DNA from: Candidatus Aminicenantes bacterium
Lineage (GTDB): Bacteria > Acidobacteriota > Aminicenantia > Aminicenantales > Saccharicenantaceae
Length of the DNA: 64,000 nucleotides
Direction of reading: 5' to 3'
NCBI GenBank assembly: GCA_037447475.1
Contig: JBBIGP010000004.1
Location: 7,713-71,712, forward strand
Shown: piece after piece, positions 1 to 64,000 of the stretch
Layout of the letters: each line of letters begins with the position of its first letter
How positions within the stretch are numbered: the first letter of the stretch is position 1
The notes under the pieces: model-generated
The model's input: only the letters and a program-made list of their open reading frames with translations
The model's database searches: none
Told to the model about the DNA's origin: nothing
Position numbers and translations under genes: made by a program

Positions 1-2751
<2,751 letters not shown>

Positions 2752-2918
2752 TTATCATCTTCTATCAGAAAGACCCTGGAAAGTCAATTTGCGGCCGCCC
2801 TGGCGCTTTACAGAAGTCCCTGTTTCCCCTATAATTGGACGCCTTGCCCCCTCCCGGAAGAACGGGGCGAACCCCGTCGAGCTCCGAGAGGGAAGGCTGT
2901 ACGGAGAGGAATTTCGGC

Positions 2919-3161
2919 ATGACGCTCATCGAAGCCCCGCTCGGAACCCCCCTTCGGATCGTCGACCTGGCCGGCGGCGAAGGGATCCGGCGCCGGCTCA
3001 TGGCTTTGGGCTTCCACAAGAACGACATCATCGAGCTCGACGGCCAGGCCATCCTCCGGGGCCCGCTCCTCGTCCGCAACGTCACGACTGACACGAAGGT
3101 CGCGCTCGGCCGGGGGGTCGCCCAGAAGGTCGTTGTCGAAGAGGTTCATGAGCGGTCCTAG
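2919..3161 (+). CDS. feoA: ferrous iron transport protein FeoA (start trimmed to internal ATG with RBS)
   Basis: Small SH3-like FeoA: MTLIEAPLGTPLRIVDLAGGEGIRRRLMALGF...; directly upstream of and overlapping feoB. Confidence 0.8.
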   Translation: MTLIEAPLGTPLRIVDLAGGEGIRRRLMALGFHKNDIIELDGQAILRGPLLVRNVTTDTKVALGRGVAQKVVVEEVHERS

Positions 3162-5079
3162 GGTCCCCGTCGTCGTCTTCATCGGCCAGCCGAACAGCGG
3201 CAAGAGCACCCTGTTCAATTCCATCGCCGGGCACAAGGCCGAAACGTCGAATTTCCCGGGCACGTCCATCCAGCATACCCATAGCCGCGTCAACATCGAG
3301 GGCCGGCTCCTCGACATCGTCGACCTGCCCGGCACCTACACCCTCTGCCCCACGGACCGGGCCGAGCAGGTCGTCCTCTCCCACCTTTTCTCCGAGAAGC
3401 CCGACCTCGTCGTCAACGTCGTCGACGCCTCGACGCTCAGCCGGAGCCTCGAGCTGACGCTCGAGCTCGTCGAGCTCGGGTACCCCCTGGTCGTCGCCCT
3501 CAACATGATGGACCTGGCGGAGAGGAAAGGCATCGAGGTCGACGCCGCGAAGCTCGGGTCCCTCCTCGGCGCGCCGGTCGTCCCGATCATTGCCGCCTTC
3601 GGCCGAGGGATCAGGGAGCTCCTGGAACAGGTTTTCTCGGTCCTGGACGGCGGGCAGCGCCTGCAGGGGATACAGGGGTCCGGGGACGTGGAGGACATGA
3701 TCGCCGAGATGGAAAGGCTTGTCCCCCCGGGCTTTCCCATCGTCGGGAACCGCCGGTTCACGGCCGTCAAGCTCATCGAGGCGGGCGGGATGGCCTGCGG
3801 CGACCTGATCGGCGAGGTCGACCCGGAACTGGCCTCCATTCTGGCCGGCATCCGAAAGGGACTCGAAGAGAGCCGCGGCGCGCCGGCCTACGAGATCATC
3901 TCCGCCGAACGCCACCACCTGGCCATGAAGTTCTTCGAGGAGTCGTGCCGCGTCCTGCGCGGCAGGCGCCTGACCTGGGAGACCAAGGCCGACGCCGTCC
4001 TCATGCATCCCGTCCTCGGCTATCTCATCCTGATCGCCGTGTTCCTGGCGTTCTTCTTCATCATCTTCAAGGTCGGCAACCCCCTCGAGGCCCTTCTCCT
4101 CGGGCCCTTCGAGGGCCTCAAGGACACGCTGGCCTCGCGCCTGGGCGACGGATTGGTTTTCTATCTCGCCGAAGGGCTCGTCCAGGGCGTGGGCGGGGGA
4201 GCGGCCATCGTCCTGCCCTATTTCCTCCCCCTGCTGTTCCTGATGGCCCTGCTCGAGGACCTCGGGTACCTGGCCCGGGCCGGCTTTCTCCTGGACACGT
4301 TCATGCACCGCATCGGGCTGCACGGGAAGTCGGTCTCGCCGTTCATCCTGGGCTTCGGTTGCAACGTCCCGGCCATCGTCTCGACGCGCATCCTCGAGTC
4401 GCACCGGGACCGGGTCCTGACTGCGCTGCTCATCCCGTTCATCCCGTGCGCCGCCCGGACGACGATCATCCTGGCCCTAGTGGCCTCCTATCTGGGCCCG
4501 CTCTGGGCCATGGGCTTCTATGTGGCCAACATCGCCGTCGTCGCCCTGGTCGGGGGCCTCCTCAGCCTGTTCCTCAAGGAGCCCTCGCCAGGGCTCATCC
4601 TGGAGATCCCGTCCCTCAAGGCGCCGCGGCCGGGCTCCGTTCTCCGCAAGACATGGCTCCAGATCCAATCGTTCATCAAATTCGCTTGGCCCATCCTCAT
4701 CGCCGGCAGCCTCGTGCTCAGCCTGATGGGTTTTTTCGGCCTCGACCGGCTGGTCAACGACATCCTCGCCCCTCTCGTTTCCAAGGGCCTGGGCCTGCCC
4801 CGCGAGCTGGGGGTCACCCTCGTTTTCGGCTTCCTGCGCAAGGAGCTGTCGCTCATCATGATGCTCCAGGCCCTGGGCGTGGAATACCAGGACCTGCTCT
4901 CGGCGATCACCCGGGAGCAGATCATCGTCTTCACGGTCTTCATCAGCTTTTTCATCCCCTGCCTGTCCACGTTCGCCATCCTCTGGAAGGAGATCGGGAA
5001 GAGATGGGCCTTCGTTTCGGTCGGCCTGAGCGTGTCCGTGGCTTTGGCACTGAGCTGGCTCGTCCGTTTGGTGATCTGA
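3148..5079 (+). CDS. feoB: ferrous iron transporter FeoB (GTPase + membrane permease)
   Basis: G-domain P-loop GQPNSGKSTLFN, then long polytopic membrane domain with 'Gate' motifs; alternative TTG start at 3133. Confidence 0.92.
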   Translation: MSGPRVPVVVFIGQPNSGKSTLFNSIAGHKAETSNFPGTSIQHTHSRVNIEGRLLDIVDLPGTYTLCPTDRAEQVVLSHLFSEKPDLVVNVVDASTLSRSLELTLELVELGYPLVVALNMMDLAERKGIEVDAAKLGSLLGAPVVPIIAAFGRGIRELLEQVFSVLDGGQRLQGIQGSGDVEDMIAEMERLVPPGFPIVGNRRFTAVKLIEAGGMACGDLIGEVDPELASILAGIRKGLEESRGAPAYEIISAERHHLAMKFFEESCRVLRGRRLTWETKADAVLMHPVLGYLILIAVFLAFFFIIFKVGNPLEALLLGPFEGLKDTLASRLGDGLVFYLAEGLVQGVGGGAAIVLPYFLPLLFLMALLEDLGYLARAGFLLDTFMHRIGLHGKSVSPFILGFGCNVPAIVSTRILESHRDRVLTALLIPFIPCAARTTIILALVASYLGPLWAMGFYVANIAVVALVGGLLSLFLKEPSPGLILEIPSLKAPRPGSVLRKTWLQIQSFIKFAWPILIAGSLVLSLMGFFGLDRLVNDILAPLVSKGLGLPRELGVTLVFGFLRKELSLIMMLQALGVEYQDLLSAITREQIIVFTVFISFFIPCLSTFAILWKEIGKRWAFVSVGLSVSVALALSWLVRLVI

Positions 5080-5101
5080 TGCGGCGGAAGGAAAGGACCC
5101 C

Positions 5102-7231
5102 ATGAACCACAGCGCCCCCGTCCCCGAACGCATCGGCCGCTTGGCCGAGCTCGCCGACAATCTCTGGTGGAGCTGGCATCCTCCGGCGAGGGCGCTCTTC
5201 AAGGCCGTCAGCCTGCCGCTCTGGCGGGCAACGCTGCACAATCCCGTCCGGATCCTCCAGACGGTCAGTCCGGAGCGCCTGGACGCCTTGTCCCGGGACC
5301 CGCGGTTCCTCGACCTCTATGACCGGGTCATGACGGCCTTCGACACCGAGCTGAAGAACGGCCATCTCTGGTTCCCGAAAAACCATTCCGAGCTGCGGGA
5401 TCCCGTGGCCTATTTCTCGGCGGAGTTCGGTCTTCACAGCTCCCTGCCGATCTATTCCGGGGGGCTCGGCGTCCTCTCCGGGGACCACTGCAAGGAGGCC
5501 GGCGATCTCGGGCTGCCGCTCGTCGGCGTGGGCTTCATCTATCCGCAGGGCTATTTCCGGCAGATCATGCCGCCCGACGGCTGGCAGCAGGCCGTCTATG
5601 ACACCCTGAATTATGATCATGTCCCCCTCCACCTCGTGACGGGAGCGGACGGCAAGAGGCTGCTCGTCGAAGTGACGCTCAAGGCCGTCCCCATCTACGT
5701 CCAGGTCTGGCGGGTCAACGCCGGCCGGGTCCCCATTTTTCTGATGGACACGAACATCGACCGCAACGCCCCCTGGGACCGGGACCTGACGGCGCGGCTC
5801 TACGGCGGCGACCAGGAGGTCCGCGTCCGCCAGGAGATGGTCCTCGGCCTCGGCGGGGTCCGGGTCCTGCGGGCCCTGGGCATCGATCCGGCCGCCTGGC
5901 ACATGAACGAGGGCCATTCGGCGTTCCTGCTCCTCGAGCGTCTTCGCGAGGCGACCCACAGGGGCCTTCTGTGGGAGCAGGCCATCGACGAAGTCCGGAG
6001 AGCGACCGTCTTCACGACCCACACGCCCGTTCCGGCCGGCCACGACGCTTTCCCGTTCCACCTCATCGACGAATATTTCGGCCGGTTCTGGCAGGACATG
6101 GGCATCAGCCGGGAACAGTTCCTGGCCCTCGGCGAGTTCGACGGCCGGTTCAACATGACCGTGCTGGCCCTGCGCCTGGCCGGACGGTCGAACGGCGTCA
6201 GCCGGCTCCATGGCGAGGTCTCGCGGCGGATGTGGCAGCCCGTCTGGCCCGACAGGCGGCCGGAGGACGTGCCCATCGGGGCCATCACCAACGGCGTCCA
6301 CGCCCCGGGCTGGATCGCGTCGTCCCTGAAATCGGTCTTCGCGGAGCGCTTGGGAGGCGACTGGCTCGACCGCCACGACGATCCGGCCCTCTGGGACAGG
6401 ATCGACGACGTCCCCGACGAGGTCCTATGGGCGGCCCACATGGACCTGAAGGCCAAGCTGTTGGCCAGGATCCACGACCGTTCCCGGCAGCGTTGGACGT
6501 CCGGCTCCATGGACGCCAGCCAGATCATGCCGTCGGGGGCCCTGCTCGACCCCGACGCCCTGACCATCGGCTTCGCCCGGCGATTCGCCACCTACAAGCG
6601 GGCGACGCTCGTGTTCCACGACGAGCGCAGACTGAACCGCATCCTCCAGTCCGAGAGCCGGCCCGTCCAGATCATCTTCACCGGCAAGGCCCACCCCGCG
6701 GACGGCCAAGGCAAGGAGTTCATCCAGAAGGTCTATCACTATGCCCAGTCCACGGAGTTCGGCGGGAGGATCGCCTTCTTGGAGGACTACAACTTGCACA
6801 TCGCCCACTTCCTCGTCCAGGGCGTGGACCTCTGGCTCAACACGCCCCGGCGGCCCAACGAGGCCAGCGGGACGAGCGGCATGAAGGCGGCCATGAACGG
6901 GGTCCCGAACCTGAGCGTCCTCGACGGATGGTGGGCGGAATCCCACCGGCCCGCGGCGGAAGGGCGGGCGGCCAACGGCTGGGCCTTCGGCGAGGCCGAA
7001 TACGGCGACTGGGACACCCAGGACGAGATGGACAGCCAGGCCCTCTACCGCCTCCTCGAGGAGGAGATCGTCCCGCTCTATTACGACCGCGGCGCCGACG
7101 GCATCCCGAGAGGCTGGATCAAGGTCATGAAGGAGGCCATGAGGACCAGCCTGGCCGCCTTCTCCATGCGCCGCATGGTCAAGGAGTACATCGAGCGGAT
7201 GTATCTGCCGGCCATGCGCCGCGAGGGTTGA
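5102..7231 (+). CDS. glgP: alpha-glucan (glycogen/maltodextrin) phosphorylase, GT35 'alpha-glucan phosphorylase' subfamily
   Basis: 709 aa; N-terminal LAELADNLWWSWHP signature of the short bacterial/archaeal alpha-glucan phosphorylase family; PLP-lysine region ...FTGKAHPADGQGKEFIQ...SGTSGMKAAMNG. Confidence 0.85.
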   Translation: MNHSAPVPERIGRLAELADNLWWSWHPPARALFKAVSLPLWRATLHNPVRILQTVSPERLDALSRDPRFLDLYDRVMTAFDTELKNGHLWFPKNHSELRDPVAYFSAEFGLHSSLPIYSGGLGVLSGDHCKEAGDLGLPLVGVGFIYPQGYFRQIMPPDGWQQAVYDTLNYDHVPLHLVTGADGKRLLVEVTLKAVPIYVQVWRVNAGRVPIFLMDTNIDRNAPWDRDLTARLYGGDQEVRVRQEMVLGLGGVRVLRALGIDPAAWHMNEGHSAFLLLERLREATHRGLLWEQAIDEVRRATVFTTHTPVPAGHDAFPFHLIDEYFGRFWQDMGISREQFLALGEFDGRFNMTVLALRLAGRSNGVSRLHGEVSRRMWQPVWPDRRPEDVPIGAITNGVHAPGWIASSLKSVFAERLGGDWLDRHDDPALWDRIDDVPDEVLWAAHMDLKAKLLARIHDRSRQRWTSGSMDASQIMPSGALLDPDALTIGFARRFATYKRATLVFHDERRLNRILQSESRPVQIIFTGKAHPADGQGKEFIQKVYHYAQSTEFGGRIAFLEDYNLHIAHFLVQGVDLWLNTPRRPNEASGTSGMKAAMNGVPNLSVLDGWWAESHRPAAEGRAANGWAFGEAEYGDWDTQDEMDSQALYRLLEEEIVPLYYDRGADGIPRGWIKVMKEAMRTSLAAFSMRRMVKEYIERMYLPAMRREG

Positions 7232-7304
7232 GGCCGGGCAGGCTCATAGAGGGGATATCTATCGAGATCGCGGGGGCATATCTGCCCGGAATCGGCAAAG
7301 GGAG

Positions 7305-9095
7305 CTATTTCTTATTGAGGTTCTCCCGAACCTTGGCGGCGGCCGTTCGGCCGACGATCCTCTCCAGATCGGGGACCGGGGCGGCTTGGACCGCCTCGAG
7401 ACTCCCGTAGCGCGCCAACAGAGCGGCCTTTTTCTTGGGCCCGAGGCCGGGGATCCCATCGAGCTCCGAGGCGAAGCTGCGCTTTTCTCGCCGGCCCCGG
7501 TGGTAGGAGATCGCAAATCGGTGGGCCTCGTCCCGGACGGCCTGGACGAGCTTGAGGGCCGCCGACGTCCGCGGCAGACGGAGACCTTGCGGCGCCCCGG
7601 CGGTGAAGAGGATCTCCTCGCGCTTGGCGATCGAGACGAGCGGAAGGTCTTCGAGGCCGAGGCCGGAGAGGGCCTTGCGGGCGGCCGAGAGCTGGGGCCT
7701 GCCGCCGTCGACCATGACCAGGTCGGGGAGGGGCCCCCGCTCCTCGAGGACCCGGCGGTACCGCCGGATGATGACCTCCTCGAGGCTGGCGACGTCGTTG
7801 GGGCCCTCGACCGTCCGGACCCGATATTTCCTGTAGGCGTCCTTGTCGGGCCGGCCGTCCCGGAAGACGACCAGCGAGCTGACCGGTTCCTCGCCGCCCG
7901 TGTTCGAGACGTCGAAGCCTTCGATCGTCCGCGGCGGTCTTTCCAGGCCGAGCGCCTGTTGCAGGGCTTCGAGAGGGCCCGGCCCCGGGGCCGTCTTGTG
8001 AAGGTGGGCCTCGGCGTTGCGGGCGGCCAGGGCCACGAGCTTGAGGTCCCGGCCGCCCCGGGGGACGTGAAGGGGTGAGCGGCGCCCGGTCCGCCCGCCG
8101 AGGACGGTCTCGAGGGCTTCGGCGTTCGTCGGCCGGAAGGGGAGCAACAGGCGCGGCGGGATCTCGCGGTCCGAAGGGCTCCCGTAGAATCCGGCAAGGA
8201 GCTTGCCCAGGACATCGGCGTCCGGCACCCCGGCGGGAGCCTCGATGAGGGCCGCCTCGGAGCTGCGGATCTTGCCCCGGCGCATGAAGAAGACGTGGAC
8301 GGCGGCCCGGTCCCCCTCCCGGGCGAATCCGGCCGCGTCCTGGTCCTCGAGGGCCACGGAGATCGACCGGGGCCGGTCCCGCATGTCCTCGACGGTCCGC
8401 AGGACGTCGCGCCAGCGGGCCGCCTCCTCGAACCTCTGCTCCCGGGCCGCCCCTTCCATCCGCTCGCGAAGGGTTCTTGCCAGCTCGGGCATGCGGCCTT
8501 CGAGAAAAAGGCATGCGGCCTCGACGTCGCGGCGGTAACCCTCTTCGGAGATGAATCCCACGCAGGGGGCCGAGCAGAGCTTCAGCTCATATTCGAGACA
8601 GGGTCGCTTCCGTCCCCGGAACACGGCATTCTCGCATCCCCGGACGCCGAAGAGCTTGTTGACGAGGTGGATTGACGTCCGGGCCCGGCGGGCGGGGCTG
8701 AACGGGCCGAAGTAGCGGGACGCGTCGCGCTCGACCCGGCGGCTCGAATAGACGCCGGGGAACATCTCGCCGGCCGTCACTTTGAGGCAGGGGAAGCTCT
8801 TGTCGTCCTTGAGCCGGAGGTTGAAGCGCGGCTGGTGGCGCTGGACGTAGTTGTTCTCGAGGAAGGCCGCCTCCTTCTCGGAGCCCGCCAGGACATAGTC
8901 GATGGACGCCGTCTCCCGGAGGATCGCCCGGACCTTGACGTCGGGGTCCGGCAGGAAGTACGACCGGACGCGGTCGCGCAGGGAGCGGGCCTTGCCGATG
9001 TAGACGACCTCGCCGGCGGCGTTCTTGAAGAAGTAGATCCCGGGCTTGGCCGGCATCTCCGCGGCCCGGGCCTTGAGGCGGTCGTCGGCGCTCAT
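7305..9095 (-). CDS. uvrC: excinuclease ABC subunit C
   Basis: 596 aa; GIY-YIG N-terminus (PGIYFFKNAAGEVVYIGKARSLRDR), UvrBC-binding and C-terminal HhH; adjacent to uvrB. Confidence 0.93.
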   Translation of the reverse strand: MSADDRLKARAAEMPAKPGIYFFKNAAGEVVYIGKARSLRDRVRSYFLPDPDVKVRAILRETASIDYVLAGSEKEAAFLENNYVQRHQPRFNLRLKDDKSFPCLKVTAGEMFPGVYSSRRVERDASRYFGPFSPARRARTSIHLVNKLFGVRGCENAVFRGRKRPCLEYELKLCSAPCVGFISEEGYRRDVEAACLFLEGRMPELARTLRERMEGAAREQRFEEAARWRDVLRTVEDMRDRPRSISVALEDQDAAGFAREGDRAAVHVFFMRRGKIRSSEAALIEAPAGVPDADVLGKLLAGFYGSPSDREIPPRLLLPFRPTNAEALETVLGGRTGRRSPLHVPRGGRDLKLVALAARNAEAHLHKTAPGPGPLEALQQALGLERPPRTIEGFDVSNTGGEEPVSSLVVFRDGRPDKDAYRKYRVRTVEGPNDVASLEEVIIRRYRRVLEERGPLPDLVMVDGGRPQLSAARKALSGLGLEDLPLVSIAKREEILFTAGAPQGLRLPRTSAALKLVQAVRDEAHRFAISYHRGRREKRSFASELDGIPGLGPKKKAALLARYGSLEAVQAAPVPDLERIVGRTAAAKVRENLNKK

Positions 9096-9096
9096 G

Positions 9097-11088
9097 TCAC
9101 AGGTCCAGCTCGAGCTCGCGCTTCTTGAGGCGGGTCAGCTCGTCGCGGTAGCCGGCGGCCTTCTCGAACTCGAGGGCCCGGGCCGCCTCCTTCATGAGCT
9201 TTTCGAGCTCCTCCATCCGTTTCTTGCGCTTCTGCGGCGACAGGTAGATCTCCTTGTCCTCGGCGACCCGGGTGTAGTCGAGGTAATCGCGCTCGTAGAC
9301 GCTGGACAGGACGGCGTCGATGCCCTTGACGATGCTCTGGGGCGTGATCCCGCGGGCCGCGTTGTAGTCCCGCTGGAGGAGGCGGCGCCGGTCGGTCTCG
9401 TCGATGGCCGCCCTCATCGAATCGGTCACCGTGTCGGCGTAGAGGATGACCCGGCCGGCGACGTGGCGGGCCGCCCGGCCGAAGGTCTGGACGAGGGCGG
9501 TCGCCGAGCGGAGGAAGCCCTCCTTGTCGGCGTCGAGGATGGCGACCAGGGAGACCTCGGGCAGGTCCAGGCCCTCGCGGAGAAGATTGATGCCGATGAG
9601 GGCGTCGAACTCCCCCTTGCGGAGGTCGCGGAGGACCTTGACCCTGTCCAGGGTCTCGACCTCGGAATGGAGGTAGCGGACGCGCAGGCCGAGCTCGTGA
9701 TAGTGGCGGGCCAGGTCCTCGGCCATCTTCTTGGTCAGGGTCGTGACCAGGACCCGCTCGTTGCGGGCGGCCCGGGCCCGGATCTCGCCCATGAGATCGT
9801 CCACCTGGCCTTTGACGGGCCGGACCTCAAGCTCGGGGTCGGTCAGGCCGGTCGGCCGGATGATCTGCTCCACGACGCGGTCCGGGGCCTTCGCGAGCTC
9901 GTAGGGGCCGGGCGTCGCCGAGACATACAAGACCTGGCCGACGCGCCCTTCGAACTCGTCGAAGTTCAGAGGCCGGTTGTCGAGGGCCGACGGGAGCCGG
10001 AAGCCGTGTTCGACGAGGGTCGTCTTCCGGGAGCGGTCGCCGGAGTACATGCCGCCGATCTGGGGGACGGTGACGTGGGATTCGTCGATGATCGTCAGGA
10101 AGTCCCCGGGGAAATAGTCGAGGAGAACGGCGGGCGGCTCGCCGGGCCGGCGGCCGCTGAGATGCCGGGAGTAGTTCTCGATGCCCGGGCAGTATCCGAA
10201 CTCGCGGAGCATGTCGAGGTCGTAGAGGGTCCGTTCCTCGATGCGCTCGGCCTCGACGGCTTGCCCGCGGCGCAGGAAGTGCGCGACGCGCTCGGCCAGT
10301 TCCGCCTCGATCCCGGCGACGGCGGCGCGGAGGACGTCGGGGGGGGTCGAGAAGAACGTCCGGGGGTGGATCATGACCGACTCGAGGGACTTGAGCGTCG
10401 TGCCGAGCAGGGGATCGACGAACGAGAGGGCCCGGATCGCCCCGTCCTCGAGCTCGATGCGGATGGCCGAGTTCTCGTAGCTCGGGAAGACCTCGACGAT
10501 GTCGCCCCGGACGCGGAAGCTGCCGCGCTTGAAGTCGCCCTCCTGGCGCTCGTACTGGACGGCGACGAGCTTGTCGAGCAGGGCCTTGCGGGTCGTGGGC
10601 CGGCCGACGGCCAGGCTGAAGCTCATCGAGTAGTAGGTCTCGGGGGCCCCGATCCCGTAGATGCAGGAGACCGAAGCGACGACGATGACGTCGCGGCGGG
10701 CGAAAAGGGAGTTCGTGGCGCAGAGGCGGAGACGGTCGATCTCGTCGTTGATGGTCGCTTCTTTGGCGATGTAGACGTTCGAGGCGGGGATGTAGGCCTC
10801 GGGCTGATAATAATCATAGTAGCTGACGAAATACTCGACGGCGTTCTGGGGGAAGAAGCGCCGGAACTCCTGGTAGAGCTGGGCGGCCAGGGTCTTGTTG
10901 TGGGAGATGACCAGGACGGGGCGGCCGACGCGCCCGATGATGTTGGCCATCGTGAAGGTCTTGCCGGATCCGGTCACGCCCTTGAGGACCTGGTGGCGTT
11001 CGCCCTTCTCGAGTCCCTCGGTCAGGCGGTCGATGGCCCGGACCTGGTCGCCCTTGGGTTCGAACTCGGAGCGTAACGTGAAATTCAT
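9097..11088 (-). CDS. uvrB: excinuclease ABC subunit B (start trimmed to Met63 of ORF = [15 protein letters not shown])
   Basis: [14 protein letters not shown] Walker [33 protein letters not shown], helicase C domain and C-terminal UvrB/UvrC interaction coiled coil ...[18 protein letters not shown]. Confidence 0.95.
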
Positions 11089-11146
11089 GGCCGCCGACAG
11101 CGGGTCAAGCCTTCGTCCTTTCCGGCCTTCCGACGGATCTCGAGGC

Positions 11147-11527
11147 CTAGGACTTGGCTCCCGTCCGGATGCCGCCCTTGAATCGGGCTCCGTCCGCGAC
11201 CGTGATCTTCGGGGCGGCGACATCGCCGTCCATCCGGGCGGTATCGAAGATCTGGACGCGTTCGCCGGCGTCAACGTTGCCCGCGAGCTCCCCGTGAAGG
11301 ACGAGGGTCCGGACCTTGATCTCGCCCTCGGCGCGGGCCCCCTTGGCGACGGTCAATGTCCCGGACGGGAGCGTGATCGTTCCTTTGAGCCGGCCTTCGA
11401 TGAGGACGTCCTCGTGGGCCTCGAGATCCCCTTGGACGACGACGCTCGGCCCCAGGCGCGTGGCGCCGGGACGCCCGGTCCGTTCCGAGGATGAGTTCTG
11501 GGCCTGGCTGGCTTTTTCGTCCGACAT
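11147..11527 (-). CDS. bactofilin-family cytoskeletal protein (DUF583)
   Basis: 126 aa, beta-helical repeat pattern ...[66 protein letters not shown]... with N-terminal disordered tail. Confidence 0.75.
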
Positions 11528-11646
11528 GGGTGGTCCTCCCGTCTGGCCGGTCTGAACGGTCCACTGCGATTATAGGGGGGCCTCCGGAGCCTGTCAACGC
11601 TGCTTTGAAACGCCCGGGAAATGTGCTAGAATGCGGCTTTCCGTGA

Positions 11647-11721
11647 GCGGGCATAGCTCAATGGTAGAGTACCGGCTTCCCAAGCCGGGTGTTGTGGGTT
11701 CGAGTCCCATTGCCCGCTCCA
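11647..11721 (+). tRNA. tRNA-Gly (anticodon CCC), CCA encoded
   Basis: gcgggcatagctcaatggtagagtaccggcttCCCaagccgggtgttgtgggttcgagtcccattgcccgctcca: 7-bp acceptor, D-arm, anticodon loop ttCCCaa, T-arm GGTTCGAGTCC; coordinates read by hand, +/-2 nt. Confidence 0.85.
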
Positions 11722-11729
11722 TTTTTTTA

Positions 11730-11819
11730 GAGGGGGTCAAATCTCCACTTATTAAATTTTGGACGGCGCGTCGACCATGAACGAAAAATTCGATAATAAG
11801 TGGAGATTTGACCCCCTCT
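11730..11819. repeat. AT-rich ~90 bp palindromic element, copy A (30-bp inverted arms gagggggtcaaatctccacttattaaatttt around 24-bp spacer)
   Basis: Left arm at 11730-11760 is the near-perfect reverse complement of 11785-11819. Second copy at 46834-46921. Sits between tRNA-Gly 3' end (preceded by T7 run) and the LipB-like gene start. Confidence 0.8.
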
Positions 11820-11863
11820 GGTCTTTGATCGTTGAGCCGGAACCCCTCCCCGGGGCCCGGAAC

Positions 11864-12613
11864 ATGGCCGTCGACGAGCATCTTTTCTTCTTGGCTCAGG
11901 CCCGGCCGCGAACTTTCCTGCGCTTCTACCGCTGGGAGCGGCCGACGGTCTCCCTCGGCTTTTCCCAAGAGGCGGACAGAGTCGCCGACCTCGATTTCTG
12001 CCGGAGGAACGGCATCGATGTCGTCCGGAGGCTGACCGGCGGCAAGCTCGTCCTCCATCACCGAGAGGTGACCTACTCCGTCGCCTCTTCGGACACCGCC
12101 CGCTTTCGCGAGACGGTGCGCGACTCCTACCGGCTCATCTCCCGGGCCCTGCTCGCGGGTCTCGAGCTCCTGGGAATCCCCTCCCGGATGGCCGGCCCGG
12201 CCCCGCCGTCCTACGCCCGGGGGACCATGCCCTGTTTCGCCCACGCGGCCCGCGATGAGATCGAGAGCGGCGGCCGCAAGATCATCGGAAGCGCCCAGAA
12301 AAGGCTCGGGCCGGCCTTTCTCCAGCACGGATCCATCCCCCTCGAGGACGACACCGCCCTCCTGGCGGCCGTGTCGCGTCCCGGCGGAGCGGGGCCCGGC
12401 GGAGGAATGACCTCCCTCTCCGAGGCCGCCGGCCGCCCCGTCGATTTCGCCGCCGCCGTGTCCGCCCTGTCCCGTGGCTTCGCCGATTCTTTCGGGGTGG
12501 AGCTCGTCCCGTTCGCCCTCGGTCTTGCCGACGAGAGCGCCGTCTCCGCCCTCCGATCCGCCAGATACGGCGACGAGGCCTGGACCCTGCGCCGCCCGCC
12601 CGGGCCTCGTTGA
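11864..12613 (+). CDS. lipoate-protein ligase/octanoyltransferase family protein (BPL/LPL catalytic domain)
   Basis: Trimmed to MAVDEHLFFLAQARPRTFLRFYRWERPTVSLGFSQ...RRNGIDVVRRLTGGKLVLHHREVTYSVA; typical LipB/LplA core with conserved Lys in ...GRKIIGSAQKRL... Confidence 0.7.
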   Translation: MAVDEHLFFLAQARPRTFLRFYRWERPTVSLGFSQEADRVADLDFCRRNGIDVVRRLTGGKLVLHHREVTYSVASSDTARFRETVRDSYRLISRALLAGLELLGIPSRMAGPAPPSYARGTMPCFAHAARDEIESGGRKIIGSAQKRLGPAFLQHGSIPLEDDTALLAAVSRPGGAGPGGGMTSLSEAAGRPVDFAAAVSALSRGFADSFGVELVPFALGLADESAVSALRSARYGDEAWTLRRPPGPR

Positions 12614-12663
12614 CTTTTCTTTCGGGGCGGTGTTACACTTCCCTCCGGAGCGAAGACGGTCCC

Positions 12664-13563
12664 ATGAACGAGATCGAAGAACTTTCCAAGGTGGACCCGG
12701 CCAGCCTTCCGCCCCTCCGGGCCATGCTTCTCGACGACCTCTACCAGAGCGTCCTCAAGAACCTCCACCTGGAGCTCGGCAGCGGTCCCGTCCTCTACCT
12801 CCTCTCGCCGAGCTATTCCGTCCTCAATCCGGCCGCCGACGCCCGCATCTCGGATTTCATCACCCGCCACGAGCCCGTCCTCGACTGTCTCAAGGAGTCC
12901 ATCGTCCAGAACCTGGCCGTCCACTCCGTCCTGGTCGATATCAGCAGCTACTTCATCGAGCAGAACAACGGTCTCGTCCTGGCCCGGCTCCGTGACCGCA
13001 ATGCGGAGGGCCGGCGGTTCGAGATCAAGTTCTACACCCATTCCCCGAAGGAGCTTCTCAGCCATTACGAGGACAAGATCTACATCGGGCGCGACTTCCT
13101 CGACCTGTTCACCCCCCACCGGAAATACTTCGGGATCAAGGACTTCATCGTCTCCCTGAAGGCCCAGTTCGACCGCCTCTCCGAACGGGCCGGGGCTAAG
13201 CTCAAGAAGGCCCAAGAGTTCGGGTCCTATTTCCAGGAGATCGGTGAGTCCGTCGGCGAGCTCCACACCGAGAGCCTCCTCATCCTGCAGAGCCTGCCGC
13301 CGCACCTCGACCTGGCCAAGCTCGGGGCCCAGGACCTCATCGACATCAACGCCCAGTACCGGACCATCAACCACTACGTCATCGAGCTCCACGACACGGT
13401 GGCCGAGTTCGAGAATCTGCTGCGGTTCAAAGAGAAGTCGGATTTCGTCCGCTATGTCACGAAATACAAGAAGGACGTGACCAACCTCATCTCCTATTTC
13501 AATATCAAGATCAACGGGGCCATCACCCAGCGGATCTACCAGTGCAGGAACCGCCACGCCTGA
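12664..13563 (+). CDS. hypothetical protein (no recognisable domain)
   Basis: 300 aa from MNEIEELSKVDP...; coding periodicity and GC3 consistent with neighbours; no motif I can name. Confidence 0.4.
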   Translation: MNEIEELSKVDPASLPPLRAMLLDDLYQSVLKNLHLELGSGPVLYLLSPSYSVLNPAADARISDFITRHEPVLDCLKESIVQNLAVHSVLVDISSYFIEQNNGLVLARLRDRNAEGRRFEIKFYTHSPKELLSHYEDKIYIGRDFLDLFTPHRKYFGIKDFIVSLKAQFDRLSERAGAKLKKAQEFGSYFQEIGESVGELHTESLLILQSLPPHLDLAKLGAQDLIDINAQYRTINHYVIELHDTVAEFENLLRFKEKSDFVRYVTKYKKDVTNLISYFNIKINGAITQRIYQCRNRHA

Positions 13564-13572
13564 CGGGCGGGC

Positions 13573-14886
13573 TCAGAATTTCCTTCCCGCCTCCTTGATG
13601 CGGATGTCCGCGTAGGTCGTCTCCAGGTAAAGGGCCGGCCTGTCCGCGCGGTCCTGGAAGGCCTTGAGAACGGACGACCCGTTCGACGTCACGGCGTCGG
13701 GCTTTCCGTCGAGGCCCCAGTCGACGGCCCCGCCCCTGGTGCGGGCCTCGAGCCGGGCGGCCTCTCCGGCCGGCCAGTCGAGGAGGATCATGCCGTGCTC
13801 GTTGCGGACCTCCATCCCGTGCTTCAGATCGATCGGCTTGAGGACGGCGTTGCCGTTGCGCAGGACGACCGACACTTCGGCCGAGAAGCCGTCCAGCTCG
13901 ACGTTCGCGTAGGACGTCCGGACCGAAACGCTCCCGCCGCCGACGCGCGTCGCCGAAACGGAGCCGTTCCGGGAGGCGACTTTGAGATCGCCGCTGACGT
14001 CCGTCGCCCGGACCCTTTGATAGCTCGTTTCGATGTCCAGGTCCCCTCGGACCGTCGCCGCCGTGATCGAGGAGTGGCGGGCCCGGACGACGGCCGGCCC
14101 GACATCCTCGAGCGCGACCTTCTGGTAGCTCGTCTCGACCGAGACGGGGCCCCCGACGCGCCGCGCTTCGACCTCCATGTGGCGCCCGACGATATCGGCC
14201 CGGCCCCCGACATCCTCGACCCGGGCCCGGGCGTAGCTCGTTTCGACCCGCAGGCCGCCCGACACGGATGCCGCCCGGACACTGGCGTGTTTGCTCGTGA
14301 TCGAGCAGTCGCCGTCGACGCCGTCCACGTCCGCGGCTTGATAGCTCGTCTCCAGCGTGCAGGGTCCTCGGATATCCGAGACGAAGAGCTTCCCGTGCCG
14401 GTTCCGGACGACGAGCCCGGCCACGGACTCGACACGGACCGGGCCGTGGGCGTTGACGACCTCGACCGTCATTCTCCGCGGGACCGTCAGGATGAAGCCC
14501 GTCTCGAAGTTCCGCCTGCGGAATTCCTCACGGTTGGTGCCGAGGGCCAGCCGGTCCTCATCCCGGCGGACGGTGTATTGCAGCTGCCCGGCGACGTCTT
14601 GGGCGTCCTCCTCGCTTCGCCGCCGGATGATCTTCTTGAAGGTCAGCTCGATGTGGCCCTGATCGCCGCCCCGCACCTCGACCCATCCGTGGCCGTTTTG
14701 GACCTCGAGCGCCGCGGGCACGGGGGCCTCGAAGACCAGGGTCTCCTCGTAGGAATACTCCCGGCTCAGACCGAACCACTCCTCGTCCCAATCGAACCGG
14801 ATGTCCCAGCCGCCGGTCTGGACCTGGTAGACGACGAACCCGGCGACCAGCAGGACCGCGAGAAGAACGATCTCACGGAATCGCAT
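13573..14886 (-). CDS. DUF4097 'toastrack' beta-helical repeat protein, N-terminal membrane anchor (LiaG/LiaF-C-like putative adhesin fold)
   Basis: 437 aa; N-term TM (MRFREIVLLAVLLVAGFVVY); body is ~8 tandem ~25-aa repeats with recurring (V/L)ETSY(Q/A)xxxxxxV motif ending ...LETTYADIRIKEAG. Confidence 0.7.
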   Translation of the reverse strand: MRFREIVLLAVLLVAGFVVYQVQTGGWDIRFDWDEEWFGLSREYSYEETLVFEAPVPAALEVQNGHGWVEVRGGDQGHIELTFKKIIRRRSEEDAQDVAGQLQYTVRRDEDRLALGTNREEFRRRNFETGFILTVPRRMTVEVVNAHGPVRVESVAGLVVRNRHGKLFVSDIRGPCTLETSYQAADVDGVDGDCSITSKHASVRAASVSGGLRVETSYARARVEDVGGRADIVGRHMEVEARRVGGPVSVETSYQKVALEDVGPAVVRARHSSITAATVRGDLDIETSYQRVRATDVSGDLKVASRNGSVSATRVGGGSVSVRTSYANVELDGFSAEVSVVLRNGNAVLKPIDLKHGMEVRNEHGMILLDWPAGEAARLEARTRGGAVDWGLDGKPDAVTSNGSSVLKAFQDRADRPALYLETTYADIRIKEAGRKF

Positions 14887-14890
14887 GGCC

Positions 14891-15106
14891 TCAATCCTGC
14901 GGCGGGGCCGGCGGCTTCTCGCGCTCGCGCCTCTCCTTAAGACCGAGCATGAGCTTGTTGGCGCCCCAGACGATCAGGATGACCGGCCAGAGCCTCCAGA
15001 CATAGCGCCAGACGGCGACGTCGAATTGCTCGAGCAGGAAGATCCCGCCGAGGACGATGAGGATGATGCCCCAGACGAGCGAATCGCGCTGTCTCTGCTT
15101 TGCCAT
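14891..15106 (-). CDS. small membrane protein with LiaI/LiaF-like TM hairpin
   Basis: 71 aa: WGIILIVLGGIFLLEQFDVAVWRYVWRLWPVILIVWGANKL, paralogous to C-terminal half of the upstream 165-aa protein. Confidence 0.5.
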   Translation of the reverse strand: MAKQRQRDSLVWGIILIVLGGIFLLEQFDVAVWRYVWRLWPVILIVWGANKLMLGLKERREREKPPAPPQD

Positions 15107-15118
15107 GATGGTCCTCCT

Positions 15119-15616
15119 TCAGTTCCCGTTGCCGTTCTTCTTCCTGGCCATGGAGTCGGTGACCAGCTTGAGTCCGATGGCGATGACCGCGACGGGCCAG
15201 AAATCGAAGAGGGTCTCGTAGCGGATGACGTCGAAGTTGGCCAGGATGAGAAGGCCGCCGAGGCCGATGAGAACGGCCCCCCAGAAGATCGAGCCGGATG
15301 GCACGATCTCGGGCAGGCCCTGTATCCCGGCTTCGTCCGGCTTCTCGCCGGCGGCCTTCAGGTTGATGGCCTTGGCGACCTGGACGCTGTCGATGACCTG
15401 GAAGACGTAGAACCCGGCCAGCAGCAGGGCCTTGAAGGGCTGCCCGCCGCCGCTCTCTTGGATAGTGATCAGACCGGCGAAAAGGATCATGTAGAAGATG
15501 CCCTTCGCGATCTGCCCGTTGTAGAGGGCCCCGGTGCCGGGGAAGACGGCCGACAGGATGCCGGCCGCCGCCGGCGACTTGGGCGGCTTCCGCGGGATGA
15601 CGGATCTTTCGTCCAT
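15119..15616 (-). CDS. membrane protein, PspC/LiaF-like N-terminal TM region plus LiaI/LiaF-like TM hairpin
   Basis: 165 aa; FPGTGALYNGQIAKGIFYMILFAGL (PspC/TM2-like motif) and WGAVLIGLGGLLILANFDVIRYETLFDFWPVAVIAIGLKL. Confidence 0.5.
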   Translation of the reverse strand: MDERSVIPRKPPKSPAAAGILSAVFPGTGALYNGQIAKGIFYMILFAGLITIQESGGGQPFKALLLAGFYVFQVIDSVQVAKAINLKAAGEKPDEAGIQGLPEIVPSGSIFWGAVLIGLGGLLILANFDVIRYETLFDFWPVAVIAIGLKLVTDSMARKKNGNGN

Positions 15617-15636
15617 GGAAATGACCTCCGTTGATG

Positions 15637-16152
15637 TTAGGGTTTATCCTCGCCGGCCTTCAAGAGATCGAAATCCTTGAAGGACCTGATGACGTTTCCC
15701 GTGAACTCGCCCAGCCCGCTCTTGATCGAGCCCGCCTCGGCGTAGAGCTTCTCGACCGTGCCGACGCCCCGGTGGAGCTGGACGTCGATCGTTTTCCGGA
15801 CGGCCTGTCCCTCCGGGTGGAAGAGGACGAAGGACAGGGCGACGAGCAGGACGGTGAACGCGGCGTAAACGGGCTGGAGGGCGGGCCGGACCAGGAGGTC
15901 GATCGCCGCCCGGACGCCCCTTTTCCTCCCGGCTCTCTCGCCGGGGATCCCGTACAGACGGGCCATGAGGGCGGGGGAGGGCTCGGCCTCGGGGAAGACG
16001 GCCATGGCCCCGGTCACCTCCCGGAGCGCCTCCAGCAGCCCCGCGCAATCGGGGCAGGCGGCGAGATGGATTTCCGTCTCGGCCCGCTCCGCGGCGCCCA
16101 GCTCGCCCTCGAGGTAGGCGGAGAGAAGCCCTTCGACGCGTTCGCAGGTCAT
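15637..16152 (-). CDS. anti-sigma factor, zf-HC2 type with single TM helix
   Basis: Trimmed to MTCERVEGLLSAYLEGELGAAERAETEIHLAACPDCAGLLEAL...; ATGA start/stop overlap with upstream ECF sigma gene; TM helix YAAFTVLLVALSFVLF. Confidence 0.7.
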   Translation of the reverse strand: MTCERVEGLLSAYLEGELGAAERAETEIHLAACPDCAGLLEALREVTGAMAVFPEAEPSPALMARLYGIPGERAGRKRGVRAAIDLLVRPALQPVYAAFTVLLVALSFVLFHPEGQAVRKTIDVQLHRGVGTVEKLYAEAGSIKSGLGEFTGNVIRSFKDFDLLKAGEDKP

Positions 16153-16703
16153 GACGTCCCTCCCTTGGCTTCCCGGAGGACCCGGGCCAGCTGGATCCGG
16201 GCCCGGTTGACGCGCGACTTGACCGTGCCCAGCGGCAGGCCGAGCAGGCCGGCCATCTCCTCGTAGCTGTGCCCCTGCAGGTCCCTCAGGACGATGACCG
16301 TCCGCATCTCCGGCGACAGGCGATCGAGCCCCTGCCAGACGAAGGCCTTGGTCTCCTTGTCGGCGAGGCTCTCCTCCGGGCCGTCGGCGGCGGCGTGGGC
16401 CAGGACGCGTTCGTCGAACTCGTCCCGCCGGGCGCGCTCCCATTTGGTCCGGCGGTACTCGTCGATGAGGTGATTCTTGGCCAGGGTCAGGAACCAGGCC
16501 TGGAAGTTCTTGGCGGGGTCGTACTTGGGCAGGGCCCCGTGGAGCTTGAGGAAGACCTCCTGGGTCATGTCCTCGGCCTCCTGCCGGCTCCCGCTGAACT
16601 GATAGGCCATGTTAAAGATCCTCCCGGCGAACTGGTCCACCAGCGTTCTCCATGCTCCCTGGCTCCCGGCCAGGCACTGGCTGACGACTTCGCTCAAATC
16701 CAC
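16149..16703 (-). CDS. RNA polymerase ECF-type sigma-70 factor
   Basis: 184 aa; region 2 (...MTQEVFLKLHGALPKYDPAKNFQAWFLTLAKNHLIDEYRR) and region 4 HTH (SYEEMAGLLGLPLGTVKSRVNRARIQL). Confidence 0.9.
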   Translation of the reverse strand: MDLSEVVSQCLAGSQGAWRTLVDQFAGRIFNMAYQFSGSRQEAEDMTQEVFLKLHGALPKYDPAKNFQAWFLTLAKNHLIDEYRRTKWERARRDEFDERVLAHAAADGPEESLADKETKAFVWQGLDRLSPEMRTVIVLRDLQGHSYEEMAGLLGLPLGTVKSRVNRARIQLARVLREAKGGTS

Positions 16704-17052
16704 TCAATCCACCCTGGTTGACGGGACCGGACGGCGAAAAGTTCCGTTTCCGGGCCCATTTTCTTATAAAAACGCCCCCCGGGCAACCCGGAAAGGAGGT
16801 GCTTCTGCCCGGCTCGGGACGTTCCTCTCGCGGCGCACCCCCGTCCGTGCTCGCCGCTCCAAAGGGCTCTTCGGCATCAGCGGCTGCGCACGGGCGGGGG
16901 GCCCCCACGCCGCTGCGTCACTGTCCCTCGCCCTTCCGAGTCCGGCCTCCTCAGGCCCTGGGGCGGGCGTGCCGGGCGGGGGCCGTCTTGCTATAATGAA
17001 AGAGGGGCGGGAACGCAACTTTCCGCCCCCTGAGGAGTTAAAGGTAGTGAGC

Positions 17053-17637
17053 ATGGACGAACAAGAGCTGATCCGGCGCGTCCAGGACGGGGACGAATGG
17101 GCGTTCGGCCGGATCATGGCTCTTTATAAGGACCGCATCGTGAACTACTTGTACCACTTCTCGGGCGATTATCAGAAGGCCGTCGAGCTGGCCCAGGAGA
17201 CGTTCCTGCGGGTCTACTTCAAGGCGGGGAAGTACCGCCCCATCGGTCCCCTGTCCTCGTGGATCTATACGATCGCCTCCAACCTGGCCAAGACCGACGC
17301 CCGCAGGTCCCGGCGGGCGGCCACCGTCTCCCTGGAGGACATCCCCAACGACTTCGCGAGCGGCGCCTACTATGAGGACCCGGTCGATCCCGGGCTCGTC
17401 AGGAACCTTCGGGAGGCCCTCGACGAGCTCCACCCCCGCTACCGGATCCCCGTCGTCCTCAAGGACGTCGAGGGCTTCTCCCAGGAGGAGATCGCCCGGA
17501 TCATCGACCGTCCGGTCGGGACGGTCAAGGCCCGCATCAGCCGGGGCCGCGACCAGCTCAAGCGGAAGCTGGAGAAGGCCCTCGAAGGCCGGGTCACGCA
17601 AGTCGACAGCGAGGTGAGCGAACATGGAAGGGCATGA
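17053..17637 (+). CDS. RNA polymerase ECF-type sigma-70 factor (second copy)
   Basis: MDEQELIRRVQDGDEWAFGRIMALYKDRIVNYLYHFSGDYQKAVELAQETFLRVYF... region 4 SQEEIARIIDRPVGTVKARISRGRDQL. Confidence 0.9.
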   Translation: MDEQELIRRVQDGDEWAFGRIMALYKDRIVNYLYHFSGDYQKAVELAQETFLRVYFKAGKYRPIGPLSSWIYTIASNLAKTDARRSRRAATVSLEDIPNDFASGAYYEDPVDPGLVRNLREALDELHPRYRIPVVLKDVEGFSQEEIARIIDRPVGTVKARISRGRDQLKRKLEKALEGRVTQVDSEVSEHGRA

Positions 17638-18049
17638 CATCCTCGGCAAGATGAGAAAGGTCGGCGCCCCGCCCGACTTCGACCAGAGGGTCTTTTACCG
17701 CCTGCGGGAGGCCCGCAGGGAACGGGCCCGGCGCCGGGCCGTCGCCCGCTATGCCCTGGCCGGCTCGGCGGCCCTGTTCCTGGCCGCGTTCCTGATATTC
17801 GACAGGGGCTTCATGCGGCAAGGGGCCTTTCCGTGGTCAGCGGGGAAGCGTGCCGCCGAGGCCGAACAGAAGCTCGAAACGAAGGATCCGTCCCCATGGC
17901 GGGGGCCGGAGGCAGCCGGCCGGCCGTTCGTCCCGGTCCTCGAGACCCTGGACTACGCGGCCGATGTCCGGCGCGACTCCCCCGGGCCCCGGACGGTTTA
18001 CATACTGGAGCAGGTTTCCGATGTCCGAACGTCGGGAATCATCTACTAG
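17624..18049 (+). CDS. putative membrane-anchored anti-sigma factor
   Basis: 141 aa overlapping sigma stop; charged N-term (RLREARRERARRRAV) followed by TM helix ALAGSAALFLAAFLIF; position is the only basis for the functional call. Confidence 0.45.
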   Translation: MEGHDILGKMRKVGAPPDFDQRVFYRLREARRERARRRAVARYALAGSAALFLAAFLIFDRGFMRQGAFPWSAGKRAAEAEQKLETKDPSPWRGPEAAGRPFVPVLETLDYAADVRRDSPGPRTVYILEQVSDVRTSGIIY

Positions 18050-18064
18050 GAGGTCTTCGCAGCC

Positions 18065-19711
18065 ATGAATATGAAACATGGATCGGCCCTCACGGCAATG
18101 GTCGTCCTTTTCGTCGCAGGCCTCTCGCCGCTCGCCGGGCCGGCGGCGGCGATGGGCGCTCAGCGCGACAGCGCGGATATCGCGAAAAAGGTCTACCCGT
18201 CCGTGGTCCGGGTCGAGGCCCAGAACCACACCCGCAAGGTCGCCACGGGCGTCGTCGTCGAAAAGGGCGGGTACATCGTGACGACGGCCCTCATCTCGCC
18301 GCGCGACCAGAGGATCGTCGTCACCACGGCCGACGGCAAGACGATCGAGGCCGAGTTCCTCGGCTTCGACACCGAGACCCAGCTGGCCCTCGTCCGGGCC
18401 AAGGATGCCGCCGGGCTTCCCGCCCTGGCCGCAGGGAGGGCCGCCGACCTTTCGGCGGGCTCCTGGATCTGTGTCGTCGGGGTCTCCCCCGAGAGCGCGC
18501 CGGCCGTGACCCAGGGCATCGTCAGCTCCATCGCCGAGGACCGGCTGCGGCTCAACGTCTGGGTGACGCCGGGAACGAGCGGCGGCCCCGTCGTCGACGA
18601 CAAAGGCCGGATGGTCGGGCTCCTCCGGGGCATCTACGTCGAGGAGAAGCCCGTCGTCTTCCAGTTCCGCGACCGCGAACAGACGGGCTCCGGTCTCGTC
18701 ATCAGCCGCGGCGAGGCCCCGTCGTCAGGGATGGCCGTGGCCGTACCCGTGGACGTCGTCAAGGACGTCGCCGCCCAGATCAAGGACAAGGGCTGGGTCG
18801 AACGCGGCTGGCTCGGGGTCGGCATCGGGCAGGACGCCGACGGCCGGATCATCATCGGCCAGGTCGACAGGGAAAGCCCGGCCGAGCTGGCCAAGCTCCG
18901 GCCCGGGGATATCATCCTCAAGATCGGGGACAAGGACATCGCCGGACCCGACCAGCTGGCCGCCGAGATCCGCAAACGGAAGCCGGGCCAGGAGGTCACC
19001 CTGAGGATCGAGCGGGACGGAAAGCCCCAGGACGTCAAGGTCAAGCTCGGCGAATACGCCGAGGCCGACGCCAGGCGGGAGCTTGAGTTCCGCTTCCCCC
19101 GGCTCTTCCCTCCGCCGCCGGAACAACCTGCCGCGCCGGCGGCTCCCAAGGGACTGGCGGCGCCGGCCGTGCCGGCCCGTCCGGCTTGGGCCTTCGAACA
19201 GCGGAAATACATCGGGATCTATCCCTTGGAGCTCAACCGGGAGCTGGCCGAGCACTACGGCGTCAAGGATGGCACGGGGCTGCTCGTCTCGCGGCTGACC
19301 GCCGGCGGCCCGGCCGAGAAGGCCGGCCTCAAGGTCGGCGACGTCATCGTCCGGGTGGACGGCCGGCGCGTGGAATCGACCAACGATCTCATCGACCGCA
19401 TCCAGGCCAAGGCCAAGGGCGACAAGGTCAAGGTCGAGGTCCTGCGGGAGAAGAAGACCGTCAGCCTCGAGATCGAGGTCGCCGAGGAGAGCTCGGGGGG
19501 CTTCTTCGGCCCCGAGGGCCTGAGGGACGCGCTCGAGTCCTGGCAGGGCGCCACCGATGCCTTCGAGACCGTCCTCAAGAGATGGCGGTCCGATCATCTC
19601 CCGGAGATCCGGGAGAACCTGAAGAGGATCCAGGAGGAGATGGCAGTCAAGAGCAAGGAGTCAGCCAAAGAGGTCGCCGCTCTCGTCAGGGGGGTCTTGC
19701 GAAGGGTCTAA
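18065..19711 (+). CDS. htrA: periplasmic serine endoprotease DegP/HtrA family (S1C) with two PDZ domains
   Basis: 548 aa; signal peptide; catalytic triad context ...TTADGKTIEAEFLGFDTETQLALV..., GTSGGPVVDDKGRMVGL serine motif; two PDZ-like segments (…GDIILKIGDKDIAG…, …GDVIVRVDGRRVES…). Confidence 0.9.
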   Translation: MNMKHGSALTAMVVLFVAGLSPLAGPAAAMGAQRDSADIAKKVYPSVVRVEAQNHTRKVATGVVVEKGGYIVTTALISPRDQRIVVTTADGKTIEAEFLGFDTETQLALVRAKDAAGLPALAAGRAADLSAGSWICVVGVSPESAPAVTQGIVSSIAEDRLRLNVWVTPGTSGGPVVDDKGRMVGLLRGIYVEEKPVVFQFRDREQTGSGLVISRGEAPSSGMAVAVPVDVVKDVAAQIKDKGWVERGWLGVGIGQDADGRIIIGQVDRESPAELAKLRPGDIILKIGDKDIAGPDQLAAEIRKRKPGQEVTLRIERDGKPQDVKVKLGEYAEADARRELEFRFPRLFPPPPEQPAAPAAPKGLAAPAVPARPAWAFEQRKYIGIYPLELNRELAEHYGVKDGTGLLVSRLTAGGPAEKAGLKVGDVIVRVDGRRVESTNDLIDRIQAKAKGDKVKVEVLREKKTVSLEIEVAEESSGGFFGPEGLRDALESWQGATDAFETVLKRWRSDHLPEIRENLKRIQEEMAVKSKESAKEVAALVRGVLRRV

Positions 19712-19941
19712 GCCTGATTTATTCACGAGTCGAGGCGGCTGCAGATGCCATCCCTTCGCAACGCAGCAGATGCGGCCGGATCGGCTCGCCCGGAGGGTGA
19801 AAATGCCGGTCTTTCTGAGAGGCGCTTGTAAAAAGCCCTGGAAAAATTGGAGAGCTGGATATCCTGCAGATATCGCAAGACTTAGAGAACACATCGGCAT
19901 TTTCATGAATAGGTCAGGTAAGAGACCTGCTCCTGTCTATA

Positions 19942-19975
19942 GGGGGACATGCACTTCTGGTCCCCCTTTCTTTCT
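19942..19975 (+). terminator. putative rho-independent terminator (agggggac...gtccccc stem + TTTCTTTCT)
   Basis: 7-bp GC stem gggggac/gtccccc with 11-nt loop followed by T-rich tract, inside an unusually AT-rich 260-bp intergenic segment between convergent htrA and trmH-like genes. Confidence 0.5.
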
Positions 19976-20558
19976 ATTCGAGCTCCAGCCACTTTCTCCG
20001 CAGCTTCTCAAGGTCCTCGGCGGGCAGGCGGGGCGCGTCTAAATAGCCCTTTTCCGACCTCTGGCGCAGGGCTTCGTAGAGGATGACGGCGACCGAGACC
20101 GACAGGTTGAGGCTCTGGACCATGCCCAGCATGGGGATGCGGACGATCCGGTCGGCGAAGGCCAGGGCCTCTTCCGAGATGCCCTCGGCCTCGCTGCCGA
20201 AGACGACCGCCGTCGGGCGGCAGAAATCGATCTCCGTGTAAGGGACCGAGTCCTTGCGGAGATGGGTGGCCAGGACCTGGAAGCCCGCCGTTTTCAGCGG
20301 TTGAAGGCCCGCGGCCGGCGTGCCGTGGACGCCGATCTCGAGCCACTTGTGGGCCCCCGTCGAGATGGCTTCGCTGAAATGGAGGAGCTCGGGATTCGGC
20401 GAGACGAGGTCGAGATGGAGGACGCCGGCCGCGTCACAGGTCCGCATGACGGCGCTGGCGTTGTGGGCCATGGCCACGCCTTCGAGGACGACCCGCAGGT
20501 CGGGCTGGCGAAGGAATAGGACGCGGTCGACCTTCTTCGTCCGCTCCGGCGTCGGCAT
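19974..20558 (-). CDS. SpoU/TrmH-family RNA 2'-O-methyltransferase
   Basis: Trimmed to MPTPERTKKVDRVLFLRQPDLRVVLEGVAMAHNASAVMRTCDAAGV...; C-terminal SPOUT knot motifs FGSEAEGISEEALAFADRIVRIPMLGMVQSLNLSVSVAVILYE; alternative start at 20594. Confidence 0.8.
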   Translation of the reverse strand: MPTPERTKKVDRVLFLRQPDLRVVLEGVAMAHNASAVMRTCDAAGVLHLDLVSPNPELLHFSEAISTGAHKWLEIGVHGTPAAGLQPLKTAGFQVLATHLRKDSVPYTEIDFCRPTAVVFGSEAEGISEEALAFADRIVRIPMLGMVQSLNLSVSVAVILYEALRQRSEKGYLDAPRLPAEDLEKLRRKWLELE

Positions 20559-20796
20559 GGATGAAATATACCAGAGGGGCGGGGGACGGGGCAACCATTC
20601 GGCCGTGCAGGTCAGGGAGGCATCGGGCCTGGGTAGAACAATCCGGAAGAGCGGGCGAGGTCCGGCCCAATCAGGATTTGGGAAGCCCCGACGGATAGGT
20701 GAAAGTCCTTGGTGAGAAAGGGAATGAAGCCTATTCGATCAACAGAGGTCCCGTTATTGAAAAGAGGCGGCTTTTCCCTTATAGTGAACGGGCCGC

Positions 20797-20882
20797 GCCG
20801 GTGTGGCGGAACTGGCAGACGCGCTGGACTCAAAATCCAGTCCGGAGCAATCTGGGTGTGGGTTCGATTCCCTCCACCGGCA
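20797..20882 (+). tRNA. tRNA-Leu (anticodon CAA), long variable arm, CCA not encoded
   Basis: gccggtg...ctggactCAAaatccag...ggttcgattcc...caccggca: 7-bp acceptor, anticodon loop ctCAAaa, long variable arm, T-loop TTCGATT; one U.U mismatch in T-stem; coordinates +/-2 nt. Confidence 0.75.
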
Positions 20883-21021
20883 TACCGTTCTTTCTCATAG
20901 GCCCCCATTTCTCAAGCCCCCGGCGCCCCTCGTTTGACAACCCTGCCCCGCGGGACTATCATGCTTCCTTCGCCGGCACCCGGTATCCCCCCGGCGTCCG
21001 CCGGCATCCCTTGCGAGGAGA

Positions 21022-21936
21022 GTGACGATGAAGAGACGCGGGATCCTCGGCGGTTTGCTCCTGACGGCCGTTCTCCTGGCGGGCTCGCCCGGCCCGGCCC
21101 AAGAATACGACTGGGAACAGTACAAGAGCTACGACGTGCCCTTCGTGCCGACCCCCATGGAGGTCGTCGACGAGATGCTCCGCCTGGTCGACATCAAGGC
21201 GGGCGACATCCTCTACGACCTGGGCTGCGGCGACGGACGGATCGTCGTCGCGGCGGCCAAGCGATACGGGATCAAGGCCATCGGCATCGACATCGATCCC
21301 GTCCGCATCTCGGAGAGCAAGCAGAACGCCATCGAAGGCGGGGTCGCCGACAAGGTCAAGTTCATGGAGGGCAACCTCTTCGAGGCCGATTTCAAGGACG
21401 CCTCGGTCATCACCATGTACCTCCTGACCTCGGTCAACCTGAGGCTGCGGCCCAAGCTGCTGGCCGAGCTCAAGCCGGGCACCCGGCTGGTCTCCCACAG
21501 CTTCGACATGGGGGACTGGAAGCCGGACAAGACCTCCATCGTCGGAACGGCCTACGATGACGAACGCCACGTGTATTTCTGGATCGTCCCGGCCAACGTC
21601 AGCGGCCGGTGGGATTGGACCGTCGCGGAGGGAGGCAAGAACCGGCGCTACACGTTCCAGGCCGAACAGAAATTCCAGGCCGTCAGCGCAACGGTGACCG
21701 CGAACGAATGGCCGCTGGCCGCCAAGGACATGAAGCTCGTGGGGGACCGGATCTCCTTCCGGCTCGACGTCGATGTCGACGGCAAGATGACGCCCTACTT
21801 GTATGAGGGCCGGGTCCAGGGGCACGCCATCGATGGCACGGCCCGCCCCCTCGGCAACCCCAAGAACTCGGAATTCAAATGGCGGGCCGTCCGCGACCCC
21901 AAGACCGTCGTGCCTCTCGACACCGGCGACGACTGA
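21022..21936 (+). CDS. secreted class I SAM-dependent methyltransferase
   Basis: Signal peptide (MKRRGILGGLLLTAVLLAGSPGPAQE), SAM-binding motif I ILYDLGCGDGRIVVAAAKRYG and motif II/III (VKFMEGNLFEADFKDASVITMY). Confidence 0.7.
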   Translation: MTMKRRGILGGLLLTAVLLAGSPGPAQEYDWEQYKSYDVPFVPTPMEVVDEMLRLVDIKAGDILYDLGCGDGRIVVAAAKRYGIKAIGIDIDPVRISESKQNAIEGGVADKVKFMEGNLFEADFKDASVITMYLLTSVNLRLRPKLLAELKPGTRLVSHSFDMGDWKPDKTSIVGTAYDDERHVYFWIVPANVSGRWDWTVAEGGKNRRYTFQAEQKFQAVSATVTANEWPLAAKDMKLVGDRISFRLDVDVDGKMTPYLYEGRVQGHAIDGTARPLGNPKNSEFKWRAVRDPKTVVPLDTGDD

Positions 21937-21964
21937 GCCTGCCTCGGGCGTTGCGGGGGCATCC

Positions 21965-22666
21965 GTGAAGCGGATCGGCCTCATCGGCGGCATGACCTGG
22001 GAGTCGACGCTCGAGTATTACCGGATCATCAACGAACAGGTCAAGGCCCGGCTCGGAGGCTTCCACTCGGGCCGGATCCTGATGGATTCCCTCGATTTCG
22101 ATGAGATCGAGGCCTGCCAGAGCCGGGGCGACTGGGACGGATCCGCCCGCATCCTCGGCGACTCGGCCGAACGCCTGGAGAGGGCGGGCGCCGACCTCCT
22201 CCTCATCTGCACGAACACGATGCACAAGGTCGCCGACGCCGTGGCCGCGAGTGTCCGCATCCCGCTCCTCCATATCGTCGACGTCACGGCCCGCAGGATC
22301 CTGGCCGCCAGCTTGAGGACGGTCGGTCTCCTGGGCACGCGCTTCACCATGGAACAGGACTTTTACAAGGGCCGGCTCGCGGCGAAGTTCGGCGTGACGG
22401 CCCTGGTCCCCGGTCCCGAGGAGCGGGCCGTCGTGGACGGCGTCATCTACAACGAGCTGACCTTCGGGATCATCTCGCCGGAGTCGAGACGAAAGTACGT
22501 CCGGACGATCGAGGGTCTGGCCGAAAGGGGGGCCCAAGGCGTCATCCTCGGCTGCACGGAGATCCCGCTGCTCGTCCGGCAGGAGGACGTCCGAGTCCCG
22601 GTCTTCGACACGACCCGCATCCACGCGGAAGCCGCCGTCGAAGCCGCTCTCGGGATCAGGGATTGA
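21965..22666 (+). CDS. aspartate/glutamate racemase family protein (GTG start)
   Basis: VKRIGLIGGMTWESTLEYYRIINEQV... and second catalytic Cys region GVILGCTEIPLLV; typical Asp/Glu/hydantoin racemase fold. Confidence 0.8.
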   Translation: MKRIGLIGGMTWESTLEYYRIINEQVKARLGGFHSGRILMDSLDFDEIEACQSRGDWDGSARILGDSAERLERAGADLLLICTNTMHKVADAVAASVRIPLLHIVDVTARRILAASLRTVGLLGTRFTMEQDFYKGRLAAKFGVTALVPGPEERAVVDGVIYNELTFGIISPESRRKYVRTIEGLAERGAQGVILGCTEIPLLVRQEDVRVPVFDTTRIHAEAAVEAALGIRD

Positions 22667-22693
22667 AGACCCGCCCGGGCCGGGAGGGGGGCT

Positions 22694-23062
22694 TCAGGAG
22701 ACCGAGGAGGGGATGCCTTCCCGTTCGCTGTAGAGGTGCCGGATCAGCGACAGAAGGGTCTGGGATATGCTGTGAAGGAACTCCACGCCGATCTCGAAAC
22801 GCTCCCCGTCCTCGCTCTTGCGGGTCCATTTGACCTCGCCGTCGATCTTCAGGGACTGGTGGGTCCTCTCGAGGTCGATGACGATCCGGATGACGCTGCC
22901 CACGGGGAAATCCTGCTGGCTCGAGATCCGGGCCCCGGACAGGGACAGATCCCGGGTGCAGGCGTTGATGCCGCGGTTGCCGGCCGCTTCCCGGGGTTCC
23001 AACGCCCCCTTGATGACGACGTTGTTCTCTTCCACGAAACGCTTATCTTTGCGGTGTTCCAT
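22694..23062 (-). CDS. PilZ domain protein (c-di-GMP receptor)
   Basis: 122 aa; RKDKRFVEENNVVIKG (RxxxR) and DLSLSGARISS (D/NxSxxG) motifs. Confidence 0.65.
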   Translation of the reverse strand: MEHRKDKRFVEENNVVIKGALEPREAAGNRGINACTRDLSLSGARISSQQDFPVGSVIRIVIDLERTHQSLKIDGEVKWTRKSEDGERFEIGVEFLHSISQTLLSLIRHLYSEREGIPSSVS

Positions 23063-23212
23063 GTCAAGGTCCTCCGGGCGCCTTCACGGCGATCGTTCCA
23101 AGCGGCATTCTCATACGACCCCTTCGAGGGGTCAATCACCCCTAAAGGTGATTCGAAGGGTGATATCTCACCCCCTCGAGGTCACCCCGTCACCCGATCC
23201 TTTTTCTATCCT

Positions 23213-24283
23213 TCACTTCCTCCTTGTCAAGCTGAATGCGAGGAGGGTTTCCAGGACCTGGCGATAGCGGCGGTCGACAGGCAGGTCCCGGATGGCTGCC
23301 CCCGCGAGGCGCCCGTGACGGTCCATGGTCCGGCGGACGTCGTCGTCGATCCCATAGCGCCTGGCGAGCTCCCTGACGGCCCCGATGTCCTCTTCGGAGG
23401 CGTCCCGGCATCCGAGGATGGCCGTCAATCTCCTCCGTTCGCCGGCCGTGGCCTTCTCGAGCAGCTGGAGATGGATGAGCGTTTTCTTGCCCTGCCGGAT
23501 ATCGGACCCCACCGGCTTGCCCAGGACCTCCTCCTCGCCGAACAGCCCGAGCTCGTCGTCCTTGATCTGGAAGATCAGCCCCATGGCCTCGCCCAGGCGC
23601 TCCAATCGCCTCCGGACGGGGACTTTCCCGCCTCCGAGGACCCATCCCGCGGCCAGGGGGAGAGAGAAGGAATAGCGGGCCGTCTTGAACCGGTAGATGT
23701 CCAGGATCTCCTTTTCCGCGACGGACCGGGAGGAGGCCCCGGCGTGGATGTCCCGCATCTGGCCCAGGCCGACGAGGGCGAACGTGCTGGCGAAGAGCCT
23801 CTGAACGGCGGACGCCCGGTAGGGCGGGAGGCGGGGCGAGAGACCGGCCAGGGCCTCGAAGGCCAGGAAAATGGCGATCTCGCCGGCGCAGACGCCCATG
23901 CTGACCCCGAAGTGATCGGCGTCGGGAAGCCCCTCCTTTTCGGCCAGGAGGGCGTATTGGCGGTGGAGGGAGGGGGCGCCGCGCCTCCGGGGATCCCTGT
24001 CCATGATGTCGTCGTGGACGAGGAGGGCCGACTGGATGAGCTCCAGCGCGGCCCCCGTCCGGACCGCGTCCGCGGAGACGCGTCCTCCAGCCATCTCGCA
24101 TCCGAGGCAGACCAGCCCGCCGCGGATGAGCTTGCCTTTGCGGGTGAAGCCGGCCAGACGCCCGACGACGTCCTTCCCCCAGGGCCCGAGCCGGGCCATT
24201 TCGGCCTTCTTGCCTTCCAGGAAGCCGTCGAGGAACCTCAGCAGCCTCTTTCGGGTCCGCTCGAAATAGGTCTCGAAGGCCAT
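23213..24283 (-). CDS. polyprenyl diphosphate synthase (GGPP/FPP synthase, CrtE/IdsA-like); start trimmed to MAFETYFERTRK
   Basis: First DDxxD LVHDDIMDRDPRRRGAPSLH and second DDxxD FQIKDDELGLFGEEE motifs; start overlaps stop of upstream gene (TGATG). Confidence 0.85.
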   Translation of the reverse strand: MAFETYFERTRKRLLRFLDGFLEGKKAEMARLGPWGKDVVGRLAGFTRKGKLIRGGLVCLGCEMAGGRVSADAVRTGAALELIQSALLVHDDIMDRDPRRRGAPSLHRQYALLAEKEGLPDADHFGVSMGVCAGEIAIFLAFEALAGLSPRLPPYRASAVQRLFASTFALVGLGQMRDIHAGASSRSVAEKEILDIYRFKTARYSFSLPLAAGWVLGGGKVPVRRRLERLGEAMGLIFQIKDDELGLFGEEEVLGKPVGSDIRQGKKTLIHLQLLEKATAGERRRLTAILGCRDASEEDIGAVRELARRYGIDDDVRRTMDRHGRLAGAAIRDLPVDRRYRQVLETLLAFSLTRRK

Positions 24284-25128
24284 CAGATGCCTCCCCGCGG
24301 CTCGAGGACGTTGCGCAGCCCCGTGACGAAGATCCTGGCCCTCGACGGCCGGACCTTGCGGCGGAAGACGATGAACGGGTCGGCCGCGATGCGCCCGGCG
24401 GTCCATTCATACATCCGGGCGGCCGTCCGGACCGGGGCCCGAAAACGCCGGGGGATGAAGGCGTATCCTTTTTCGGCCTCGGCCTGCCAGGTCCTGTACC
24501 TGCCGATCTGCCCACCGACGAACTCCCGGAAGGCTTGCGGCCGGGACCTGGCCTCCTCTTCCGCCAGGGAGGACAATCCCGCCGCCCGCATCTCGTCCCG
24601 GGGGAAATAGATCCGGCCGAGGGCCAGGTCCTCCCGGATGTCCCGGAGGAAGTTGATGTACTGCATGGCCCGCCCCAGGAGACGGGCGCAGGGAAAAGCC
24701 TCGGGGGCGAGCCCCAGGATGCGCGACATCATCAGGCCGACGACCTCCGCCGACCCATAAACGTAGGACAGCGTCTCGCCGAGGGTCGCGTATTCCGTCT
24801 TGACGAGGTCCATGGACATCGAATCCAGGAAGGCCTCCGTCCAGGCCGGATCGAATCCGCGTCGCAGGGAGAGGTCGACGAAGCGGTCGATGACCGGCCC
24901 GGCCGAGGCCGTCTTCCCGTCCCGGCGGCCGGCATAGGCCTCCCGGAGCTTTCGGAATCCCGCCGCGTCCTGGGGCACGCGGTCGACAAGATCGTCGGCC
25001 GTCCGGACGAACCCGTAGAGGATCCCGACGTCCTCGCGGACGGGCCTCGGGAAGAAGCGGGAGCTGCGGAAGTAGGTCCGGCTCCCGCTCCGGAAGATGC
25101 CCGAGAAGACGCGGCCGTCAGTCTTCAT
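24283..25128 (-). CDS. phytoene/squalene synthase family protein (CrtB/HpnD-like)
   Basis: 281 aa; ILYGFVRTADDLVD (first Asp-rich motif), ...GRAMQYINFLRDIREDLALGRIYFP (second motif region). Confidence 0.8.
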   Translation of the reverse strand: MKTDGRVFSGIFRSGSRTYFRSSRFFPRPVREDVGILYGFVRTADDLVDRVPQDAAGFRKLREAYAGRRDGKTASAGPVIDRFVDLSLRRGFDPAWTEAFLDSMSMDLVKTEYATLGETLSYVYGSAEVVGLMMSRILGLAPEAFPCARLLGRAMQYINFLRDIREDLALGRIYFPRDEMRAAGLSSLAEEEARSRPQAFREFVGGQIGRYRTWQAEAEKGYAFIPRRFRAPVRTAARMYEWTAGRIAADPFIVFRRKVRPSRARIFVTGLRNVLEPRGGI

Positions 25129-25991
25129 GGACGACCCGTTCCGCGGCGGGCCCGGGCCTCCAGCCGCTCGACGACCTCGGAGATCAGGCTCTCGGGCGTC
25201 GAGGCGCCGGAGGCGATGAACACGGCCGCGTCGTCAGGGATGTCGATCGTCTCGACGCTCTCCGCGCTGTCGACGAGGTGAGTGCGGGGATTGATCCTCT
25301 CGGCGATGTGGAAGAGGTGCATGGTGTTGGCGCTGCGGCGGGAGCCGATGACGATGACGCAGTCGGCCGACCGGGTGTGCCGCTCCACCTCTTGCTGCCG
25401 GCTCTTTGTCGGCTGACAGATGGTGTCGTGGAAGACGACCTCAGGGACGACCTCGCGGATGCGCTCCAGGATGCGCCGGGCGTCCGCCTCGACGAACGTC
25501 GATTGGACGACGACGCCCGCCCTCGCGACGCCCTCGAAGAGCTCCGGGGTCACCTCCTCGGGCCTTCGAACGACCAGGGCCCGCCGGACCTGGCCGACGA
25601 TGCCCTGGACCTCCTCATGGCCGACCTGCCCGATGACGACAGGGGTGAGGCCCTCGGCTTCGATCTCCCGTATCCGTTCGTGGATGATGCGGACCATGGG
25701 ACAGGTCGCGTCGATGAACTCAAGCCCGCGCTCCCGGAGCTCCAGGTAACGGCGCAGGGGAGACCCGTGGCTCTGGAGGAGGACGACCCCGCCGGGCGGG
25801 ACCTCCTCCAGGGTCTGGACGATCTCCAGCCCCTTGGACCGCAGGGCCTCGATGACGTGCTCGTTGTGGACGAGCTCCCCGAGCATGTAATAGGAACGGT
25901 CCTGGTTCTCCGCCAGCAGCCGCTCGGTCAGGTCGAGCGTCTTCCGGACGCCGAAGCAATAGCTCAACGTCTCGGAAAGCACGATCTTCAT
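25125..25991 (-). CDS. ispH: 4-hydroxy-3-methylbut-2-enyl diphosphate reductase
   Basis: 288 aa; MKIVLSETLSYCFGVRKTLDL..., conserved Cys (SYCFGV, IDATCPMV, HDTICQPT) coordinating the 4Fe-4S cluster, ...ANTMHL... Confidence 0.92.
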   Translation of the reverse strand: MKIVLSETLSYCFGVRKTLDLTERLLAENQDRSYYMLGELVHNEHVIEALRSKGLEIVQTLEEVPPGGVVLLQSHGSPLRRYLELRERGLEFIDATCPMVRIIHERIREIEAEGLTPVVIGQVGHEEVQGIVGQVRRALVVRRPEEVTPELFEGVARAGVVVQSTFVEADARRILERIREVVPEVVFHDTICQPTKSRQQEVERHTRSADCVIVIGSRRSANTMHLFHIAERINPRTHLVDSAESVETIDIPDDAAVFIASGASTPESLISEVVERLEARARRGTGRP

Positions 25992-26009
25992 GACGGCACA
26001 GGACCTCTC

Positions 26010-26258
26010 TCAGGCGTTCCGGACGTCGAAACGCCGCGGGGCGTAAAGGAACCCGAAAGACCGGGCTTGGCCCTTGCCGAAGCTCTGGTGGCGGTCGGCA
26101 TGCGCCCGGACGATTCGCTTGAGGTAGAACGTCCAGGGCTTGAGACGGAGCCCCCGGACCCGCTTATGGAACATGACATGCTTGTGGGTGGCCCAAGCCA
26201 CGCCCTCCATGAGGACGGCGACGGACAGAGCGAGCAGAATGGCGGCCGCGGCGATCAT
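26010..26258 (-). CDS. miniature fatty-acid-hydroxylase/CrtZ-like membrane protein (82 aa, two His boxes only)
   Basis: MIAAAAILLALSVAVLMEGVAWATHKHVMFHKRV...RAHADRHQSFGKGQARSFGFLYAP - resembles the first His box and the C-terminal HxxHH...FGF(I/L)YAP end of beta-carotene hydroxylase CrtZ, but half the length; ORF-track start at 26414 adds a TM-like leader. Confidence 0.45.
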   Translation of the reverse strand: MIAAAAILLALSVAVLMEGVAWATHKHVMFHKRVRGLRLKPWTFYLKRIVRAHADRHQSFGKGQARSFGFLYAPRRFDVRNA

Positions 26259-26419
26259 CGGTGTTCCCTTGGAGAGGCTATCTTGGCAGAAGTCCGAAGG
26301 CCTGTCAACGCGCGAAAAACTCGAGGAGCCGCTCGTTCGGCCTCGCTCCCAGCGGAACATCCTGGCGGAGAGCAGGACGCCGATGACCAGGGGCCCGGCG
26401 AGGACGGCGATCACCGTAG

Positions 26420-27430
26420 TTACCGGGAGAGGGGGTTGCCGAACGTACGCCTATAATGCTCCCAGCCGTCGCGGACCGTCTTTTCGATAGGGGTGTACGC
26501 GTGCTCGAACCCCAGCCGGCTCTTGGCGTTGTCGTAATAGGCCGTCCATCCGCTCAACCGCCCGTACGCGGCCGTGAGCAGCGGCCGTCGCCTGCTCACC
26601 CGGCTGACCCCTTCGAGGAGGCCGCCGAGGGCGGCGAGCAGGCCGGCCGGCAGCGGGAAGGGATGCGCCCGGCGTCCGCAGGCCCCGGCGATGAGGCGGA
26701 TGACCTCCCGATAGGGCAGGTTGGCCCCGACGACGAGGTAGCTTTCGCCGCACCGGCCGCGCCCCTCGAGCGCCTTGAGGATGACGGCGACGAGATCGCG
26801 GACATCGACCACGGCCAGTCCTCCCGAGAACGAGCCGAAGAGGCGTCCGTTCGAGATCCGGCGATAGAGCTCGTTGTGCGGGCTTTTCAAGTTATGGTCG
26901 CCCGGGCCCATGATGGAGGCCGGGTTGAGGATGACGGCGGGAAGCCCGTTTTCACGGACGGCCCGTTCGACGAGGTCCTGTCCGCGCCGCTTCGAGCCCA
27001 TGTAAAGGATATCCGGCGGCCAGTTGAAGGGGGTCGATTCGTCCGCGGGCCGGCCGGACCTGTCGAAACCGATCGCGCCCACCGAAGAGATATGGATGAG
27101 CCGGCTCACGCGGGCGGCCAGGCAGGCCTCGATGATCGACCGGACGCCGTCGACATTGATCTCGTCCAGCCAGCCGGCGTCCCCCTTCCAGTACGAGATG
27201 AACCCGGCCAGATGGACGACATGGGTCTGCCCGTCGACGGCCCGTGCGACGGAGGGACGGTCCCGAATGTCGCCTTCGAACAGGCGGATCCCCGACCGCC
27301 TCCAGGCGTCGGACAAGGGGTCGCCGGGCAGAGCGAGAGCGGAAACGCTCTCCCGACCGTAACGGTCGACGAGTTCCGGGACCAGGACGGAACCGACGAA
27401 ACCCGTCGCCCCGGTGACGAGGACCTTCAC
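26420..27430 (-). CDS. NAD(P)-dependent epimerase/dehydratase (extended SDR)
   Basis: MKVLVTGATGFVGSVLVPEL Rossmann motif, YxxxK region (YMGSKRRGQ). Confidence 0.8.
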   Translation of the reverse strand: MKVLVTGATGFVGSVLVPELVDRYGRESVSALALPGDPLSDAWRRSGIRLFEGDIRDRPSVARAVDGQTHVVHLAGFISYWKGDAGWLDEINVDGVRSIIEACLAARVSRLIHISSVGAIGFDRSGRPADESTPFNWPPDILYMGSKRRGQDLVERAVRENGLPAVILNPASIMGPGDHNLKSPHNELYRRISNGRLFGSFSGGLAVVDVRDLVAVILKALEGRGRCGESYLVVGANLPYREVIRLIAGACGRRAHPFPLPAGLLAALGGLLEGVSRVSRRRPLLTAAYGRLSGWTAYYDNAKSRLGFEHAYTPIEKTVRDGWEHYRRTFGNPLSR

Positions 27431-28134
27431 GGCCTCTTTTCCCGCCTTCGCAGAAAGAGAATGGTGTCCGTGGCCACCCCCGCCGCGGCGTGGAGGATGA
27501 ATGGATAGAGGAACGAGCCCGTCAGCCAGGCGATGATCCCGAAAACGAGCCCCGCTCCGGCCGCGGCGAAGACCTCGGTGTCGGGGTGCCCGATATGAAG
27601 GAGAGTGGAGATCATCGTCTGCACGGCGAGGGCCGGGATGAGCCCGATGGCCGGGACGAGCGGCAGGAAGAGGACGCCCCGGAAGACGAATTCCCAGGGG
27701 AGGTAGTAAAGGACGACGAACGCGGCCTCATAGGCCACGAAGGTCCGGGCCGAGGCGCAGGCGTCCTTGGCGAAGGGGTACATGCGGGCCATCCCGGGAT
27801 CGCGGGCGCCGATGGCGCTGGCCGCGACAGCCACGGGGATGCCGACCGCGGCGATGAGCGCTCCCAGGTCCGCCCGCCCGAAGGTCCAGCCCCAGGAGGC
27901 CAGCGTGATCATGGGTTCGGCTGCGGCCAGGCACACGATGAGCAGGGGAGCGGCCAGGGCGAGGCCGAAGAACGAGACGAAATAGAGCCGGACGGCGCGC
28001 AGCTCGGGCCTCTTCTCCCGGAGGCGCCGGAAGTGAAGCCCCGTCGCGAGCAGGGTCAAGGCCAGAACCAGCTCCAGATAGACCAAAGACAGAGGCCATT
28101 TCAAGCCGGCGGCTTCATCGATCCACGCGCCCAC
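27427..28134 (-). CDS. CPBP family intramembrane glutamic endopeptidase (CAAX protease/Abi-like)
   Basis: Polytopic; EFVFRGVL (EExxxR-like motif 1) and ...STLLHIGH... / FILHAAAG (His motifs) typical of CPBP. Confidence 0.7.
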   Translation of the reverse strand: MGAWIDEAAGLKWPLSLVYLELVLALTLLATGLHFRRLREKRPELRAVRLYFVSFFGLALAAPLLIVCLAAAEPMITLASWGWTFGRADLGALIAAVGIPVAVAASAIGARDPGMARMYPFAKDACASARTFVAYEAAFVVLYYLPWEFVFRGVLFLPLVPAIGLIPALAVQTMISTLLHIGHPDTEVFAAAGAGLVFGIIAWLTGSFLYPFILHAAAGVATDTILFLRRREKRP

Positions 28135-29119
28135 GGTCCCTCCCTTCGAGATACCAGGCGACGATCTCCGCGAACTGCCGCTCGACGTCGTCGTCCGGAT
28201 CGTAGCCGAGCTCGGCGATCGTCTTCGAGATGTCGTAGGTCGTCTCGGTGGTGATCCGCTTGATCCGGTAGTAATTCAACTGCCGCTCCATCCGCGGGAA
28301 GATCTTGGACATGAACCCGGAGGCCCCGGCGACCGCGAAGGCGAACCAAACGGGGATATAAACGCGCTGTCGCCGCCCGAGCCCGGCCTGCAGGGCCCCG
28401 AAGAAATCCCGCCACGTCGGCATGACGCGGTTGGTCACGGTGTAGGCTCGGCCCTCGATCCCGTCCCGGGTCAGGGCCAGCTCCACGGCCCGGCAGAGGT
28501 TGCCGACATGGCAATAGCCGAACCGCCAGCGGCCGTTCCCGACGATGAGCGGCGCACCCCGTTCGCATCCCCGAAGAAGTTTGGCGCAAGTGACCCGGTC
28601 GTTGGGACCGAAAACGTCACCCGGGCGGAGGAGGACGAGAGGCAGCCGGCCGGCGGCATGTTCGGCCAGCAGCTCCCTCTCGGTCCGGATCTTGTGGCGG
28701 ACGTAGGGCATGAACTCGGCGGATTCCCCCGGCCGCCCTTCGGAGATGTCGAGGCCGTTGTACCCGAGGGTCAGGGCCGAGGAGAGATAGACGAAACGCC
28801 GCAGAGGGGCCCCGGCCGAACGCAGGCCGTCGACGAGGTTCCGGCTCGTGTCGAAGATGTTCGACCTGCATTCTTCGTCGTCCGCCATGTCGGAGACGAG
28901 GGCCGCGGCGTGGACGACGTACGGGACATCGCCGGGGAAAGCGATCCCCGCAGGCTCCCGGAGATCGCCGCGGATGAGACGGACATCGAGACCCTCGAGG
29001 AAACCGAGGTCCGAGGACTCCCGGACGAGGCCTTCGACGCGCCAGCCCCGTTCGATGAGGAAACGGCAGAGGTTGGAGCCGATGAAGCCGTTGGCGCCGG
29101 TGATCAGGACGCGCTTCAT
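28115..29119 (-). CDS. NAD(P)-dependent epimerase/dehydratase (extended SDR); trimmed to MKRVLITGANGFIG
   Basis: Rossmann motif ITGANGFIGSNL, YxxxK (YVRHKIRTE); ORF-track 681-aa frame is a spurious N-terminal extension across the PAP2 gene; ATGA overlap with upstream stop. Confidence 0.8.
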   Translation of the reverse strand: MKRVLITGANGFIGSNLCRFLIERGWRVEGLVRESSDLGFLEGLDVRLIRGDLREPAGIAFPGDVPYVVHAAALVSDMADDEECRSNIFDTSRNLVDGLRSAGAPLRRFVYLSSALTLGYNGLDISEGRPGESAEFMPYVRHKIRTERELLAEHAAGRLPLVLLRPGDVFGPNDRVTCAKLLRGCERGAPLIVGNGRWRFGYCHVGNLCRAVELALTRDGIEGRAYTVTNRVMPTWRDFFGALQAGLGRRQRVYIPVWFAFAVAGASGFMSKIFPRMERQLNYYRIKRITTETTYDISKTIAELGYDPDDDVERQFAEIVAWYLEGRDRGRVDR

Positions 29120-30039
29120 GGCCCCTCGCCGGCCCGCCGGCTGGCCCGGGAGTCCCATGCCTTCCGGACGACCGGCGACACGAGCAGGACGGGAACGGCC
29201 ACGGCGATGCCGATGACGGCATCGGTGAAATAATGGAAACGGCCGTAAACGGTCGAAACGTAGACGGACAGGACGATGGGGGCCAGCACCCAGAATCCCC
29301 ACCGGGCGTGTCTCTTGGCCATGAACCACATGACCGTGGCCGCGGCGCAGTGGGGGCTGGGGATGGTCCCGCCCGGGGCGTGGAAATGCGTCCGGATGTA
29401 CTCGGCGGCCTGTCCGAATCCGCGGACGGGGAGAGGCTCCGTCAAAAGGCCCCGGACGCTGTCCCAGTGCAGCGGGCCCTTGACGGGAAACAGGATGAAG
29501 CCCCATCCGCAGAGGAGGTTCACGAGCCCCAACCCGAAGAGATAATCCTCGTTGGCGGACTCGCCGCGCCGGAAATAGATGACCGCCCCGAGCAGGGGAT
29601 AGATGACGACGTAGGCGACGTAGACGAAGAACATCCAATCGGAGAGCAGGGGAGAATAGAGCTTCTGGATCCAGACGAGCGGCTGGGTCTTGAAGAGCGC
29701 GCTTTCCCAGCGGAGCACGGCGTTGTCGTTCCAGCCGAAGAACAGCAGCTGGAGATCGCGGCTCATGAGGTAGATCTGCAGCAAAAGGATCTGGACCGAT
29801 CCCGTCCGGACCAGGAATCGCAGCCAACGGGGACGCAGGCTGGGAAGAACGGCGACGGCGGCCAGATAGGGGAAAAGGAAGAGGAGGTGCCGCCCGATGA
29901 TCGGCCAGGGATCGGCCAGCCTCGCACGGAACACGACGGCCAGGAGGACGAGCACCGCGCTCCCGCCGAGGACCACGGCGTCGGCGGGCCTCAGGCCTAG
30001 CCCCAGGATGCGGACGGAGAGTGGACCGCCCTTGGTCAA
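29116..30039 (-). CDS. PAP2-superfamily membrane phosphatase/phosphotransferase (IPC-synthase-like)
   Basis: 307 aa polytopic; PAP2 motifs ...PSPHCAAATVMW (PSGH-like) and GRFHYFTDAVIG (SRxxxxxHxxxD-like). Confidence 0.6.
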   Translation of the reverse strand: MTKGGPLSVRILGLGLRPADAVVLGGSAVLVLLAVVFRARLADPWPIIGRHLLFLFPYLAAVAVLPSLRPRWLRFLVRTGSVQILLLQIYLMSRDLQLLFFGWNDNAVLRWESALFKTQPLVWIQKLYSPLLSDWMFFVYVAYVVIYPLLGAVIYFRRGESANEDYLFGLGLVNLLCGWGFILFPVKGPLHWDSVRGLLTEPLPVRGFGQAAEYIRTHFHAPGGTIPSPHCAAATVMWFMAKRHARWGFWVLAPIVLSVYVSTVYGRFHYFTDAVIGIAVAVPVLLVSPVVRKAWDSRASRRAGEGP

Positions 30040-31034
30040 GCGCTTTCTCCCCGGCGACGTGGCCTTCCGGGCACGACCGCGTCCGCCGCCCGCCGGACGG
30101 AGTCCCGCATGGTCCTCTCCGCCCGGAAACCCAGGTCCCGTTCGAACCTCGAGCCGTCATAGATCCAATGATAGGCCCGGCCGGACCTTACGATCTCCCG
30201 GGTCAGAAGGGGCGGGCGGCGGCTGAGGCGGGCGGTCTTCTCGGACAGCCAGGCGGCCATGATCTGGACGATATAGGGCACGCGCAGGACCGGTCCTCGG
30301 AGCCCGAGCTCGTCACGGACGGCCTCGAGGATGTCCTTCCAGGCATAGGCCCGGCCGTCGGTCACAAAGAAAGTCTTTCCGACGCTGCGGGGGTCCTCGG
30401 CCGCGAGGATGAGGGCTCTGACGAGGTCCTCGACGTCGATGAGGCTCGTCCGGGGGCGGCCGTTCCCGAGCGAGGGGACGATCCGCCGGCGCATCATCCT
30501 GACGGCTTCCTCGAGCTCGGGCTGCCCCGGGCCGAGCACGTTCGGCGGGCGGAGGATGGTCGCCGGGAGGCGGTCGAAGGCGGCCCTGACCAGCTTTTCG
30601 GCCTCGAGCTTGCTGCGGCCGTAGGGCGAGACCGGCCGGGGCTCGGCGTCCTCGTCGAGGATCCCGCCCTCCGGGCTCGGGCCCGCGGCGGCGATGCTGG
30701 AGACGAAGACGAAGCGTTCGAGACCAGGGGCGGCCCGCAGGCAGGCTTCGAGAAGGTTTGACGTCCCCCGGACGTTGGCCGCATCATAGGCCTCCCAGCT
30801 CGGGGCGCTGATGGCACCGGCCAGGTGGAAGACGACATCCCGACCCTTGACGGCCGGGAGCAAGGAAGCGGCGTCCCGGAGATCGCCTTCGATAAGGGAG
30901 ACCGGGAGGTCCCGAAGCCTGGTCGTCCGGCTCGTCGGGCGGACGAGGCAGGAAACGTCGGCGCCCCTGCGGACCAAGGCTTCGACGAGATGACCGCCGA
31001 TGTAGCCGCTGGCGCCCGTGACCAGCGCCTTCAT
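30036..31034 (-). CDS. NAD(P)-dependent epimerase/dehydratase (extended SDR); trimmed to MKALVTGASGYIG
   Basis: Rossmann VTGASGYIGGHLV, catalytic YGRSKLEAE. Confidence 0.8.
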   Translation of the reverse strand: MKALVTGASGYIGGHLVEALVRRGADVSCLVRPTSRTTRLRDLPVSLIEGDLRDAASLLPAVKGRDVVFHLAGAISAPSWEAYDAANVRGTSNLLEACLRAAPGLERFVFVSSIAAAGPSPEGGILDEDAEPRPVSPYGRSKLEAEKLVRAAFDRLPATILRPPNVLGPGQPELEEAVRMMRRRIVPSLGNGRPRTSLIDVEDLVRALILAAEDPRSVGKTFFVTDGRAYAWKDILEAVRDELGLRGPVLRVPYIVQIMAAWLSEKTARLSRRPPLLTREIVRSGRAYHWIYDGSRFERDLGFRAERTMRDSVRRAADAVVPGRPRRRGESA

Positions 31035-31202
31035 GCCGCCCTCTCTGACAATCGCCCTCCGGTCGGGATGGAATGAAATGGGTTTGATTCTAGCAAAAGC
31101 CGAGGGCCGAGCCAAGCCCCCCCGGCGCCGGCCCCCGGCGCCGGACGCCCCGTCGGATGACCTCGCCCGGCCTCGGGCCAAGGACCGGCGGGAATGCCCC
31201 GG

Positions 31203-31688
31203 TCAATCCGTTCTATGGATCGGTTGACTCGTGGCCCGCAGGAGAAACGAGCGGCCTGCCCGGGTGACGGCCCGGACCACGACCTCGGCCCGGGTCCCCG
31301 TTTCCCACTTGGGACCGCCCCTTGCGATCTTCTCGAGCTGATGGGGATGGAGGCCGTCGCGGGGCCTGTTCTCTCCCGAGAACGCCGTCTCCCAGACGTC
31401 CCGGCCGTTGATGACCCAGAGGCGGTCGGCGTCGAGGTCGGAGGGGAAAGGCTGGAGGTCGACGGCCGTGATCCGCACGACGGCCCTGAGATCGGAGCCA
31501 TCGGGAGGGCTGACCGGCATGAAGTCGCGCCAGAGAAAGGTCTCTAGAACGTACTTTCGCCCGGCGACCTCGATCTCCAGCGGGGCGGACAGCAGTTCCT
31601 CCAGAGGAACGGAAGGGACGGTCGGGCCGGGGCAGCCGACGGCCAAGAAGACCGCCGCGGCGGCGATCCTAGGGAACGGCTTCCTCAT
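31203..31688 (-). CDS. hypothetical lipoprotein
   Basis: Trimmed to MRKPFPRIAAAAVFLAVGCPG (lipobox L-A-V-G-C); no recognisable domain. Confidence 0.4.
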   Translation of the reverse strand: MRKPFPRIAAAAVFLAVGCPGPTVPSVPLEELLSAPLEIEVAGRKYVLETFLWRDFMPVSPPDGSDLRAVVRITAVDLQPFPSDLDADRLWVINGRDVWETAFSGENRPRDGLHPHQLEKIARGGPKWETGTRAEVVVRAVTRAGRSFLLRATSQPIHRTD

Positions 31689-31867
31689 GGGACGGACACC
31701 TTCAATAAAAATAGGGCCATCGAGGGAGGCTGTCAAGCGCACCCTCTGATCTGTCAGCGCTCATGTCCGCACACAGAGCCCTTCCGGGCCTTGACTTGCG
31801 AAGGGGAAATGATTAATTATCTGAATATCGAGAATCCGAAACTCATATTGTCAAAGGAGGGAAAGAA

Positions 31868-34576
31868 ATGAAAAAGCCGCTCATCGCGCTGGGCATGATA
31901 GCCCTGTTCCTCATGACGGCCGCCGTCTCCGCGCAGGAGCGCGGCTCGGTCCGCGGCGTCGTCAAGGACCAGGACGGGAACGCCATCCAAGGCGCCACCG
32001 CGACGATCGCGGGGGCATTCCTTCCGCGGGGGAGGGAGTTCGTCACCGGCCGTGACGGGATCTTCCTCTTTCAGGCCCTGCCGCCGGGCAATTATACGCT
32101 TCTCATCATCCATCCGCAGATGATGGACTATACGTCCGATGTCATCGTGGCCCTCGACCGGCAGACGGCCGTCAACGTCACGATGTCCGCCGTCGGCCGG
32201 GTCCAGGAGGAGATCACGGTCATGGCCGCCTCGCCCATCGTGGACCTGAAATCGACGTCGATCTCCGCGAGCTGGCACAAGGACCTCGTCGAGAAGCTGC
32301 CCATGGGCCGGTCCTACGCCTCGCTCTTCCAGCTGGCCCCCGGGGTCGCGGACAACCGCGATTTCGCGCCCAATGCCGGGGGGAACAAGCAGGACAACGT
32401 CTATCTCTACGACGGCTCGAACATCACGAATCCCCTTTTCGGGTATCTCGGGGCGAACTTCTCCGAGCTCGACATCCAGGAGGTCAACATCAAGAGGGGA
32501 GGCGTCACCGCCGAGTTCGGGCGGGCCGCGGGAATGGTCACCAACGCCGTCACTAAATCGGGCTCGAACACGGTCTCAGGCTCGATGCGGTTCATCTTCG
32601 AGCCCGCCGCGTTCACGGCCGGCTTCGTCGACCCCAACATCGTCACTAAATACAACCAGTACCAGCCGGCCGTCGGCGTCGGCGGCCCTCTCGTCAAGGA
32701 CAAGCTGTTCTGGTACGTCTCGGGGAACCTCCCTTACTCCCTGACCACGGGCCGGGTCAACAACTTAGGCAGCGTCCCGGATTCCAAGAGGACCTCGAAC
32801 GAGTTCTTCGGCAAGATCACCGCCAACCCCCACAAGGCCCACACGATCACCCTGAGCATCCGCAACAACGACTACAAGAACAGAGACGCGGGGATCGGCG
32901 TCAACGACCATCCGAGCGCCGCCTACGACAGCGAAGGATTGAACCGGATCATCTACGGATCTTGGGTCTGGACGATCTCCCAGAACACGATCCTCGAGAC
33001 CCGCTACAACCACGTCAACGAGGACTATTCCGCTGTTCCCATTACGGATCTCGGCTACCGCCCGGCCTTCGACATCAACAACCTTCCGGCCATGGGCTAT
33101 TTCCGGACGGCGACAGGCTATATCGTCGGCGGGGCCACGGCCAGCGGCCAGTTCGTCGGCGGCTATTCAATGAAAGACACCCAGAACTTTTTCCGGGATG
33201 AGCTCAAGTTCGTCCTGAGCCACTATGCGGATTTCCGCGGGCACTCCCATGTGCTGAAGGCGGGATTCTCTTACGACGACGGCGGGGAGTACCTGGACAG
33301 GATCGCCAACGGTTGGGGCTCCATCACCGTGACCACCTACGGAGGCCAGCCCGTTTTCCGGGCCGCGTATTACTCCGAGCAGGCCCCCCAGGATTCCCGG
33401 GGCCGGACCTATTCCATCTTCATACAGGACACGGCCACGATCGGCGAGCGCTTGACCCTGACCGCGGGCCTGCTCTTCAACCGGGACGAGTTCAGCGCCA
33501 AAACGGCCGCCGAAAAGAACACCTTCCTCAGATTCAGTTTCGAGCAGGAAGTCCAGCCGCGCATCGGGCTCGCGTTCACCCTCGACCCCAAAGCCGGCGA
33601 CAAGATCTACGCCAACTGGGGCCGTTACAACAACATGGACAACCGCAGCCTGTCCCGGGCCGCAGCCCCTATCCGGATCTTTCTGTCCGATGCCTATTTC
33701 CTCCGCTCGGACGGCTCCCTGATCGCCGACCTTCCCCGCACCGCGGAGACCGGCAAGGTCATCCTGCCAGGCCTCAAACCGACCTACACGGATGAGGTCG
33801 TGGGCGGATACAGCCGGCCGCTCGGCCGCGTCTGGAGCATCGATGTCTGGGGCCAGTATCGGACCATGAAGAACGTCATCGAGGATTTCCCGACCCGTAA
33901 CAGGGAAACCTCCCCAAGCCAGTATGTTTACGCAAACCTCAACGGGCAAACCATCTCTTATGGCGGGAACCCTGCGTTCGAAGCCGGCAAGGCCCGCCGC
34001 GTCTACAAAGCCGCCAGCTTCGAGCTCAAGAAGCAGTACGCGGACCGCTGGTCGATGACGTTCATGTACACCTGGAGCCGTCTCGAGGGGAACTGGGACC
34101 TCGACTATGCCGCGTCGGCGTTGTTCTACGCCTCTTCCGCTCTCGAGGATGGCCCCGGCCTGTACGTCAGCGACCCCAACCGCGACGGGCTCCTTATCGG
34201 GCACAGGACCCACGTCCTCAAGTTCTTCGGAAGCTGGGAATTCTACAAGAACTTCACCCTGGGCTGGTTCAGCCGGATCCAGAGCGGCCGTCCTTGGGAA
34301 TCGCGGGGCTTGGATTACGTCAACAGCTACCGCAGATACCTGGAGCCGGCCGGATCGAACACCCTCAAGGACTGGGGCAACCTCGACCTACAGGTGTCCT
34401 ACGCAATCCCCATTGGCCGGACGTTCCACGGCATAATTGAGGCCCGCATCATGAACCTCTTCAACGACCAGACGGCGCTGACCATCGACCAGCGCGCAGA
34501 CCAGCCCACTTTCAAGAACCCGACATCCTATGCGCCGCCGAGGAAGTTCGCACTCTCGTTCCACCTCAACTTCTGA
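31868..34576 (+). CDS. TonB-dependent-receptor-like outer-membrane beta-barrel with N-terminal carboxypeptidase-regulatory (CarbopepD_reg) domain
   Basis: 902 aa; signal peptide MKKPLIALGMIALFLMTAAVSAQE; VRGVVKDQDGNAIQGATATIAG...GNYTLLIIHP Ig-like domain; C-terminal ...FALSFHLNF beta-barrel terminus; AT-rich promoter region upstream. Confidence 0.75.
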   Translation: MKKPLIALGMIALFLMTAAVSAQERGSVRGVVKDQDGNAIQGATATIAGAFLPRGREFVTGRDGIFLFQALPPGNYTLLIIHPQMMDYTSDVIVALDRQTAVNVTMSAVGRVQEEITVMAASPIVDLKSTSISASWHKDLVEKLPMGRSYASLFQLAPGVADNRDFAPNAGGNKQDNVYLYDGSNITNPLFGYLGANFSELDIQEVNIKRGGVTAEFGRAAGMVTNAVTKSGSNTVSGSMRFIFEPAAFTAGFVDPNIVTKYNQYQPAVGVGGPLVKDKLFWYVSGNLPYSLTTGRVNNLGSVPDSKRTSNEFFGKITANPHKAHTITLSIRNNDYKNRDAGIGVNDHPSAAYDSEGLNRIIYGSWVWTISQNTILETRYNHVNEDYSAVPITDLGYRPAFDINNLPAMGYFRTATGYIVGGATASGQFVGGYSMKDTQNFFRDELKFVLSHYADFRGHSHVLKAGFSYDDGGEYLDRIANGWGSITVTTYGGQPVFRAAYYSEQAPQDSRGRTYSIFIQDTATIGERLTLTAGLLFNRDEFSAKTAAEKNTFLRFSFEQEVQPRIGLAFTLDPKAGDKIYANWGRYNNMDNRSLSRAAAPIRIFLSDAYFLRSDGSLIADLPRTAETGKVILPGLKPTYTDEVVGGYSRPLGRVWSIDVWGQYRTMKNVIEDFPTRNRETSPSQYVYANLNGQTISYGGNPAFEAGKARRVYKAASFELKKQYADRWSMTFMYTWSRLEGNWDLDYAASALFYASSALEDGPGLYVSDPNRDGLLIGHRTHVLKFFGSWEFYKNFTLGWFSRIQSGRPWESRGLDYVNSYRRYLEPAGSNTLKDWGNLDLQVSYAIPIGRTFHGIIEARIMNLFNDQTALTIDQRADQPTFKNPTSYAPPRKFALSFHLNF

Positions 34577-34799
34577 TCCGGCGTTTCGTTCGGGAAGAAA
34601 AGGGCGGCGACGTCTTCTTTTCGGCGGCGAGCACCCCGGCGGCCATGAACCCCCGGGGGGACATCTCCTGGATCCAGACCCGGATCGTCTCGAGAGGGGC
34701 GCCGATGGATTCGTGGACGGCCTCCGTGACGGCCGCGAGCAGGGCCTTCTTCTGATCGTCCGTCCGGCCTTCGAGGAGGTGGATCTCGATGAGCGGCAT
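34566..34799 (-). CDS. 4-oxalocrotonate tautomerase family protein
   Basis: MPLIEIHLLEGRTDDQKKALLAAVTEAVHESIGAPLETIRVWIQEM, catalytic Pro1 after Met. Confidence 0.7.
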   Translation of the reverse strand: MPLIEIHLLEGRTDDQKKALLAAVTEAVHESIGAPLETIRVWIQEMSPRGFMAAGVLAAEKKTSPPFSSRTKRRIRS

Positions 34800-34906
34800 G
34801 GGCGGCTCCTTTCGGGCCTATTCTATCAAAAAAGGGGCAGTGATTCCGGCGCGCGGTTGACTTTGGCCAGGGCTTCTGATAAACAAATGAGCGAAGGCGG
34901 GCCATC

Positions 34907-35254
34907 ATGACCATAGCGACCCGAGACACGGACGGCGTTGTCATTTTCGACATCACGGGCGAGATCCGGCGCTCCGACAACATGGAAACGACTCTCCATC
35001 ACCTCGTCAAGTCCCACCTCGACCGGGGCAAGCGCAGGATCATGCTCAACTTGGAGAAGGTCGATTTCATCGACAGCTTCGGCGTCGGCGAGATCCTCGC
35101 TAGCTACATCTCCACCCAGAACCTGGGCGGGAGGTTCAAGCTCTTCAGCATCTCGAAAAAGCTCCTCCTCATCTTCCAGATCACGATGCTGACCAAGGTC
35201 CTCGACATCTACGAGGACGAGGGCTGCGCCCTGCGGAGTTTCGAACAGGCGTGA
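34907..35254 (+). CDS. STAS-domain anti-sigma-factor antagonist (SpoIIAA/RsbV-like)
   Basis: 115 aa; ...VVIFDITGEI...LNLEKVDFIDSFGVGEILASY... with phosphorylatable Ser in DSFGVG context. Confidence 0.8.
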   Translation: MTIATRDTDGVVIFDITGEIRRSDNMETTLHHLVKSHLDRGKRRIMLNLEKVDFIDSFGVGEILASYISTQNLGGRFKLFSISKKLLLIFQITMLTKVLDIYEDEGCALRSFEQA

Positions 35255-35281
35255 CCGGGCCGGCGCTGAGCGCGACGCTCC

Positions 35282-37849
35282 ATGCCTGACGACGGCCGGC
35301 TGAACAGGTTCCTGAACCGTTTCGGCTTCGCCGATGTCCGCGTCCCCGAAACGCGGGCCGTGTCCTATCTCTTCGCCCTCTTCTTCCTGACGACATTCTC
35401 GTTCTACATCATCAAGCCGGTCAAGGAGACCTTCCTCATCGGGGTGACTCCCGCCTGGTGGCCGTACGCGGACCTGGCCACGGCCCTGCTCATCGGCTTC
35501 GTCGTGGCCCTCAACGCCAGGCTCCTCAACCGCCTTCCGCGGCGGGCCTACTTGACGGGGACCGTCCTGTTCTTCGCCGCCTGCTTGTTCGTCTTCTGGT
35601 ACGTTTTCGACGCCGCCCTGCAGCTCCAGATCCGGACGCCCGTGATCCACTCCTCGGCCATTTTCGGCGTCATTCCCTTCCAGGTCGCCGTCCGCAACAT
35701 CTGGCCCCTTCCGGTGTTCGCCTTCAGCTTCTTTTCCGATGTCTTCATCGCCATGTCCGTCACCCAGTTCTGGATCGCGGTCAACGATACCCTCGATCCC
35801 TACCAGGCGAAGAGGACGGTCGGCCTGTTCGTCTCGGGGGGGCTGTTGGGCGGGATCGCCGGCGCCCTCCTGACGTCCCTCCTCGTCCGCGTCGTCGGCC
35901 CCGAGAACCTTCTCCTCGCCTGCCCCGGCATCCTCCTCGTCGTCCTGGCCGCCGTCCGCCTCGTCTACGGCGAGCAGAAAAAGCACAGGGGGGAGGCCGA
36001 GCCCTCGGCATCCCCGCCCAAGGCCCGGGTCGGCTACCTGGAGAGCTTCGGCGCCGTCCGGAGGAACAGGTATCTCCTGCTCCTGGCCGGGCTCCTGGCC
36101 TCGGCCATGGTCGCCGGGTCGCTCATCAACTATCAGTTCAAGATCGTCGTCAAGAGCGTCTTCGCGAGCAGCGTCGACCGGACCTCGTTCCTGGGCTCGT
36201 TCTTCTTCGCCATTCTCGTCCTCTCGACCCTTTTCCATCTGGCCGCCACGCGCCTCGTCCTGAAGAATTTCGGCATCCGGCTGGCCCTCCTCGTGGCCCC
36301 CGTGGTCCTGCTCCTCGGCTCGCTCTCGGTCTTCCTCCTCCCGGCCGGCGCCCTGATGGCCTGGGCCAGTCTCGTCAGGGGCGGCGACAAGATCTTCGAC
36401 AACACGATCGGCCAGTCGGTCCGGGAGCTGCTCTACATCCCCGTCCCGGACGAGATCAAGTACAAGGCCAAGATCTTCATCGACATGTTCGTCAACAAGT
36501 TCGCCGTCGGGCTCGGGGCCGGGCTGTTCCTCCTGCTCTACCACGCGTCGCGCTTCGCCTACAAGGCCGAACCGGCGCAGGTCCGGGAGGTCGGCGTCCT
36601 GGCCGTCGCCTTCATCGCCCTCTGGATGGTTCTCACGGGCGTCGTCTACGGGGAGTACCCGAGCGTCGTGAAGAAGGACCTGGCCCGCAAGTGGAAGGAC
36701 GCCGACAAGGTCGTCGAGGAGAGCGTGGACGTCGATGTGACCCGCCGCGTCTTCGACACCGTCCAGAGCCGGGAGCGGAGCGCGACCCTGTACGTCATGA
36801 ACGTCTTCGACCTCATGCGCCGCGGCCGCCTCAGCCCCGAGCTCAAGGAGCTCTTGGGATCCCAGAGGGACGAGCTCAGGGCCCGGTCCATGGACTGCTT
36901 GTTCGACGTCGGGGGAGAGGTCTTCTTCCAGGGGTTCGAGGAGGCCATCGCCGACGAGGACTTCGGGAAAGAGGTCGAGAAGGTCATCCAGTCGGACGAT
37001 TACAAGGCCCTCATGGAGGGACGCCTCGAGACGGTCGCCGGGTCCGCGTCGGAGATCGAGCGCATGGAAGCGGCCAGGCTCATCGGGATGATGGACCCGA
37101 CGCCCCGGGCCATGAGGGTCCTGAGCGTCCTTCTCCAGGACCCCTCGTCCGAGGTCGCAACGTACGCCCTCGACAGCGCGGCGATCCACCGGAGGAAAGA
37201 GCACATCCCCCTGGCTCTCTCCCAGCTGAGCAATCCCTTGACCTGCCAGGGCGCCCAGGCCGCCTTGGCCGCCTACGGCCCGGCCGCCGAGGAGGCCCTG
37301 AGAGCGGCCCTCCAGGACGAAGACCTGCCCCCCGGCGTCCGCCGGGCCATCCCCGATGTCCTGGGCCGGATCGGGACCCAGCGGGGGGCCGACATCCTTC
37401 TCGCCGAGCTCGGGAGGTGCGGCGAGGACATGGAGCCGGAGATTGTCGGAGCCCTTTACAGGATCCGCTCCGCCCGGCCGGGCGTTCTGTTCAAGGAGAA
37501 GAAGGTCCGTCCCGAGATCCTCCGCCTGGTCAGGAAAGCGGGGGAGATCTTCCTCGAGAGGGTCCTGGACGGACAGGACCCCGGCGCCACGGCGGCCCTC
37601 GACCTTCATGTCAAGCGGATTTTCGACCTGCTGACGCTCGTCCAACCGGCCGAGGACGTCGTCAAGGCCTACCAGAACATCCTTCAAGGGACGAAGCGGT
37701 CTGTCGATTATTCCCTCGAGCTTCTCGACAACCTGCTCGATCGGGAGCTCAAGAGGGCCCTCTTCCCGCTCCTCGAGGACCTCCCGCCCGAGGACAGGAG
37801 CGTCCGGCTGAGAAAGGCCCTTCGGGGCCTCGGCCGGGGCCGGGGTTGA
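35282..37849 (+). CDS. TLC/AAA-family (ATP:ADP antiporter-like) nucleotide transporter homologue fused to C-terminal HEAT/PBS-lyase-like repeats
   Basis: N-terminal ~480 aa polytopic with TLC-like signature FALFFLTTFSFYIIKPVKETFLI; C-terminal ~350 aa of repeated helical pairs (...QGAQAALAAYGPAAEEALRAALQDEDLPPGVRRAIPDVLGRIG...). Confidence 0.6.
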   Translation: MPDDGRLNRFLNRFGFADVRVPETRAVSYLFALFFLTTFSFYIIKPVKETFLIGVTPAWWPYADLATALLIGFVVALNARLLNRLPRRAYLTGTVLFFAACLFVFWYVFDAALQLQIRTPVIHSSAIFGVIPFQVAVRNIWPLPVFAFSFFSDVFIAMSVTQFWIAVNDTLDPYQAKRTVGLFVSGGLLGGIAGALLTSLLVRVVGPENLLLACPGILLVVLAAVRLVYGEQKKHRGEAEPSASPPKARVGYLESFGAVRRNRYLLLLAGLLASAMVAGSLINYQFKIVVKSVFASSVDRTSFLGSFFFAILVLSTLFHLAATRLVLKNFGIRLALLVAPVVLLLGSLSVFLLPAGALMAWASLVRGGDKIFDNTIGQSVRELLYIPVPDEIKYKAKIFIDMFVNKFAVGLGAGLFLLLYHASRFAYKAEPAQVREVGVLAVAFIALWMVLTGVVYGEYPSVVKKDLARKWKDADKVVEESVDVDVTRRVFDTVQSRERSATLYVMNVFDLMRRGRLSPELKELLGSQRDELRARSMDCLFDVGGEVFFQGFEEAIADEDFGKEVEKVIQSDDYKALMEGRLETVAGSASEIERMEAARLIGMMDPTPRAMRVLSVLLQDPSSEVATYALDSAAIHRRKEHIPLALSQLSNPLTCQGAQAALAAYGPAAEEALRAALQDEDLPPGVRRAIPDVLGRIGTQRGADILLAELGRCGEDMEPEIVGALYRIRSARPGVLFKEKKVRPEILRLVRKAGEIFLERVLDGQDPGATAALDLHVKRIFDLLTLVQPAEDVVKAYQNILQGTKRSVDYSLELLDNLLDRELKRALFPLLEDLPPEDRSVRLRKALRGLGRGRG

Positions 37850-37850
37850 A

Positions 37851-40034
37851 ATGGCCGGACGCGTCGTCTACAATGAGGGCGCAGGGGATGACATGCCCGA
37901 CTTCTACGTCTATCCCAAGACGGGCGATCCGTTCACCGTGCCGCTGAAGCCCGGCAAGATCACCATCGGCCGGGCGCCGACGAACGACCTCGTCCTTTCC
38001 GACCAGTTCAGCTCGGGATGTCACGCCTCCGTCTATCCGACGACAAGCGGATTCGTCCTTCTCGATCACGGCAGCAAGAACGGCACGTTCGTCAACGGCA
38101 AGAAGGTCACGGGGGAGATCCTCCTGGCCCGGGGGGACGAGATCCTCATCGGCTCGACGAGGATCTACTTCGACCGGGAGTTCCAGAGCAGCATCGAGAT
38201 GGTCGAGGGGACGACCTTCACCCACAGCTCGAACACCATCATCCAGGTCAAGGACATCCTGAAGAAGGCCCCCACGGCCGGCGACTACAGGACGCCCGGA
38301 GGGGAGCTCGACCTGGGGAAGCTCCAGCAGGAGCAGAAGATGATCGCGGTCATGGGGGAGGTCAGTCAGGCCCTCATCTACCACATGCCCCTCGACAAGC
38401 TGCTCAACCACATCATGGACGTTCTCATCCAATACCTGCCCATGGACCGGGGCGTCCTGATGCTCAAGGACCCGGCGACGGGCGAGCTCGCCCACAAGGT
38501 CGTCCGCGTCCAGAGCGGGTCCCTGAGGACGCAGAACATCGCCATCAGCAAGACCATCGTCCAGACCGCCGTCGAGAAGAACTCGGCCATCCTGCTGTCC
38601 GACATCCGGTCGGACGAGAGGTTCGGCGGCCAGGCCAGCGTCATCCAGGCCCAGATCCATTCGGCCATGTGCATCCCCCTCTGGAACAACCAGAACATTC
38701 TCGGGCTCATCTACGCCGACCGGGCCTCCCTCGTCGAGCAGTTCACGGAAGACGATCTGAAGCTGCTGACCCTGCTCGCCAACCTGGCCGCGGTCAAGAT
38801 CGAGAACGCCCGGCTCTACGAGAATTCCCTCAAAATGGAGCAGATGGAGCGCGAGATGGCGATGGCCGTCCAGATCCAGAAGAACTTCCTGCCCCGGGGG
38901 AACCCGTGGTTCGAACCCTACGACGTCAGCGGCAGCATGCGGGCCTGCCACCACGTCGGCGGGGACTACTACGATTTTCTGCCCGAGGCCGACGACCGGC
39001 TGGGCATCGTCATCGCCGACGTCTCGGGGACGGGGGTCAGCGCGGCCCTCCTCATGGCCAACCTGAGGGGGGCCCTGACCGAGAAGTTCCCGGTCACGCC
39101 GGACCTGGGCGAGCTGGTCGCCAAGCTCAACGACTTCGTCCATTCGAGCTCGGACAGCCATTGCTTCATTTCTTTTTTCCTGGCCGTCCTGGACCGCGCC
39201 CGGGACAGGCTGACCTACGTCAATGCCGGCCACAACCCCCCCCTGCTCGCGGACGATCGCGGCCGGATCAGCCGGCTCGAGAGCACGGGTCTCTGTCTCG
39301 GCATGTTCCCGGCCCGGGCCTACGAGCAGCGGACGATCGACCTCGGGCCGGGGGACGTGCTGTGCCTCTACACGGACGGGATCGTCGAGGGCCGGAACAA
39401 GGGCGGGGAGGAATTCGGGGAGGAGAGGCTCGCGGGGATCCTCCGGTCCGCCGCGGCCATGCCGGCCCGGGGGATCATGGAAAGGATCTACGAGGAGGTC
39501 CTCGCCTTCACGGACTGCTCCGCGGCCGGCGACGACATGACCCTCGTCGTCGTCCGGAAGAACCCGCGGCGGGAGGACGGCGAACGGTCTTCGACGGAAA
39601 GGGACGTGCGGGAGATCCGGGTCCCCGCCGCTCTCGAAGCCGTCGACCGCGTCAGGGAGTTCCTCCGGGCCTACATGGGCGAGCAACGGGTCCCCGACGA
39701 GGAGGCCCTGGCCGTCGAGCTCTCGCTCCACGAGATCTGCGTCAACATCGCGATGTACGCCTACTCCGGGGGTCCGGCGGGAGAGATGGCCGTCCGGATC
39801 TGGAACGATGACGGCATGCTGTTCCTCGAGATCCGCGACCGGGGCGTCCCCTTCGACCCCGCGGGAAAGCCGGACCCCGACCTTCTCGTCAAGGTCCGCC
39901 GCGGGCAGCGGGGCGGATTAGGCGTCTTTTTCTTCAAGACCCTCATGGACGGCTTCACTTACCGCCGGGAGAACGGGGAGAACGTCCTGACCGTCCGCAA
40001 GCGGATCCCGCCCCGGCCCGCTCCGGTTCAGTAG
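37851..40034 (+). CDS. FHA - GAF - PP2C(SpoIIE/RsbU-like phosphatase) - HATPase_c(RsbW-like anti-sigma kinase) four-domain partner-switching protein
   Basis: FHA: ITIGRAPTNDLVLSDQFSSGCHASVY...GSKNGTFVNGKKV; GAF region ~aa 170-330; PP2C motifs GGDYYDF, IADVSGTGVSAALLMANLRGAL, YVNAGHNPPLL, LYTDGIVEG; C-terminal ATPase ...ELSLHEICVNIAMYAY...GMLFLEIRDRGVPFDP. Confidence 0.8.
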   Translation: MAGRVVYNEGAGDDMPDFYVYPKTGDPFTVPLKPGKITIGRAPTNDLVLSDQFSSGCHASVYPTTSGFVLLDHGSKNGTFVNGKKVTGEILLARGDEILIGSTRIYFDREFQSSIEMVEGTTFTHSSNTIIQVKDILKKAPTAGDYRTPGGELDLGKLQQEQKMIAVMGEVSQALIYHMPLDKLLNHIMDVLIQYLPMDRGVLMLKDPATGELAHKVVRVQSGSLRTQNIAISKTIVQTAVEKNSAILLSDIRSDERFGGQASVIQAQIHSAMCIPLWNNQNILGLIYADRASLVEQFTEDDLKLLTLLANLAAVKIENARLYENSLKMEQMEREMAMAVQIQKNFLPRGNPWFEPYDVSGSMRACHHVGGDYYDFLPEADDRLGIVIADVSGTGVSAALLMANLRGALTEKFPVTPDLGELVAKLNDFVHSSSDSHCFISFFLAVLDRARDRLTYVNAGHNPPLLADDRGRISRLESTGLCLGMFPARAYEQRTIDLGPGDVLCLYTDGIVEGRNKGGEEFGEERLAGILRSAAAMPARGIMERIYEEVLAFTDCSAAGDDMTLVVVRKNPRREDGERSSTERDVREIRVPAALEAVDRVREFLRAYMGEQRVPDEEALAVELSLHEICVNIAMYAYSGGPAGEMAVRIWNDDGMLFLEIRDRGVPFDPAGKPDPDLLVKVRRGQRGGLGVFFFKTLMDGFTYRRENGENVLTVRKRIPPRPAPVQ

Positions 40035-40921
40035 AGGACCTTCTCTTCTCCGTTCATCCTGACGAGCCTGTCGATCTCCTTGAGGACGAGGTCCCTGCGG
40101 ACGAGCACGGCCTTGATCTCCTCGTCCGTGAGGTACTCGCCCACGACGCCCTTGACGGCCTCGGCATCGAGCGTCTTGATCTTGTCGACGATGGCCCGGG
40201 GCAGCTCGCTCATGAGCTTGGGGCCTTCCTTGTGCTTTTCCGTGTAGATCAGGCTCTTCGTGAACTTCCCCGAGGCCCGGAAGGACCGGGAGTGGTCGAT
40301 GAGGATCATCCGCCAGTCGGGCTGGGTGATGAGGATCTGGTTCTGGTGGCGGTCCTCGTTGGCGATGAGATTGTCCCAGAACCGCTGCAGGTAGGTCGCC
40401 CGGTTCCAATAATAGACCCTGATGGGCGGGACCTTGAGGTTCTTCTGCTCCTTGTCGCGGAGCGTGATGCAGTCCTCGACCCAGAGCTGGCAGGACCCGC
40501 GCTCCGCGCGGTAACGTCGCTCGACGGTCGGGGGGACCATGTTGAGCCCGAGGTGCTTGTCGAGGAGATAGGCGGCGACCTCGTAGTTCCAACCCTCCCA
40601 ATACCCGCCCATCCGGCCTTGGGCGTTCTTCCACAGGGCCCGGTGGGACACGTCGTCCTTTTTCAGGGTCAGGACCCAGGGGCTGGTCACGGATTCCCTT
40701 CCTGTCATCTGCCGGCTGTCGACGACCTCGGCCGTCCTCAGGAACTCCTCCCACTTCTCCCGCTCGGCCAGGTCTTCGGGCGTGAACTGGGCGGCGCCGA
40801 GTCGCGGGGCCGGCCCTCCGGGGCCGTTGGCCGGGCTCATGGCGTGGCCCAGGAGGACCACGGACAAGACGCCGGCGGCGATGGCGCCGGACACGATGGA
40901 TACGATCGCGGACTTTTTCAT
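40028..40921 (-). CDS. secreted protein with atypical kinase-like domain (HipA/CtkA/PI3-4K-like motifs), paralog 1
   Basis: Signal peptide/anchor MKKSAIVSIVSGAIAAGVLSVVLL; conserved EEFLRTAE, WKN, YEVAAYLLDKHLGLNMVPPT, catalytic-loop-like ANEDRHQNQIL (NxDxHxxN), metal-binding-like ILIDHSRSF; shares ~45% identity by eye with the next gene. Confidence 0.5.
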   Translation of the reverse strand: MKKSAIVSIVSGAIAAGVLSVVLLGHAMSPANGPGGPAPRLGAAQFTPEDLAEREKWEEFLRTAEVVDSRQMTGRESVTSPWVLTLKKDDVSHRALWKNAQGRMGGYWEGWNYEVAAYLLDKHLGLNMVPPTVERRYRAERGSCQLWVEDCITLRDKEQKNLKVPPIRVYYWNRATYLQRFWDNLIANEDRHQNQILITQPDWRMILIDHSRSFRASGKFTKSLIYTEKHKEGPKLMSELPRAIVDKIKTLDAEAVKGVVGEYLTDEEIKAVLVRRDLVLKEIDRLVRMNGEEKVLY

Positions 40922-40970
40922 TCTTCCCTCCCTGATCTATCCGGTCGATGGCCCAGCCATCTCCTCTCCC

Positions 40971-41807
40971 TCAGTAGAGGACGGCGGCTTCGCCCTGTTC
41001 CCGGACCATCTGGCGGATCTCCTTGAGCAGGAGGTCGCGGCGGGCCAGTACGGCCCGGATCTCCTCGTCCGTGAGGTACTCTCCCACAGCGGCCCGGATG
41101 GTCTCGAACGATAACTCCCGGATCCGGTCCACGAACGAGCGTGGCAGGCGCCGGAAGAGGAACGGCGTCCCCTGCATGGACGTCTGCAGGCCCCGCTGTC
41201 CGAACATCAGCCTTTTCGTGTGCTCCTTCGTCGCGCGGAACGACCGCGAGTGGTCGATGAGGATCATCCGCCAGTCCTCGGTGTAGAGGATGTTCTGCTG
41301 GTTCCGGTCCTCGTTGGCGATGAGACTGTCCCAGGCGCGGGTCAGCCACTTCATCTTTTCCGTGTGTTCCGTCACGGAGTCGGGAATGCGGATGTTGTTG
41401 TCGACGATCTTTTCCAGGCTGTGCTTGTTCTCGGCCCAGAGGACGAGGGCGCCGCTCTGTCCCTGGAACTCCCGCTCGACGGCCGGTGGGATCATGTTCA
41501 AGCCGATGAGCTTGTCGAGGCGGTAGGCGGCGATCTCGAATCGCCAGCCCTCGTAGAAGCCCAGCTGCATGCCGCTCGGGTTCTTCCAGCAGGCCGCCGC
41601 CTCGCGGTCTCCCTGTTTGAGAGTGAGCTTGAAGGGCTTGGTCACCCCTTCGCCGATCTCCTTGAAGCCGGCGATCTCGGCCGTCCTCAGGAACTCCTCG
41701 AACGCTTCTCTCGCGGCGATCTCGTCCGGGGTGAATTGCCCGAACAGGGCGGCCGGAGCCGCTATGAGCAGGAGAAGGCAAACGGCGGCCCGAAACGCAC
41801 ATATCAT
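40971..41807 (-). CDS. secreted protein with atypical kinase-like domain, paralog 2
   Basis: Trimmed to MICAFRAAVCLLLLIAAPAALFGQ signal peptide; same motifs: EEFLRTAE, WKN, FEIAAYRLDKLIGLNMIPPA, ANEDRNQQNIL, ILIDHSRSF, C-term ...GEYLTDEEIRAVLARRDLLLKEI...VLY. Confidence 0.5.
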   Translation of the reverse strand: MICAFRAAVCLLLLIAAPAALFGQFTPDEIAAREAFEEFLRTAEIAGFKEIGEGVTKPFKLTLKQGDREAAACWKNPSGMQLGFYEGWRFEIAAYRLDKLIGLNMIPPAVEREFQGQSGALVLWAENKHSLEKIVDNNIRIPDSVTEHTEKMKWLTRAWDSLIANEDRNQQNILYTEDWRMILIDHSRSFRATKEHTKRLMFGQRGLQTSMQGTPFLFRRLPRSFVDRIRELSFETIRAAVGEYLTDEEIRAVLARRDLLLKEIRQMVREQGEAAVLY

Positions 41808-41915
41808 CGAATCTTCCTCCGATGGCACCCTGATGCTCCTATCATAAGGAGGGTCAAGGGGGAAATCAAGCCCAGCCCGAGCCCCGTTTCCGCTTCGTGT
41901 GGCCGTCGAGGGGGA

Positions 41916-43406
41916 TCAGGCTTTGGCAAGGGCATCCTGGGCGGTCTTCCGCCTTCGGTAGGCGGGAATGATCTTGAGACAGATGCCGATCAGGACGGCC
42001 ACGGCGAAGACGTTGAGGAGAGCGTAGTTTTCGATGTGAAGTCCGAGAAGGTGGACGCCGATGAGGACGGCCAGCGCTGAAAGCGTGTCTCCCCCCCTGA
42101 CAAAGAAGGTGTCGATAGCCGCCTTGGCTTTATACTTCTCCTCCCGCTTGGTGACCAGGAACAGCGCGGCCTTGGTCGTATTCTGAAGGGAATAGTCGGT
42201 GCCGTTCTCGAAGGCCTTGACCCAGCGGACGAGCACGAGAACGGCTCCGAAGGAAATCAGCGTGTAGCCGCCCAGGGCGATGAGAGGAAGGAAGAGCAAG
42301 GCCCCTCCCACGCCGATCCACTTGAAGATGCGCGAGACCAGGAAGAGCTGGATGATGAGGGCGATCAGATTGGTCAGGAACTGGTAGTTCATGAATGCGC
42401 TGTGAATGGCCTTGCTCTCCGTTCCGGCGGGCAAGGCCGGGGACGCCGCCGGGCGCTTCCGATCGGCTCCATCGTCGGGAAGCGGGACGAGCCGGCCCCG
42501 CGGGCCTCCCGCGGCTCCATCGGCTATCGACTCCCTGACCGTGACGGCGGTGATGATATATTCCCCGGTCGCATTGATGAAATTATAGAGGCCGATCATG
42601 GCCGCGATGAGAAGAAGGTAGCGGCTCTTGAAGATCAGCCGGAACCCTCCTCCCGCTCTTAGCGGCTGTTCACTGGCGACGCTTTCCTCCTCGGCCTTGG
42701 CCAGGCCCTTTTCGCGGGCCTCGCGGGTGTCCCGGACGGCCCGGTTGTGGATATGCCAGGCCAAGGCGATGCAGAGCAGCAGGATGAGGCCCGCGATGAG
42801 CATGAGCTCGTATTCCCAGTTCTCCCCCAGGATATCCCTCAACCGCTTCATGATCGGCAAGGTCGCGACGAGCCATCCGAGCGTGGCTCCCAGGGCGACG
42901 AGCGGAAACGTGCGCTTTCCGACCTCGTCCGAATAGAGGTCGTTCGCGAAGCCCCAGAACTGGGCGATCACGAAATAATTGAATATGCCGATCCAGATGA
43001 AGAACATGATCCCCATGGGCTTGACGGCCATCCCGCTCAAGTTGAGGAAATAGAAGACGACGAGGTTGGAGATGAAGAATGATGTTGTCCAAGTGATAAG
43101 GATATGCCGAGGCACCCTGGAAGCGAGGCGACTGAATGCCTTGATGACGAAGATGAAGAGAACGGCTTGGGCCCCGCTCAGGTAGCTCTTGACTTGAGGG
43201 GAACCCTGGTCAACAAGGAGAAGCGACTCGCGCAGCGGCTTGAGGATGTAGTAGGCCAGAAGCAAAAGAAAGATGTTGAGGGCGAGCAGGAGGGCCTTCA
43301 GGGCTTCCCCCTTGCGGACGTCGGCGAACAGCCTGAGGAAGCCGTAGCCGATGTTCGAAGTAGCGCCGCCCGACGGCGGGATCCCCCCGCGGATTCTATC
43401 CCCCAT
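41916..43406 (-). CDS. TLC/AAA-family ATP:ADP antiporter-like nucleotide transporter (Npt/Tlc homologue)
   Basis: 496 aa, ~12 TM; TLC signature LKALLLALNIFLLLLAYYILKPLRESLLLV; internal Gly/Pro/Ala-rich ~40-aa loop insertion (…ADGAAGGPRGRLVPLPDDGADRKRPAASPALPAGTE…). Confidence 0.65.
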   Translation of the reverse strand: MGDRIRGGIPPSGGATSNIGYGFLRLFADVRKGEALKALLLALNIFLLLLAYYILKPLRESLLLVDQGSPQVKSYLSGAQAVLFIFVIKAFSRLASRVPRHILITWTTSFFISNLVVFYFLNLSGMAVKPMGIMFFIWIGIFNYFVIAQFWGFANDLYSDEVGKRTFPLVALGATLGWLVATLPIMKRLRDILGENWEYELMLIAGLILLLCIALAWHIHNRAVRDTREAREKGLAKAEEESVASEQPLRAGGGFRLIFKSRYLLLIAAMIGLYNFINATGEYIITAVTVRESIADGAAGGPRGRLVPLPDDGADRKRPAASPALPAGTESKAIHSAFMNYQFLTNLIALIIQLFLVSRIFKWIGVGGALLFLPLIALGGYTLISFGAVLVLVRWVKAFENGTDYSLQNTTKAALFLVTKREEKYKAKAAIDTFFVRGGDTLSALAVLIGVHLLGLHIENYALLNVFAVAVLIGICLKIIPAYRRRKTAQDALAKA

Positions 43407-43427
43407 GTCGACCTCCCTCCGGGACGC

Positions 43428-45311
43428 TCAGATCAGGACATGGCCCTCCCCGCGGGTCTCGATGAGCCTTTTGATGATCCGGATGATGAGGTCACGGCGG
43501 GAATGGAGGGCTTCGATCTCTTCTTTGTCGAGATGGGGCGACAGAAGGAGGAAGACCGCCTTCCTGTCCCACCCCAGGAGCTTGCCGAAGAGGTCTTTCG
43601 AGCACTTGCGGATCTCGCATCCGGGCGGAAGGCTCTTCCGGGGCGCGAAGGCTTCCGAGAAATCGACGCGGTAGATCCGCTGGTCGTCGCGGCTGACGAG
43701 CACGTCCCGGTCGTTGTCGCACTCTTCGTGGACGAGCATCTCGAAGAGCCGCAGGTCTTCCCGGTCCCGCTCGAAGGCCGCGGGCCGGGCCGGGGCGAGC
43801 TTCTGCTCCTTCCAGTCGAATTCCGAGATGGCGTTCTCGACGAAGACCTGCAGGGAGCCGGGGATCCCGTCGATCTCCCGCTCGATGACAGGCGGGACGA
43901 ACGCCAGCTTGAGGTACTTGGCGAGGTCGTAAGCGGCCAGCTCGTAGCGGTAGCTGTCGGGGAGCGGGTGAGGGCGGCGCCGGTCGATGTACTTGAACAT
44001 GGCCCTGCGCGTGACGCCGTCCTTCTCGAGGGTCACCCGCCAAGGCTCCGTCCGCCCGGCGGCGGCCGTCTTGCGGGCCATGGCCTTGGCCGTCCTGAGG
44101 AACTCCTCGACGGCTTTGGCCGAAGCGAGCGGTTCCGGGCGGGTGACGACCGGAGAGCTGCGGGCGGCGGCCTCTTCCGTCTCGCCCCAGAGCTCGAACC
44201 GTCCGTCCTCGTAGATGAGGGCCGCGGGCAGGCCGCCGTAAAACTCGGAGATCCCGGTGTCGATGACGAAGACCTTGCCGCCGAAGCGGCTGACGGTCTC
44301 GAGGGTCGCGATGGGGCTCGACCCGGCGTTGTTGACAGGCAGATAGCTGTGGCCGACGACGATGGCCCGGGCCCCGAGGTTGTCCAGGATACGGTCGACC
44401 TCGGCCTGAGCGGTGCCTTCGATATGGGTCGTCAGGCCCCGGAACCAGACCGGGCCGTCCGGCGCGTAGACGAGCTTGGGCTTGAAGGGCCTAAAATAGC
44501 GATGAGGGGACTTGATCCTCTCCCGGAACTCCTCGAGCTCCTTTCTCATGAGGTCGTTCGTCTCGCGCAACGGCCGTTTCGAGTAGTGCTCGTTGACGCC
44601 CCCGTGGAGGTAGACGACGTCGTTGATCTTGATGATGGTGTTCTTCGTCAGCAGCCAGCTTCCGTACAGGTCGTTGAAGGCGTTGACATAGGCCAGGCGG
44701 GCCTCCCGGTCGTGGCGGATGACACGCTGCCAGTAGGCCCGCAGAGCTTCGTCCGTCCCGAGATCCAGGCCCTCGGCCTCGGCCTGGCGGCGCCGGTCGC
44801 GGGGGAGCCTGGCGATGTAGGCCGCTTCCAGGGACCTGCGGACGCCGTCCGGGAGGAAGGAGACGAACTGCTCGGGCGTGACGTACTGAGGATAGTCCAG
44901 GGCGATGCCGGTGATGTTCATCTCCTCGTGGTTGCCGATGAGGACGTGGACCAAGCCGCCGGCCGCCTCGGCTTCCTTTTCGAGGCGCATGAGAAGGTCC
45001 ATGATCTTCCTGGCGTCGGGGCCGCGGTCCATGATGTCGCCGAGCTGGACGAGGTGGGCCGTCCCGGCGGTCCATCGGAGGTCCGCGTCGATGACGCCGA
45101 CCTCGGGGTTCGAGAGGATGAAGACGAACCGGTCGTAGTCGCCGTGCAGGTCGCCGACGGCGACGACGCGGCCGACGCCGGACCAGGCATAGGGGATCTC
45201 GGAGGCGGGAGAGAGCGGGACATGGAGCAGGATGAGCAGGAGAAGAATAAACAGACCTTTGAGGGGCCGACATGGGGCCTGTCGCGACCATCCCCTGCTG
45301 CGTTCGGGCAT
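43428..45311 (-). CDS. secreted calcineurin-like metallophosphoesterase fused to divergent atypical-kinase-like domain (paralog 3)
   Basis: Signal peptide ...LFILLLLILLHVPLSPA; MPE motifs VVAVGDLHGDYDRF, LVQLGDIMDRGPDARKIM, VLIGNHEEMN, ...IVVGHS...; C-terminal 250 aa aligns with paralogs 1/2 (EEFLRTAK, YELAAYDLAKYLKLAFVPP, ...GHVLI) but catalytic-loop region altered (HEECDNDRDVLV; YRVDFSEAF). Confidence 0.6.
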   Translation of the reverse strand: MPERSRGWSRQAPCRPLKGLFILLLLILLHVPLSPASEIPYAWSGVGRVVAVGDLHGDYDRFVFILSNPEVGVIDADLRWTAGTAHLVQLGDIMDRGPDARKIMDLLMRLEKEAEAAGGLVHVLIGNHEEMNITGIALDYPQYVTPEQFVSFLPDGVRRSLEAAYIARLPRDRRRQAEAEGLDLGTDEALRAYWQRVIRHDREARLAYVNAFNDLYGSWLLTKNTIIKINDVVYLHGGVNEHYSKRPLRETNDLMRKELEEFRERIKSPHRYFRPFKPKLVYAPDGPVWFRGLTTHIEGTAQAEVDRILDNLGARAIVVGHSYLPVNNAGSSPIATLETVSRFGGKVFVIDTGISEFYGGLPAALIYEDGRFELWGETEEAAARSSPVVTRPEPLASAKAVEEFLRTAKAMARKTAAAGRTEPWRVTLEKDGVTRRAMFKYIDRRRPHPLPDSYRYELAAYDLAKYLKLAFVPPVIEREIDGIPGSLQVFVENAISEFDWKEQKLAPARPAAFERDREDLRLFEMLVHEECDNDRDVLVSRDDQRIYRVDFSEAFAPRKSLPPGCEIRKCSKDLFGKLLGWDRKAVFLLLSPHLDKEEIEALHSRRDLIIRIIKRLIETRGEGHVLI

Positions 45312-45477
45312 CTGTATCCCTTATACACGTTTTTGTGGTGGGAATCAACGGCTTGGCCGTCCACGATGCGTGTCATCGATAGACACCACGGGACCGGTCG
45401 TTTCCCATCAGGGGAGTGGAGCCGAAAGAATTGACTCCGCCGCCGGGCCCCTGATATCCTGAGGCGCGCGGGCAAGG

Positions 45478-46830
45478 GTGACGAAAGGACGGTGGACCGT
45501 GCGTTTCGGATCGTTCGTTGGTGTCATAGGGCTTGTGGGAATGTTTGTCGTTCTTGCCGGGGTTTCCGGCTGCAGGGGAGGCGGGCGGCCGGTCCCCTCC
45601 GAGGATGTCGCTGTGACGGTCAAGCCGGGCGTCGAGGTCTTCCTCGAGAGATATGTCGGGCTCGTGGAGGGCAAGCGCGTCGGCCTGATCACCAACCCGA
45701 CGGGAGTGGATGGGCGCCTGCGGTCGACGGTGGACCTGTTCGCCGGGAGCCCCGATATCGACCTGGTCGCGCTCTATGGCCCCGAACACGGCGTCAGGGG
45801 GAACGCGCAAGCCGGCGAATACGTGCCGTTCTACATCGACGACAAGTACGGTTTGCCCGTTTTCAGCCTCTACGGACAGTCGTTCAAGCCCCCGCCGGGC
45901 ATGCTCAAGGACATCGACGAGCACATGCGGTCGTTCGACACGGACATCGCCGGGAAGGTCCCCGAGAAAGCCATGGTCGAGAGCGTCGACGTCCTCGTCT
46001 TCGACGTCCAGGACGTGGGGACGAGGGTCTACACCTATATCGCCACCATGGCTTACGCGATGCAGGCGGCGGCCGAGAGCGGCATCGAGGTCATCGTCCT
46101 GGACCGCCCGAACCCCGTCAACGGCGTGGACATGGAGGGGCCGATCCTGGAGTATCCCGCATTCAGCTCGTTCGTCGGGCTCTATCCCGTCCCTGAGCGC
46201 TTCGGCATGACGATGGGCGAGCTGGCCCTGCTCTTCAACGACAGGTTCCTGGAGAAGAAGGCCCGTCTGACGGTCGTCGCCATGGAGGGCTGGAAGAGGC
46301 CGATGTGGTTCGACGATACGGGACTGCCCTGGATCATCCCTTCGCCCAACATGCCGACCCTCGACACGGCCACGGTCTATCCGGGCCAGGTCTATATCGA
46401 GGGGACGAACATGTCGGAAGGCCGGGGTACGACCCGGCCGTTCGAGCTGTTCGGAGCGCCTTGGATCGACGGCCACGAGCTGGCGAAAAGGCTCAACGGG
46501 CTCGGCTTGCCGGGCGTCGTCTTCCGGGAGACCTGGTTCACGCCGTGGTTCTCCAAGTTCCAAGGGCAGCTCTGCGGAGGCTGCCAGGTCCATGTCACGG
46601 ACAGGGAGGCATACCGGTCGTTCGGGACCGCGCTGCACGTCATCAAGACGGTCCGGGACATGTATCCGGACAAGTTCGCCTTCCATGCGGACTACTTCGA
46701 CAAGGTCATGGGGACGGACAAGGTCCGCCGGGCTCTCGAAGCGGGGGAGACCGTCCCAGCGATCCTCGAGAGACTGGAGCCCGGGCTGGCCGCCTTCGCC
46801 GCGCTCCGCCGCCCGTATCTGCTCTATTAG
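45478..46830 (+). CDS. DUF1343 family protein (exo-beta-N-acetylmuramidase NamZ-like), lipoprotein
   Basis: 450 aa; lipobox VLAGVSGC; conserved ...VGLITNPTGVD...VALYGPEHGVRG...VLVFDVQDVGTRVYTYI...LDRPNPVNG... Confidence 0.75.
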   Translation: MTKGRWTVRFGSFVGVIGLVGMFVVLAGVSGCRGGGRPVPSEDVAVTVKPGVEVFLERYVGLVEGKRVGLITNPTGVDGRLRSTVDLFAGSPDIDLVALYGPEHGVRGNAQAGEYVPFYIDDKYGLPVFSLYGQSFKPPPGMLKDIDEHMRSFDTDIAGKVPEKAMVESVDVLVFDVQDVGTRVYTYIATMAYAMQAAAESGIEVIVLDRPNPVNGVDMEGPILEYPAFSSFVGLYPVPERFGMTMGELALLFNDRFLEKKARLTVVAMEGWKRPMWFDDTGLPWIIPSPNMPTLDTATVYPGQVYIEGTNMSEGRGTTRPFELFGAPWIDGHELAKRLNGLGLPGVVFRETWFTPWFSKFQGQLCGGCQVHVTDREAYRSFGTALHVIKTVRDMYPDKFAFHADYFDKVMGTDKVRRALEAGETVPAILERLEPGLAAFAALRRPYLLY

Positions 46831-46833
46831 CAA

Positions 46834-46921
46834 GAAGGGGTCAAATCTCCACTCATTAAATTTTCAGCTGCCATGTCGTCGGGAAATCGAAAAATTTAAT
46901 GAGTGGAGATTTGACCCCCTC
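46834..46921. repeat. AT-rich ~88 bp palindromic element, copy B (arms gaaggggtcaaatctccactcattaaatttt / revcomp, 25-bp spacer)
   Basis: Arms 46834-46864 and 46890-46921 are reverse complements with a single mismatch; the same element is at 11730-11819. Both copies carry compensatory substitutions (cttatta vs ctcatta) that keep each copy self-complementary. Confidence 0.8.
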
Positions 46922-47002
46922 TTGTTGCATCCTTGCCGCTGTTCCCATAAAATGAATGCTCTTGCCTTACGGAGCCACAATCATAAAAAGGAGAGCGACG
47001 AG

Positions 47003-48574
47003 ATGGCGAACAAGACCCTTCACTACGCCCTGGTCAACCCGCTGTCCAAGTTCCTCGATAAGCCGGCCGCCGACTTCACCCGGGCCGACCTGCTCAGGGT
47101 CATCGAGGACCGGCAGATCGAGCGCATCACCTTCCACTACACGGCGGTCGACGGCAAGCTCAAGGAGCTCAAGATCCCGGTCGCCGGCCGGTCCCAGATC
47201 GAGGCCATCCTGGCCGAAGGCGAGCGGGCCGACGGCTCCTCGCTCTTCAAGGGCATGGTCGATATGGCTCTGTCGGACGTCTATATCGTGCCCCAGTACC
47301 GGTCGGCCTTTTTCAATCCGTTCGACGAGGGCAGCCTGGACTTCGTCTGCCGCTATCTGACCAAGGAGGGCGACCTCGCCCCGTTCACCCCGGACAACAT
47401 CCTGGCCCGGGCCGCTGCGATGTTCCGCCGGACGACCGGCCTCGAGTTCAACGCCCTGGGCGAGCTCGAGTTCTTCCTGCTCCTCGAGCCGTCGGACCGG
47501 AGGTACCCGGCCGAGCCTCAGCGCGGCTACCACGGCTCGTCTCCCTTCGTCCGCGGCGGCCCCATCCTCGACGAGATGCTGCGCCACATCGCCCGCGTCA
47601 CCGGGGCCGTCAAGTACGCCCACAGCGAGGTCGGCCTTGTGGACAGCCTGAAGAGCGACCTCGACGAGATCCGCGGCCGCCGGGCCGAGCAGATGGAGGT
47701 CGAGTACCTGCCCAAGCCCGTCGAGGACATGGCCGACGACCTGGTCATCGGCCGCTGGATCATCCGCAACACGGCCTACCGCCACAACGCGATCGCTACC
47801 TTCGCCCCCAAGCTCGAGGAAGGGGTGGCCGGCAGCGGCCTCCATTTCCATCTCGAGTTCACCAAGGACGGCCGCAACGTCATGGCCGGCCCCGACGGCA
47901 AGCTCACCGAGGCCGCCCGCAGGCTCGTCGGAGGCCTTTGCGAATACGCCGACTCGCTGACGGCTTTCGGCAACACGGTCTCTTCGGCCTACCTCCGCTT
48001 GGTCCCCCACCAGGAGGCCCCGACCCGCATCTGCTGGAGCGACCTCAACCGCAGCGCCCTCATCCGGGTGCCCCTCGGCTGGCACGGCCTCGGAAACCTG
48101 GCCCGGCGCGTCAATCCCCAAGAGACGGGGGAATTCGTCGACCCGCGCGGCGGCCGCCAGACCGTCGAGATCCGCAGCCCCGACGGCAGCGCCAACATCC
48201 ATCTGACCCTGGCCGGCATCTGCATGGCCGCCAACTGGGCTTTCGCCTCCGACCAGGACCTCCACAAGGACCATGGCCCTCTCGACCTCGCCGAGCGCCT
48301 CTACGTCAAGGGCAATATCTTCGCCGACAAGGAGCTCCTCAAGCGCCTGCCGACCCTGCCGTCGAGCTGTGTGGAATCGAGCCGCCTCCTCCTCAAGAAG
48401 CGGGCGCTTTACGAGCGCGACGGGATCTTCCCCCCGAGCGTCATCGACTGCGTCGCCCGCATGCTCCAGGCCGAGGACGACGAGGCCATGAACAAGAAGC
48501 TCGCCGGCCTGCCGGCCCACGAGCGGCTTCACGAGATCCGCAAGATCATGCACAAGGACCTCCACAAGCATTGA
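47003..48574 (+). CDS. glutamine synthetase catalytic-domain family protein (GS-like, divergent/type-III-like)
   Basis: Trimmed to MANKTLHYAL with AAAGGAG RBS; GS-like motifs GSGLHFHLEF and ...ICWSDLNRSALIRVP...; ~520 aa with extra N- and C-terminal regions. Confidence 0.7.
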   Translation: MANKTLHYALVNPLSKFLDKPAADFTRADLLRVIEDRQIERITFHYTAVDGKLKELKIPVAGRSQIEAILAEGERADGSSLFKGMVDMALSDVYIVPQYRSAFFNPFDEGSLDFVCRYLTKEGDLAPFTPDNILARAAAMFRRTTGLEFNALGELEFFLLLEPSDRRYPAEPQRGYHGSSPFVRGGPILDEMLRHIARVTGAVKYAHSEVGLVDSLKSDLDEIRGRRAEQMEVEYLPKPVEDMADDLVIGRWIIRNTAYRHNAIATFAPKLEEGVAGSGLHFHLEFTKDGRNVMAGPDGKLTEAARRLVGGLCEYADSLTAFGNTVSSAYLRLVPHQEAPTRICWSDLNRSALIRVPLGWHGLGNLARRVNPQETGEFVDPRGGRQTVEIRSPDGSANIHLTLAGICMAANWAFASDQDLHKDHGPLDLAERLYVKGNIFADKELLKRLPTLPSSCVESSRLLLKKRALYERDGIFPPSVIDCVARMLQAEDDEAMNKKLAGLPAHERLHEIRKIMHKDLHKH

Positions 48575-48582
48575 CCCGCGAC

Positions 48583-49629
48583 ATGATGACCCCGCTCGAG
48601 CGTTGGCGGGCCGTACTCGAGGGCCGCAAGCCCGACCGCGTCCCCATGGACTACTGGGGCACCGAAGAAGCCACCCGCAACCTCATGCGCCACCTCGGCT
48701 GCCGGACCCGGCGCGAGGCCCTCCGCAGGCTCCGCGTCGACTACGAAGTGCGCGTCAAGCCGCGCTATATCGGCCCGCGCCTGCCCCGCATGACGGACGA
48801 GTTCGGCCGCCGCTTCCGGAAGGTCGACTACGGGACCGGCGCCTACCGGGAATGCATCCATTTTCCGCTGGCCGGCTTCCGGTCGGTCGCCGAAATCGAG
48901 CGCGGGTATATCTGGCCCTGCCCCGACTGGTGGGACTACTCCGATATCGCCGCCCAGGTCCGCGGCCACGAGGAGTATCCCATCCGCGGCGGAGGGTCGG
49001 AGCCGTTCCTCATCTACAAGGAGCTCCGGGGCCAGGAACAGGCCTTCGTCGACCTCATCGAGAACCCGGAGATCGTCCGCTATGGCCTGGGGAAGCTCTT
49101 CTATCTGGCCTACGAGAACACGGTCCGGATCTTCGAGCGCCTCCCCGGCCGGGTGACCATCTGCTACATCGCCGAGGACATGGGCGGCCAGACCGACATG
49201 ATGATCTCGGTCCGCCATGTCCGCGAATTCCTCCTGCCCGGCATGAAGCGGATGATCGACCTCGTCCACTCGGCGGGCGCCTACGTCTTCCACCACAACG
49301 ACGGCAGCTGCTGGCGCATCGTCCCCGACATGATCGCGCTCGGCATCGACATCCTCAATCCCCTCCAGTGGCGATGCCCCGGCATGGAACGTGAGCGGCT
49401 CAAGGCCGAGTTCGGCCCGAAGGTCGTCCTCCACGGGGGAGTGGACAATCAGTTCACGCTCCCGTTCGGAACGGTCGAGGACGTCCGCCGCGAGGTCGAG
49501 GACAACCTGCGCATCCTGGGCGCGGGCGGCGGCTACATCCTGGCCCCCTGCCACAACATCCAGGCCAACACCCCCCCGGAGAACGTCGTGGCCATGTACG
49601 AAGCCGGCCTCGAGCTCGGCCGGACCTAG
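48583..49629 (+). CDS. uroporphyrinogen decarboxylase (URO-D) superfamily protein (UroD/MtaA-like)
   Basis: 348 aa; ...RVPMDYWGTEE...ICYIAEDMGGQTDMMIS...GIDILNPLQW...GGGYILAPCHNIQANTPPENV, the (Glu/Asp)...pattern of URO-D/MtaA-CmuA TIM barrels. Confidence 0.7.
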   Translation: MMTPLERWRAVLEGRKPDRVPMDYWGTEEATRNLMRHLGCRTRREALRRLRVDYEVRVKPRYIGPRLPRMTDEFGRRFRKVDYGTGAYRECIHFPLAGFRSVAEIERGYIWPCPDWWDYSDIAAQVRGHEEYPIRGGGSEPFLIYKELRGQEQAFVDLIENPEIVRYGLGKLFYLAYENTVRIFERLPGRVTICYIAEDMGGQTDMMISVRHVREFLLPGMKRMIDLVHSAGAYVFHHNDGSCWRIVPDMIALGIDILNPLQWRCPGMERERLKAEFGPKVVLHGGVDNQFTLPFGTVEDVRREVEDNLRILGAGGGYILAPCHNIQANTPPENVVAMYEAGLELGRT

Positions 49630-49647
49630 GTCTTTTTCCGCAGAAGC

Positions 49648-51207
49648 TTAGTCTGCGCCGCCGGGCTTCAGTCCCCCGCGCTGGGCCTTGAACTCGGGGA
49701 TGAGGCGCTTCCACAGGGAATTGAACCGGTCTTGAAGTTCGGCGTAAGTCGCCGCGTTGGCCGGGTCGGTCACGGCCGCCAACTTGCCCAGCGAAACGCG
49801 TTCGTCGGTGATCTCGGCGATCGTCACTTTCTCGCCCTTCTCCCGGAGGAAGCACCAGATCGATTGGAGGGCCGCCCCGAAAGCGGCCGCCTCCTGTTCC
49901 TGGAGCGTGACGACCGGCGCGCCCAGGACGTCGGCCGCGATCTGCAGCCAGAGCCGGCTCTTGGCGCCGCCTCCCGTGGCCCGGATCTCGCTCGGCTCGA
50001 GCCCGAGCTTTCGCATCCTGGCCATCCCGTACCCGAGGTTGAGGATGGCCCCTTCCATGACGGCCCGGGCGATATGGGCCGCGTCGAAGCTCCGGCGGTC
50101 GAGTCCGAAAAGAACGGCGCACGCGAAGGGCAGCGCCGGGACCCGCTCGCCGTCGACGAACGGCAGGAAGAGAAGCCCGCCGGCCCCGGCCGGCGCCGAA
50201 CGGGCCAGGGCCTCGAGGCGGACGTTGTCGATCCTGAAGAGCGGCTTGACGAGCTCGGTCGTGTTGGTGACGTTCATCGTGCAGAGGAGCGGGAGCCAGC
50301 CCCCCGTGCTGTCGCAGAAGGATGCGATCTCGCCCCGGGGATCGACGAACGGCTTTGCGGAATACGAATAGACCGTCCCCGACGTCCCCAGGCTCAGCGT
50401 GCAGGCGCCGGGCTTGACATTGCCGCTGCCGACGGCGCCCATCATGTTGTCGCCGCCGCCGCCCGAGACGAGGACCTTGCCGAACCCGAAGCGGGCCGCA
50501 ACGCTCTTCTTTATCAGGCCCGCCGGCTCGGCCGGGTGGCTGAGGCGCGGGAGCTTGACGGCCAGGCCGGGATCGACGGTCCGGACGGCCTGCGGGCTCC
50601 ATCGTCGCCGCCGGACATCCATGAGACCGGTCCCCGACGCGTCGCCGTATTCCATATGGATGCGGCCGGTCAGGTGGTAGTTCAGATAATTGTGGGGCAG
50701 GAGAACGGCCGCGAGCTTCGCGAAGTTTTCAGGCTCGCGGCGCTTGAGCCAGAGGATCTTTGAGATCGTGTAGCCGACCGCCGGGGCGATGCCCAGCTTC
50801 TTGATCCAGCCTTTCGCCCCGCCGAGCCGGGCCAGCAGCTCCTCGGTCTCCTCGATGGTCGAGGTGTCGTTCCAGAGCTTGGCCGGCCGGATGGGCCGGC
50901 CCTTGCCGTCGAGCGGAACGAACCCATGCTGTTGCCCGGAAACGCCCAGCGAGACGACGCTCCGGGGCTCGACCCGGGACTCCCGGAGGGCCGCGGCCAG
51001 CGCCTTGTCCATGGCCCGGACCCAGGTCGCCGGGTCCTGCTCGCTGGCCCCCGGGCCGAGCCCGGCGATCATTTCGTGGGGCGCGTATCCGCGGCCGAGG
51101 ACGCGGCCCGAATCGAAGTCGACGACGAGGGCTTTCGTGCCTTGGGTGCCGGAATCGATGCCGACGGCGCATCTCGCGCTTTTCGCCCGCGACGGTATAT
51201 TTTTCAT
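49648..51207 (-). CDS. FGGY-family carbohydrate kinase (xylulokinase-like)
   Basis: Trimmed to MKNIPSRAKSARCAVGIDSGTQGTKALVVD (N-terminal ATPase phosphate-1 motif); ...GVSGQQHG..., ...LSLGTSGTVY..., ...GGGAKSRLWLQIAADVLGAPV. Confidence 0.85.
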   Translation of the reverse strand: MKNIPSRAKSARCAVGIDSGTQGTKALVVDFDSGRVLGRGYAPHEMIAGLGPGASEQDPATWVRAMDKALAAALRESRVEPRSVVSLGVSGQQHGFVPLDGKGRPIRPAKLWNDTSTIEETEELLARLGGAKGWIKKLGIAPAVGYTISKILWLKRREPENFAKLAAVLLPHNYLNYHLTGRIHMEYGDASGTGLMDVRRRRWSPQAVRTVDPGLAVKLPRLSHPAEPAGLIKKSVAARFGFGKVLVSGGGGDNMMGAVGSGNVKPGACTLSLGTSGTVYSYSAKPFVDPRGEIASFCDSTGGWLPLLCTMNVTNTTELVKPLFRIDNVRLEALARSAPAGAGGLLFLPFVDGERVPALPFACAVLFGLDRRSFDAAHIARAVMEGAILNLGYGMARMRKLGLEPSEIRATGGGAKSRLWLQIAADVLGAPVVTLQEQEAAAFGAALQSIWCFLREKGEKVTIAEITDERVSLGKLAAVTDPANAATYAELQDRFNSLWKRLIPEFKAQRGGLKPGGAD

Positions 51208-51401
51208 GCTCCCGCCTTTCGTCCGAGGAACACATCGTGATGAAGAATCGGCTTCATTGTAAGGAAGCCCGCGCGGAGGTGTCAACCGCGCTCGATATCA
51301 ATGGGCGGCAATCTCATAGCTTTGTCAGCGGCCGGACCTTGACATGCCATGAAGGGAGCCATAGAATGGCTCAACCCGAGCGTCGTGATAGCGAGAGACC
51401 G

Positions 51402-51965
51402 ATGAAGAGAACACACCTTAGGTTGTTGATCGCGGCGATCTTGGTCCTGACGGCCGGCAAAGCATGGGGGGCCGGGTTTTCGCTGACGCTCAAAGGCGGC
51501 TATTTCATGCCCGCCGACCAGGTATTCAAGGACGTCTACGGGAGCGGCCCCATCTTCGGGGCGGAGTTCGCGGCCCCGCTCGCCGGCGGCCTCCACGTCT
51601 GGACCGGGGCCGAGATCTTCACGAAGAAGGGCCTTCTCCCGGTGACCGAGGAGGAGACGAGCGCCCGCATCGTGCCCGTCTTCGCCGGGCTCCGCTATCA
51701 CGTCGGGTCCTCTTCCGTCCGGCCCTATCTCGGCGCCGCCGCCGGCTATTTCATGCTCCACGAGGAGAACCCCCTGGGCACGGCCAACGAGAGCGGCTTC
51801 GGGTTCCTCGTCCGCGGGGGCCTGCTCGTCAAGATCGCCGGCCCTCTCTCGCTCGACCTGCACGGGAATTATTCCGGGTGCACCATCAAGTCCGACGATC
51901 CCGACCCGCTCGAGGCCAAGATCGGCGGGCTCCAGGCCGGCGGCAGCCTGGTCATCCGGTTCTGA
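51402..51965 (+). CDS. small outer-membrane beta-barrel protein (OmpW/OmpA-beta-barrel-like)
   Basis: Trimmed to MKRTHLRLLIAAILVLTAGKAWG signal peptide; alternating amphipathic beta strands; C-terminal ...GGSLVIRF. Confidence 0.55.
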   Translation: MKRTHLRLLIAAILVLTAGKAWGAGFSLTLKGGYFMPADQVFKDVYGSGPIFGAEFAAPLAGGLHVWTGAEIFTKKGLLPVTEEETSARIVPVFAGLRYHVGSSSVRPYLGAAAGYFMLHEENPLGTANESGFGFLVRGGLLVKIAGPLSLDLHGNYSGCTIKSDDPDPLEAKIGGLQAGGSLVIRF

Positions 51966-52041
51966 CCGGCCTCCGCCGCTTGAAAAACCGCGGCTGGCCC
52001 GCTACACTGGATTCCCACGGAACGAAGATCCTGGAGAAGCC

Positions 52042-52671
52042 ATGAGCACCGTCCTCAGATCCCTTGGCGCCGCCGCCGCCCTGTTCATGCTAACCGTCTC
52101 CTCCTTCGCCGTCCTCAGCCCGGGAGATACGCTCATCCCGTTCTCCCTGCTCGACGTCGACAACAGGGAATACACGGTCTTCCTGGAGGACGGCAGGCTG
52201 ACCCTGACCGTCTCCGAGACGGCGGTGGGCGGGACCCGGACTGTCAAGTCCTATCCGGACGCGGTCCTCGTCGATTTCTGGGCGACATGGTGCGTCCCTT
52301 GCCGCAAGGCCATGCCCCACCTGCAAAGCCTCTTCGAGAAGTTCGGGCCGGCCGAGGGCCAGGAAGAGGGCGGGCTGTGGGTCATCGGCATCGCCCTCGA
52401 CGACGCCGGCTCGAAGGTCGTCCGGCCGTTCTATCGCAAGCTCAAGATCACCTACCCCATCCTCGCCGACTCTTCCAAGGGGGGAGCCGCCGCCGGGACG
52501 GTCATCTCGGCCAAGGATATGATGAGCCGCTACAAGGTCCAGGAGATCCCCGTCGTCTATCTCATCGACGCCCGAGGCCGCATCACCCATGTCCATGTCG
52601 GGTTCAAGGAGGAGTTCGTCGCCGAGCTCGATCACGCCGTGATGGGTCTGGTCAAGGGCAAGACGCCATGA
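52042..52671 (+). CDS. TlpA/ResA-like thiol:disulfide oxidoreductase (thioredoxin fold, exported)
   Basis: Signal peptide; WATWCVPCRKAMPHL CxxC active site in TlpA-like context. Confidence 0.8.
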   Translation: MSTVLRSLGAAAALFMLTVSSFAVLSPGDTLIPFSLLDVDNREYTVFLEDGRLTLTVSETAVGGTRTVKSYPDAVLVDFWATWCVPCRKAMPHLQSLFEKFGPAEGQEEGGLWVIGIALDDAGSKVVRPFYRKLKITYPILADSSKGGAAAGTVISAKDMMSRYKVQEIPVVYLIDARGRITHVHVGFKEEFVAELDHAVMGLVKGKTP

Positions 52672-52802
52672 AGCGCAAGCTCCCCTGGGTCCTGCTGGCG
52701 CTCTTTTCGGGGCTCATGGTCGCCGGTCTCCTGCTCGGCGAATACAAGGTCGTCTTGGAGAAGGCCGTCATGGTCTGTCTCGACTGCATCGGGATCGGAT
52801 GA
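52668..52802 (+). CDS. 44-aa membrane mini-protein with C-terminal CxxC (MKRKLPWVLLALFSGLMVAGLLLGEYKVVLEKAVMVCLDCIGIG)
   Basis: ATGA overlap with tlpA stop; one TM helix then VCLDCIG; sits between thioredoxin-like and polyferredoxin genes; could also be a non-coding spacer. Confidence 0.35.
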   Translation: MKRKLPWVLLALFSGLMVAGLLLGEYKVVLEKAVMVCLDCIGIG

Positions 52803-53695
52803 AAAAGCCCAGGGACAGAAGAGCTTGGTACCAGGCGGCGAGCGCCCTGGCCATGAACGCCTGGCTCCCGGGCTGGCTCAAGGGCCGCATCTTCCAGGGC
52901 GGAATCAAGGGCGTCTGCGTCCCGGTCCTCAACTGCTACTCGTGCCCTTCGGCCCTCGGCGCGTGTCCCATCGGGGCCATGCAGACCTCGTTCGGAGGGC
53001 TGCGCTTCAACCTGTCGATCGCCGAGAAGAAGTTCGGGCTCTACGTCATCGGCTTCCTCGGCGCGGTCGGCGCTCTGGTCGGCCGGCTGCCCTGCGGTTG
53101 GCTCTGCCCCTTCGGCTTTTTCCAGGAGCTCGTCCACAAGATCCCCTCGCCCAAGGTCCGGATGCCGTCGTTCTTCTCCTATTTCCGGTACGTCTTCCTG
53201 GCCGTCTTCGTCGTCGCGCTGCCCCTCCTCGTCGTCGACGAGTTCGGCTTCGGGGAGACCTGGTTCTGCAAATGGATCTGCCCGGCCGGGACCCTCGAGG
53301 CCGGCCTGCCCCTCGTCGCCCTCAACGCCAACCTGCGGGCCCTCGTCGGCTTCATGTATTACTGGAAGGTCGGGCTGCTCGTCCTGTTCATGGCCGCCAT
53401 GGTCCTCGTCCGCAGGCCCTTCTGCCGGGCCGTCTGCCCGCTGGGCGCGATCCTCGGCCTGTTCAACAAGGCGAGCATCTTCCGGATGGCCGTGGACGAC
53501 GAGAAGTGCACGCGATGCGACCAGTGCCTGAAGGACTGCCCCGCCGGCATCCGGATCTACGAGTCGGCCGACACTCCGGATTGCGTCCGCTGCCTCAAGT
53601 GCGTCTCCTCGTGCAAGTACGGGGCCGTGAGCTACTCGTTCCTCAAGAAGCGCGAGGTCGCCGAGGACTTGAGGGCCGCCCGCGGCCGGGCCTGA
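52799..53695 (+). CDS. membrane-bound polyferredoxin (NapH/MauN-like 4Fe-4S protein)
   Basis: 298 aa; TM helices carrying CxxC pairs (CYSCPSALGACP, CGWLCPFG, CKWICPAG, CRAVCPLG) and C-terminal 2x CxxCxxCxxxCP ferredoxin motifs (CTRCDQCLKDCP; CVRCLKCVSSC). Confidence 0.75.
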   Translation: MKKPRDRRAWYQAASALAMNAWLPGWLKGRIFQGGIKGVCVPVLNCYSCPSALGACPIGAMQTSFGGLRFNLSIAEKKFGLYVIGFLGAVGALVGRLPCGWLCPFGFFQELVHKIPSPKVRMPSFFSYFRYVFLAVFVVALPLLVVDEFGFGETWFCKWICPAGTLEAGLPLVALNANLRALVGFMYYWKVGLLVLFMAAMVLVRRPFCRAVCPLGAILGLFNKASIFRMAVDDEKCTRCDQCLKDCPAGIRIYESADTPDCVRCLKCVSSCKYGAVSYSFLKKREVAEDLRAARGRA

Positions 53696-53723
53696 GATCC
53701 GGGACTCTCCCCGCCCTTGGTCC

Positions 53724-56162
53724 CTACTTGACGACGACCTTGTCCCGCCAAACGGGATCGGACCGCCCGTCGCCGTCGGCGTCAACATAAATGGGGTTTG
53801 TCAGGGCGTAGGGAAGTGCGGCGTTCTCCGCCTGCCCGTCGCCGGAGCGGCGCTGGACGAGAGGGAAGAGCGACGCCCGGCCGACGACCTCGACGGCGAT
53901 CCAGGCGTCGCGCCCGAGCGTGAGCCGGACGCGGTCGCGGAACTTGACGACCGCGCCGGGCCTCGTCCGGACGGCCAGCGGTTCCCGCCGCAGGCCGTCG
54001 ACGACAACCCGGACCTCCGAGACATCCATCCACGGCGCTCCCGTCACTGTGATGTCCAGGTCGACGCGCCCGTTCCGGGCCGTCACGAGGTCCCCGAACG
54101 TCGCCCGGCCGTTGGCCCGGACGGCGACGACCGGCCCGGTGCTGACGAAGGACCGGCCCGCCTTGACGGCCTCGACGAGGGCCCCGGCGTCGAGCCCGGC
54201 GCCCTTGGGCCCCTTGTAGAGAACGTAGGTCCGGGCGTATCCCGGCTCGCCGCCGTCGATCGTGTGGGCGTCGGAGGTCCCGACGATCCGGATGGGATAA
54301 CCCCGATTGAGCAGGTGGAACCAGTCCTCGATGGACTGGCGGTTGGCCTCGTTGACGGCCGGCCCGTTCATGGCCTCCATGACGTCGAACCTCAGGTCGA
54401 AGGGCGCGGCCGCGGTCGCCGCGAACTCGGGGTCCAGCTGATAGGACGCGAAATAGTCCAGGCCGGGCGTGCGGGGATGGTTGACGTGGATGAGCGTCCC
54501 GGGGTTCTTCTCCCGGCTGAGGGAGAACAGCGTGCCCGGGGTCTCGTCCCGGACGCTGACAGCCCCGCGGCCGGGTTCGCCGGGCCTGACGGCGTCGGGG
54601 AAGGTGTTGTAGTGGAGGCTGCCCGTCCGGGCCGTGACCTCGTTCCCCGGGATGACCGCGAGGAACGCGTCCAATCCCAGGGCCTTCAAGTCGGGCTCGT
54701 AGTCCGTGACGAAATTGTGATCGGAGGCCACGGCGACCTCGATGCCCTCGGCGATGACGCTCCGCAGGCGCTCGGGGATGCCAACGGCCCCGTCCGAGTT
54801 CCGGGTGTGCATGTGGGAGTCGAGGGAGATGAGCCCCCGGGTGTCGACCGCTTTCTCGATCGTCAGGTCGAGCTGAAGGTTCTCGCCGTTGAGGACCTCG
54901 ATGACCCTCGTTTCCCGCGTGTATTCGGGGCCCCGGGAGCAGGCCACGAGATAGGTCCCGACGGGCAGCTGGACTTCGAGGACGTCATTCATCGGGAAGA
55001 CGGAGTTCTTGAAGGTCTCCCAGCTCCGGCCGGTCTCGATCGGGTCGTCGGGTTCGAAATAGGGGGAGGGGATCGGAGCCAACCCGATGAACGAGACTTT
55101 GCCCGGCACGTGCCTGCCGCGTCCGTCCCTTATCGCGATCTTGAGGCTGCCGAACGCCGGGACGGCCAGCTTCCATGACCGGCTCTCCGGCCGGCCGTCA
55201 ATCGCGAAGACCCGCTCGACGACCGCCGGGAAGAAATGGGCCTGAGCGCGGTACGTCCCTTTCGGCGCCGGGAACGAGATGGGGGCCGCCCGGCCGAGGA
55301 ACGTCCGGAAGAAAACGGCTCCGGTGGCGGGCTCCCGGACCAGGATCTCGACCGGGCCGTCGAACTCGCCGAGGTCGAGCTTGACTATCTCGGTCGCGGC
55401 GCCCGCCAGCCGGTAGATGCGCTCGAGGACGTCCGCGATGTCCGTGCCGGTCAGAAGACCGTAGGCGACCTTGTGGACCTGGCCGGGGCGCAGGGTGCCT
55501 GGCAACGGCTTGTCCGAGGTTTCTACAGGGTTCGGATTGAACCAGGCCAGAACATGGTCGGGCCGCTCCCAGACGCGGAAATTCAGCTTCGGAAAGGCCT
55601 CGGCATGGAAGGGGCTGAAATTGAAGTTCTGGGCGGCGCTGGCCCCCAAGCCGAAGCTCAAGTCCTCGACCACCGCCTTGCCTGCGTTCCGGATCTCGGA
55701 CGTGACGGAGATCCTGCCGGCGTCGAAGGCAAAATCGTAGCGGGTCCTGATCTCGAGCCGGGCCCCGCCGGGGCCTTCGCAGGAGGAGAGCGCGACGATG
55801 CCCGTGCCGGACCGCTCGACCGACCGGGTCGAAGCGGCCAGCGCCTTCCCGGCGATCCGCACAGCCGGCGCCCCGAACTGGGCCATGAGCCTTTTCTCGG
55901 CGCCTTTCGGCGCGAAGGCCAGCACGAAGCCGTTGATCTCGGGGTGGTCGTAGTTGATGGTCGAGAACATCGTCCGCGGCGAGCCGGCGACGACGGCCGT
56001 GTATTTCCCGTCGGTGACCAGGAGATCGCCTTTCCGGACGAACTCCCGCCACGGGGCAGGGAGCTCTCCCGTGTCCTCGACGGTCTTGATCTCGAGGCTC
56101 GCGGCGAGGACCGGGCCGCAAAGGAGCAGGACGAGGATGGCCAGACGGGCGGCTTTTTTCAT
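53724..56162 (-). CDS. large secreted protein with C-terminal PHP-type (CehA/McbA-like) metal-dependent hydrolase domain
   Basis: Trimmed to MKKAARLAILVLLLCGPVLAAS; PHP motifs ISLDSHMHTRNSDG, VAVASDHNFV, IVGTSDAHT; N-terminal ~450 aa without recognisable motifs. Confidence 0.55.
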   Translation of the reverse strand: MKKAARLAILVLLLCGPVLAASLEIKTVEDTGELPAPWREFVRKGDLLVTDGKYTAVVAGSPRTMFSTINYDHPEINGFVLAFAPKGAEKRLMAQFGAPAVRIAGKALAASTRSVERSGTGIVALSSCEGPGGARLEIRTRYDFAFDAGRISVTSEIRNAGKAVVEDLSFGLGASAAQNFNFSPFHAEAFPKLNFRVWERPDHVLAWFNPNPVETSDKPLPGTLRPGQVHKVAYGLLTGTDIADVLERIYRLAGAATEIVKLDLGEFDGPVEILVREPATGAVFFRTFLGRAAPISFPAPKGTYRAQAHFFPAVVERVFAIDGRPESRSWKLAVPAFGSLKIAIRDGRGRHVPGKVSFIGLAPIPSPYFEPDDPIETGRSWETFKNSVFPMNDVLEVQLPVGTYLVACSRGPEYTRETRVIEVLNGENLQLDLTIEKAVDTRGLISLDSHMHTRNSDGAVGIPERLRSVIAEGIEVAVASDHNFVTDYEPDLKALGLDAFLAVIPGNEVTARTGSLHYNTFPDAVRPGEPGRGAVSVRDETPGTLFSLSREKNPGTLIHVNHPRTPGLDYFASYQLDPEFAATAAAPFDLRFDVMEAMNGPAVNEANRQSIEDWFHLLNRGYPIRIVGTSDAHTIDGGEPGYARTYVLYKGPKGAGLDAGALVEAVKAGRSFVSTGPVVAVRANGRATFGDLVTARNGRVDLDITVTGAPWMDVSEVRVVVDGLRREPLAVRTRPGAVVKFRDRVRLTLGRDAWIAVEVVGRASLFPLVQRRSGDGQAENAALPYALTNPIYVDADGDGRSDPVWRDKVVVK

Positions 56163-56191
56163 GGATTCGGACCTCCTCAAGGAAGAATGAC

Positions 56192-56776
56192 CTACTTGCC
56201 GGATGTCCGGAAGACGATCTTCTCGAAGACTTCGGCGTGGGTGTCGACGGTTGTCCGCGAGGCCCGGACGACGGGCACGGCGACCGTAAAGGCGATCTCC
56301 GCGGGCGGCAGGCAGGTCGCGTCGTCGCACGCTTGGTAGCTCAGGGTCCCCTGGAGCTCGATGGTCCCCGGGGCGATCTTGCCGGCCGCCTTGAGAAGCA
56401 GGCCGAGGATGACCCGGCCCTCGTAGACGGCGACCTCGACGTCGGAATAGTCGACCTTCGTCCGGCGTCCGGCCGGGTAGAAGGTCTCGAGGAGCTCGAT
56501 CCCGGCCGCGTCTTCGATGTCCAGGGACGTAGGGTACAGGAATTCGTCCAGGGGGGCGCTGTCGTTGATGTGGAAGCCGGGCTTGACCTCGAGGATGACG
56601 GCGGCCTTGAAGGTCTCGCCGGGCCGGACGGCGTCGCGCGAGAGGAGGACTTCGATGGAGGTGATGACCTGGACCTCCTGGCCGGCGGCGCCCGGACCGG
56701 CGCCTGCGGCGAGCGTCAGAATGATAAGGGCGGCCCGGGGTCGGACCAGCGATCCCTTTCTCACGTGATCCCTCAT
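56192..56776 (-). CDS. DsbD-N-terminal (alpha) domain-like periplasmic protein
   Basis: Signal peptide; ...GTLSYQACDDATCLPP resembles the Cys pair of the DsbD alpha domain (YQ[AG]C...C.PP). Confidence 0.55.
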   Translation of the reverse strand: MRDHVRKGSLVRPRAALIILTLAAGAGPGAAGQEVQVITSIEVLLSRDAVRPGETFKAAVILEVKPGFHINDSAPLDEFLYPTSLDIEDAAGIELLETFYPAGRRTKVDYSDVEVAVYEGRVILGLLLKAAGKIAPGTIELQGTLSYQACDDATCLPPAEIAFTVAVPVVRASRTTVDTHAEVFEKIVFRTSGK

Positions 56777-56777
56777 C

Positions 56778-58550
56778 TCAGACCTTCACTTCCTTGACCC
56801 AGAGCTTCGGCAGGAGTTTGACGAGCCCGAGCCCGCTCGCGACGAAGACCGCCGTCCAGACGAGCCCGAGCGTCGTTTTGCCGTAGATGTAGCTTCCGGC
56901 CCCGAACAGGGCGGCATAGACGAAGGCGATGCCCGTCACCCAGCACAGGAGGGCGTTCGGCAGGCTGTCGGGGGAGGCCTCGACGCCGGCCTCGGCCCGG
57001 ACGGGCTCCCAGCCGCGGCCGCCAGGCCGGACCAGCCGGTAAAAGCTCACGAGGGTCATCCGGTCCGCGGGCTTGGTCAGGAAGGTCACCGTGAGCCAGA
57101 CGACCGTCGTCACGGCGATGGTCAGGACGAGCGAGACGTGCGTGGGCACGGGATGGCCCGTCCTGCCCAGGATGAAGAAGGTGAAAGCCATCAGGAAGGA
57201 GCTGGTCATGGCCGCGATCTCGCTCCAGGCGTTGATCCGCCACCAGAACCAGCGCAGGAGGTAGATGAGCCCCGTGCCGGCCCCGACCGACAGGAGCAGG
57301 TCGAAGCTCGTCTTGGCCGTGTCCAGGACGTAGGTCAGCAGGGCCGCCAGGACCATCAGCAGGGCCGTCATGACCCGGCCGGCCAGGACGTAGTGCTTCT
57401 CGCCGGCGTCCTTCTTGATGAACCGGCGGTAGAAGTCGTGGACGACGTAGGAGCTGCCCCAATTGAGGTGGGTGATCAGGGTCGAGACATAGGCGGCCAG
57501 GAGCCCGGCGACCATCAGCCCCAACAGACCCGCCGGCAGGAACCGGAGCATGGCCGGGTAGGCCATGTCGGGCCCGACGAGCTTGGGATCGACGCCGGGG
57601 AAGGCCGCCTGGATGTCCGAGAGCTCGGGGTAAACGATGAGCGAGCAGAGCCCGACGAGGATCCAGGGCCAGGGCCTCAAGGCGTAGTGCATGGCGTTGA
57701 AGAGCAGGGTCCCGCCGAGCGCGTCCTTCTCCGACTTGGCGGCCAGCATGCGCTGGGCGATGTAGCTGCCGCCGCCCGGCTCGGCGCCCGGGTACCAGAC
57801 CGACCACCACTGGACGGCGACGGGGATGATGAAGATGGACAAGGCCAGCCCCCAGTCGCCGAAGTCGGGCAGGATGCTGATCATCTTCGGGTCGAGCTTC
57901 TCGAACAGGCCCGAGAGGCCCCCGATCTGGGGCTGCTTGACGGCGAAGTAGGCCGCCGAGAAGGCCCCGGTCATGGCGATGCCGAACTGGATGAGGTCGA
58001 TGACCAGGACCCCCCAGAGTCCCGACGAGACGGCGAAGAAGATGTTGATGGCCGCGCAGATGAGCAGGGTCTTGGTCATCGGCCAGCCCAGGAGGACGTT
58101 GGCGATCTTGACCGCGGCCAGGTTGACGGTGGCCATGATGACGCAGTTGAAGAGCAGTCCCAGATAGACGGCCCGGAAGCCGCGGACGAAGCTCGCCGGC
58201 TTCCCCGAGTAGCGGATCTCGTAGAACTCGAGGTCGGTCAGGACCCCCGAGCGGCGCCACATCCGGGCGTAGAAGAAAACGGTCATCATGCCGGTCAGCA
58301 GGAAGGCCCACCAGACCCAGTTGCCCGCGACTCCCTGGGTCCGGACGATGTTCGTCACCAGGTTCGGCGTGTCGGTGCTGAAGGTCGTCGCGACCATGGA
58401 GACGCCGACCAGCCACCACGGCGCGGCCCGGCCCGAGGTGAAGAACTCGGCCGTGTTCTTCCCGGCCCGCCGGCTGAAGAGAAGAGCGGGCACGAAGCAG
58501 ATGGAAACGGAGGCGGCGATGATGATCCAGTCGATCAAGACAAGTCGCAT
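56778..58550 (-). CDS. sodium:solute symporter (SSS family)
   Basis: 590 aa, 13-14 TM; N-term ...FFTSGRAAPWWLVGVSMVATTFSTDT... typical of SSF. Confidence 0.85.
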   Translation of the reverse strand: MRLVLIDWIIIAASVSICFVPALLFSRRAGKNTAEFFTSGRAAPWWLVGVSMVATTFSTDTPNLVTNIVRTQGVAGNWVWWAFLLTGMMTVFFYARMWRRSGVLTDLEFYEIRYSGKPASFVRGFRAVYLGLLFNCVIMATVNLAAVKIANVLLGWPMTKTLLICAAINIFFAVSSGLWGVLVIDLIQFGIAMTGAFSAAYFAVKQPQIGGLSGLFEKLDPKMISILPDFGDWGLALSIFIIPVAVQWWSVWYPGAEPGGGSYIAQRMLAAKSEKDALGGTLLFNAMHYALRPWPWILVGLCSLIVYPELSDIQAAFPGVDPKLVGPDMAYPAMLRFLPAGLLGLMVAGLLAAYVSTLITHLNWGSSYVVHDFYRRFIKKDAGEKHYVLAGRVMTALLMVLAALLTYVLDTAKTSFDLLLSVGAGTGLIYLLRWFWWRINAWSEIAAMTSSFLMAFTFFILGRTGHPVPTHVSLVLTIAVTTVVWLTVTFLTKPADRMTLVSFYRLVRPGGRGWEPVRAEAGVEASPDSLPNALLCWVTGIAFVYAALFGAGSYIYGKTTLGLVWTAVFVASGLGLVKLLPKLWVKEVKV

Positions 58551-58566
58551 GCGGGAGTCCTTTCGG

Positions 58567-59349
58567 TCAGTATCTCTGCCAGTCGGGCTTGTTGTCGTAG
58601 ACCCATCGGTAGTAGGGGGCCATCTCGAGCTCCGAGGCCGCGTCCTCGTCGAGGATGACCACGGTCCGGGGATGCATCTGGAGGACCGAGCCGGGGACCA
58701 TGGCCGTGACCGGACCTTCGACGGCCTTGGCCACGGCCCGGGCCTTCTTGCGGCCGAAGGCGAGGAGGAGGCACATCCGGCTGTCCATGATCGTTCCGAG
58801 GCCCATGGTGATGACGTGGGCCGGGACCCCTCCGGGCCCGCCGAAGCCGGCCGCGGCGTTCCGCCGGGACTCCTCGGTCAGCGTCTTGATCCTCGTGCGC
58901 GAGGACAGGGAGGAAGTCGGCTCGTTGAAGCCGATATGGCCGTTCGTCCCGATGCCGAGGATCTGGGCGTCGATCCCGCCGGCCGACCGGATGGCCTGCT
59001 CGTACTGCCGGCAGAAGGCCGGGATGTCCCGGGCCAGGCCGTCCGGGATGTGGATGCGCTCCTTGGGAACGTTGATGCGGCTGAACAGATGGGCCCACAT
59101 GTAGCTGTGATAGGAGGACGGGTGGGAGGGAGATATGCCGACGTACTCGTCGAGGTTGAAGGTCGTGACGGCGCCGAAATCGAGCCCGTTCTCCCGATGC
59201 ATGCGGACGAGCTCCCGATAGAGCGACAGGGGAGTGTTGCCTGTGGCGAGGCCGAGGACGGCGTGGGGCTTGTCCTCGACGAGCCGGGCGACGATGCGGG
59301 CCGCGACCCCGCTCGCTTCGCGGCCGTCCCGCTGGATGACGATCTCCAT
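58567..59349 (-). CDS. nagB: glucosamine-6-phosphate deaminase
   Basis: 260 aa; ...VLGLATGNTPLSLY..., ...TFNLDEYVG..., ...GIGTNGHIGFNEP..., full NagB fold. Confidence 0.92.
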   Translation of the reverse strand: MEIVIQRDGREASGVAARIVARLVEDKPHAVLGLATGNTPLSLYRELVRMHRENGLDFGAVTTFNLDEYVGISPSHPSSYHSYMWAHLFSRINVPKERIHIPDGLARDIPAFCRQYEQAIRSAGGIDAQILGIGTNGHIGFNEPTSSLSSRTRIKTLTEESRRNAAAGFGGPGGVPAHVITMGLGTIMDSRMCLLLAFGRKKARAVAKAVEGPVTAMVPGSVLQMHPRTVVILDEDAASELEMAPYYRWVYDNKPDWQRY

Positions 59350-59376
59350 CTCTTCCTCCTCCGGACCGGGGCCCTT

Positions 59377-60237
59377 TCAGGGCTTCTTGACCCAGTATCG
59401 CTCGATCGCGCCGGCGACGCTCCGGCGGAACTTGTCGACGTGCGACAGGACGAAATCCGGCACGTCCAGGGAGGCGTCCCGGACGACCGGGGTCAGGTCT
59501 ATGGCGAACCAGAGCTGTTCGGCCGCGTCGGTGTGATGGGACTGGAAGTAAGAGGCGTTGGCCCGGCGGCGGCCCATTGTCGCCAGGTCGTACCTTTTGC
59601 CGCCGGCCACTTGCGAGTCGTAAACGCCGATAAGGGCCATGGCCAGTCCCTCCCGTGCCCCGACGTCGAAAGCGACCTTGTCGCCGTCGTCCATCCAATC
59701 CAAGCCCCTCCAGACCTCGCAGCCGTAGACGGCCCGGGGACGCTCTTCGGCCGGGAGCTCGCGGAGGGCGGCCAGGGCCGTGAAGACGACGGCCAGATGG
59801 GTTTCGTGCTTGTCGATGGGATTGTGAGTATAGACGAACTCCGGCCGGGCGGCCCGGAGGGCTTCGACGAGATCGGCTTTGAGCCTGCCGTTCGCGACAT
59901 CCTTGACGGCGGCGCTCGGATGGTTGAGCTGGATGAGGATACCGTAATTGCCGAGAGCGGCCGCCTTCTCCTGTTCGCGCCGTCTCAGGGCCGCCATTTC
60001 CCCGTCCGTATAGGAGGCGTACTCGCCGGACCGGGGGCTGCCGCCGCCGTTCGTGCAGATCACGGCCCCGAACCACAGGTCCCGGCGATGGAAGCACTGC
60101 TCGATGCCGTGGAAGGCCATGATCTCCAGGTCGTCCTGGTGGGCGCCGATGCCTAGATGGGTGGTCCGGCGGACGGCCTCCGGGACCGCCGCGCCGTCGG
60201 GCACGAAGATCGAGGCTTCGGAGTTGCGGAACTTCAT
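59377..60237 (-). CDS. PIG-L/LmbE-family N-acetylglucosaminyl deacetylase; trimmed to MKFRNSEASIF
   Basis: ...HLGIGAHQDDLEIMAFHG... (AHPDDE-like zinc-binding motif), ...VYTHNPIDKHETHLAV... (second His/Asp motif); ATGA overlap with upstream ROK gene. Confidence 0.8.
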   Translation of the reverse strand: MKFRNSEASIFVPDGAAVPEAVRRTTHLGIGAHQDDLEIMAFHGIEQCFHRRDLWFGAVICTNGGGSPRSGEYASYTDGEMAALRRREQEKAAALGNYGILIQLNHPSAAVKDVANGRLKADLVEALRAARPEFVYTHNPIDKHETHLAVVFTALAALRELPAEERPRAVYGCEVWRGLDWMDDGDKVAFDVGAREGLAMALIGVYDSQVAGGKRYDLATMGRRRANASYFQSHHTDAAEQLWFAIDLTPVVRDASLDVPDFVLSHVDKFRRSVAGAIERYWVKKP

Positions 60238-61676
60238 GGGCGCGCTCCTTGAGGATCTGGGGGGCCTTCGAGCTCGGGGAGGCTGGCCGCGGCCACGGCC
60301 TGGCCCACCCTCCGGCTCTTCTCGTCCAGGAGGTGGATCCGGACCCGGGCGGCCGTTCCGGGGTAAGAGGACTCCAGGACCTGGCCCGCCTTGCGGACGA
60401 TGATCTCGCCCCCGGGGCCCGACATGACCCGGCCCAGGACGAGCAGGTTCCTGAACCGGTAGAAGACCTCGTACCACGGGACCGTGTGCCCCAGGTAGAT
60501 GCCGATGGATTCGTAGACGCGGGCCGCCCGCTCGTCGCCGGCGTCCATGCGGGCCTGGATCTCCTTCAGCCGTTCGGGGAGGGGTCGATCCGGGGAAAAG
60601 ACGAAGCCCGCGGCGACGGCCAGGCGGTCGGCGGCCTGCTGCGAGAAATAGTTGGCCCCGACGCCCCTGTCTCCCGACCATTCGTCCATGGGGGCCAGGG
60701 GATTCAGGTCGACGGGCGCGAAGGCCAGCTCGTCGAGCCAGTCCATGAGATGCCCGTCCTCGTTGAGGAAGCCCGCCGCCTGGCTGGAGCCCATGGCGAT
60801 CCCCAGGACGGCTTTCTCGCCGAGCGAGAGCATCCCGGCCAGGGCCGTGACCTCGCCGTCGTTGAGGACCTCCAAGGGGACGCCCCATTCCCGTCCGAGG
60901 CGACGGAACATGCCCTTGACCTTGTCCTCGAAGACGTCCTCGGGCACGGCCCGGAAGAGCGAGGCGATGCGGACCTGGTTGTTGATGAAGACGCCCGCCG
61001 AGCTCCCGCCGATGGCGTCGACGCGGGGGAGATGGGCGGCCGCTCTCTTCAAGCCGTCCTGGATGCGCCGGTAATGATAATCGGGATCGGCCTCGACCGC
61101 GGGCGTCCAGGGGAGCTCCGCGCAGAAGACGGGCTCTCCGTCCTTGACGGCGGCGATCTTGTAATCGCTCGCCCCGAGGTCGAACCCGATCCGGCAGCCG
61201 TCGAGAAAGCCGCCCAGGTGGCGCCGGCTTTCCCTCGCTTCGGGGAATGTCCCATCGCGATGAAGGACGACCTCGAAGGGCCGCTCGTAGATGCGGCCCA
61301 TGAGGCGGATGTCGAAATCCCGCGGGCCGCCGGCGGCATATATGGCCCGAAGGCGCTCGCCGGTCCCGTCCGGGCCCAGGAAATGGATGCGCCAGCCGCC
61401 GCGCGACCAAAGCAGGAACTTGACGAGCCGTTCGACGACTTGCCGCGTCTCTTCCCCTCGAGGGTCCCCGGCCGGGTCCGGAATGGATGTCTCGAACGTC
61501 GAGACCTGACCGTCCTCGCGCTCGACCCCGATCTTGACCCGGATCTGCCCGACGCGGGCGGCCCGGTCCAGCATGTCCCGATAGGCGAAGACGATCGGAC
61601 GGAATCCGGGATCGCAGGGGGGGGCGATCGGCGGCGGCCCAGGCCCGCGGGCGTTCGAGGAACCGGGAACGGTCAT
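60234..61676 (-). CDS. ROK/BadF-type sugar kinase (N-acetylglucosamine kinase-like) with ~130-aa N-terminal extension
   Basis: ATPase phosphate-1 motif CRIGFDLGASDYKIAAV, ...DAIGGSSAGVF..., ...LGIAMGSSQAAG...; true start may be an internal Met. Confidence 0.7.
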   Translation of the reverse strand: MTVPGSSNARGPGPPPIAPPCDPGFRPIVFAYRDMLDRAARVGQIRVKIGVEREDGQVSTFETSIPDPAGDPRGEETRQVVERLVKFLLWSRGGWRIHFLGPDGTGERLRAIYAAGGPRDFDIRLMGRIYERPFEVVLHRDGTFPEARESRRHLGGFLDGCRIGFDLGASDYKIAAVKDGEPVFCAELPWTPAVEADPDYHYRRIQDGLKRAAAHLPRVDAIGGSSAGVFINNQVRIASLFRAVPEDVFEDKVKGMFRRLGREWGVPLEVLNDGEVTALAGMLSLGEKAVLGIAMGSSQAAGFLNEDGHLMDWLDELAFAPVDLNPLAPMDEWSGDRGVGANYFSQQAADRLAVAAGFVFSPDRPLPERLKEIQARMDAGDERAARVYESIGIYLGHTVPWYEVFYRFRNLLVLGRVMSGPGGEIIVRKAGQVLESSYPGTAARVRIHLLDEKSRRVGQAVAAASLPELEGPPDPQGARP

Positions 61677-61689
61677 GGGCGCGGACCGT

Positions 61690-62889
61690 TCAGCGGGCCT
61701 TGAACTCCACCGTGACCGGGGCGAGAAGGCGGGCGGCGAGATTCTCGATCCGCAGGGCCCAGTTCTGGGCGGCCGGCACGCCGGGCGAGGTGGTGCCCCT
61801 CTCCCAGGAACCCGCGACCCAGAATGTCAACACCTGGGAGGCCTGAGCCTTGAGCTTGACGGCCCGGTCGACGGCTCCTTCCTCCAATCCGGCGAACCGG
61901 GCAGGGGGGAAGATCACGGCCAATCCGATCTCGCCGGCGCCTGGCGCCTTGCCCCACCCGGCGATAAACCCCTTGGCTTCCTTGAGGGCCCGGGTCTCGG
62001 AAGCGAGCTTCTTGAGGCCGGGGCCGGCATGGATCGGCCCCTCGGCCTTCGTGTCGATGGTGACGTCATGACGGGACCAGGCGTTGTCGGCGAACGCCGA
62101 GAAGCGGACGGTCACGCCGGCCGGCACGCCGCCGGCCAGCTTGACCGTCCCGAATTCCGCCTTGACCATGGCCCGGAGGGGCCCGGAGGCGACCACGCTC
62201 AGCTTGGCCTCGGGCGCGGACGGGCCGAAGAGAGGCCGCCGCGTGTCCCCGTCCCACAGGGACAACCCGCCGAGACCGCCCGAGTCGCCGGCGTCGAGGA
62301 CGTTCATGCCCCATTCCTGCAGGCGCCTCTCGTCGGCCGGGAGCTTCTTCAGCATGAGCTCGTCGTAGGACTTGCCGTAGAACTCGATCCGGCCGTTCAC
62401 GAACTTGTAGGCGGCGAGGTTCGACTCCCAGCCGGCCGTGGACGAGCCGGGCTCCCAGCCGATGCGGGCGCCTGCCTTGGCGACCGGCATGAGCTGGAAG
62501 CTCCGGGTGGGGGAGTAGTAGCAGATCAGCCTCGTCTTGGACCGCGGCCCGAGGCTGCGGAGGAAGACGATCTCGTCGTGATAGCGGTCCCCGTCCAGGT
62601 CGTCGGCCTGGGTGACGACGAGGTTATAATCGCCGCCGGCCTCGTCGAATACGGCGTAATTGTAGCTGTTGAAATCGGGAGCGAAGGCGCGGACGGCCGC
62701 GACATCGACCACGATGGGGTGGTTGTCGAGGGCCGCGGGCCCGGGATTGGAAAGCTCGATGACGAACCGTTTCTTGAACCCGAGGACCGAGGGGTCCTGG
62801 CCCTGGGCGGCGGCCCACCCGGCCGTGAGCCAGGCCAGGGCGAGGAGGCCGGCCGGCGCGCGGACGGCCTTATGGGCGGGACGGAACAT
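61690..62889 (-). CDS. secreted hypothetical protein (possibly DUF4861-like)
   Basis: Trimmed to MFRPAHKAVRAPAGLLALAWLTAGWAAAQG signal peptide; ...FVIELSNPGPAALDNHPIVVDVAAV... reminiscent of DUF4861 N-termini; weak. Confidence 0.4.
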   Translation of the reverse strand: MFRPAHKAVRAPAGLLALAWLTAGWAAAQGQDPSVLGFKKRFVIELSNPGPAALDNHPIVVDVAAVRAFAPDFNSYNYAVFDEAGGDYNLVVTQADDLDGDRYHDEIVFLRSLGPRSKTRLICYYSPTRSFQLMPVAKAGARIGWEPGSSTAGWESNLAAYKFVNGRIEFYGKSYDELMLKKLPADERRLQEWGMNVLDAGDSGGLGGLSLWDGDTRRPLFGPSAPEAKLSVVASGPLRAMVKAEFGTVKLAGGVPAGVTVRFSAFADNAWSRHDVTIDTKAEGPIHAGPGLKKLASETRALKEAKGFIAGWGKAPGAGEIGLAVIFPPARFAGLEEGAVDRAVKLKAQASQVLTFWVAGSWERGTTSPGVPAAQNWALRIENLAARLLAPVTVEFKAR

Positions 62890-63002
62890 CGGCGTCTCCT
62901 TTCCGTGACGGTGGCGAGATGACCATTCTACCTCAATTCCGCGGAAACGGGTAGGCGCGACGACGGACTGGTCGGGCGCCGGGCCGGGTGGCGGCAGCGG
63001 GC

Positions 63003-63998
63003 TCAGCGGCACCCGTCAGGGACGGCGACCGGCCCTTTCCCGCCGCGGAGAACGCCGGCGATCTCCTCGACGAGCGGCTTCGAGCCGAGGTAGAGGGCCG
63101 TCCGCTGATGGTGATGTTCCGGGACGATGTCGAGAATGGGCCGGCCGCTCTCGTCCACGGCCGCGCCCCCGGCCTCGCAGCACATGAAGGCCACGACGGC
63201 CGCCTCGTACATCAGCCGGAGCTTGCCCTGGGGGCGGTTCTTCTTGGGGTTGGGGTGGTTGACGATGGCCGGGTACATGAACAGGCCGCCGTTGAGGAGG
63301 ATGCGATGGAAGTCGCCGGCCAGGGCCCCGAGATAGCGGAAGACGAAGGACGTCTCGTTCTTCCGGACCCACTCCTGGATGCCCGCGGCGCAGTGTTCGA
63401 GGTTGGCGGCGTTGAAGGACAGCTCCCATGTCTTGCGGTCCTCGGGCAGGACCATCCGACGGGGCTTGACGTAGTTCATCATCTCGTCGATGTGGAACCG
63501 CCAGCAGCCCGCGTCGCGCAGGGCCAGGGTGAAGGTTCCCGTGGGGATGACGAACATCCCGGCCGCCCGGAACTCGTTGCCGGCCCGGAGGTGGTTGTCC
63601 TCCGGGCCTTCGAGGTTCCGCTTGCCGATCCCGAAGAGGAACCCCACCGGCAGGTTGTGGGGGACGTTGGACGTGCCGTCCATCGGGTCGTAGTAGAGGA
63701 AGTAGCGCCCCCCCTCGACGTTCATGGGGATGATGTCCTCCTCCTCCTCGGAGACGGCGTGGATGACCCGGCCCGACCTCAGGAGGTAATGCTTGACGAC
63801 CTCGTTGGCGATGTCGTCCATCTTCATGACGTCCTCGCCCTGGACGTTGACCGAGCCGGCCAGGCCGAGGTTCCCGTGCAGGGCCCCGGTCAGATAGTAG
63901 TACTGGATGCGCTTGGCGGCGTTGAGGATGGAGTTCATGAGGATGAGGAAGTGATAGGTCCGGTGATGGCGCTCCTGGTGCTCGAGAAGGAAATCCAT
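63003..63998 (-). CDS. fbp: fructose-1,6-bisphosphatase class 1
   Basis: 331 aa; ...LYYDPMDGTSNV... metal-binding motif, ...GKLRLMYEAAVVAFMCCEAGGAAVD..., start codon at window edge. Confidence 0.9.
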   Translation of the reverse strand: MDFLLEHQERHHRTYHFLILMNSILNAAKRIQYYYLTGALHGNLGLAGSVNVQGEDVMKMDDIANEVVKHYLLRSGRVIHAVSEEEEDIIPMNVEGGRYFLYYDPMDGTSNVPHNLPVGFLFGIGKRNLEGPEDNHLRAGNEFRAAGMFVIPTGTFTLALRDAGCWRFHIDEMMNYVKPRRMVLPEDRKTWELSFNAANLEHCAAGIQEWVRKNETSFVFRYLGALAGDFHRILLNGGLFMYPAIVNHPNPKKNRPQGKLRLMYEAAVVAFMCCEAGGAAVDESGRPILDIVPEHHHQRTALYLGSKPLVEEIAGVLRGGKGPVAVPDGCR

Positions 63999-64000
63999 GA

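Follow-up and report, generated by a model that had tools for sequence, protein, structure and literature searches.

A dispersed family of hairpin doublets in Candidatus Aminicenantes shares its arms with an IS200-like tyrosine transposase gene

The closest described systems are the TIRtrons, in which long inverted repeats lie on both sides of a RAYT-like gene that encodes a TIRYT (Di Nocera, De Gregorio & Rocco 2013, PMC3733652). TIRtron loci share a GGGGWSAS motif, their repeats are moderately abundant and often form dimers, and they include a sharply defined Acidobacteria group (PMC3733652). Most TIRYTs fall in subclass 2.1 of the TnpA-REP proteins (Quentin et al. 2018, PMC6006769), which is the second-largest Y1 subclass and is listed without REP association in that work. 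Proteins of this subclass have a C-terminal Bac_DnaA_C-like helix-turn-helix, together with the motifs NH[YF]H or NHVH, W[EQ] or FQ, Y[IV]HLNP or YIELNP, and an SS tail (PMC6006769, Table 1). TIRYTs and subclass 2.1 are equivalent to RAYT Group 1 of Bertels. The REPIN-RAYT systems of Pseudomonas and Enterobacteria involve RAYT Groups 2 and 3 (Bertels & Rainey 2011, PMC3116915).

In the literature, we found no experimental work on transposition, binding or cleavage by TIRYT or subclass 2.1 proteins, the papers that use the term being purely computational, and none that links Aminicenantes with such repeats. The family presented here comes from uncultivated Aminicenantes and is absent from both PMC3733652 and PMC6006769. 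The family itself has not been described before, although the kind of system is already known.

Hairpin doublets in the window and in related genomes

The window (the whole stretch of DNA analysed here, 64 kb long, with a G+C content of about 66%) contains two copies of a long inverted repeat, the features of which are collected in Table 1. Copy A (11729-11819) has two perfect inverted arms of 26 nt (11729-11754 and 11794-11819), which are 100% complementary and lie 39 nt apart. These arms extend to about 32 nt (AATTTT/AAAATT) with a 3-nt bulge (CGA, 11791-11793), leaving a G+C-rich loop of 23 nt. An earlier sequence-only reading of this DNA had proposed a palindromic element with 30-bp arms around a 24-bp spacer, set off from the CCA end of tRNA-Gly by a run of seven T residues. 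The element is real, with dimensions close to those proposed, and the T run is present at 11722-11728; the G+C content assumed at the time (~68%) was slightly too high. Copy B (46832-46923) is the second copy. The next gene starts at ATG 47003, 79 nt downstream of the right arm, and a ribosome-binding site (AAGGAG) as well as a conserved CCATAAAAT lie in this interval. A 23-nt arm core gave four matches in the window at up to three mismatches, compared with none in 100 shuffles.

Table 1. Positions of copy A, copy B and adjacent features in the window
Feature	Position	Strand	Basis and remarks
tRNA-Gly(CCC), encoded CCA	11647..11721	+	ARAGORN; Rfam tRNA, 70.3 bits; identical in orthologous L003, L051, L052 and L053; left neighbour of copy A, outside the repeat
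T7 run between tRNA and copy A	11722..11728	+	Pre-existing flank; unchanged in element-free orthologue L052
Copy A left arm (AGAG foot, GGGGTCAAATCTCCACTTATTA core, AATTTT)	11729..11760	+	Inverted repeat; nhmmer with 107-arm profile, E 6e-12; identical over 32 nt to the left inverted repeat of transposase locus L070
Copy A loop/spacer, sequence not conserved	11761..11793	+	Contains ATG 11777 and bulge CGA; near-random relative to orthologue L003 while arms are kept
Copy A right arm, same arm inverted	11794..11819	-	100% complementary to 11729-11754; nhmmer E 7e-10
Lipoate-protein ligase / octanoyltransferase-like gene (BPL_LplA_LipB)	11777..12613	+	ORF 11759..12613; N-termini of homologues; comparison of empty and filled sites
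Copy B left arm (AAGAA foot, GGGGTCAAATCTCCACTCATTA, AATTTT)	46832..46864	+	nhmmer E 1e-12; starts 1 nt past the TAG stop codon (46828-46830) of the upstream gene
Copy B loop/spacer	46865..46890	+	Unrelated to copy A spacer (alignment of copies; spacer comparison with shuffled null)
Copy B right arm	46891..46923	-	nhmmer E 3e-12; orthologous alignment with L009 and L020

The stability of the hairpin, which the same reading had left to be checked, was high for both copies. As RNA, they are predicted to form long hairpins on either strand (-51 to -57 kcal/mol, z -8 to -10), and as single-stranded DNA they reach -33 and -34.5 kcal/mol (z -9.7 to -9.8). A single arm folded as DNA gives -0.8 kcal/mol (z +0.6), which is no better than shuffles. 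The unit is therefore an inverted repeat and not a self-palindromic REP. The terminator scan had hinted at a 6-bp G-T-containing stem by which each arm would be a REP-like hairpin of its own; this candidate was rejected, as folding shows the stem not to be stable. A search of Rfam returned only two tRNAs above the gathering threshold and, at E <= 1, otherwise only sub-threshold plant miRNA-precursor models, that is, generic long hairpins.

The exact arm 22-mer GGGGTCAAATCTCCACTYATTA was searched in one genome per species, covering 185,579 species. It was found at 48 loci, all of them in three MAGs of Candidatus Aminicenantes, and nowhere else in this set. The repeat is thus dispersed, as first supposed, and far exceeds the two copies of the window, to which it might have been confined. 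Two of the MAGs are labelled Candidatus Aminicenantes and one "uncultured Eubacteriales", the latter with genes about 90% identical to those of the window. Counted by the exact 22-mer only, these three incomplete MAGs carry at least 22, at least 13 and at least 13 loci, and the 64-kb window carries 2 copies.

With relaxed matching, the 48 loci and the window were found to contain 47 convergent doublets. A further 13 arms were unpaired, and 6 of these flank a transposase gene. A doublet is defined here as two terminal inverted repeats (TIRs) of 28-34 nt, in convergent orientation around a short unconstrained spacer. Its layout is AAGAR-GGGGTCAAATCTCCACTYATTAA, followed by an unrelated spacer of 28-96 nt and the inverse arm. 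In a profile built from 107 arms, positions -4 to +23 (AAGAR GGGGTCAAATCTCCACTYATTAA) are near-invariant, and conservation ends in the A/T-rich tail that comes next. The arm start GGGGTCAA is invariant in all 107 arms and matches seven of the eight positions of the TIRtron motif GGGGWSAS, from which it differs in having A, not S, at the last position. The same GGGGTCAA opens the arms of a sister family (see below), the foot of which is AAGAC where the present family has AAGAR. The GTAG tag is absent from the arms of either family. By eye, the stretch ATCTCCACT of the arm agrees with TTATCCACA at 6 of 9 positions, a likeness to the DnaA box that we offer as speculation only.

When spacers were compared in pairs, 12 of 1,081 pairs exceeded a shuffled null, and 11 of those 12 were orthologous loci or duplicate contigs. 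Because non-orthologous copies almost never have related spacers, few whole doublets can have been copied recently, and most copies are old. Whole doublets are occasionally copied as a unit: a 113-aa gene in locus L002 lies between two doublets that have the same spacer but differ in their flanks, and a solo arm (L019:952) keeps a spacer paralogous to that of L019:2766.

Gene contexts were called with a strict composition-based orientation test, which was right in 38 of 40 test cases; looser calling was misled by shadow ORFs and by starts extended too far in high-G+C DNA. Contexts were tandem in 17 cases, divergent in 11 and convergent in 10, approximately the random expectation, and the adjacent gene ends (43 3' ends and 42 5' ends) showed no bias. 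Several copies overlap a stop codon (TAAGAR), and T occupies position -5 in 35 of the 107 arms. Only two distinct loci adjoin a tRNA, Gly(CCC) and Arg(TCT) (L007/L033, perhaps L022), which on a rough estimate is about what chance allows. Targeting of tRNA 3' ends, suggested by the position of copy A when it was considered in isolation, is therefore not a property of the family.

A transposase gene between the same arms

In each of the three MAGs, one locus (L017, L021 and L038) has a + arm and a - arm about 1,065 nt apart, with an ORF of 321 aa between them. The arrangement of + arm, Y1 ORF of 319-321 aa and - arm was observed in L017, L021, L038, L049 and L070. The 321-aa protein matches Pfam Y1_Tnp (E 7e-10) and NCBIfam REP_Tyr_transpos (E 2e-17), the latter below the curated cut-off (63 vs 80 bits). 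Its homologues number more than 6,000; many have a length of about 320 aa and come from Aminicenantales or Acidobacteriota, and several are labelled RayT by JGI. The motifs NHYH (at 59), FQG (at 98), YIHVNP (at 119, with V for L) and WSS (at 138) were identified, and neither the HUH motif (H60-Y-H62) nor Y119-I-H-x-N-P varies among 31 aligned homologues.

The best PDB match of the AlphaFold model (pLDDT 80) was 4ER8, E. coli TnpA-REP bound to a REP hairpin, followed in Foldseek by the IS200, IS608 and ISDra2 transposases (2F4F, 2VHG and 2XQC). Likeness to 4ER8 at the sequence level is marginal (profile E 0.2), and a single-sequence phmmer search against the PDB gave spurious matches only, 4ER8 not being found. 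The C-terminal domain matched the DnaA DNA-binding domain 3PVP with a Foldseek TM of 0.73. A 31-sequence profile also found DnaA domain IV (3PVP, E 5e-4) at residues 254-316, and a single-sequence Pfam scan did not report this DnaA-like C-terminal domain. The N-terminal half of the protein is a Y1/HUH domain (NHYH, YIHVNP), and the C-terminal half resembles the DnaA DNA-binding domain.

The transposase gene has a G+C content of 51-53%, compared with 62-66% in its surroundings. In L017, L021 and L070 its neighbours are a SIS_2-like gene and a lysine-2,3-aminomutase-like gene, and transposases with 65% (L049) and 51% (L050) identity occupy the same position between these two genes. These shared neighbours across lineages indicate that the transposase gene is single-copy and vertically inherited, the copy number being that of the retrieved loci (tblastn gave one transposase match per MAG in these loci). 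The arms follow the protein. Those of the 65% relative are nearly the same, and those of the 51% relative are of a variant form, AAAACGGGGTCAAACCTCCACTTTTACAG. A metagenome scan with AAAACGGGGTCAAACCTCCACTTTTACAG returned 15 loci of this sister family, 13 of which contain convergent doublets of the same architecture with an AAGAC/GTCTT foot. Arm sequence and transposase thus co-vary.

Within the 64-kb window, tblastn found no transposase gene. The sequencing run SRR11582151 contains both the exact lipoate-ligase protein of the window and the transposase locus L070 (P0249, 95% identical to P0001), the left arm of which equals the copy A left arm over 32 nt. Given this co-occurrence in one run, the genome from which the window derives probably also carries the transposase between these arms.

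Orthologous sites and the lipoate-ligase-like gene

Both window copies are old: orthologous elements occur in L003 and L053 for copy A and in L009 and L020 for copy B. Over 13 orthologous pairs, the arms are 94% identical, the spacers 74% and the flanks 80%. In pairs that include a window copy the arms have been preserved, whereas similarity in the spacers and in neighbouring non-repeat intergenic DNA is near the random level. Inversion of the spacer was considered as the source of unrelated orthologous spacers and was rejected, since both orientations were scored and gave no support. Neutral saturation is a simpler reading of spacer divergence, because the non-repeat intergenic DNA beside copy B has diverged equally.

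Position 18 of the arm (T or C) co-varies between partner arms, with 27 T:T, 14 C:C and 6 mixed doublets (Fisher p 4e-7), and it changed on both arms of the copy A locus between the window and L003. Foot position 0 (A or G) showed no co-variation between arms. The arms are constrained and kept complementary, which could reflect host function or gene conversion instead of recognition by the transposase. The orthologous element of L051 has decayed and lost its folding, and the locus itself has been retained.

An orthologous site lacking the insert, which the sequence-only reading had proposed as a comparison, exists in L052. There, the lipoate-ligase-like gene starts 17 nt past the tRNA (CCA-T7-ATGAGGGTCT-ATG AAA TAT TGG), encoding MKYWQLIVE, and about 100 homologues begin with M-K-x-W-x-L-I-V-E-P. 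L051 retains the native start intact, downstream of the decayed element. The window, L003 and L053 have lost it, and their right arm is joined directly to the codon of the conserved tryptophan (TGG 11819 in the window). Copy A landed in the 17-nt gap between tRNA-Gly and the lipoate-ligase-like gene, with a small deletion thereafter, and may now supply the 5' end of the gene. The conserved N-terminus (W-x-L-I-V-E-P) starts at TGG 11819-11821 in the window and overlaps the last base of the right arm, so copy A touches coding sequence.

In L003 and L053, an arm variant (TAATGAG) provides an ATG that gives MSGD(L/V)TP(I/S)W... (P0122, P0123 and P0125). The window has TAATAAG in another reading frame, and its sole upstream in-frame ATG is that at 11777, in the loop. 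The public call for this protein (P0121, 278 aa) starts at this ATG, with the N-terminus MNEKFDNKWRFDPLW, the first 14 codons of which come from the loop and the right arm. Candidate starts of the window gene are ATG 11777, TTG 11825 and ATG 11864. The distance of 44 bp first given between the element and the LipB-like gene is correct for ATG 11864, but not for the conserved N-terminus or for the public call. The accompanying warning that translated arms could mislead annotation is borne out in so far as public gene calls do include arm residues. However, these residues may be real, because the native start codon is gone, and the element-encoded first codons of the lipoate-ligase-like gene may, judging from the reading frames, be genuine.

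Classification, proposed mechanism and alternative explanations

The arms of the doublets are the inverted repeats that flank an IS200-like tyrosine transposase gene, so the repeat joins a known, little-studied bacterial class. The protein motifs NHYH, FQG, YIHVNP and WSS assign the family to the TIRYT or subclass 2.1 class, with an arm start (GGGGTCAA) that agrees with the TIRtron motif at all but one position. We consider it highly probable that copy A is one copy of a lineage-specific hairpin-doublet family that is the REPIN-like, non-autonomous partner of a Y1/HUH tyrosine transposase (TIRYT; subclass 2.1). The doublet is the non-coding counterpart of the TIRtron. As in TIRtrons, a RAYT-like Y1 gene lies between long inverted repeats rather than self-palindromic REPs, the arms are dispersed in moderate abundance, mainly as dimers, and the long protein has a C-terminal Bac_DnaA_C-like helix-turn-helix with NH[YF]H, FQ, Y[IV]HLNP-like and SS motifs. 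Subclass 2.1 has been listed without REPs, whereas the Aminicenantes gene has a clear link with dispersed doublets, which is common to the sister lineage, and it is syntenic down to 51% protein identity.

The family resembles REPIN-RAYT systems in its two inverted units, which flank a short spacer and pair into a long hairpin, in its single-copy, vertically inherited tyrosine transposase flanked by the same units, and in its extragenic copies, probably dozens, that persist at orthologous sites with no target-site duplication. It differs from them in that the Aminicenantes unit is not a palindrome and lacks the GTAG tag, that copy number is apparently lower (at least 13-22 loci per incomplete MAG, compared with hundreds), that its copies have unrelated spacers, while those of REPINs in one population are usually related, and that the transposase belongs to another subclass with an extra DNA-binding domain. 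With the TnpA proteins of IS200/IS605 elements (IS608, ISDra2), it shares the HUH/Y1 fold, insertion without duplication and presumed single-stranded hairpin substrates. The ends of those elements, however, are two different subterminal hairpins and not long inverted repeats, their tyrosine motif is Y---Q where the present protein has YIHVNP, and they are multi-copy and horizontally mobile, whereas the Aminicenantes gene is single-copy and syntenic.

Cleavage biochemistry is established for IS200/IS605 and TnpA-REP enzymes only. By analogy with IS200/IS605 TnpA and E. coli TnpA-REP, we propose that the transposase mobilises the doublets when the DNA is transiently single-stranded and the two arms pair into a long hairpin. 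This hairpin would be the substrate of catalysis. The transposase would recognise the arm sequence, possibly aided by its helix-turn-helix domain, and the catalytic tyrosine would cut at the AAGAR/YTCTT feet, these cleavage positions likewise being set by analogy. The doublet would then be moved or copied as a unit, without target-site duplications. Copies would thereafter be inherited vertically, with free drift of the loop and hardly any change in the arms, which stay complementary. Recognition of the duplex or of the arm may be a further contribution of the DnaA-like domain.

The sequence-only reading had listed a MITE-like mobile element, a REP-like structural element, an operator for a dimeric regulator and a 5'-leader hairpin as options. 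The first two each had part of the answer, as copy A does belong to a non-coding hairpin repeat that is dispersed and has the same arms as those flanking a transposase gene. A REP of the classical, GTAG-tagged kind is not what was found, because single arms are not palindromes, and the tag is missing. A classical MITE would be an internally deleted DDE-type insertion sequence, moved by cut-and-paste via its terminal inverted repeats. The doublets are indeed short, non-coding, dispersed in intergenic DNA and bounded by terminal inverted repeats of about 30 nt, and like the bacterial MITEs RUP, NEMIS/Correia and ERIC they form hairpins, lie next to genes and can alter gene ends. MITEs, however, derive from DDE insertion sequences and make target-site duplications, and neither holds here. 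The only gene found between the arms encodes a Y1/HUH protein, and the interiors of the doublets are unrelated to that of the transposase locus and to those of other copies. Target-site duplications, also a point raised in the earlier reading, were sought as direct repeats at 9 boundary offsets; in 58 doublets these were not above a permuted null at any boundary, and none appeared in the comparison of empty and filled sites. The doublet is therefore not a classical MITE, an origin that we regard as extremely improbable.

Regulation specific to the copy A locus, by an operator or by a leader hairpin controlling the lipoate-ligase-like gene, is suggested by the position of copy A in the 5' region of this gene, where it overlaps the start and where a hairpin would sequester or expose candidate start codons; the DnaA-like helix-turn-helix domain of the transposase could moreover bind duplex arms. 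Nevertheless, dozens of unrelated loci, in every type of gene context, carry this sequence, and relatives have the gene without the element, only 17 nt past the tRNA. The distance between arms varies from 28 to 96 nt and does not fit an operator of fixed geometry, which makes the operator unlikely, and a leader hairpin would be at most a local side-effect at the copy A locus. We judge this explanation very unlikely overall.

A role as a structural RNA element of the host (bidirectional terminator, stabiliser of 3' mRNA ends or insulator), under selection at each locus and with an incidental or historical link to the transposase, has more in its favour, and we still find it unlikely. It would fit copy B, which begins 1 nt past a stop codon and precedes the ribosome-binding site and conserved -10-like site of the next gene, as well as the copies that overlap stop codons in TAAGAR and the frequent T at position -5. 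The base of the stem is G+C-rich and is followed by YTCTT on both strands, the arms are conserved at orthologous sites where the surrounding neutral DNA has diverged, and a passage in PMC3733652 reports such roles for REPs. On the other hand, copies show no preference for 3' over 5' gene ends or for convergent, divergent or tandem contexts. The terminator scan gave no significant site (one for copy A, with 0.9 expected, and none for copy B) and there is no U-tract. A terminator needs structure and not 28 nt of invariant sequence, and the same arms flank the transposase and co-vary with it. In L051, finally, it is the orthologous copy that decayed and not the locus that was lost.

Somewhat further, and with the balance tilting slightly against it in our view, the Aminicenantes subclass 2.1 system might be a true REPIN-like vertical partnership. 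It would comprise a domesticated, syntenic single-copy transposase carrying its DnaA-like domain, and hairpin doublets with co-evolving arms under purifying selection at orthologous sites across genus-level divergence, with occasional exaptation, as of the start codon and N-terminus of the lipoate-ligase-like gene. If true, the "ancient intragenomic replicator" model would extend beyond Proteobacteria and RAYT Groups 2 and 3, and a host-level role for the DnaA-like domain would be indicated. The family is a clean, sequence-defined case in which a TIRYT-type transposase and its hairpin repeats can be traced across related uncultivated genomes. Its filled, decayed and empty orthologous sites, together with a sister family with co-varied arms, make it usable as a test case for whether subclass 2.1 enzymes mobilise doublets and for what the DnaA-like domain recognises.

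The repeats also affect genome annotation and assembly. They yield wrong or ambiguous start calls, as in the public lipoate-ligase call that begins inside the repeat. Short-read assemblies break exactly at the arms, an example being Logan contig L071 from SRR11582151, which consists of the transposase locus exactly from arm to arm.

Putative transcription signals beside copies A and B

At L052, a copy-A site free of the element, only 17 nt separate the CCA of tRNA-Gly from the start of the lipoate-ligase-like gene, and no separate promoter for this gene is visible in the region (2910-3010). This short gap without a visible promoter suggests that tRNA and mRNA are co-transcribed. At window positions 11647-11870, copy A now places its hairpin repeat inside the presumed joint transcript.

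Two promoter-like sites, arranged back to back, are found upstream of tRNA-Gly (11569-11632), versus 0.1 expected in the scan. At the orthologous locus of the CAYREO MAG (L053), a unit of about 14 nt, CGCTTTGACGGGAC, is repeated three times in tandem 5' of tRNA-Gly, versus a single copy in the other genomes; the tandem copies span a -35-like TTGAC.

Two signals in the intergenic DNA 3' of copy B, the -10-like CCATAAAAT and the ribosome-binding site AAGGAG, are kept in the orthologues L009 and L020; the rest of this DNA is not conserved there. The -35 beside CCATAAAAT, TTGCAT, is weak, and the promoter scan made no call at this position.

Coordinates of promoter-like sites, conserved signals and unusual loci
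Locus	Position	Strand	Feature	Context
Window	11597-11569	-	Perfect TTGACA-17-TATAAT	Faces bactofilin-like gene (11147-11527)
Window	11605-11632	+	TTGAAA-16-TAGAAT with extended TG	Directly 5' of tRNA-Gly
L053	~2775-2825		Tandem units	5' of tRNA-Gly
Window	46925-46953		Region of -10-like site	3' of copy B
Window	46986-46995		Region of AAGGAG	5' of ATG 47003
L002	294-853		Two doublets	Enclose ORF 396-737 (-)
L045	4905-4998		Variant doublet	
L022	1696-2217		tRNA-Pro(+), tRNA-Arg(+), tRNA-Pro(-)	Adjoins doublet
L049	9859-9922		Second hairpin	Between left arm and transposase start
L021	153-1118		Transposase gene	
L049	10001-10960		Transposase gene	
L050	10001-10975		Transposase gene	

Unusual doublet loci

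At L002, an ORF of 113 aa is located between two near-identical doublets in direct orientation, which have their spacer in common and unlike outer flanks. Such a composite-like structure could allow the gene between the doublets to be moved or duplicated. The arms of the variant doublet at L045 are substituted at positions 10, 14 and 16, and each of these three changes has its match in the partner arm. This variant may represent a separate sub-family or the trace of structure-preserving evolution. An odd tRNA cluster adjoins the doublet at L022 and may reflect a rearrangement at the tRNA-Arg/Pro locus, which also bears a doublet in L007 and L033.

Transposase loci and affected assemblies

The transposase locus L049 contains a second hairpin, a tight one with a loop of only 4 nt between arms of 30 nt (-23 kcal/mol, z -6.7), whose arm type, GGGGGGCAAACCTACACTT, is related yet diverged. 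This hairpin may be a remnant, or may belong to another family of repeats nested within the transposase locus. The transposase genes have a G+C content of 51-53% (GC3 61-65%), compared with 62-66% for the host genomes; this low G+C is kept despite synteny and vertical inheritance across lineages only 51% identical in protein.

Both ends of a 1095-bp Logan contig (L071, SRR11582151_347465) fall exactly on the arms of the transposase locus, and these repeats therefore fragment short-read assemblies. The assembly GCA_964423315.1 (CAYREO01; L005-L007 and other records) is titled "uncultured Eubacteriales bacterium", probably a mislabel. It has the repeat family, the transposase and housekeeping proteins (~90% identical) in common with the Aminicenantes MAGs.

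Follow-up and report, generated by a model that had tools for sequence, protein, structure and literature searches.

The metazoan Fam20 proteins (Fam20C, Fam20B and the pseudokinase Fam20A) work within a lumen to which a membrane nucleotide exchanger delivers ATP. Other enzymes and families that may be compared with them, such as HipA, CtkA, actin-fragmin kinase, PI4KII and the SCO1664 family, so far as is known, either work in the cytoplasm or reach a host as effectors, and the bacterial periplasm is generally held to be without ATP. Fam20 has been treated as animal-restricted in reviews, and the NTT and NTT-HEAT transporter genes of free-living bacteria were catalogued in 2017 and left unexplained (Major et al. 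2017, PMC5381601). A gene cluster in the genome of a Candidatus Aminicenantes bacterium brings these subjects together. The linkage of NTT genes to genes for secreted kinases, a phosphatase and a partner-switching module is not known to have been described before: the preliminary description of this DNA knew of no system with such a composition, and the searchable literature, outside which most subscription journals lie, yielded no account of a bacterial kinase system that is Fam20-like or uses periplasmic ATP.

The cluster consists of seven closely packed genes in two convergent operons at positions 34907-45311 of the window (the whole stretch of 64,000 nucleotides that was analysed). Pfam and NCBIfam domain searches confirmed all seven, with the domains and operon arrangement first proposed for them. 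On the plus strand are genes for a STAS protein, a transporter fused to HEAT repeats (TLC1-HEAT) and an FHA-GAF-PP2C-HATPase protein; on the minus strand are those for a fusion of a phosphatase with a kinase-like domain (K3), a stand-alone transporter (TLC2) and two kinase-like proteins (K2 and K1). Within an operon, 1-108 nt separate one gene from the next; the 3' ends of the two operons overlap by 7 nt. The neighbouring genes are unrelated housekeeping genes, encoding a TonB-dependent-receptor-like outer membrane protein, a tautomerase, NamZ and glutamine synthetase. Membership of an anti-phage defence system was ruled out, as none of the seven proteins matched a PADLOC defence-system model.

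Kinase-like proteins and the phosphatase

K1 (40028-40921, minus strand, 297 aa) is a Fam20/PI4KII-like kinase whose catalytic set is complete; it has a long N-terminal hydrophobic segment, either a signal peptide or a signal anchor. Its paralogue K2 (40971-41807, minus strand; 278 aa from an ATG, or 285 aa from a GTG at 41828) is ~49% identical to K1 in alignment, has a signal-peptide-like segment at its N-terminus and likewise has a complete catalytic set. Both paralogues of the preliminary description are present, with the frame of K2 corrected: the open reading frame at 40918-41802 is arginine- and proline-rich, lies in the wrong frame and has no family matches, and the public annotation of the identical contig also calls K2 as a 278-aa gene. 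The catalytic residues K98, E114, D190 and D209 of K1 are shared by K2 and are invariant in 42 of 42 K1 orthologues, and the full series of catalytic positions (Lys, Glu, Asp, Asn, Asp), also invariant in these 42, is conserved family-wide. The third kinase-like domain, K3 (43428-44141, minus strand), is the C-terminal part of the 627-aa fusion protein (43428-45311). It keeps the beta3 Lys, the alphaC Glu and the DFG-type Asp (VDFSEAF) but not the catalytic-loop N-x-D-R motif, a loss common to the whole K3 subfamily. Given the missing catalytic-loop Asp, K3 is probably a pseudokinase.

The fold of the family is atypical protein-kinase-like, and among solved structures it is most similar to Fam20; structure comparison thus upheld the initial recognition of a kinase-like domain over a non-kinase fold. 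When a profile built from 27 sequences of distant bacterial members (alignment A4) was compared with the PDB, it matched FAM20A (E 4.5e-14), Fam20C (E 4.3e-10 and 6.5e-9) and Fam20B (E 2.6e-7), with an alignment reaching through the C-terminal helix, and PI4KII (E 1.8e-4) behind all the Fam20 matches. One family member, P0122, passes the Pfam Fam20C cutoff of 26.8 with 29.4 bits. K1 alone matched 5xom only weakly (E 0.14), and a Pfam search of K1 did not reach the Fam20C threshold. In sequence the family is nearer to Fam20 than to HipA, CtkA, actin-fragmin kinase, PI4KII or SCO1664-family proteins; a TIGR03843 score of 44.8 bits, where the cutoff is 172.4, led to the rejection of SCO1664-family membership. 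By sequence, K1 and K2 are bacterial homologues of the Fam20 secretory-pathway kinases, catalytically complete as judged from their residues. They differ from metazoan Fam20 in being bacterial, in having only ~250 aa after the signal, in being ~20% identical to it, and in sharing their operons with genes for NTT-family transporters and a PPP phosphatase.

The bacterial family comprises about 680 clusters (50% identity) at E ≤ 1e-30 and about 4,300 at E ≤ 1e-3, and the existence of so large a bacterial family with Fam20 sequence homology may bear on the origin of secretory-pathway kinases. The N-termini of K1, K2 and the K3 fusion protein are all signal-peptide-like by sequence. Sec-type signals of the kind noted at the outset are the predicted rule in the family: signal-peptide-like N-termini were recognised in 125 of 150 representatives by a hydropathy heuristic (rather than SignalP), and some of these carry a lipobox-like Cys. 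One family member is fused to PD40 repeats, and fusion to a phosphatase recurs widely across the family.

The N-terminal part of the fusion protein in the cluster (44142-45311, minus strand) has a signal-peptide-like N-terminus and a Pfam Metallophos domain. The enzyme first called a metallophosphoesterase can be assigned more specifically, on its sequence, to the Shewanella-type PPP protein phosphatases: a phmmer search of the PDB matched it to the cold-active protein-tyrosine phosphatase of Shewanella (1v73/2z72, E 1.3e-35) and to plant RLPH2 (5vjv, E 2e-4), and there are weak ApaH/PrpE matches in NCBIfam. All the PPP metal-binding motifs are present (GDLHGD, GDIMDRG, GNHE within GNHEEM, LHGG and GH), as in the Shelphs (1V73/2Z72, plant RLPH2), from which the protein differs in its C-terminal Fam20-like (pseudo)kinase domain and its NTT-type neighbour.

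Transporters and partner-switching module

TLC1-HEAT (35282-37849, plus strand, 855 aa) has an NTT/TLC-family transporter at residues ~19-413 followed by C-terminal HEAT repeats (Pfam HEAT_2, E 6e-9), which are predicted to be cytoplasmic. TLC2 (41916-43406, minus strand, 496 aa) is a transporter of the same family without a partner domain, and its orthologues are 73-87% identical. Against the Pfam TLC cutoff of 21, TLC2 reaches 60.3 bits and TLC1 47.2 bits, the latter above the 40.3 bits of TLC1 on MFS_1. Among all PDB chains, the sole match to the N-terminal 440 aa of TLC1 was 9j3n, an NTT carrier (residues 19-413 aligned with 19-452, E 8.4e-10), and the TLC2 family profile matched only NTT carriers (9j3n, E 2.3e-16; 9j3j, E 3.4e-9), which favours TLC identity over generic MFS transporters. 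The motifs FWGFAN and Y-x-P-x-x-x-x-x-K-x-K-(G/A)-K-A-A-I-D of solved NTTs were compared: in TLC2, FWGFAN occurs at residue 150 and KYKAKAAID ends at residue 432, both motifs being common to solved NTTs, and the counterparts in TLC1, which carries the NTT signature YIPVPDEIKYKAKIFID, are FWIAVND and KYKAKIFID. A crude hydropathy scan found 11-12 segments, some of them overlapping, where ~12 transmembrane helices are expected of an NTT, and an AF2 model of TLC2 from 37 sequences had a pLDDT of 40.7.

NTT-family members also carry NAD or other nucleotides, or work as symporters. TLC1 and TLC2 are assigned by these matches to the NTT/TLC family at a distance from its characterised members, since neither qualifies for the TIGR00769 equivalog (TLC2 48.8 bits, TLC1 35.2 bits, cutoff 387.2); with scores so far below the cutoff, a substrate cannot be transferred by homology. 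With the translocases of Chlamydia, Rickettsia and plastids they share Pfam TLC and the FWGFAN and K-x-K-A-A-I-D motifs; the free-living host and the proposed direction of transport, export, set them apart from characterised NTTs. The preliminary description regarded TLC transporters as out of context in a free-living genome, but such NTT and NTT-HEAT genes were already known, if unexplained, and the architecture of TLC1 is identical to that of a widespread bacterial NTT-HEAT fusion clade (PMC5381601).

The STAS protein (34907-35254, plus strand, 115 aa) resembles anti-sigma-factor antagonists (Pfam STAS E 4.7e-11; TIGR00377 59.9 bits, cutoff 53.45) and has a conserved phosphorylatable Ser57 in a FIDSFG motif; its gene is directly upstream of the TLC-HEAT gene wherever both were seen. 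The FHA-GAF-PP2C(SpoIIE)-HATPase_c_2 protein (37851-40034, plus strand, 727 aa; gene callers place an alternative start at 37893) has Pfam E-values of 1.2e-50 for SpoIIE, 1.4e-25 for HATPase_c_2, 8e-17 for GAF and 1e-16 for FHA. It is predicted to be cytoplasmic and to combine a partner-switch phosphatase and an RsbW-like kinase in one chain; in other Aminicenantes, PP2C and HATPase are encoded by separate genes. The partner-switch set is therefore complete, with a Ser-bearing STAS antagonist, an RsbW-type kinase and a PP2C phosphatase, all like those of the RsbV/RsbW/RsbU and SpoIIAA/AB/IIE systems. It differs from these in the fusion of kinase and phosphatase with FHA and GAF domains and in the lack of a sigma factor, no gene for which was found within 34907-45311 or its immediate flanks. 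The location of the transporter gene between those for STAS and the phosphatase suggests that the output of the module is the transporter and not transcription.

Conservation of the gene cluster

The combination of genes recurs in many genomes and survives rearrangement, as a neighbourhood search showed. GTDB species representatives provided 46 loci that contain a K1 orthologue and span at least 15 kb; of these, 40 carry a TLC gene, 42 a phosphatase gene, 40 a HATPase gene and 34 a STAS gene. K2 is kept adjoining K1 in 73 of 80 loci. Because these partners recur in most of the 46 loci, their adjacency is not due to chance. Within the Aminicenantes, the kinase/phosphatase and partner-switch modules stay linked in two different gene arrangements, and TLC2 is missing from some loci. 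In three Thermoanaerobaculia genomes, Metallophos, TLC-HEAT and K genes occur together between unrelated flanks. In the cultured gammaproteobacterium Aliiglaciecola litoralis, a TLC2-type gene (33% identity, E 1e-65) precedes a phosphatase-kinase fusion gene (30% identity, E 3e-73) at a distance of 8 nt. A scan of metagenomes with a six-sequence alignment (A5) found TLC in 11 of 23 loci of at least 8 kb that belong to a K group ~30-35% identical to K1-K3. No TLC gene was found within 8 kb of a Chromatiales phosphatase-kinase fusion or of three more distant K subfamilies (loci L169-L171), which rules out a universal linkage. Thus, kinase, phosphatase and TLC transporter form a core that is conserved across lineages but not throughout the family. 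Neither the Thermoanaerobaculia nor the gammaproteobacterial versions include the partner-switching module, which is an accessory specific to the Aminicenantes; the preliminary description was right about its presence, but control of the HEAT-fused transporter is a more plausible role for the module than a readout of the state of the periplasm.

A possible extracytoplasmic phosphorylation system

The mechanism that these features suggest as the best fit is export of ATP to support phosphorylation outside the cytoplasm. K1 and K2 would be exported, or anchored in the membrane, through their N-terminal Sec signals, so that their kinase domains would face the periplasm. Every known kinase-fold enzyme, to our knowledge, requires a nucleoside triphosphate, and both NTT/TLC transporters are therefore proposed as exporters, which would carry ATP out of the cytoplasm in exchange for periplasmic ADP (possibly with Pi); they would run like the carriers of plastids and Chlamydia, with the physiological direction reversed. 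The exported phosphatase-K3 protein would reverse the modification; alternatively, K3 may be an ATP-binding, substrate-binding or kinase-activating module, as Fam20A is for Fam20C. In the Aminicenantes, the partner switch (STAS Ser57, PP2C and the RsbW-like kinase, with GAF and FHA sensors) might gate ATP export according to the state of the cell, acting through the cytoplasmic HEAT domain of TLC1. We put the probability that the cluster encodes an extracytoplasmic phosphorylation module fed by ATP export at about 0.5, and regard the earlier interpretation, which had the same core, as partly supported. Periplasmic ATP would be expected to leak through a porin-containing outer membrane, and the non-universal TLC linkage, the missing catalytic Asp of K3 and the distance of the transporters from characterised NTTs must also be counted against the model.

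Characterised NTTs are importers, and the cluster might instead serve the scavenging of nucleotides or phosphate, with the TLC proteins importing extracellular nucleotides, the phosphatase trimming phosphoesters derived from nucleic acids, and the kinase-like proteins acting as periplasmic accessories that bind or process nucleotides. A TonB-dependent receptor gene upstream of the cluster would suit such a role, as would the degenerate catalytic loop of K3, which could make it a binding module; nucleotidases and Ap4A hydrolases both belong to the metallophosphoesterase superfamily, and there are the weak ApaH/PrpE matches. We consider scavenging unlikely: binding proteins have no need of the full phosphotransfer set that is invariant in K1 and K2, whose nearest kinase relatives act on proteins, glycans or lipids; the closest solved relative of the phosphatase is a protein-tyrosine phosphatase (E 1e-35), not a nucleotidase; and regulated release accounts better for a cytoplasmic GAF/FHA partner switch that surrounds a HEAT-fused transporter. 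Nucleotide supplied by the TLC proteins might also be put to other uses, such as AMPylation (as by SelO) or glutamylation (as by SidJ), or the kinases might modify envelope glycans or lipids in the manner of the xylosylkinase Fam20B or of PI4KII. The family is equally close in fold and sequence to the glycan kinase Fam20B, the lipid kinase PI4KII and the protein kinase Fam20C, and pseudokinase-like members exist, K3 among them; protein, glycan and lipid substrates are not told apart by the present evidence. Retention of the canonical catalytic Asp and Asn in K1 and K2 argues against other chemistry, and the recurrence of a PPP-type protein phosphatase as fusion partner speaks for phosphoproteins as the substrates; this explanation too seems doubtful.

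Low similarity to characterised NTTs, the lack of any characterised member in the free-living NTT clades (PMC5381601) and the lack of TLC genes at some K-family loci would be accommodated if the transporters carried another solute, for instance a substrate exported for periplasmic kinases and phosphatase that use some other phosphodonor, and if their linkage had nothing to do with nucleotide supply. This is very improbable in view of the retained NTT signature motifs and of PDB matches to NTT carriers only, and we know of no phosphodonor other than a nucleoside triphosphate for the kinase fold. High-GC sequence contains many spurious open reading frames, and the signal-peptide calls come from a simple heuristic; that unrelated genes are adjacent by chance, or that cytoplasmic kinases have had their N-termini misread, can nonetheless be given hardly any weight against a linkage kept at 30-90% identity, in two gene arrangements and across phyla, and against N-terminal signals in such a large majority of diverse representatives.

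If ATP export does feed such kinases, the view of an ATP-free periplasm would be overturned for these lineages, and bacterial extracytoplasmic phosphosignalling or envelope modification would open as a field. The NTT and NTT-HEAT genes of free-living bacteria would acquire a concrete function that explains their persistence, and the animal secretory-pathway kinase system would have a prokaryotic counterpart and possibly an evolutionary source. The wider proposition, that free-living bacteria of several phyla carry out dedicated ATP-dependent phosphorylation outside the cytoplasm, with ATP exported by NTTs, Fam20-family kinases exported by Sec and a Shewanella-type phosphatase opposing them, is advanced tentatively, at somewhat worse than even odds. 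Since Aliiglaciecola litoralis is in culture, the cluster is open to experiment.

Gene content and conservation of the convergent cluster

The cluster at window 34907-45311 comprises seven genes in two convergent operons with intra-operon spacing of 1-108 nt, their domains assigned with Pfam and NCBIfam. The plus-strand operon encodes a STAS protein (34907-35254), a TLC transporter of 855 aa that carries HEAT repeats at its C-terminus (TLC1, of the TLC-HEAT type; 35282-37849), and a 727-aa FHA-GAF-PP2C-HATPase_c_2 protein (37851-40034). The minus-strand operon encodes a Metallophos protein of 627 aa that ends in a kinase-like domain, K3 (43428-45311), a 496-aa stand-alone TLC protein (TLC2, 41916-43406), and the kinase-like proteins K2 (40971-41807) and K1 (40028-40921). 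Genes, domains and operons are as in the preliminary description. Only the coordinates of K2 needed correction: the ORF at 40918-41802 is out of frame, an artefact of high-GC sequence, and 40971-41807 corresponds to a 278-aa gene annotated on a public contig of identical sequence. The stop-proximal 3' ends of the FHA-GAF-PP2C-HATPase and K1 genes overlap by 7 nt (40028-40034), which leaves no space for two individual terminators. In relatives with a split gene, the HATPase stands alone and is still convergent with K1 and abuts it (locus L001, 10864/10865).

The flanking genes are unrelated (TonB-dependent-receptor-like outer membrane protein, NamZ, glutamine synthetase, URO-D). The first of these (31868-34576, plus strand, with an N-terminal CarboxypepD_reg domain) is directly upstream of the cluster and is not kept with it elsewhere, the neighbours in L001 and L002 being different. 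A small 4-oxalocrotonate-tautomerase-family gene (34566-34799, minus strand, mapped from L003 7428-7661), divergent and upstream of the STAS gene, is syntenic in genomes only ~64% identical (L001, L002) and is probably unrelated.

Eighty loci with K1 orthologues were taken from GTDB species representatives, all Aminicenantes-type genomes, and screened with the window proteins and our own HMMs. Among the 46 loci of at least 15 kb, TLC genes are present in 40, phosphatase in 42, HATPase in 40, STAS in 34, and two or more K genes in 45; the combination noticed in the window is thus kept in other genomes. It occurs either in the convergent layout of the window or with a divergent STAS, TLC-HEAT and PP2C operon placed upstream, in which TLC-HEAT is often present as a tandem pair, and a stand-alone HATPase gene still convergent to K1. 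Because linkage survives this rearrangement, a functional connection is indicated. One contig with the Aminicenantes-type K2, K1, HATPase arrangement (L034, JBHIEG010000043.1; 67% identity) is labelled Candidatus Hydrothermarchaeota archaeon, probably a binning or labelling error, and the "uncultured Eubacteriales bacterium" labels on many binchicken MAGs among L004-L083 are uninformative.

Outside Aminicenantes, three Thermoanaerobaculia-type genomes have Metallophos and TLC-HEAT genes together with a convergent K gene, and the surroundings are otherwise unrelated. In a second sample of 80 metagenomic loci, with a K group only ~30-35% identical to K1-K3, TLC was found in 11 of the 23 that span 8 kb or more and in 7 of the 11 that span 15 kb or more, typically in the order K, TLC-HEAT (single or double), phosphatase-K, K. 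The cultured gammaproteobacterium Aliiglaciecola litoralis has a gene for a 549-aa TLC2-like protein (33% identity over the full length, E 1e-65), followed after 8 nt by a gene for a phosphatase-kinase fusion (30% identity to the window fusion protein, E 3e-73). Partner-switching genes are absent from these versions, so the core consists of kinase, phosphatase and TLC transporter, and STAS/PP2C/HATPase is an Aminicenantes addition. No TLC gene was found within 8 kb of a Chromatiales fusion gene or of three more distant K subfamilies; the K-TLC linkage is not universal.

Kinase-like proteins with predicted export and the fused phosphatase

K1, K2 and K3 are paralogues (K2 49% and K3 33% identical to K1). 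Pfam recognizes almost nothing in them apart from one weak PI3_PI4_kinase match (E 0.006), and an NCBIfam SCO1664-family match is below threshold. Their bacterial relatives, the K family, form 4319 clusters (50% identity) at E ≤ 1e-3, 1837 at E ≤ 1e-10, and 676 at E ≤ 1e-30. A profile built from 27 distant members and run against the PDB matched FAM20A (E 4.5e-14), Fam20C (4.3e-10 and 6.5e-9), Fam20B (2.6e-7) and C. elegans Fam20 (3.7e-5), with PI4KII (1.8e-4) ranked behind all Fam20 matches. The catalytic loop and C-terminal helix lie within the alignment, and one K-family member exceeds the Pfam Fam20C gathering score; judged by these profiles, the relation to Fam20 goes beyond fold level.

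Residues K98, E114, N188, D190, R191, H192, N194 and D209 are kept in all 42 K1 orthologues examined, and K2 has the same catalytic set; the wider family consensus is L-I-x-N-x-D-R-N-x-G-N ... I-D-H-T-R-A-F. A Cys pair is also conserved in the K1 orthologues (C144 in 41/42, C151 in 35/42). The three proteins had been described together as kinase-like. K3 and its entire subfamily have lost the N-x-D-R loop (the position is variable, often Cys), carry Asp in place of the downstream Asn, and retain the Lys, the Glu and V-D-F-S-E-A-F. K3 is therefore a probable pseudokinase or divergent ATP-binding module, and its subfamily may be a bacterial parallel of the Fam20A pseudokinase. This subfamily (K3 domain at 43428-44141; also P0145, P0148, P0155 and P0160, among others) further conserves D-[TIV]-L-I and includes both phosphatase-fused and stand-alone forms (~265 aa, with signal-peptide-like N-termini).

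The Sec-type signals reported for all three proteins were recognized at the N-terminus as a basic followed by a hydrophobic stretch, the hydrophobic part of K1 being long enough for a signal anchor. A simple hydropathy rule finds such N-termini in 125 of the 150 best K-family representatives, the remainder being mostly fragments or lacking a Met start; several have a lipobox-like Cys, and one K-family protein carries a fusion to PD40 repeats. An extracytoplasmic location is thus well supported as a prediction.

The N-terminal part of the fusion protein, earlier called a metallophosphoesterase, is more precisely a Shewanella-type PPP phosphatase: residues ~40-390 carry GDLHGD, GDIMDRG and GNHE and align with the cold-active protein-tyrosine phosphatase of Shewanella (1v73/2z72, E 1.3e-35), with plant RLPH2 a weaker PDB match. 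Such fusions are frequent in the K family (550-900 aa), and in most lineages, e.g. Aliiglaciecola, the fused kinase domain has a canonical catalytic loop.

NTT-family transporters

TLC1 and TLC2 both exceed the Pfam TLC threshold, and TLC2 orthologues carry the pipeline annotation ATP:ADP antiporter. In the PDB, the TLC2 family profile matched only 9j3n (E 2.3e-16) and 9j3j (3.4e-9), solved NTT ATP/ADP carriers, and the transporter domain of TLC1 matched only 9j3n, nearly full length (E 8.4e-10). Given these matches and the motifs FWGFAN and K-Y-K-A-K-A-A-I-D in TLC2, with FWIAVND and KYKAKIFID in TLC1, both are NTT-family proteins, as originally assigned, and not generic MFS transporters. Free-living bacteria were already known to carry NTT and NTT-HEAT genes, whose presence there is unexplained (PMC5381601).

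The Pfam TLC model does not recognize the A. litoralis TLC2 homologue (L167 8343-9992, GCA_039523355.1), which has only weak MFS_1 and C-terminal He_PIG Ig-like matches, and thus Pfam-based NTT censuses of free-living bacteria probably undercount this clade. Tandem TLC-HEAT duplicates are common within the cluster (L028, L036, L040, L042, L060, L075, L078; L091, L094, L097), a possible sign that transport has two specificities or two directions, e.g. ATP out and ADP, AMP or Pi back.

Predicted function and alternatives

Confidence is high that this is a genuine, conserved module. In the mechanism we propose, at roughly even odds, the TLC proteins would send ATP out and take ADP in, K1 and K2 would use the ATP to phosphorylate extracytoplasmic targets, the PPP phosphatase would undo the modification, and K3, by analogy with Fam20A, could have a role in targeting, in sensing ATP or in activating the kinases. 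The relationship to protein phosphatases favours proteins as targets, and the similarity to Fam20B and PI4KII makes glycans or lipids possible. Animals offer a close analogy: in their secretory pathway, a Fam20 kinase works in the lumen and relies on an ATP/ADP exchanger of the organelle.

Chance adjacency is excluded by the conserved linkage, and three main rivals are left: nucleotide scavenging with TLC as importer, transport of an unrelated solute, and a kinase fold performing chemistry other than phosphorylation. Both transporters score far under the NCBIfam equivalog cutoff, so that neither substrate nor direction can be transferred by homology; characterized members of the NTT/TLC family exchange ATP and ADP across membranes. 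Every enzyme of this fold known to us uses a nucleoside triphosphate, and the catalytically intact K copies, predicted to be exported, adjoin NTT-family genes; ATP export is the reading we prefer as the simplest.

In Aminicenantes, the TLC1 gene lies between those for a STAS protein with a phosphorylatable Ser and a PP2C/RsbW-type pair with GAF and FHA sensors, and no sigma factor gene was found near the window cluster. The components of the partner-switching cascade in the preliminary description are present; in place of the state readout suggested there, we infer, as the least supported step, that the switch may gate the transporter, the HEAT domain of TLC1 being predicted to be cytoplasmic.

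The component parts are known families, and reviews treat Fam20 as animal-restricted. In the searchable literature, which excludes most subscription journals, no description was found of bacterial secreted Fam20 homologues, of their fusion to Shewanella-type phosphatases or of their linkage to NTT transporters, nor of any system of such composition, as previously stated.

Some TLC-less K loci adjoin Hanks-type kinases. Large genes for Hanks-type Ser/Thr kinases, one of 1576 aa with TPR repeats, adjoin a secreted kinase-like gene in non-Aminicenantes loci (L085 5107-9837; L170 10183-11514; L171 6102-7991), for which cross-talk with Ser/Thr signalling in the cytoplasm is a possible reason that would fit the FHA domain of the window protein. 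In L169, a STAS, RR-SpoIIE and RR-HATPase_c_2 set is located ~4 kb from the kinase-like gene.

Follow-up and report, generated by a model that had tools for sequence, protein, structure and literature searches.

The region between positions 34907 and 40034 of the window, as we call the whole 64-kb stretch of DNA analysed here, is the local form of an operon that is conserved across the class Aminicenantia. This operon usually runs from the STAS antagonist through the NTT-HEAT membrane protein and the FHA-GAF-PP2C phosphatase to the RsbW-type serine kinase, and in the window the last two are joined in a single gene. The fusion itself is ordinary, and it is the link to the NTT-HEAT protein that provides a testable lead on the control of this transporter family. 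The operon ties the family to a well-understood and biochemically tractable switch, consisting of a STAS serine, an RsbW-type kinase, and a PP2C phosphatase.

Table 1. Features of the operon and of the adjoining downstream block (positions in the window; aa, amino acid residues of the encoded protein).
Feature	Position	Strand	Length	Evidence
STAS-domain antagonist, SpoIIAA/RsbV type	34907..35254	+	115 aa	Pfam STAS E 4.7e-11
NTT-HEAT	35282..37849	+	855 aa	Pfam TLC 2e-12, MFS_1 2.4e-10, HEAT_2 6e-9
Fused FHA-GAF-PP2C-kinase (sensor phosphatase-kinase)	37851..40034	+	727 aa	Pfam, four domains
FHA domain, phospho-Thr reader	37935..38174	+	aa 29-108	Pfam FHA 1.1e-16
GAF domain, putative small-molecule sensor	38388..38807	+	aa 180-319	Pfam GAF 8.3e-17
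SpoIIE-type PP2C (PPM) phosphatase	38991..39557	+	aa 381-569	Pfam SpoIIE 1.2e-50
Fusion junction	39567..39620	+	aa 573-590	Linker vs. split relatives
RsbW/SpoIIAB-type GHKL serine kinase, HATPase_c_2	39621..40001	+	aa 591-717	Pfam 1.4e-25
U297, exported protein with probable kinase fold (PI4K type II/CtkA-like)	40028..40921	-		Signal-peptide-like N-terminus
U285, U297 paralogue (49% identity), exported	40971..41828	-		Sequence alignment
TLC2, plain NTT/TLC transporter without HEAT tail	41916..43406	-	496 aa	Pfam TLC 2e-16
MPE, exported PPP-type metallophosphatase with degenerate U-family domain	43428..45311	-		Pfam Metallophos 1e-10

A transporter-like gene within a partner-switching operon

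Three closely spaced ORFs on the plus strand occupy exactly this interval in the ORF listing of the window (Table 1). The Pfam E-values of the three encoded proteins are much too low for chance matches. The short spacers, 27 nt between the STAS and NTT-HEAT genes and 1 nt between the NTT-HEAT and fused genes, indicate that they form an operon. GC3 in the called frames is 0.89-0.92, and the strand flips 3' of the operon, where the adjoining genes run in the opposite direction. The host is an uncultured Aminicenantes bacterium of the class Aminicenantia, phylum Acidobacteriota.

Across 80 Aminicenantia genome loci, the STAS gene lies upstream of NTT-HEAT wherever this could be assessed (58/58) and the FHA-GAF-PP2C gene downstream of it (66/66), and the contiguity of the three survives both tandem duplication of NTT-HEAT and rearranged flanks. 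The RsbW-like kinase is absent from the operon in the clade with duplicated NTT-HEAT genes and lies beyond the neighbour block in L036 and L077, the only loci of this clade with a flank reaching that far. The NTT-HEAT gene is thus tied to the module in every Aminicenantia genome examined, and the term "orphan" used for the module in a preliminary description of this DNA no longer applies. That description mentioned the gene, there called TLC-HEAT, only as a possible two-hybrid partner. We found no paper linking Aminicenantes, NTT/TLC, or HEAT proteins to STAS, PP2C, or partner switching.

The STAS protein, which had been correctly placed upstream of the enzyme gene, consists of a single domain and passes the NCBIfam model TIGR00377 for anti-sigma factor antagonists (59.9 bits vs. 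a cut-off of 53.45). Its predicted phospho-acceptor is Ser57 (motif FIDSFGVGEILASY) in the DS(S/F)G loop, a conserved phosphorylatable residue characteristic of partner switching that corresponds to SpoIIAA Ser58 in the alignment and is the same in 61 of 61 related loci. The context of this serine, which the preliminary description proposed to check, is therefore of the SpoIIAA type, and the protein as a whole is highly conserved throughout the class.

NTT-HEAT combines an N-terminal TLC/NTT-type transporter domain with approximately 12 transmembrane (TM) segments (aa 1-455, TM scan) and a HEAT-repeat tail (aa 456-855) that is predicted to be cytoplasmic by a scan of TM segments and loop charges. 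The scores for both parts (TLC, 47.2 bits vs. a gathering score of 21; HEAT_2, 36.5 bits vs. 27.7) assign it to the NTT-HEAT family, for which a profile search retrieved 1,899 cluster representatives at E<=1e-30. Its profile matches the solved NTT structures 9j3n (E 1e-15) and 9j3j (3.5e-13), and the NTT domain scores 35.2 bits against the NTP/NDP exchanger model TIGR00769, far below the cut-off of 387.2. Judged by sequence, the protein is only a distant relative of the characterised Npt/NTT exchangers, and nucleotide transport is a putative function. To our knowledge, no member of the NTT-HEAT family has an assigned function. NTT-HEAT and NTT-HEAT-cNBD proteins were described in 2017 by Major, Embley and Williams, and a conserved, uncharacterised Chlamydia trachomatis gene belongs to the family (PMC5381601).

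Outside Aminicenantia, at 23 of the 67 loci examined, a gene for a cNMP-binding protein follows NTT-HEAT, in agreement with Major et al. 2017 (PMC5381601), and this partner is also present in L088, L089, and L090. In none of the 67 loci is the following gene a STAS, PP2C, or kinase gene, as judged with Aminicenantia-built profiles and Pfam on downstream ORFs only, a search that a very divergent upstream STAS gene could escape; the metagenome scan for NTT-HEAT itself was run with a 9-sequence alignment. A Pfam search of the window operon found no cNMP_binding domain, adjacent or fused. In another lineage (L092), NTT-HEAT operons contain a SpoIIE-type PP2C with a REC input domain, and no STAS gene was detected there.

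Domains and origin of the fused phosphatase-kinase

Pfam found the FHA, GAF, PP2C, and RsbW-type kinase domains of the 727-aa protein in the order given in the preliminary description, which depended on the N-terminal FHA and C-terminal HATPase_c domains being present. The FHA match spans aa 37-101, all 76 family members aligned retain its pThr-binding residues G40, R41, S55, H58, and N77, and the best PDB match of the domain is the FHA domain of Rv1747 (8.7e-12). In the GAF domain (Pfam match aa 181-317), the conserved pocket residues in the family alignment include D199, R200, S233, D251, S271, and C274; the sequence speaks neither for nor against a cyclic-nucleotide sensor, an idea that comes from analogy with the cNBD partners. 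The PP2C domain matches RssB (3es2, 7.5e-15) and Rv1364c (3ke6, 3e-13) in the PDB and has the metal-binding residues of a phosphatase, with D372, D375, D390, D509, and G510 invariant in 76 sequences. The kinase domain, which aligns with RsbW (6m36, 3e-7) and SpoIIAB (1til), keeps the GHKL-kinase N-box (HEICVN), G1 (DRGVPFD), and G2 (GGLGV) motifs, and the protein ends 10 residues past HATPase_c_2. From these motifs, the C-terminal domain, the PP2C domain, and the STAS protein probably constitute an active serine-phosphorylation module.

The fused gene very probably arose by the in-frame joining of two adjacent genes. Split syntenic relatives with approximately 75% identity encode a 572-aa phosphatase that ends in TGA and, after a spacer of 22-25 nt, a 147-aa RsbW-like kinase; in L001, the separate 147-aa HATPase_c_2 gene lies 22 nt 3' of the 572-aa phosphatase gene, and most homologues are 558-572 aa long and have no kinase domain. 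L001 and L005 carry TGA at the junction with the kinase ORF in the +1 frame, whereas the window and L004 have CGG/CGA in place of TGA plus a 1-nt deletion. What is now translated as linker was once the stop codon, the spacer between the genes, and the start of the kinase gene. The alignment shows that, in this lineage, the last two genes of the operon were joined in frame through a change of the TGA stop to CGG and the loss of one spacer nucleotide.

An artefact of assembly or sequencing, or a pseudogene in decay, would be compatible with this single 1-nt indel and one codon change, and frameshifts do occur in MAG assemblies, as in L034 and L051. This explanation was rejected and is effectively refuted: L004 and P0001 are further public sequences that carry the same fusion as the window (91-93% identity to it, making three separate sequences), other lineages have fused genes with different linkers, and comparison with the L004 orthologue gives a dN/dS of 0.147 overall and 0.12-0.17 in all domains (0.14 in the kinase domain, 0.15 in the junction). 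Every domain of the fused protein is under purifying selection.

The fusion is recent and lineage-specific rather than ancestral. The window clade shares 76% identity with its closest unfused relative but <=64% with other fused lineages, P0010 and the unfused L024 share 70%, and fused forms are scattered over several places of the tree, with the same four-domain architecture in P0001 (93%), P0010, P0099, P0107, and P0118. Within Aminicenantia, the fusion arose at least twice and probably four times, and this recurrence argues that both enzymes work as one complex. The phosphatase-kinase fusion highlighted in the preliminary description is therefore present, but it is neither unprecedented, as HsbR, CrsR, Rv1364c, and SypE illustrate, nor deep.

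Candidate outputs and inputs of the switch

The operon neither contains nor adjoins a sigma factor gene, and there is none within 17 kb of it in the window, confirming that no sigB-like gene is adjacent. Within the 64 kb, sigma genes are limited to two ECF genes, at 16149-16703 (-) and about 17050-17637 (+), and an anti-sigma gene of its own follows each of them. The gene tables of L001, L002, L003, and L087 list no sigma factor, a search of 87 loci gave no ECF-like sigma, and the flanks of 14 loci share no recurrent sigma family. The two ECF sigmas were rejected as targets, as they have their own anti-sigma genes and neither recurs near the operon elsewhere. The conserved block contains no sigma gene in any locus, and the possibility raised earlier, of an output other than a sigma factor, holds up.

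The lack of a nearby sigma gene does not imply the lack of a sigma target, because HsbR and CrsR target RpoS, which is encoded far away (PMC6482189). The C-terminal RsbW-like domain might thus sequester a distant sigma factor that unphosphorylated STAS releases, with NTT-HEAT merely co-transcribed. The homology of the kinase domain to RsbW and SpoIIAB, the action of HsbR/CrsR, with the same PP2C-kinase order, on unlinked rpoS (PMC6482189), and that of Rv1364c on SigF (PMC9138534) favour this explanation, but the sigma-free conserved block and the dedicated anti-sigma genes of both window ECF sigmas argue against it, and it leaves unexplained why NTT-HEAT lies between STAS and phosphatase in all assessable loci. 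We consider it rather unlikely; if true, the operon would simply add another RsbUVW variant, with an unusual set of sensors.

Rather than a sigma factor, the operon's own NTT-HEAT protein would be the most likely output. The C-terminal kinase domain probably adds a phosphate to STAS Ser57 that the PP2C domain would take off again, with FHA and GAF inputs setting the balance between the two activities, as the intact catalytic and ligand-binding residues suggest. According to its phosphorylation state, the STAS protein (or else the kinase domain) may dock onto the cytoplasmic HEAT solenoid and thereby turn the transport or exchange of nucleotides on or off, a step that only the gene context suggests. 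In this role, the partner switch would fill the regulatory slot held by the cyclic-nucleotide-binding protein beside NTT-HEAT in other phyla. We infer this overall reading, in which Ser57 phosphorylation set by the FHA and GAF inputs controls NTT-HEAT, with about even confidence for and against. The proposal that NTT-HEAT is the partner or target of the switch comes from gene context only and falls slightly short of an even chance, and this context fits NTT-HEAT as target, sensor, or passenger alike. If NTT-HEAT is indeed controlled in this way, partner switching would extend from transcription to the direct control of membrane transport.

The same gene context would also suit NTT-HEAT as a sensor (transceptor) whose HEAT tail reports nucleotide availability or flux to the phosphatase-kinase, with the STAS phosphorylation state as the output. 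The STAS protein would then act on other partners, as with HsbA, SypA, or RbaV. STAS-only proteins with non-sigma targets are documented (PMC8256260, PMC6482189), and the strong conservation of the STAS protein across the class is in line with such a role. However, the phosphatase already has two dedicated sensor domains, and the cNMP-binding partner in other phyla seems to feed information into the transporter, not to receive it, making this alternative unlikely.

Eight loci of the Aminicenantia type have Hanks-type membrane kinases with TM and TPR regions beside the operon, and such kinases also adjoin NTT-HEAT loci outside Aminicenantia, namely L086 and L089. The phosphatase, perhaps with such a kinase, could therefore act directly on NTT-HEAT or another phosphoprotein, leaving STAS and RsbW as a secondary timer. 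The REC-PP2C of L092 would agree with this, as would the phosphorylation of STAS proteins and Rv1364c by PknD in M. tuberculosis (PMC1847690, PMC9138534). Still, we regard it as very unlikely: the conservation of the STAS serine and the RsbW-type kinase, and the purifying selection on them, are what a functional STAS cycle would predict, and the window has no Hanks kinase within its 64 kb.

The membrane kinases also bear on the FHA domain, for which the preliminary description drew a link to the neighbouring kinase-like genes. A kinase fold is probable for these neighbours: the AF2 model of U297 (moderate quality, pLDDT 70, pTM 0.72) matches PI4KIIalpha (4hnd, E 3e-5, TM 0.51) and H. pylori CtkA (3akk, TM 0.47) in Foldseek, and the protein has the motif DRHQNQ...IDH. 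The U297/U285 family retains the motifs D-x-[HN]-x-x-N and ID[HF] throughout, and the Pfam PI3_PI4_kinase match is weak (E 0.006); the true start of U285 is probably the ATG at 41807. However, their signal peptides indicate that these proteins are probably extracytoplasmic and thus unlikely to make the phospho-Thr ligand of a cytoplasmic FHA domain, so they were set aside as its source. The Hanks-type kinases beside the operon in relatives are better candidates.

U297 adjoins the operon in Aminicenantia loci, and TLC2 is conserved in their neighbour block. MPE has a signal peptide and the motifs GDLHGD, GDIMDRG, and GNHE, and its C-terminus aligns with U297 and U285. The neighbour set recurs with NTT-HEAT in another lineage, and a soil lineage has Metallophos, NTT-HEAT, and U-family genes together. 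The switch might be the cytoplasmic control unit of an envelope system with the NTT-HEAT exchanger, the exported PI4K/CtkA-like kinases, and the exported PPP-type phosphatase at its core, although we rate this broader proposal as improbable. NTT-type carriers would send out ATP against ADP and so power phosphorylation beyond the cytoplasm, and STAS phosphorylation, set by FHA and GAF, would gate the ATP supply via the HEAT domain. If true, a transporter would for the first time be the output of a partner-switching module, and the NTT-HEAT family would gain its first functional assignment, in a previously unrecognised system.

Comparison with known systems

HsbR-HsbA of Pseudomonas and CrsR-CrsA of Shewanella likewise combine sensor, PP2C, and RsbW-type kinase/anti-sigma domain in one chain, with the PP2C preceding the kinase as in the window, and they also act on a separate STAS protein without a sigma gene in the locus (PMC6482189). 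HsbR and CrsR are REC-PP2C-kinase proteins (PMC6482189), whereas the window protein receives its input through FHA and GAF and has no Pfam Response_reg match in its 727 aa. Furthermore, the NTT-HEAT gene separates the STAS and enzyme genes in the window, its fusion is recent and restricted to the lineage rather than ancestral, and the HsbR/CrsR systems act on RpoS, FlgM, and HsbD. Rv1364c of M. tuberculosis, a PAS-PP2C-kinase-STAS protein influenced by the Hanks kinase PknD (PMC9138534), shares the contiguous PP2C and GHKL kinase (window residues 369-665 match 3ke6_A, E 3e-13). Yet it has a PAS sensor and a fused STAS domain and regulates SigF, while the window has FHA and GAF sensors and encodes STAS in a separate gene 2.6 kb upstream.

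The Bacillus systems RsbU/RsbV/RsbW and SpoIIE/SpoIIAA/SpoIIAB use the same three protein families and the same phospho-serine position, but as separate polypeptides and with sigB or sigF in the operon, where the window has a membrane transporter gene. With the domain order kinase-REC-PP2C, SypE of Vibrio fischeri differs from the window protein, and SypE-SypA belongs to a polysaccharide rather than a transporter locus. As proposed for the window, a kinase and a phosphatase act on a STAS protein in this system, SypE being a dual serine kinase/phosphatase on SypA (Ser56), with a non-sigma target (PMC8256260).

A STAS fold that regulates or stabilises a membrane transporter has a precedent in the C-terminal STAS domains of SLC26/SulP (PMC8256260). 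For these domains no RsbW/PP2C cycling is known, and their transporter family is unrelated to NTT. The same applies to MlaB, the STAS-fold precedent on the MlaFEDB ABC transporter. The NTT-HEAT and NTT-HEAT-cNBD proteins share the TLC/NTT plus HEAT architecture with the window protein and likewise have a small regulatory gene attached in the operon (PMC5381601), but their regulator in the cNBD form is a cyclic-nucleotide-binding domain, whereas that of the window would be a three-component phosphorylation switch.

Components of the operon

The genes for the STAS antagonist, for NTT-HEAT (a TLC/NTT transporter domain with a HEAT tail) and for a 727-aa protein form a self-contained operon, with spacers of 27 nt and then 1 nt, a 107-bp divergent intergenic region between the STAS gene and the upstream tautomerase gene, and convergent genes on the 3' side. 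The called frames of the three ORFs have a GC3 of 0.89-0.92 in a window with 66% G+C, and the Pfam matches of their products are far above chance. The three plus-strand ORFs together fill exactly the span given in the preliminary description, whose domain order of FHA, GAF, PP2C and RsbW-type kinase in the third product agrees with the Pfam domain search. A tautomerase-like small gene (PF01361) is annotated at the same position in two related loci, L001 and L003.

Coordinates of features in the window and in related loci (window positions unless a locus or residue range is named)
Feature	Position	Strand	Remarks
STAS	34907-35254	+	115 aa; Pfam STAS 4.7e-11
NTT-HEAT	35282-37849	+	855 aa; Pfam TLC 2e-12, MFS_1 2.4e-10, HEAT_2 6e-9
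Fused phosphatase-kinase	37851-40034	+	727 aa; four Pfam domains
FHA, 727-aa protein	aa 37-101		Pfam 1.1e-16
GAF, 727-aa protein	aa 181-317		Pfam 8.3e-17
SpoIIE/PP2C, 727-aa protein	aa 381-569		Pfam 1.2e-50
HATPase_c_2, 727-aa protein	aa 591-717		Pfam 1.4e-25
4-Oxalocrotonate-tautomerase-like small gene	34566-34799	-	77-aa ORF, divergent from STAS gene
U297	40028-40921	-	signal-peptide-like start, no Pfam family
U285	40971-41828	-	signal-peptide-like start, no Pfam family
MPE (Metallophos)	43428-45311	-	627 aa; signal-peptide-like start, degenerate U-type C-terminal domain
ECF sigma 1	16149-16703	-	own putative anti-sigma gene; zf-HC2-like motif in 15637-16443 (-)
ECF sigma 2	~17050-17637	+	own putative anti-sigma gene 17624-18049 (+)
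HtrA-type protease	18065-19711		follows the two divergent ECF sigma genes (15637-18049)
ORF, 317 aa	12610-13563	+	coding-like GC3; no Pfam family at E<=1e-4
ORF, 868 aa	53724-56330	-	coding-like GC3; no Pfam family at E<=1e-4
ORF, 480 aa	60234-61676	-	coding-like GC3; no Pfam family at E<=1e-4
Loci with Hanks kinase	L087 (3387-6491, directly upstream of STAS), L025, L044, L046, L052, L063, L067, L073
Loci with duplicated NTT-HEAT	L033, L036, L039, L043-L047, L052, L055-L057, L059, L062-L064, L068, L069, L072-L076, L081-L083, L087
Metallophos-NTT-HEAT-U loci	within L124-L170; e.g. L125 2514-7746, L133 2501-9329, L151 2605-9588

Judged from their sequences, the parts of the operon all look functional. 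The STAS protein scores above the threshold of the NCBIfam anti-sigma-antagonist model, and its Ser57 (motif FIDSFGVG), the phospho-Ser context that had been singled out for checking, lines up with SpoIIAA Ser58, the phospho-acceptor there, and is invariant in all related STAS genes that could be extracted (61/61). The C-terminal domain of the 727-aa protein aligns with RsbW (PDB 6m36, 3e-7) and SpoIIAB and retains the N-box (HEICVN), G1 (DRGVPFD) and G2 (GGLGV) motifs. All 76 family members share the PP2C aspartates that bind metal (D372, D375, D390, D509) and the FHA residues that bind phospho-Thr (R41, S55, H58, N77).

Origin and recurrence of the fusion

Nearly all of the best 120 homologues of the 727-aa protein are 556-572 aa long and have no HATPase_c_2 domain, which among them is found only in P0001 (93% identical), P0010, P0099, P0107, and P0118. 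The syntenic contig L001 (73% identity) has the order TonB receptor, tautomerase, STAS, NTT-HEAT, FHA-GAF-PP2C, HATPase_c_2, with a phosphatase of 572 aa and a separate 147-aa HATPase_c_2 gene beginning 22 nt 3' of it. Split phosphatases end in '...VVVKRNP*' (L001) or '...VVVKRKA*' (L005), and the kinase ORF that follows them is in frame +1. Where these relatives have TGA, the window and L004 have CGG/CGA and a spacer shorter by 1 nt; their 18-residue linker represents the former spacer and kinase start. The fusion is real, as it is common to the window, L004 (a different MAG) and P0001 (a JGI metagenome) and as no domain has a dN/dS outside 0.12-0.17 in the window-L004 comparison (kinase 0.14, junction 0.15). 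The sequence comparison thus identifies the 727-aa polypeptide as a recent fusion of neighbouring genes.

In a neighbour-joining tree built from the phosphatase part, the fused genes occupy four separate positions. Identity is 76% between the window clade and the unfused L005 but no more than 64% between that clade and other fused lineages, and it is 70% between P0010 and the unfused L024; from one fused lineage to the next, the linkers bear no sequence relationship. The fusion is therefore recurrent, with at least two and probably four independent events, which argues that phosphatase and kinase work as one complex. In several long-read MAG loci (L034, L051, L042), the operon genes are in pieces in different frames, probably reflecting homopolymer or indel errors and not pseudogenes, so automated counts of fused versus split genes call for caution.

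Gene neighbourhood in and beyond the Aminicenantia

Scanning the NTT-HEAT alignment against one genome per species yielded 80 loci, all from Aminicenantia-type MAGs, whose domains were mapped on six-frame translations. The description of the module as an orphan was not borne out: STAS lies immediately upstream of NTT-HEAT in 58/58 loci and FHA-GAF-PP2C immediately downstream in 66/66 loci with the respective side present. Two layouts were found. In Type 1, NTT-HEAT is single-copy and at least 50% identical to that of the window, the phosphatase is followed by a separate RsbW-like gene in 30 loci (fused in L004), and a convergent block of U297, U285, a plain TLC transporter and the Metallophos protein comes next. 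In Type 2 (e.g. Ca. Saccharicenans), NTT-HEAT (~40% identical) stands as a tandem duplication between STAS and phosphatase, and the U/TLC2/MPE block (U proteins, plain transporter, Metallophos protein) is upstream and divergent. The six-frame domain maps contain no RsbW-like kinase gene after the Type 2 phosphatase; HATPase_c_2 lies past the U/TLC2/MPE block in L036 (838-1284) and L077 (393-962), the only two Type 2 flanks that are long enough. As STAS, NTT-HEAT and phosphatase are contiguous in both layouts, this core outlasts duplication and rearrangement. We tentatively regard NTT-HEAT as the partner of the switch, at a little under even odds; that this constant neighbour is a sensor and not the target seems rather improbable.

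The observed gene content, fusion event, kept catalytic and ligand-binding residues and invariant gene order are compatible with the following cycle. Ser57 of STAS would be phosphorylated by the C-terminal kinase and dephosphorylated by PP2C, with the balance biased by FHA (through a phospho-Thr, probably from a Hanks-type Ser/Thr kinase) and by GAF. The HEAT tail may then be bound by STAS in one phospho-state, or by the kinase domain, altering NTT activity. Topology prediction gives the window NTT-HEAT ~12 TM segments; its central loop is rich in K/R, and its HEAT tail of 400 residues should, on this topology, be cytoplasmic. Two NTT carriers of solved structure, 9j3n and 9j3j, are distant relatives.

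NTT-HEAT proteins form a monophyletic, widespread family that extends to Chlamydia trachomatis, and a cyclic-nucleotide-binding domain frequently follows them or is part of the same protein (Major, Embley and Williams 2017, PMC5381601). Among 1.84 billion representatives, a profile search recovered 12,550 relatives. Outside the Aminicenantia, L084 and L086 have no regulator near NTT-HEAT; in L088 and L090 a cNMP-binding domain has its own gene 3' of NTT-HEAT, and in L089 this domain is fused and accompanied by a Hanks kinase. A Metallophos gene lies directly upstream of NTT-HEAT in L088 (3460-10056). The L092 operon (4001-10584) encodes NTT-HEAT, a cNMP-binding domain, a PAS histidine kinase, a REC-PP2C (SpoIIE) response regulator and REC; here too a PP2C is encoded close to NTT-HEAT, but its input domain is another one and no STAS was detected. 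Direct action of the phosphatase on NTT-HEAT, or on some other phosphoprotein, is very improbable in our view. In 80 further non-Aminicenantia metagenome loci, the ORF 3' of NTT-HEAT is cNMP-binding in 23/67 cases and never STAS, SpoIIE, HATPase_c_2 or FHA, and a STAS profile search of these loci found nothing. As far as tested, the partner-switch link is therefore specific to the Aminicenantia, where the switch holds the slot taken elsewhere by a cNMP-binding protein.

Of the elements of a partner switch, STAS, kinase and phosphatase are present and a cognate sigma factor is absent from the module. That no sigma factor adjoins the operon had been noted before and holds more widely: none is found in the gene tables of four related loci (L001, L002, L003, L087), no ECF-like sigma occurs in any of 87 loci, and the flanks of 14 representative loci share no recurring sigma family. 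The precedent of HsbR and CrsR would allow a distant sigma factor as the target, which we consider unlikely here. The 342-aa ORF call for the second ECF sigma of the window probably has an over-extended start.

Probably exported neighbours and known fused proteins

The minus-strand block convergent to the operon (40028-45311) encodes U297, U285, the plain TLC/NTT transporter TLC2 and MPE, a protein with the PPP-phosphatase motifs GDLHGD, GDIMDRG and GNHE. U297 and U285 have sub-threshold matches to the PI3/PI4-kinase catalytic loop, HipA_2 and FAM198, weak PDB matches to FAM20 and below-cut-off similarity to TIGR03843. An AlphaFold model from 23 sequences (pLDDT 70, pTM 0.72) matches PI4KIIalpha (E 3e-5, TM 0.51) and CtkA, a kinase secreted by Helicobacter (TM 0.47), and U proteins keep D-x-[HN]-x-x-N and ID[HF] as motifs; a kinase fold is therefore likely, in keeping with their first description as kinase-like. 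The proposed tie to the FHA domain fares less well: with their signal-peptide-like starts, U297, U285 and MPE are probably extracytoplasmic, which makes them poor candidates for the source of a cytoplasmic FHA's ligand. Membrane Hanks-type kinases (TM segment and TPR repeats), which adjoin the operon in eight Aminicenantia-type loci and are absent from the 64-kb window, are better candidates for this role or for that of alternative STAS kinases; M. tuberculosis PknD acts on STAS proteins and Rv1364c (PMC1847690, PMC9138534).

Of the 80 non-Aminicenantia metagenome loci, about 35 (soil, peat) encode, in this order and in the same direction, Metallophos, NTT-HEAT and a U-family protein, in some cases with additional U genes; the Metallophos (PPP motifs) and U-family proteins carry signal peptides. 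The exported-enzyme link is thus older and wider than the partner-switch link. Exported kinases beside ATP/ADP-exchanger-like carriers suggest an ATP supply to the periplasm; that NTT carriers export ATP for these kinases and that the switch gates the supply is a quite doubtful proposition.

Functionally, the conserved residues mark the module as a predicted partner-switching phosphorylation module. We found no paper joining NTT/TLC-HEAT proteins or Aminicenantes with STAS, PP2C or RsbW modules. Fused PP2C-kinase proteins are known from HsbR and CrsR (PMC6482189), Rv1364c (PMC9138534), and SypE (PMC8256260), and the Rv1364c structure 3KE6 matches residues 369-665 of the window protein contiguously. 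Unlike these four, the window protein has FHA and GAF as its inputs and is of recent fusion origin. The fusion by itself is unremarkable; what deserves follow-up is the conserved coupling of the switch to NTT-HEAT.
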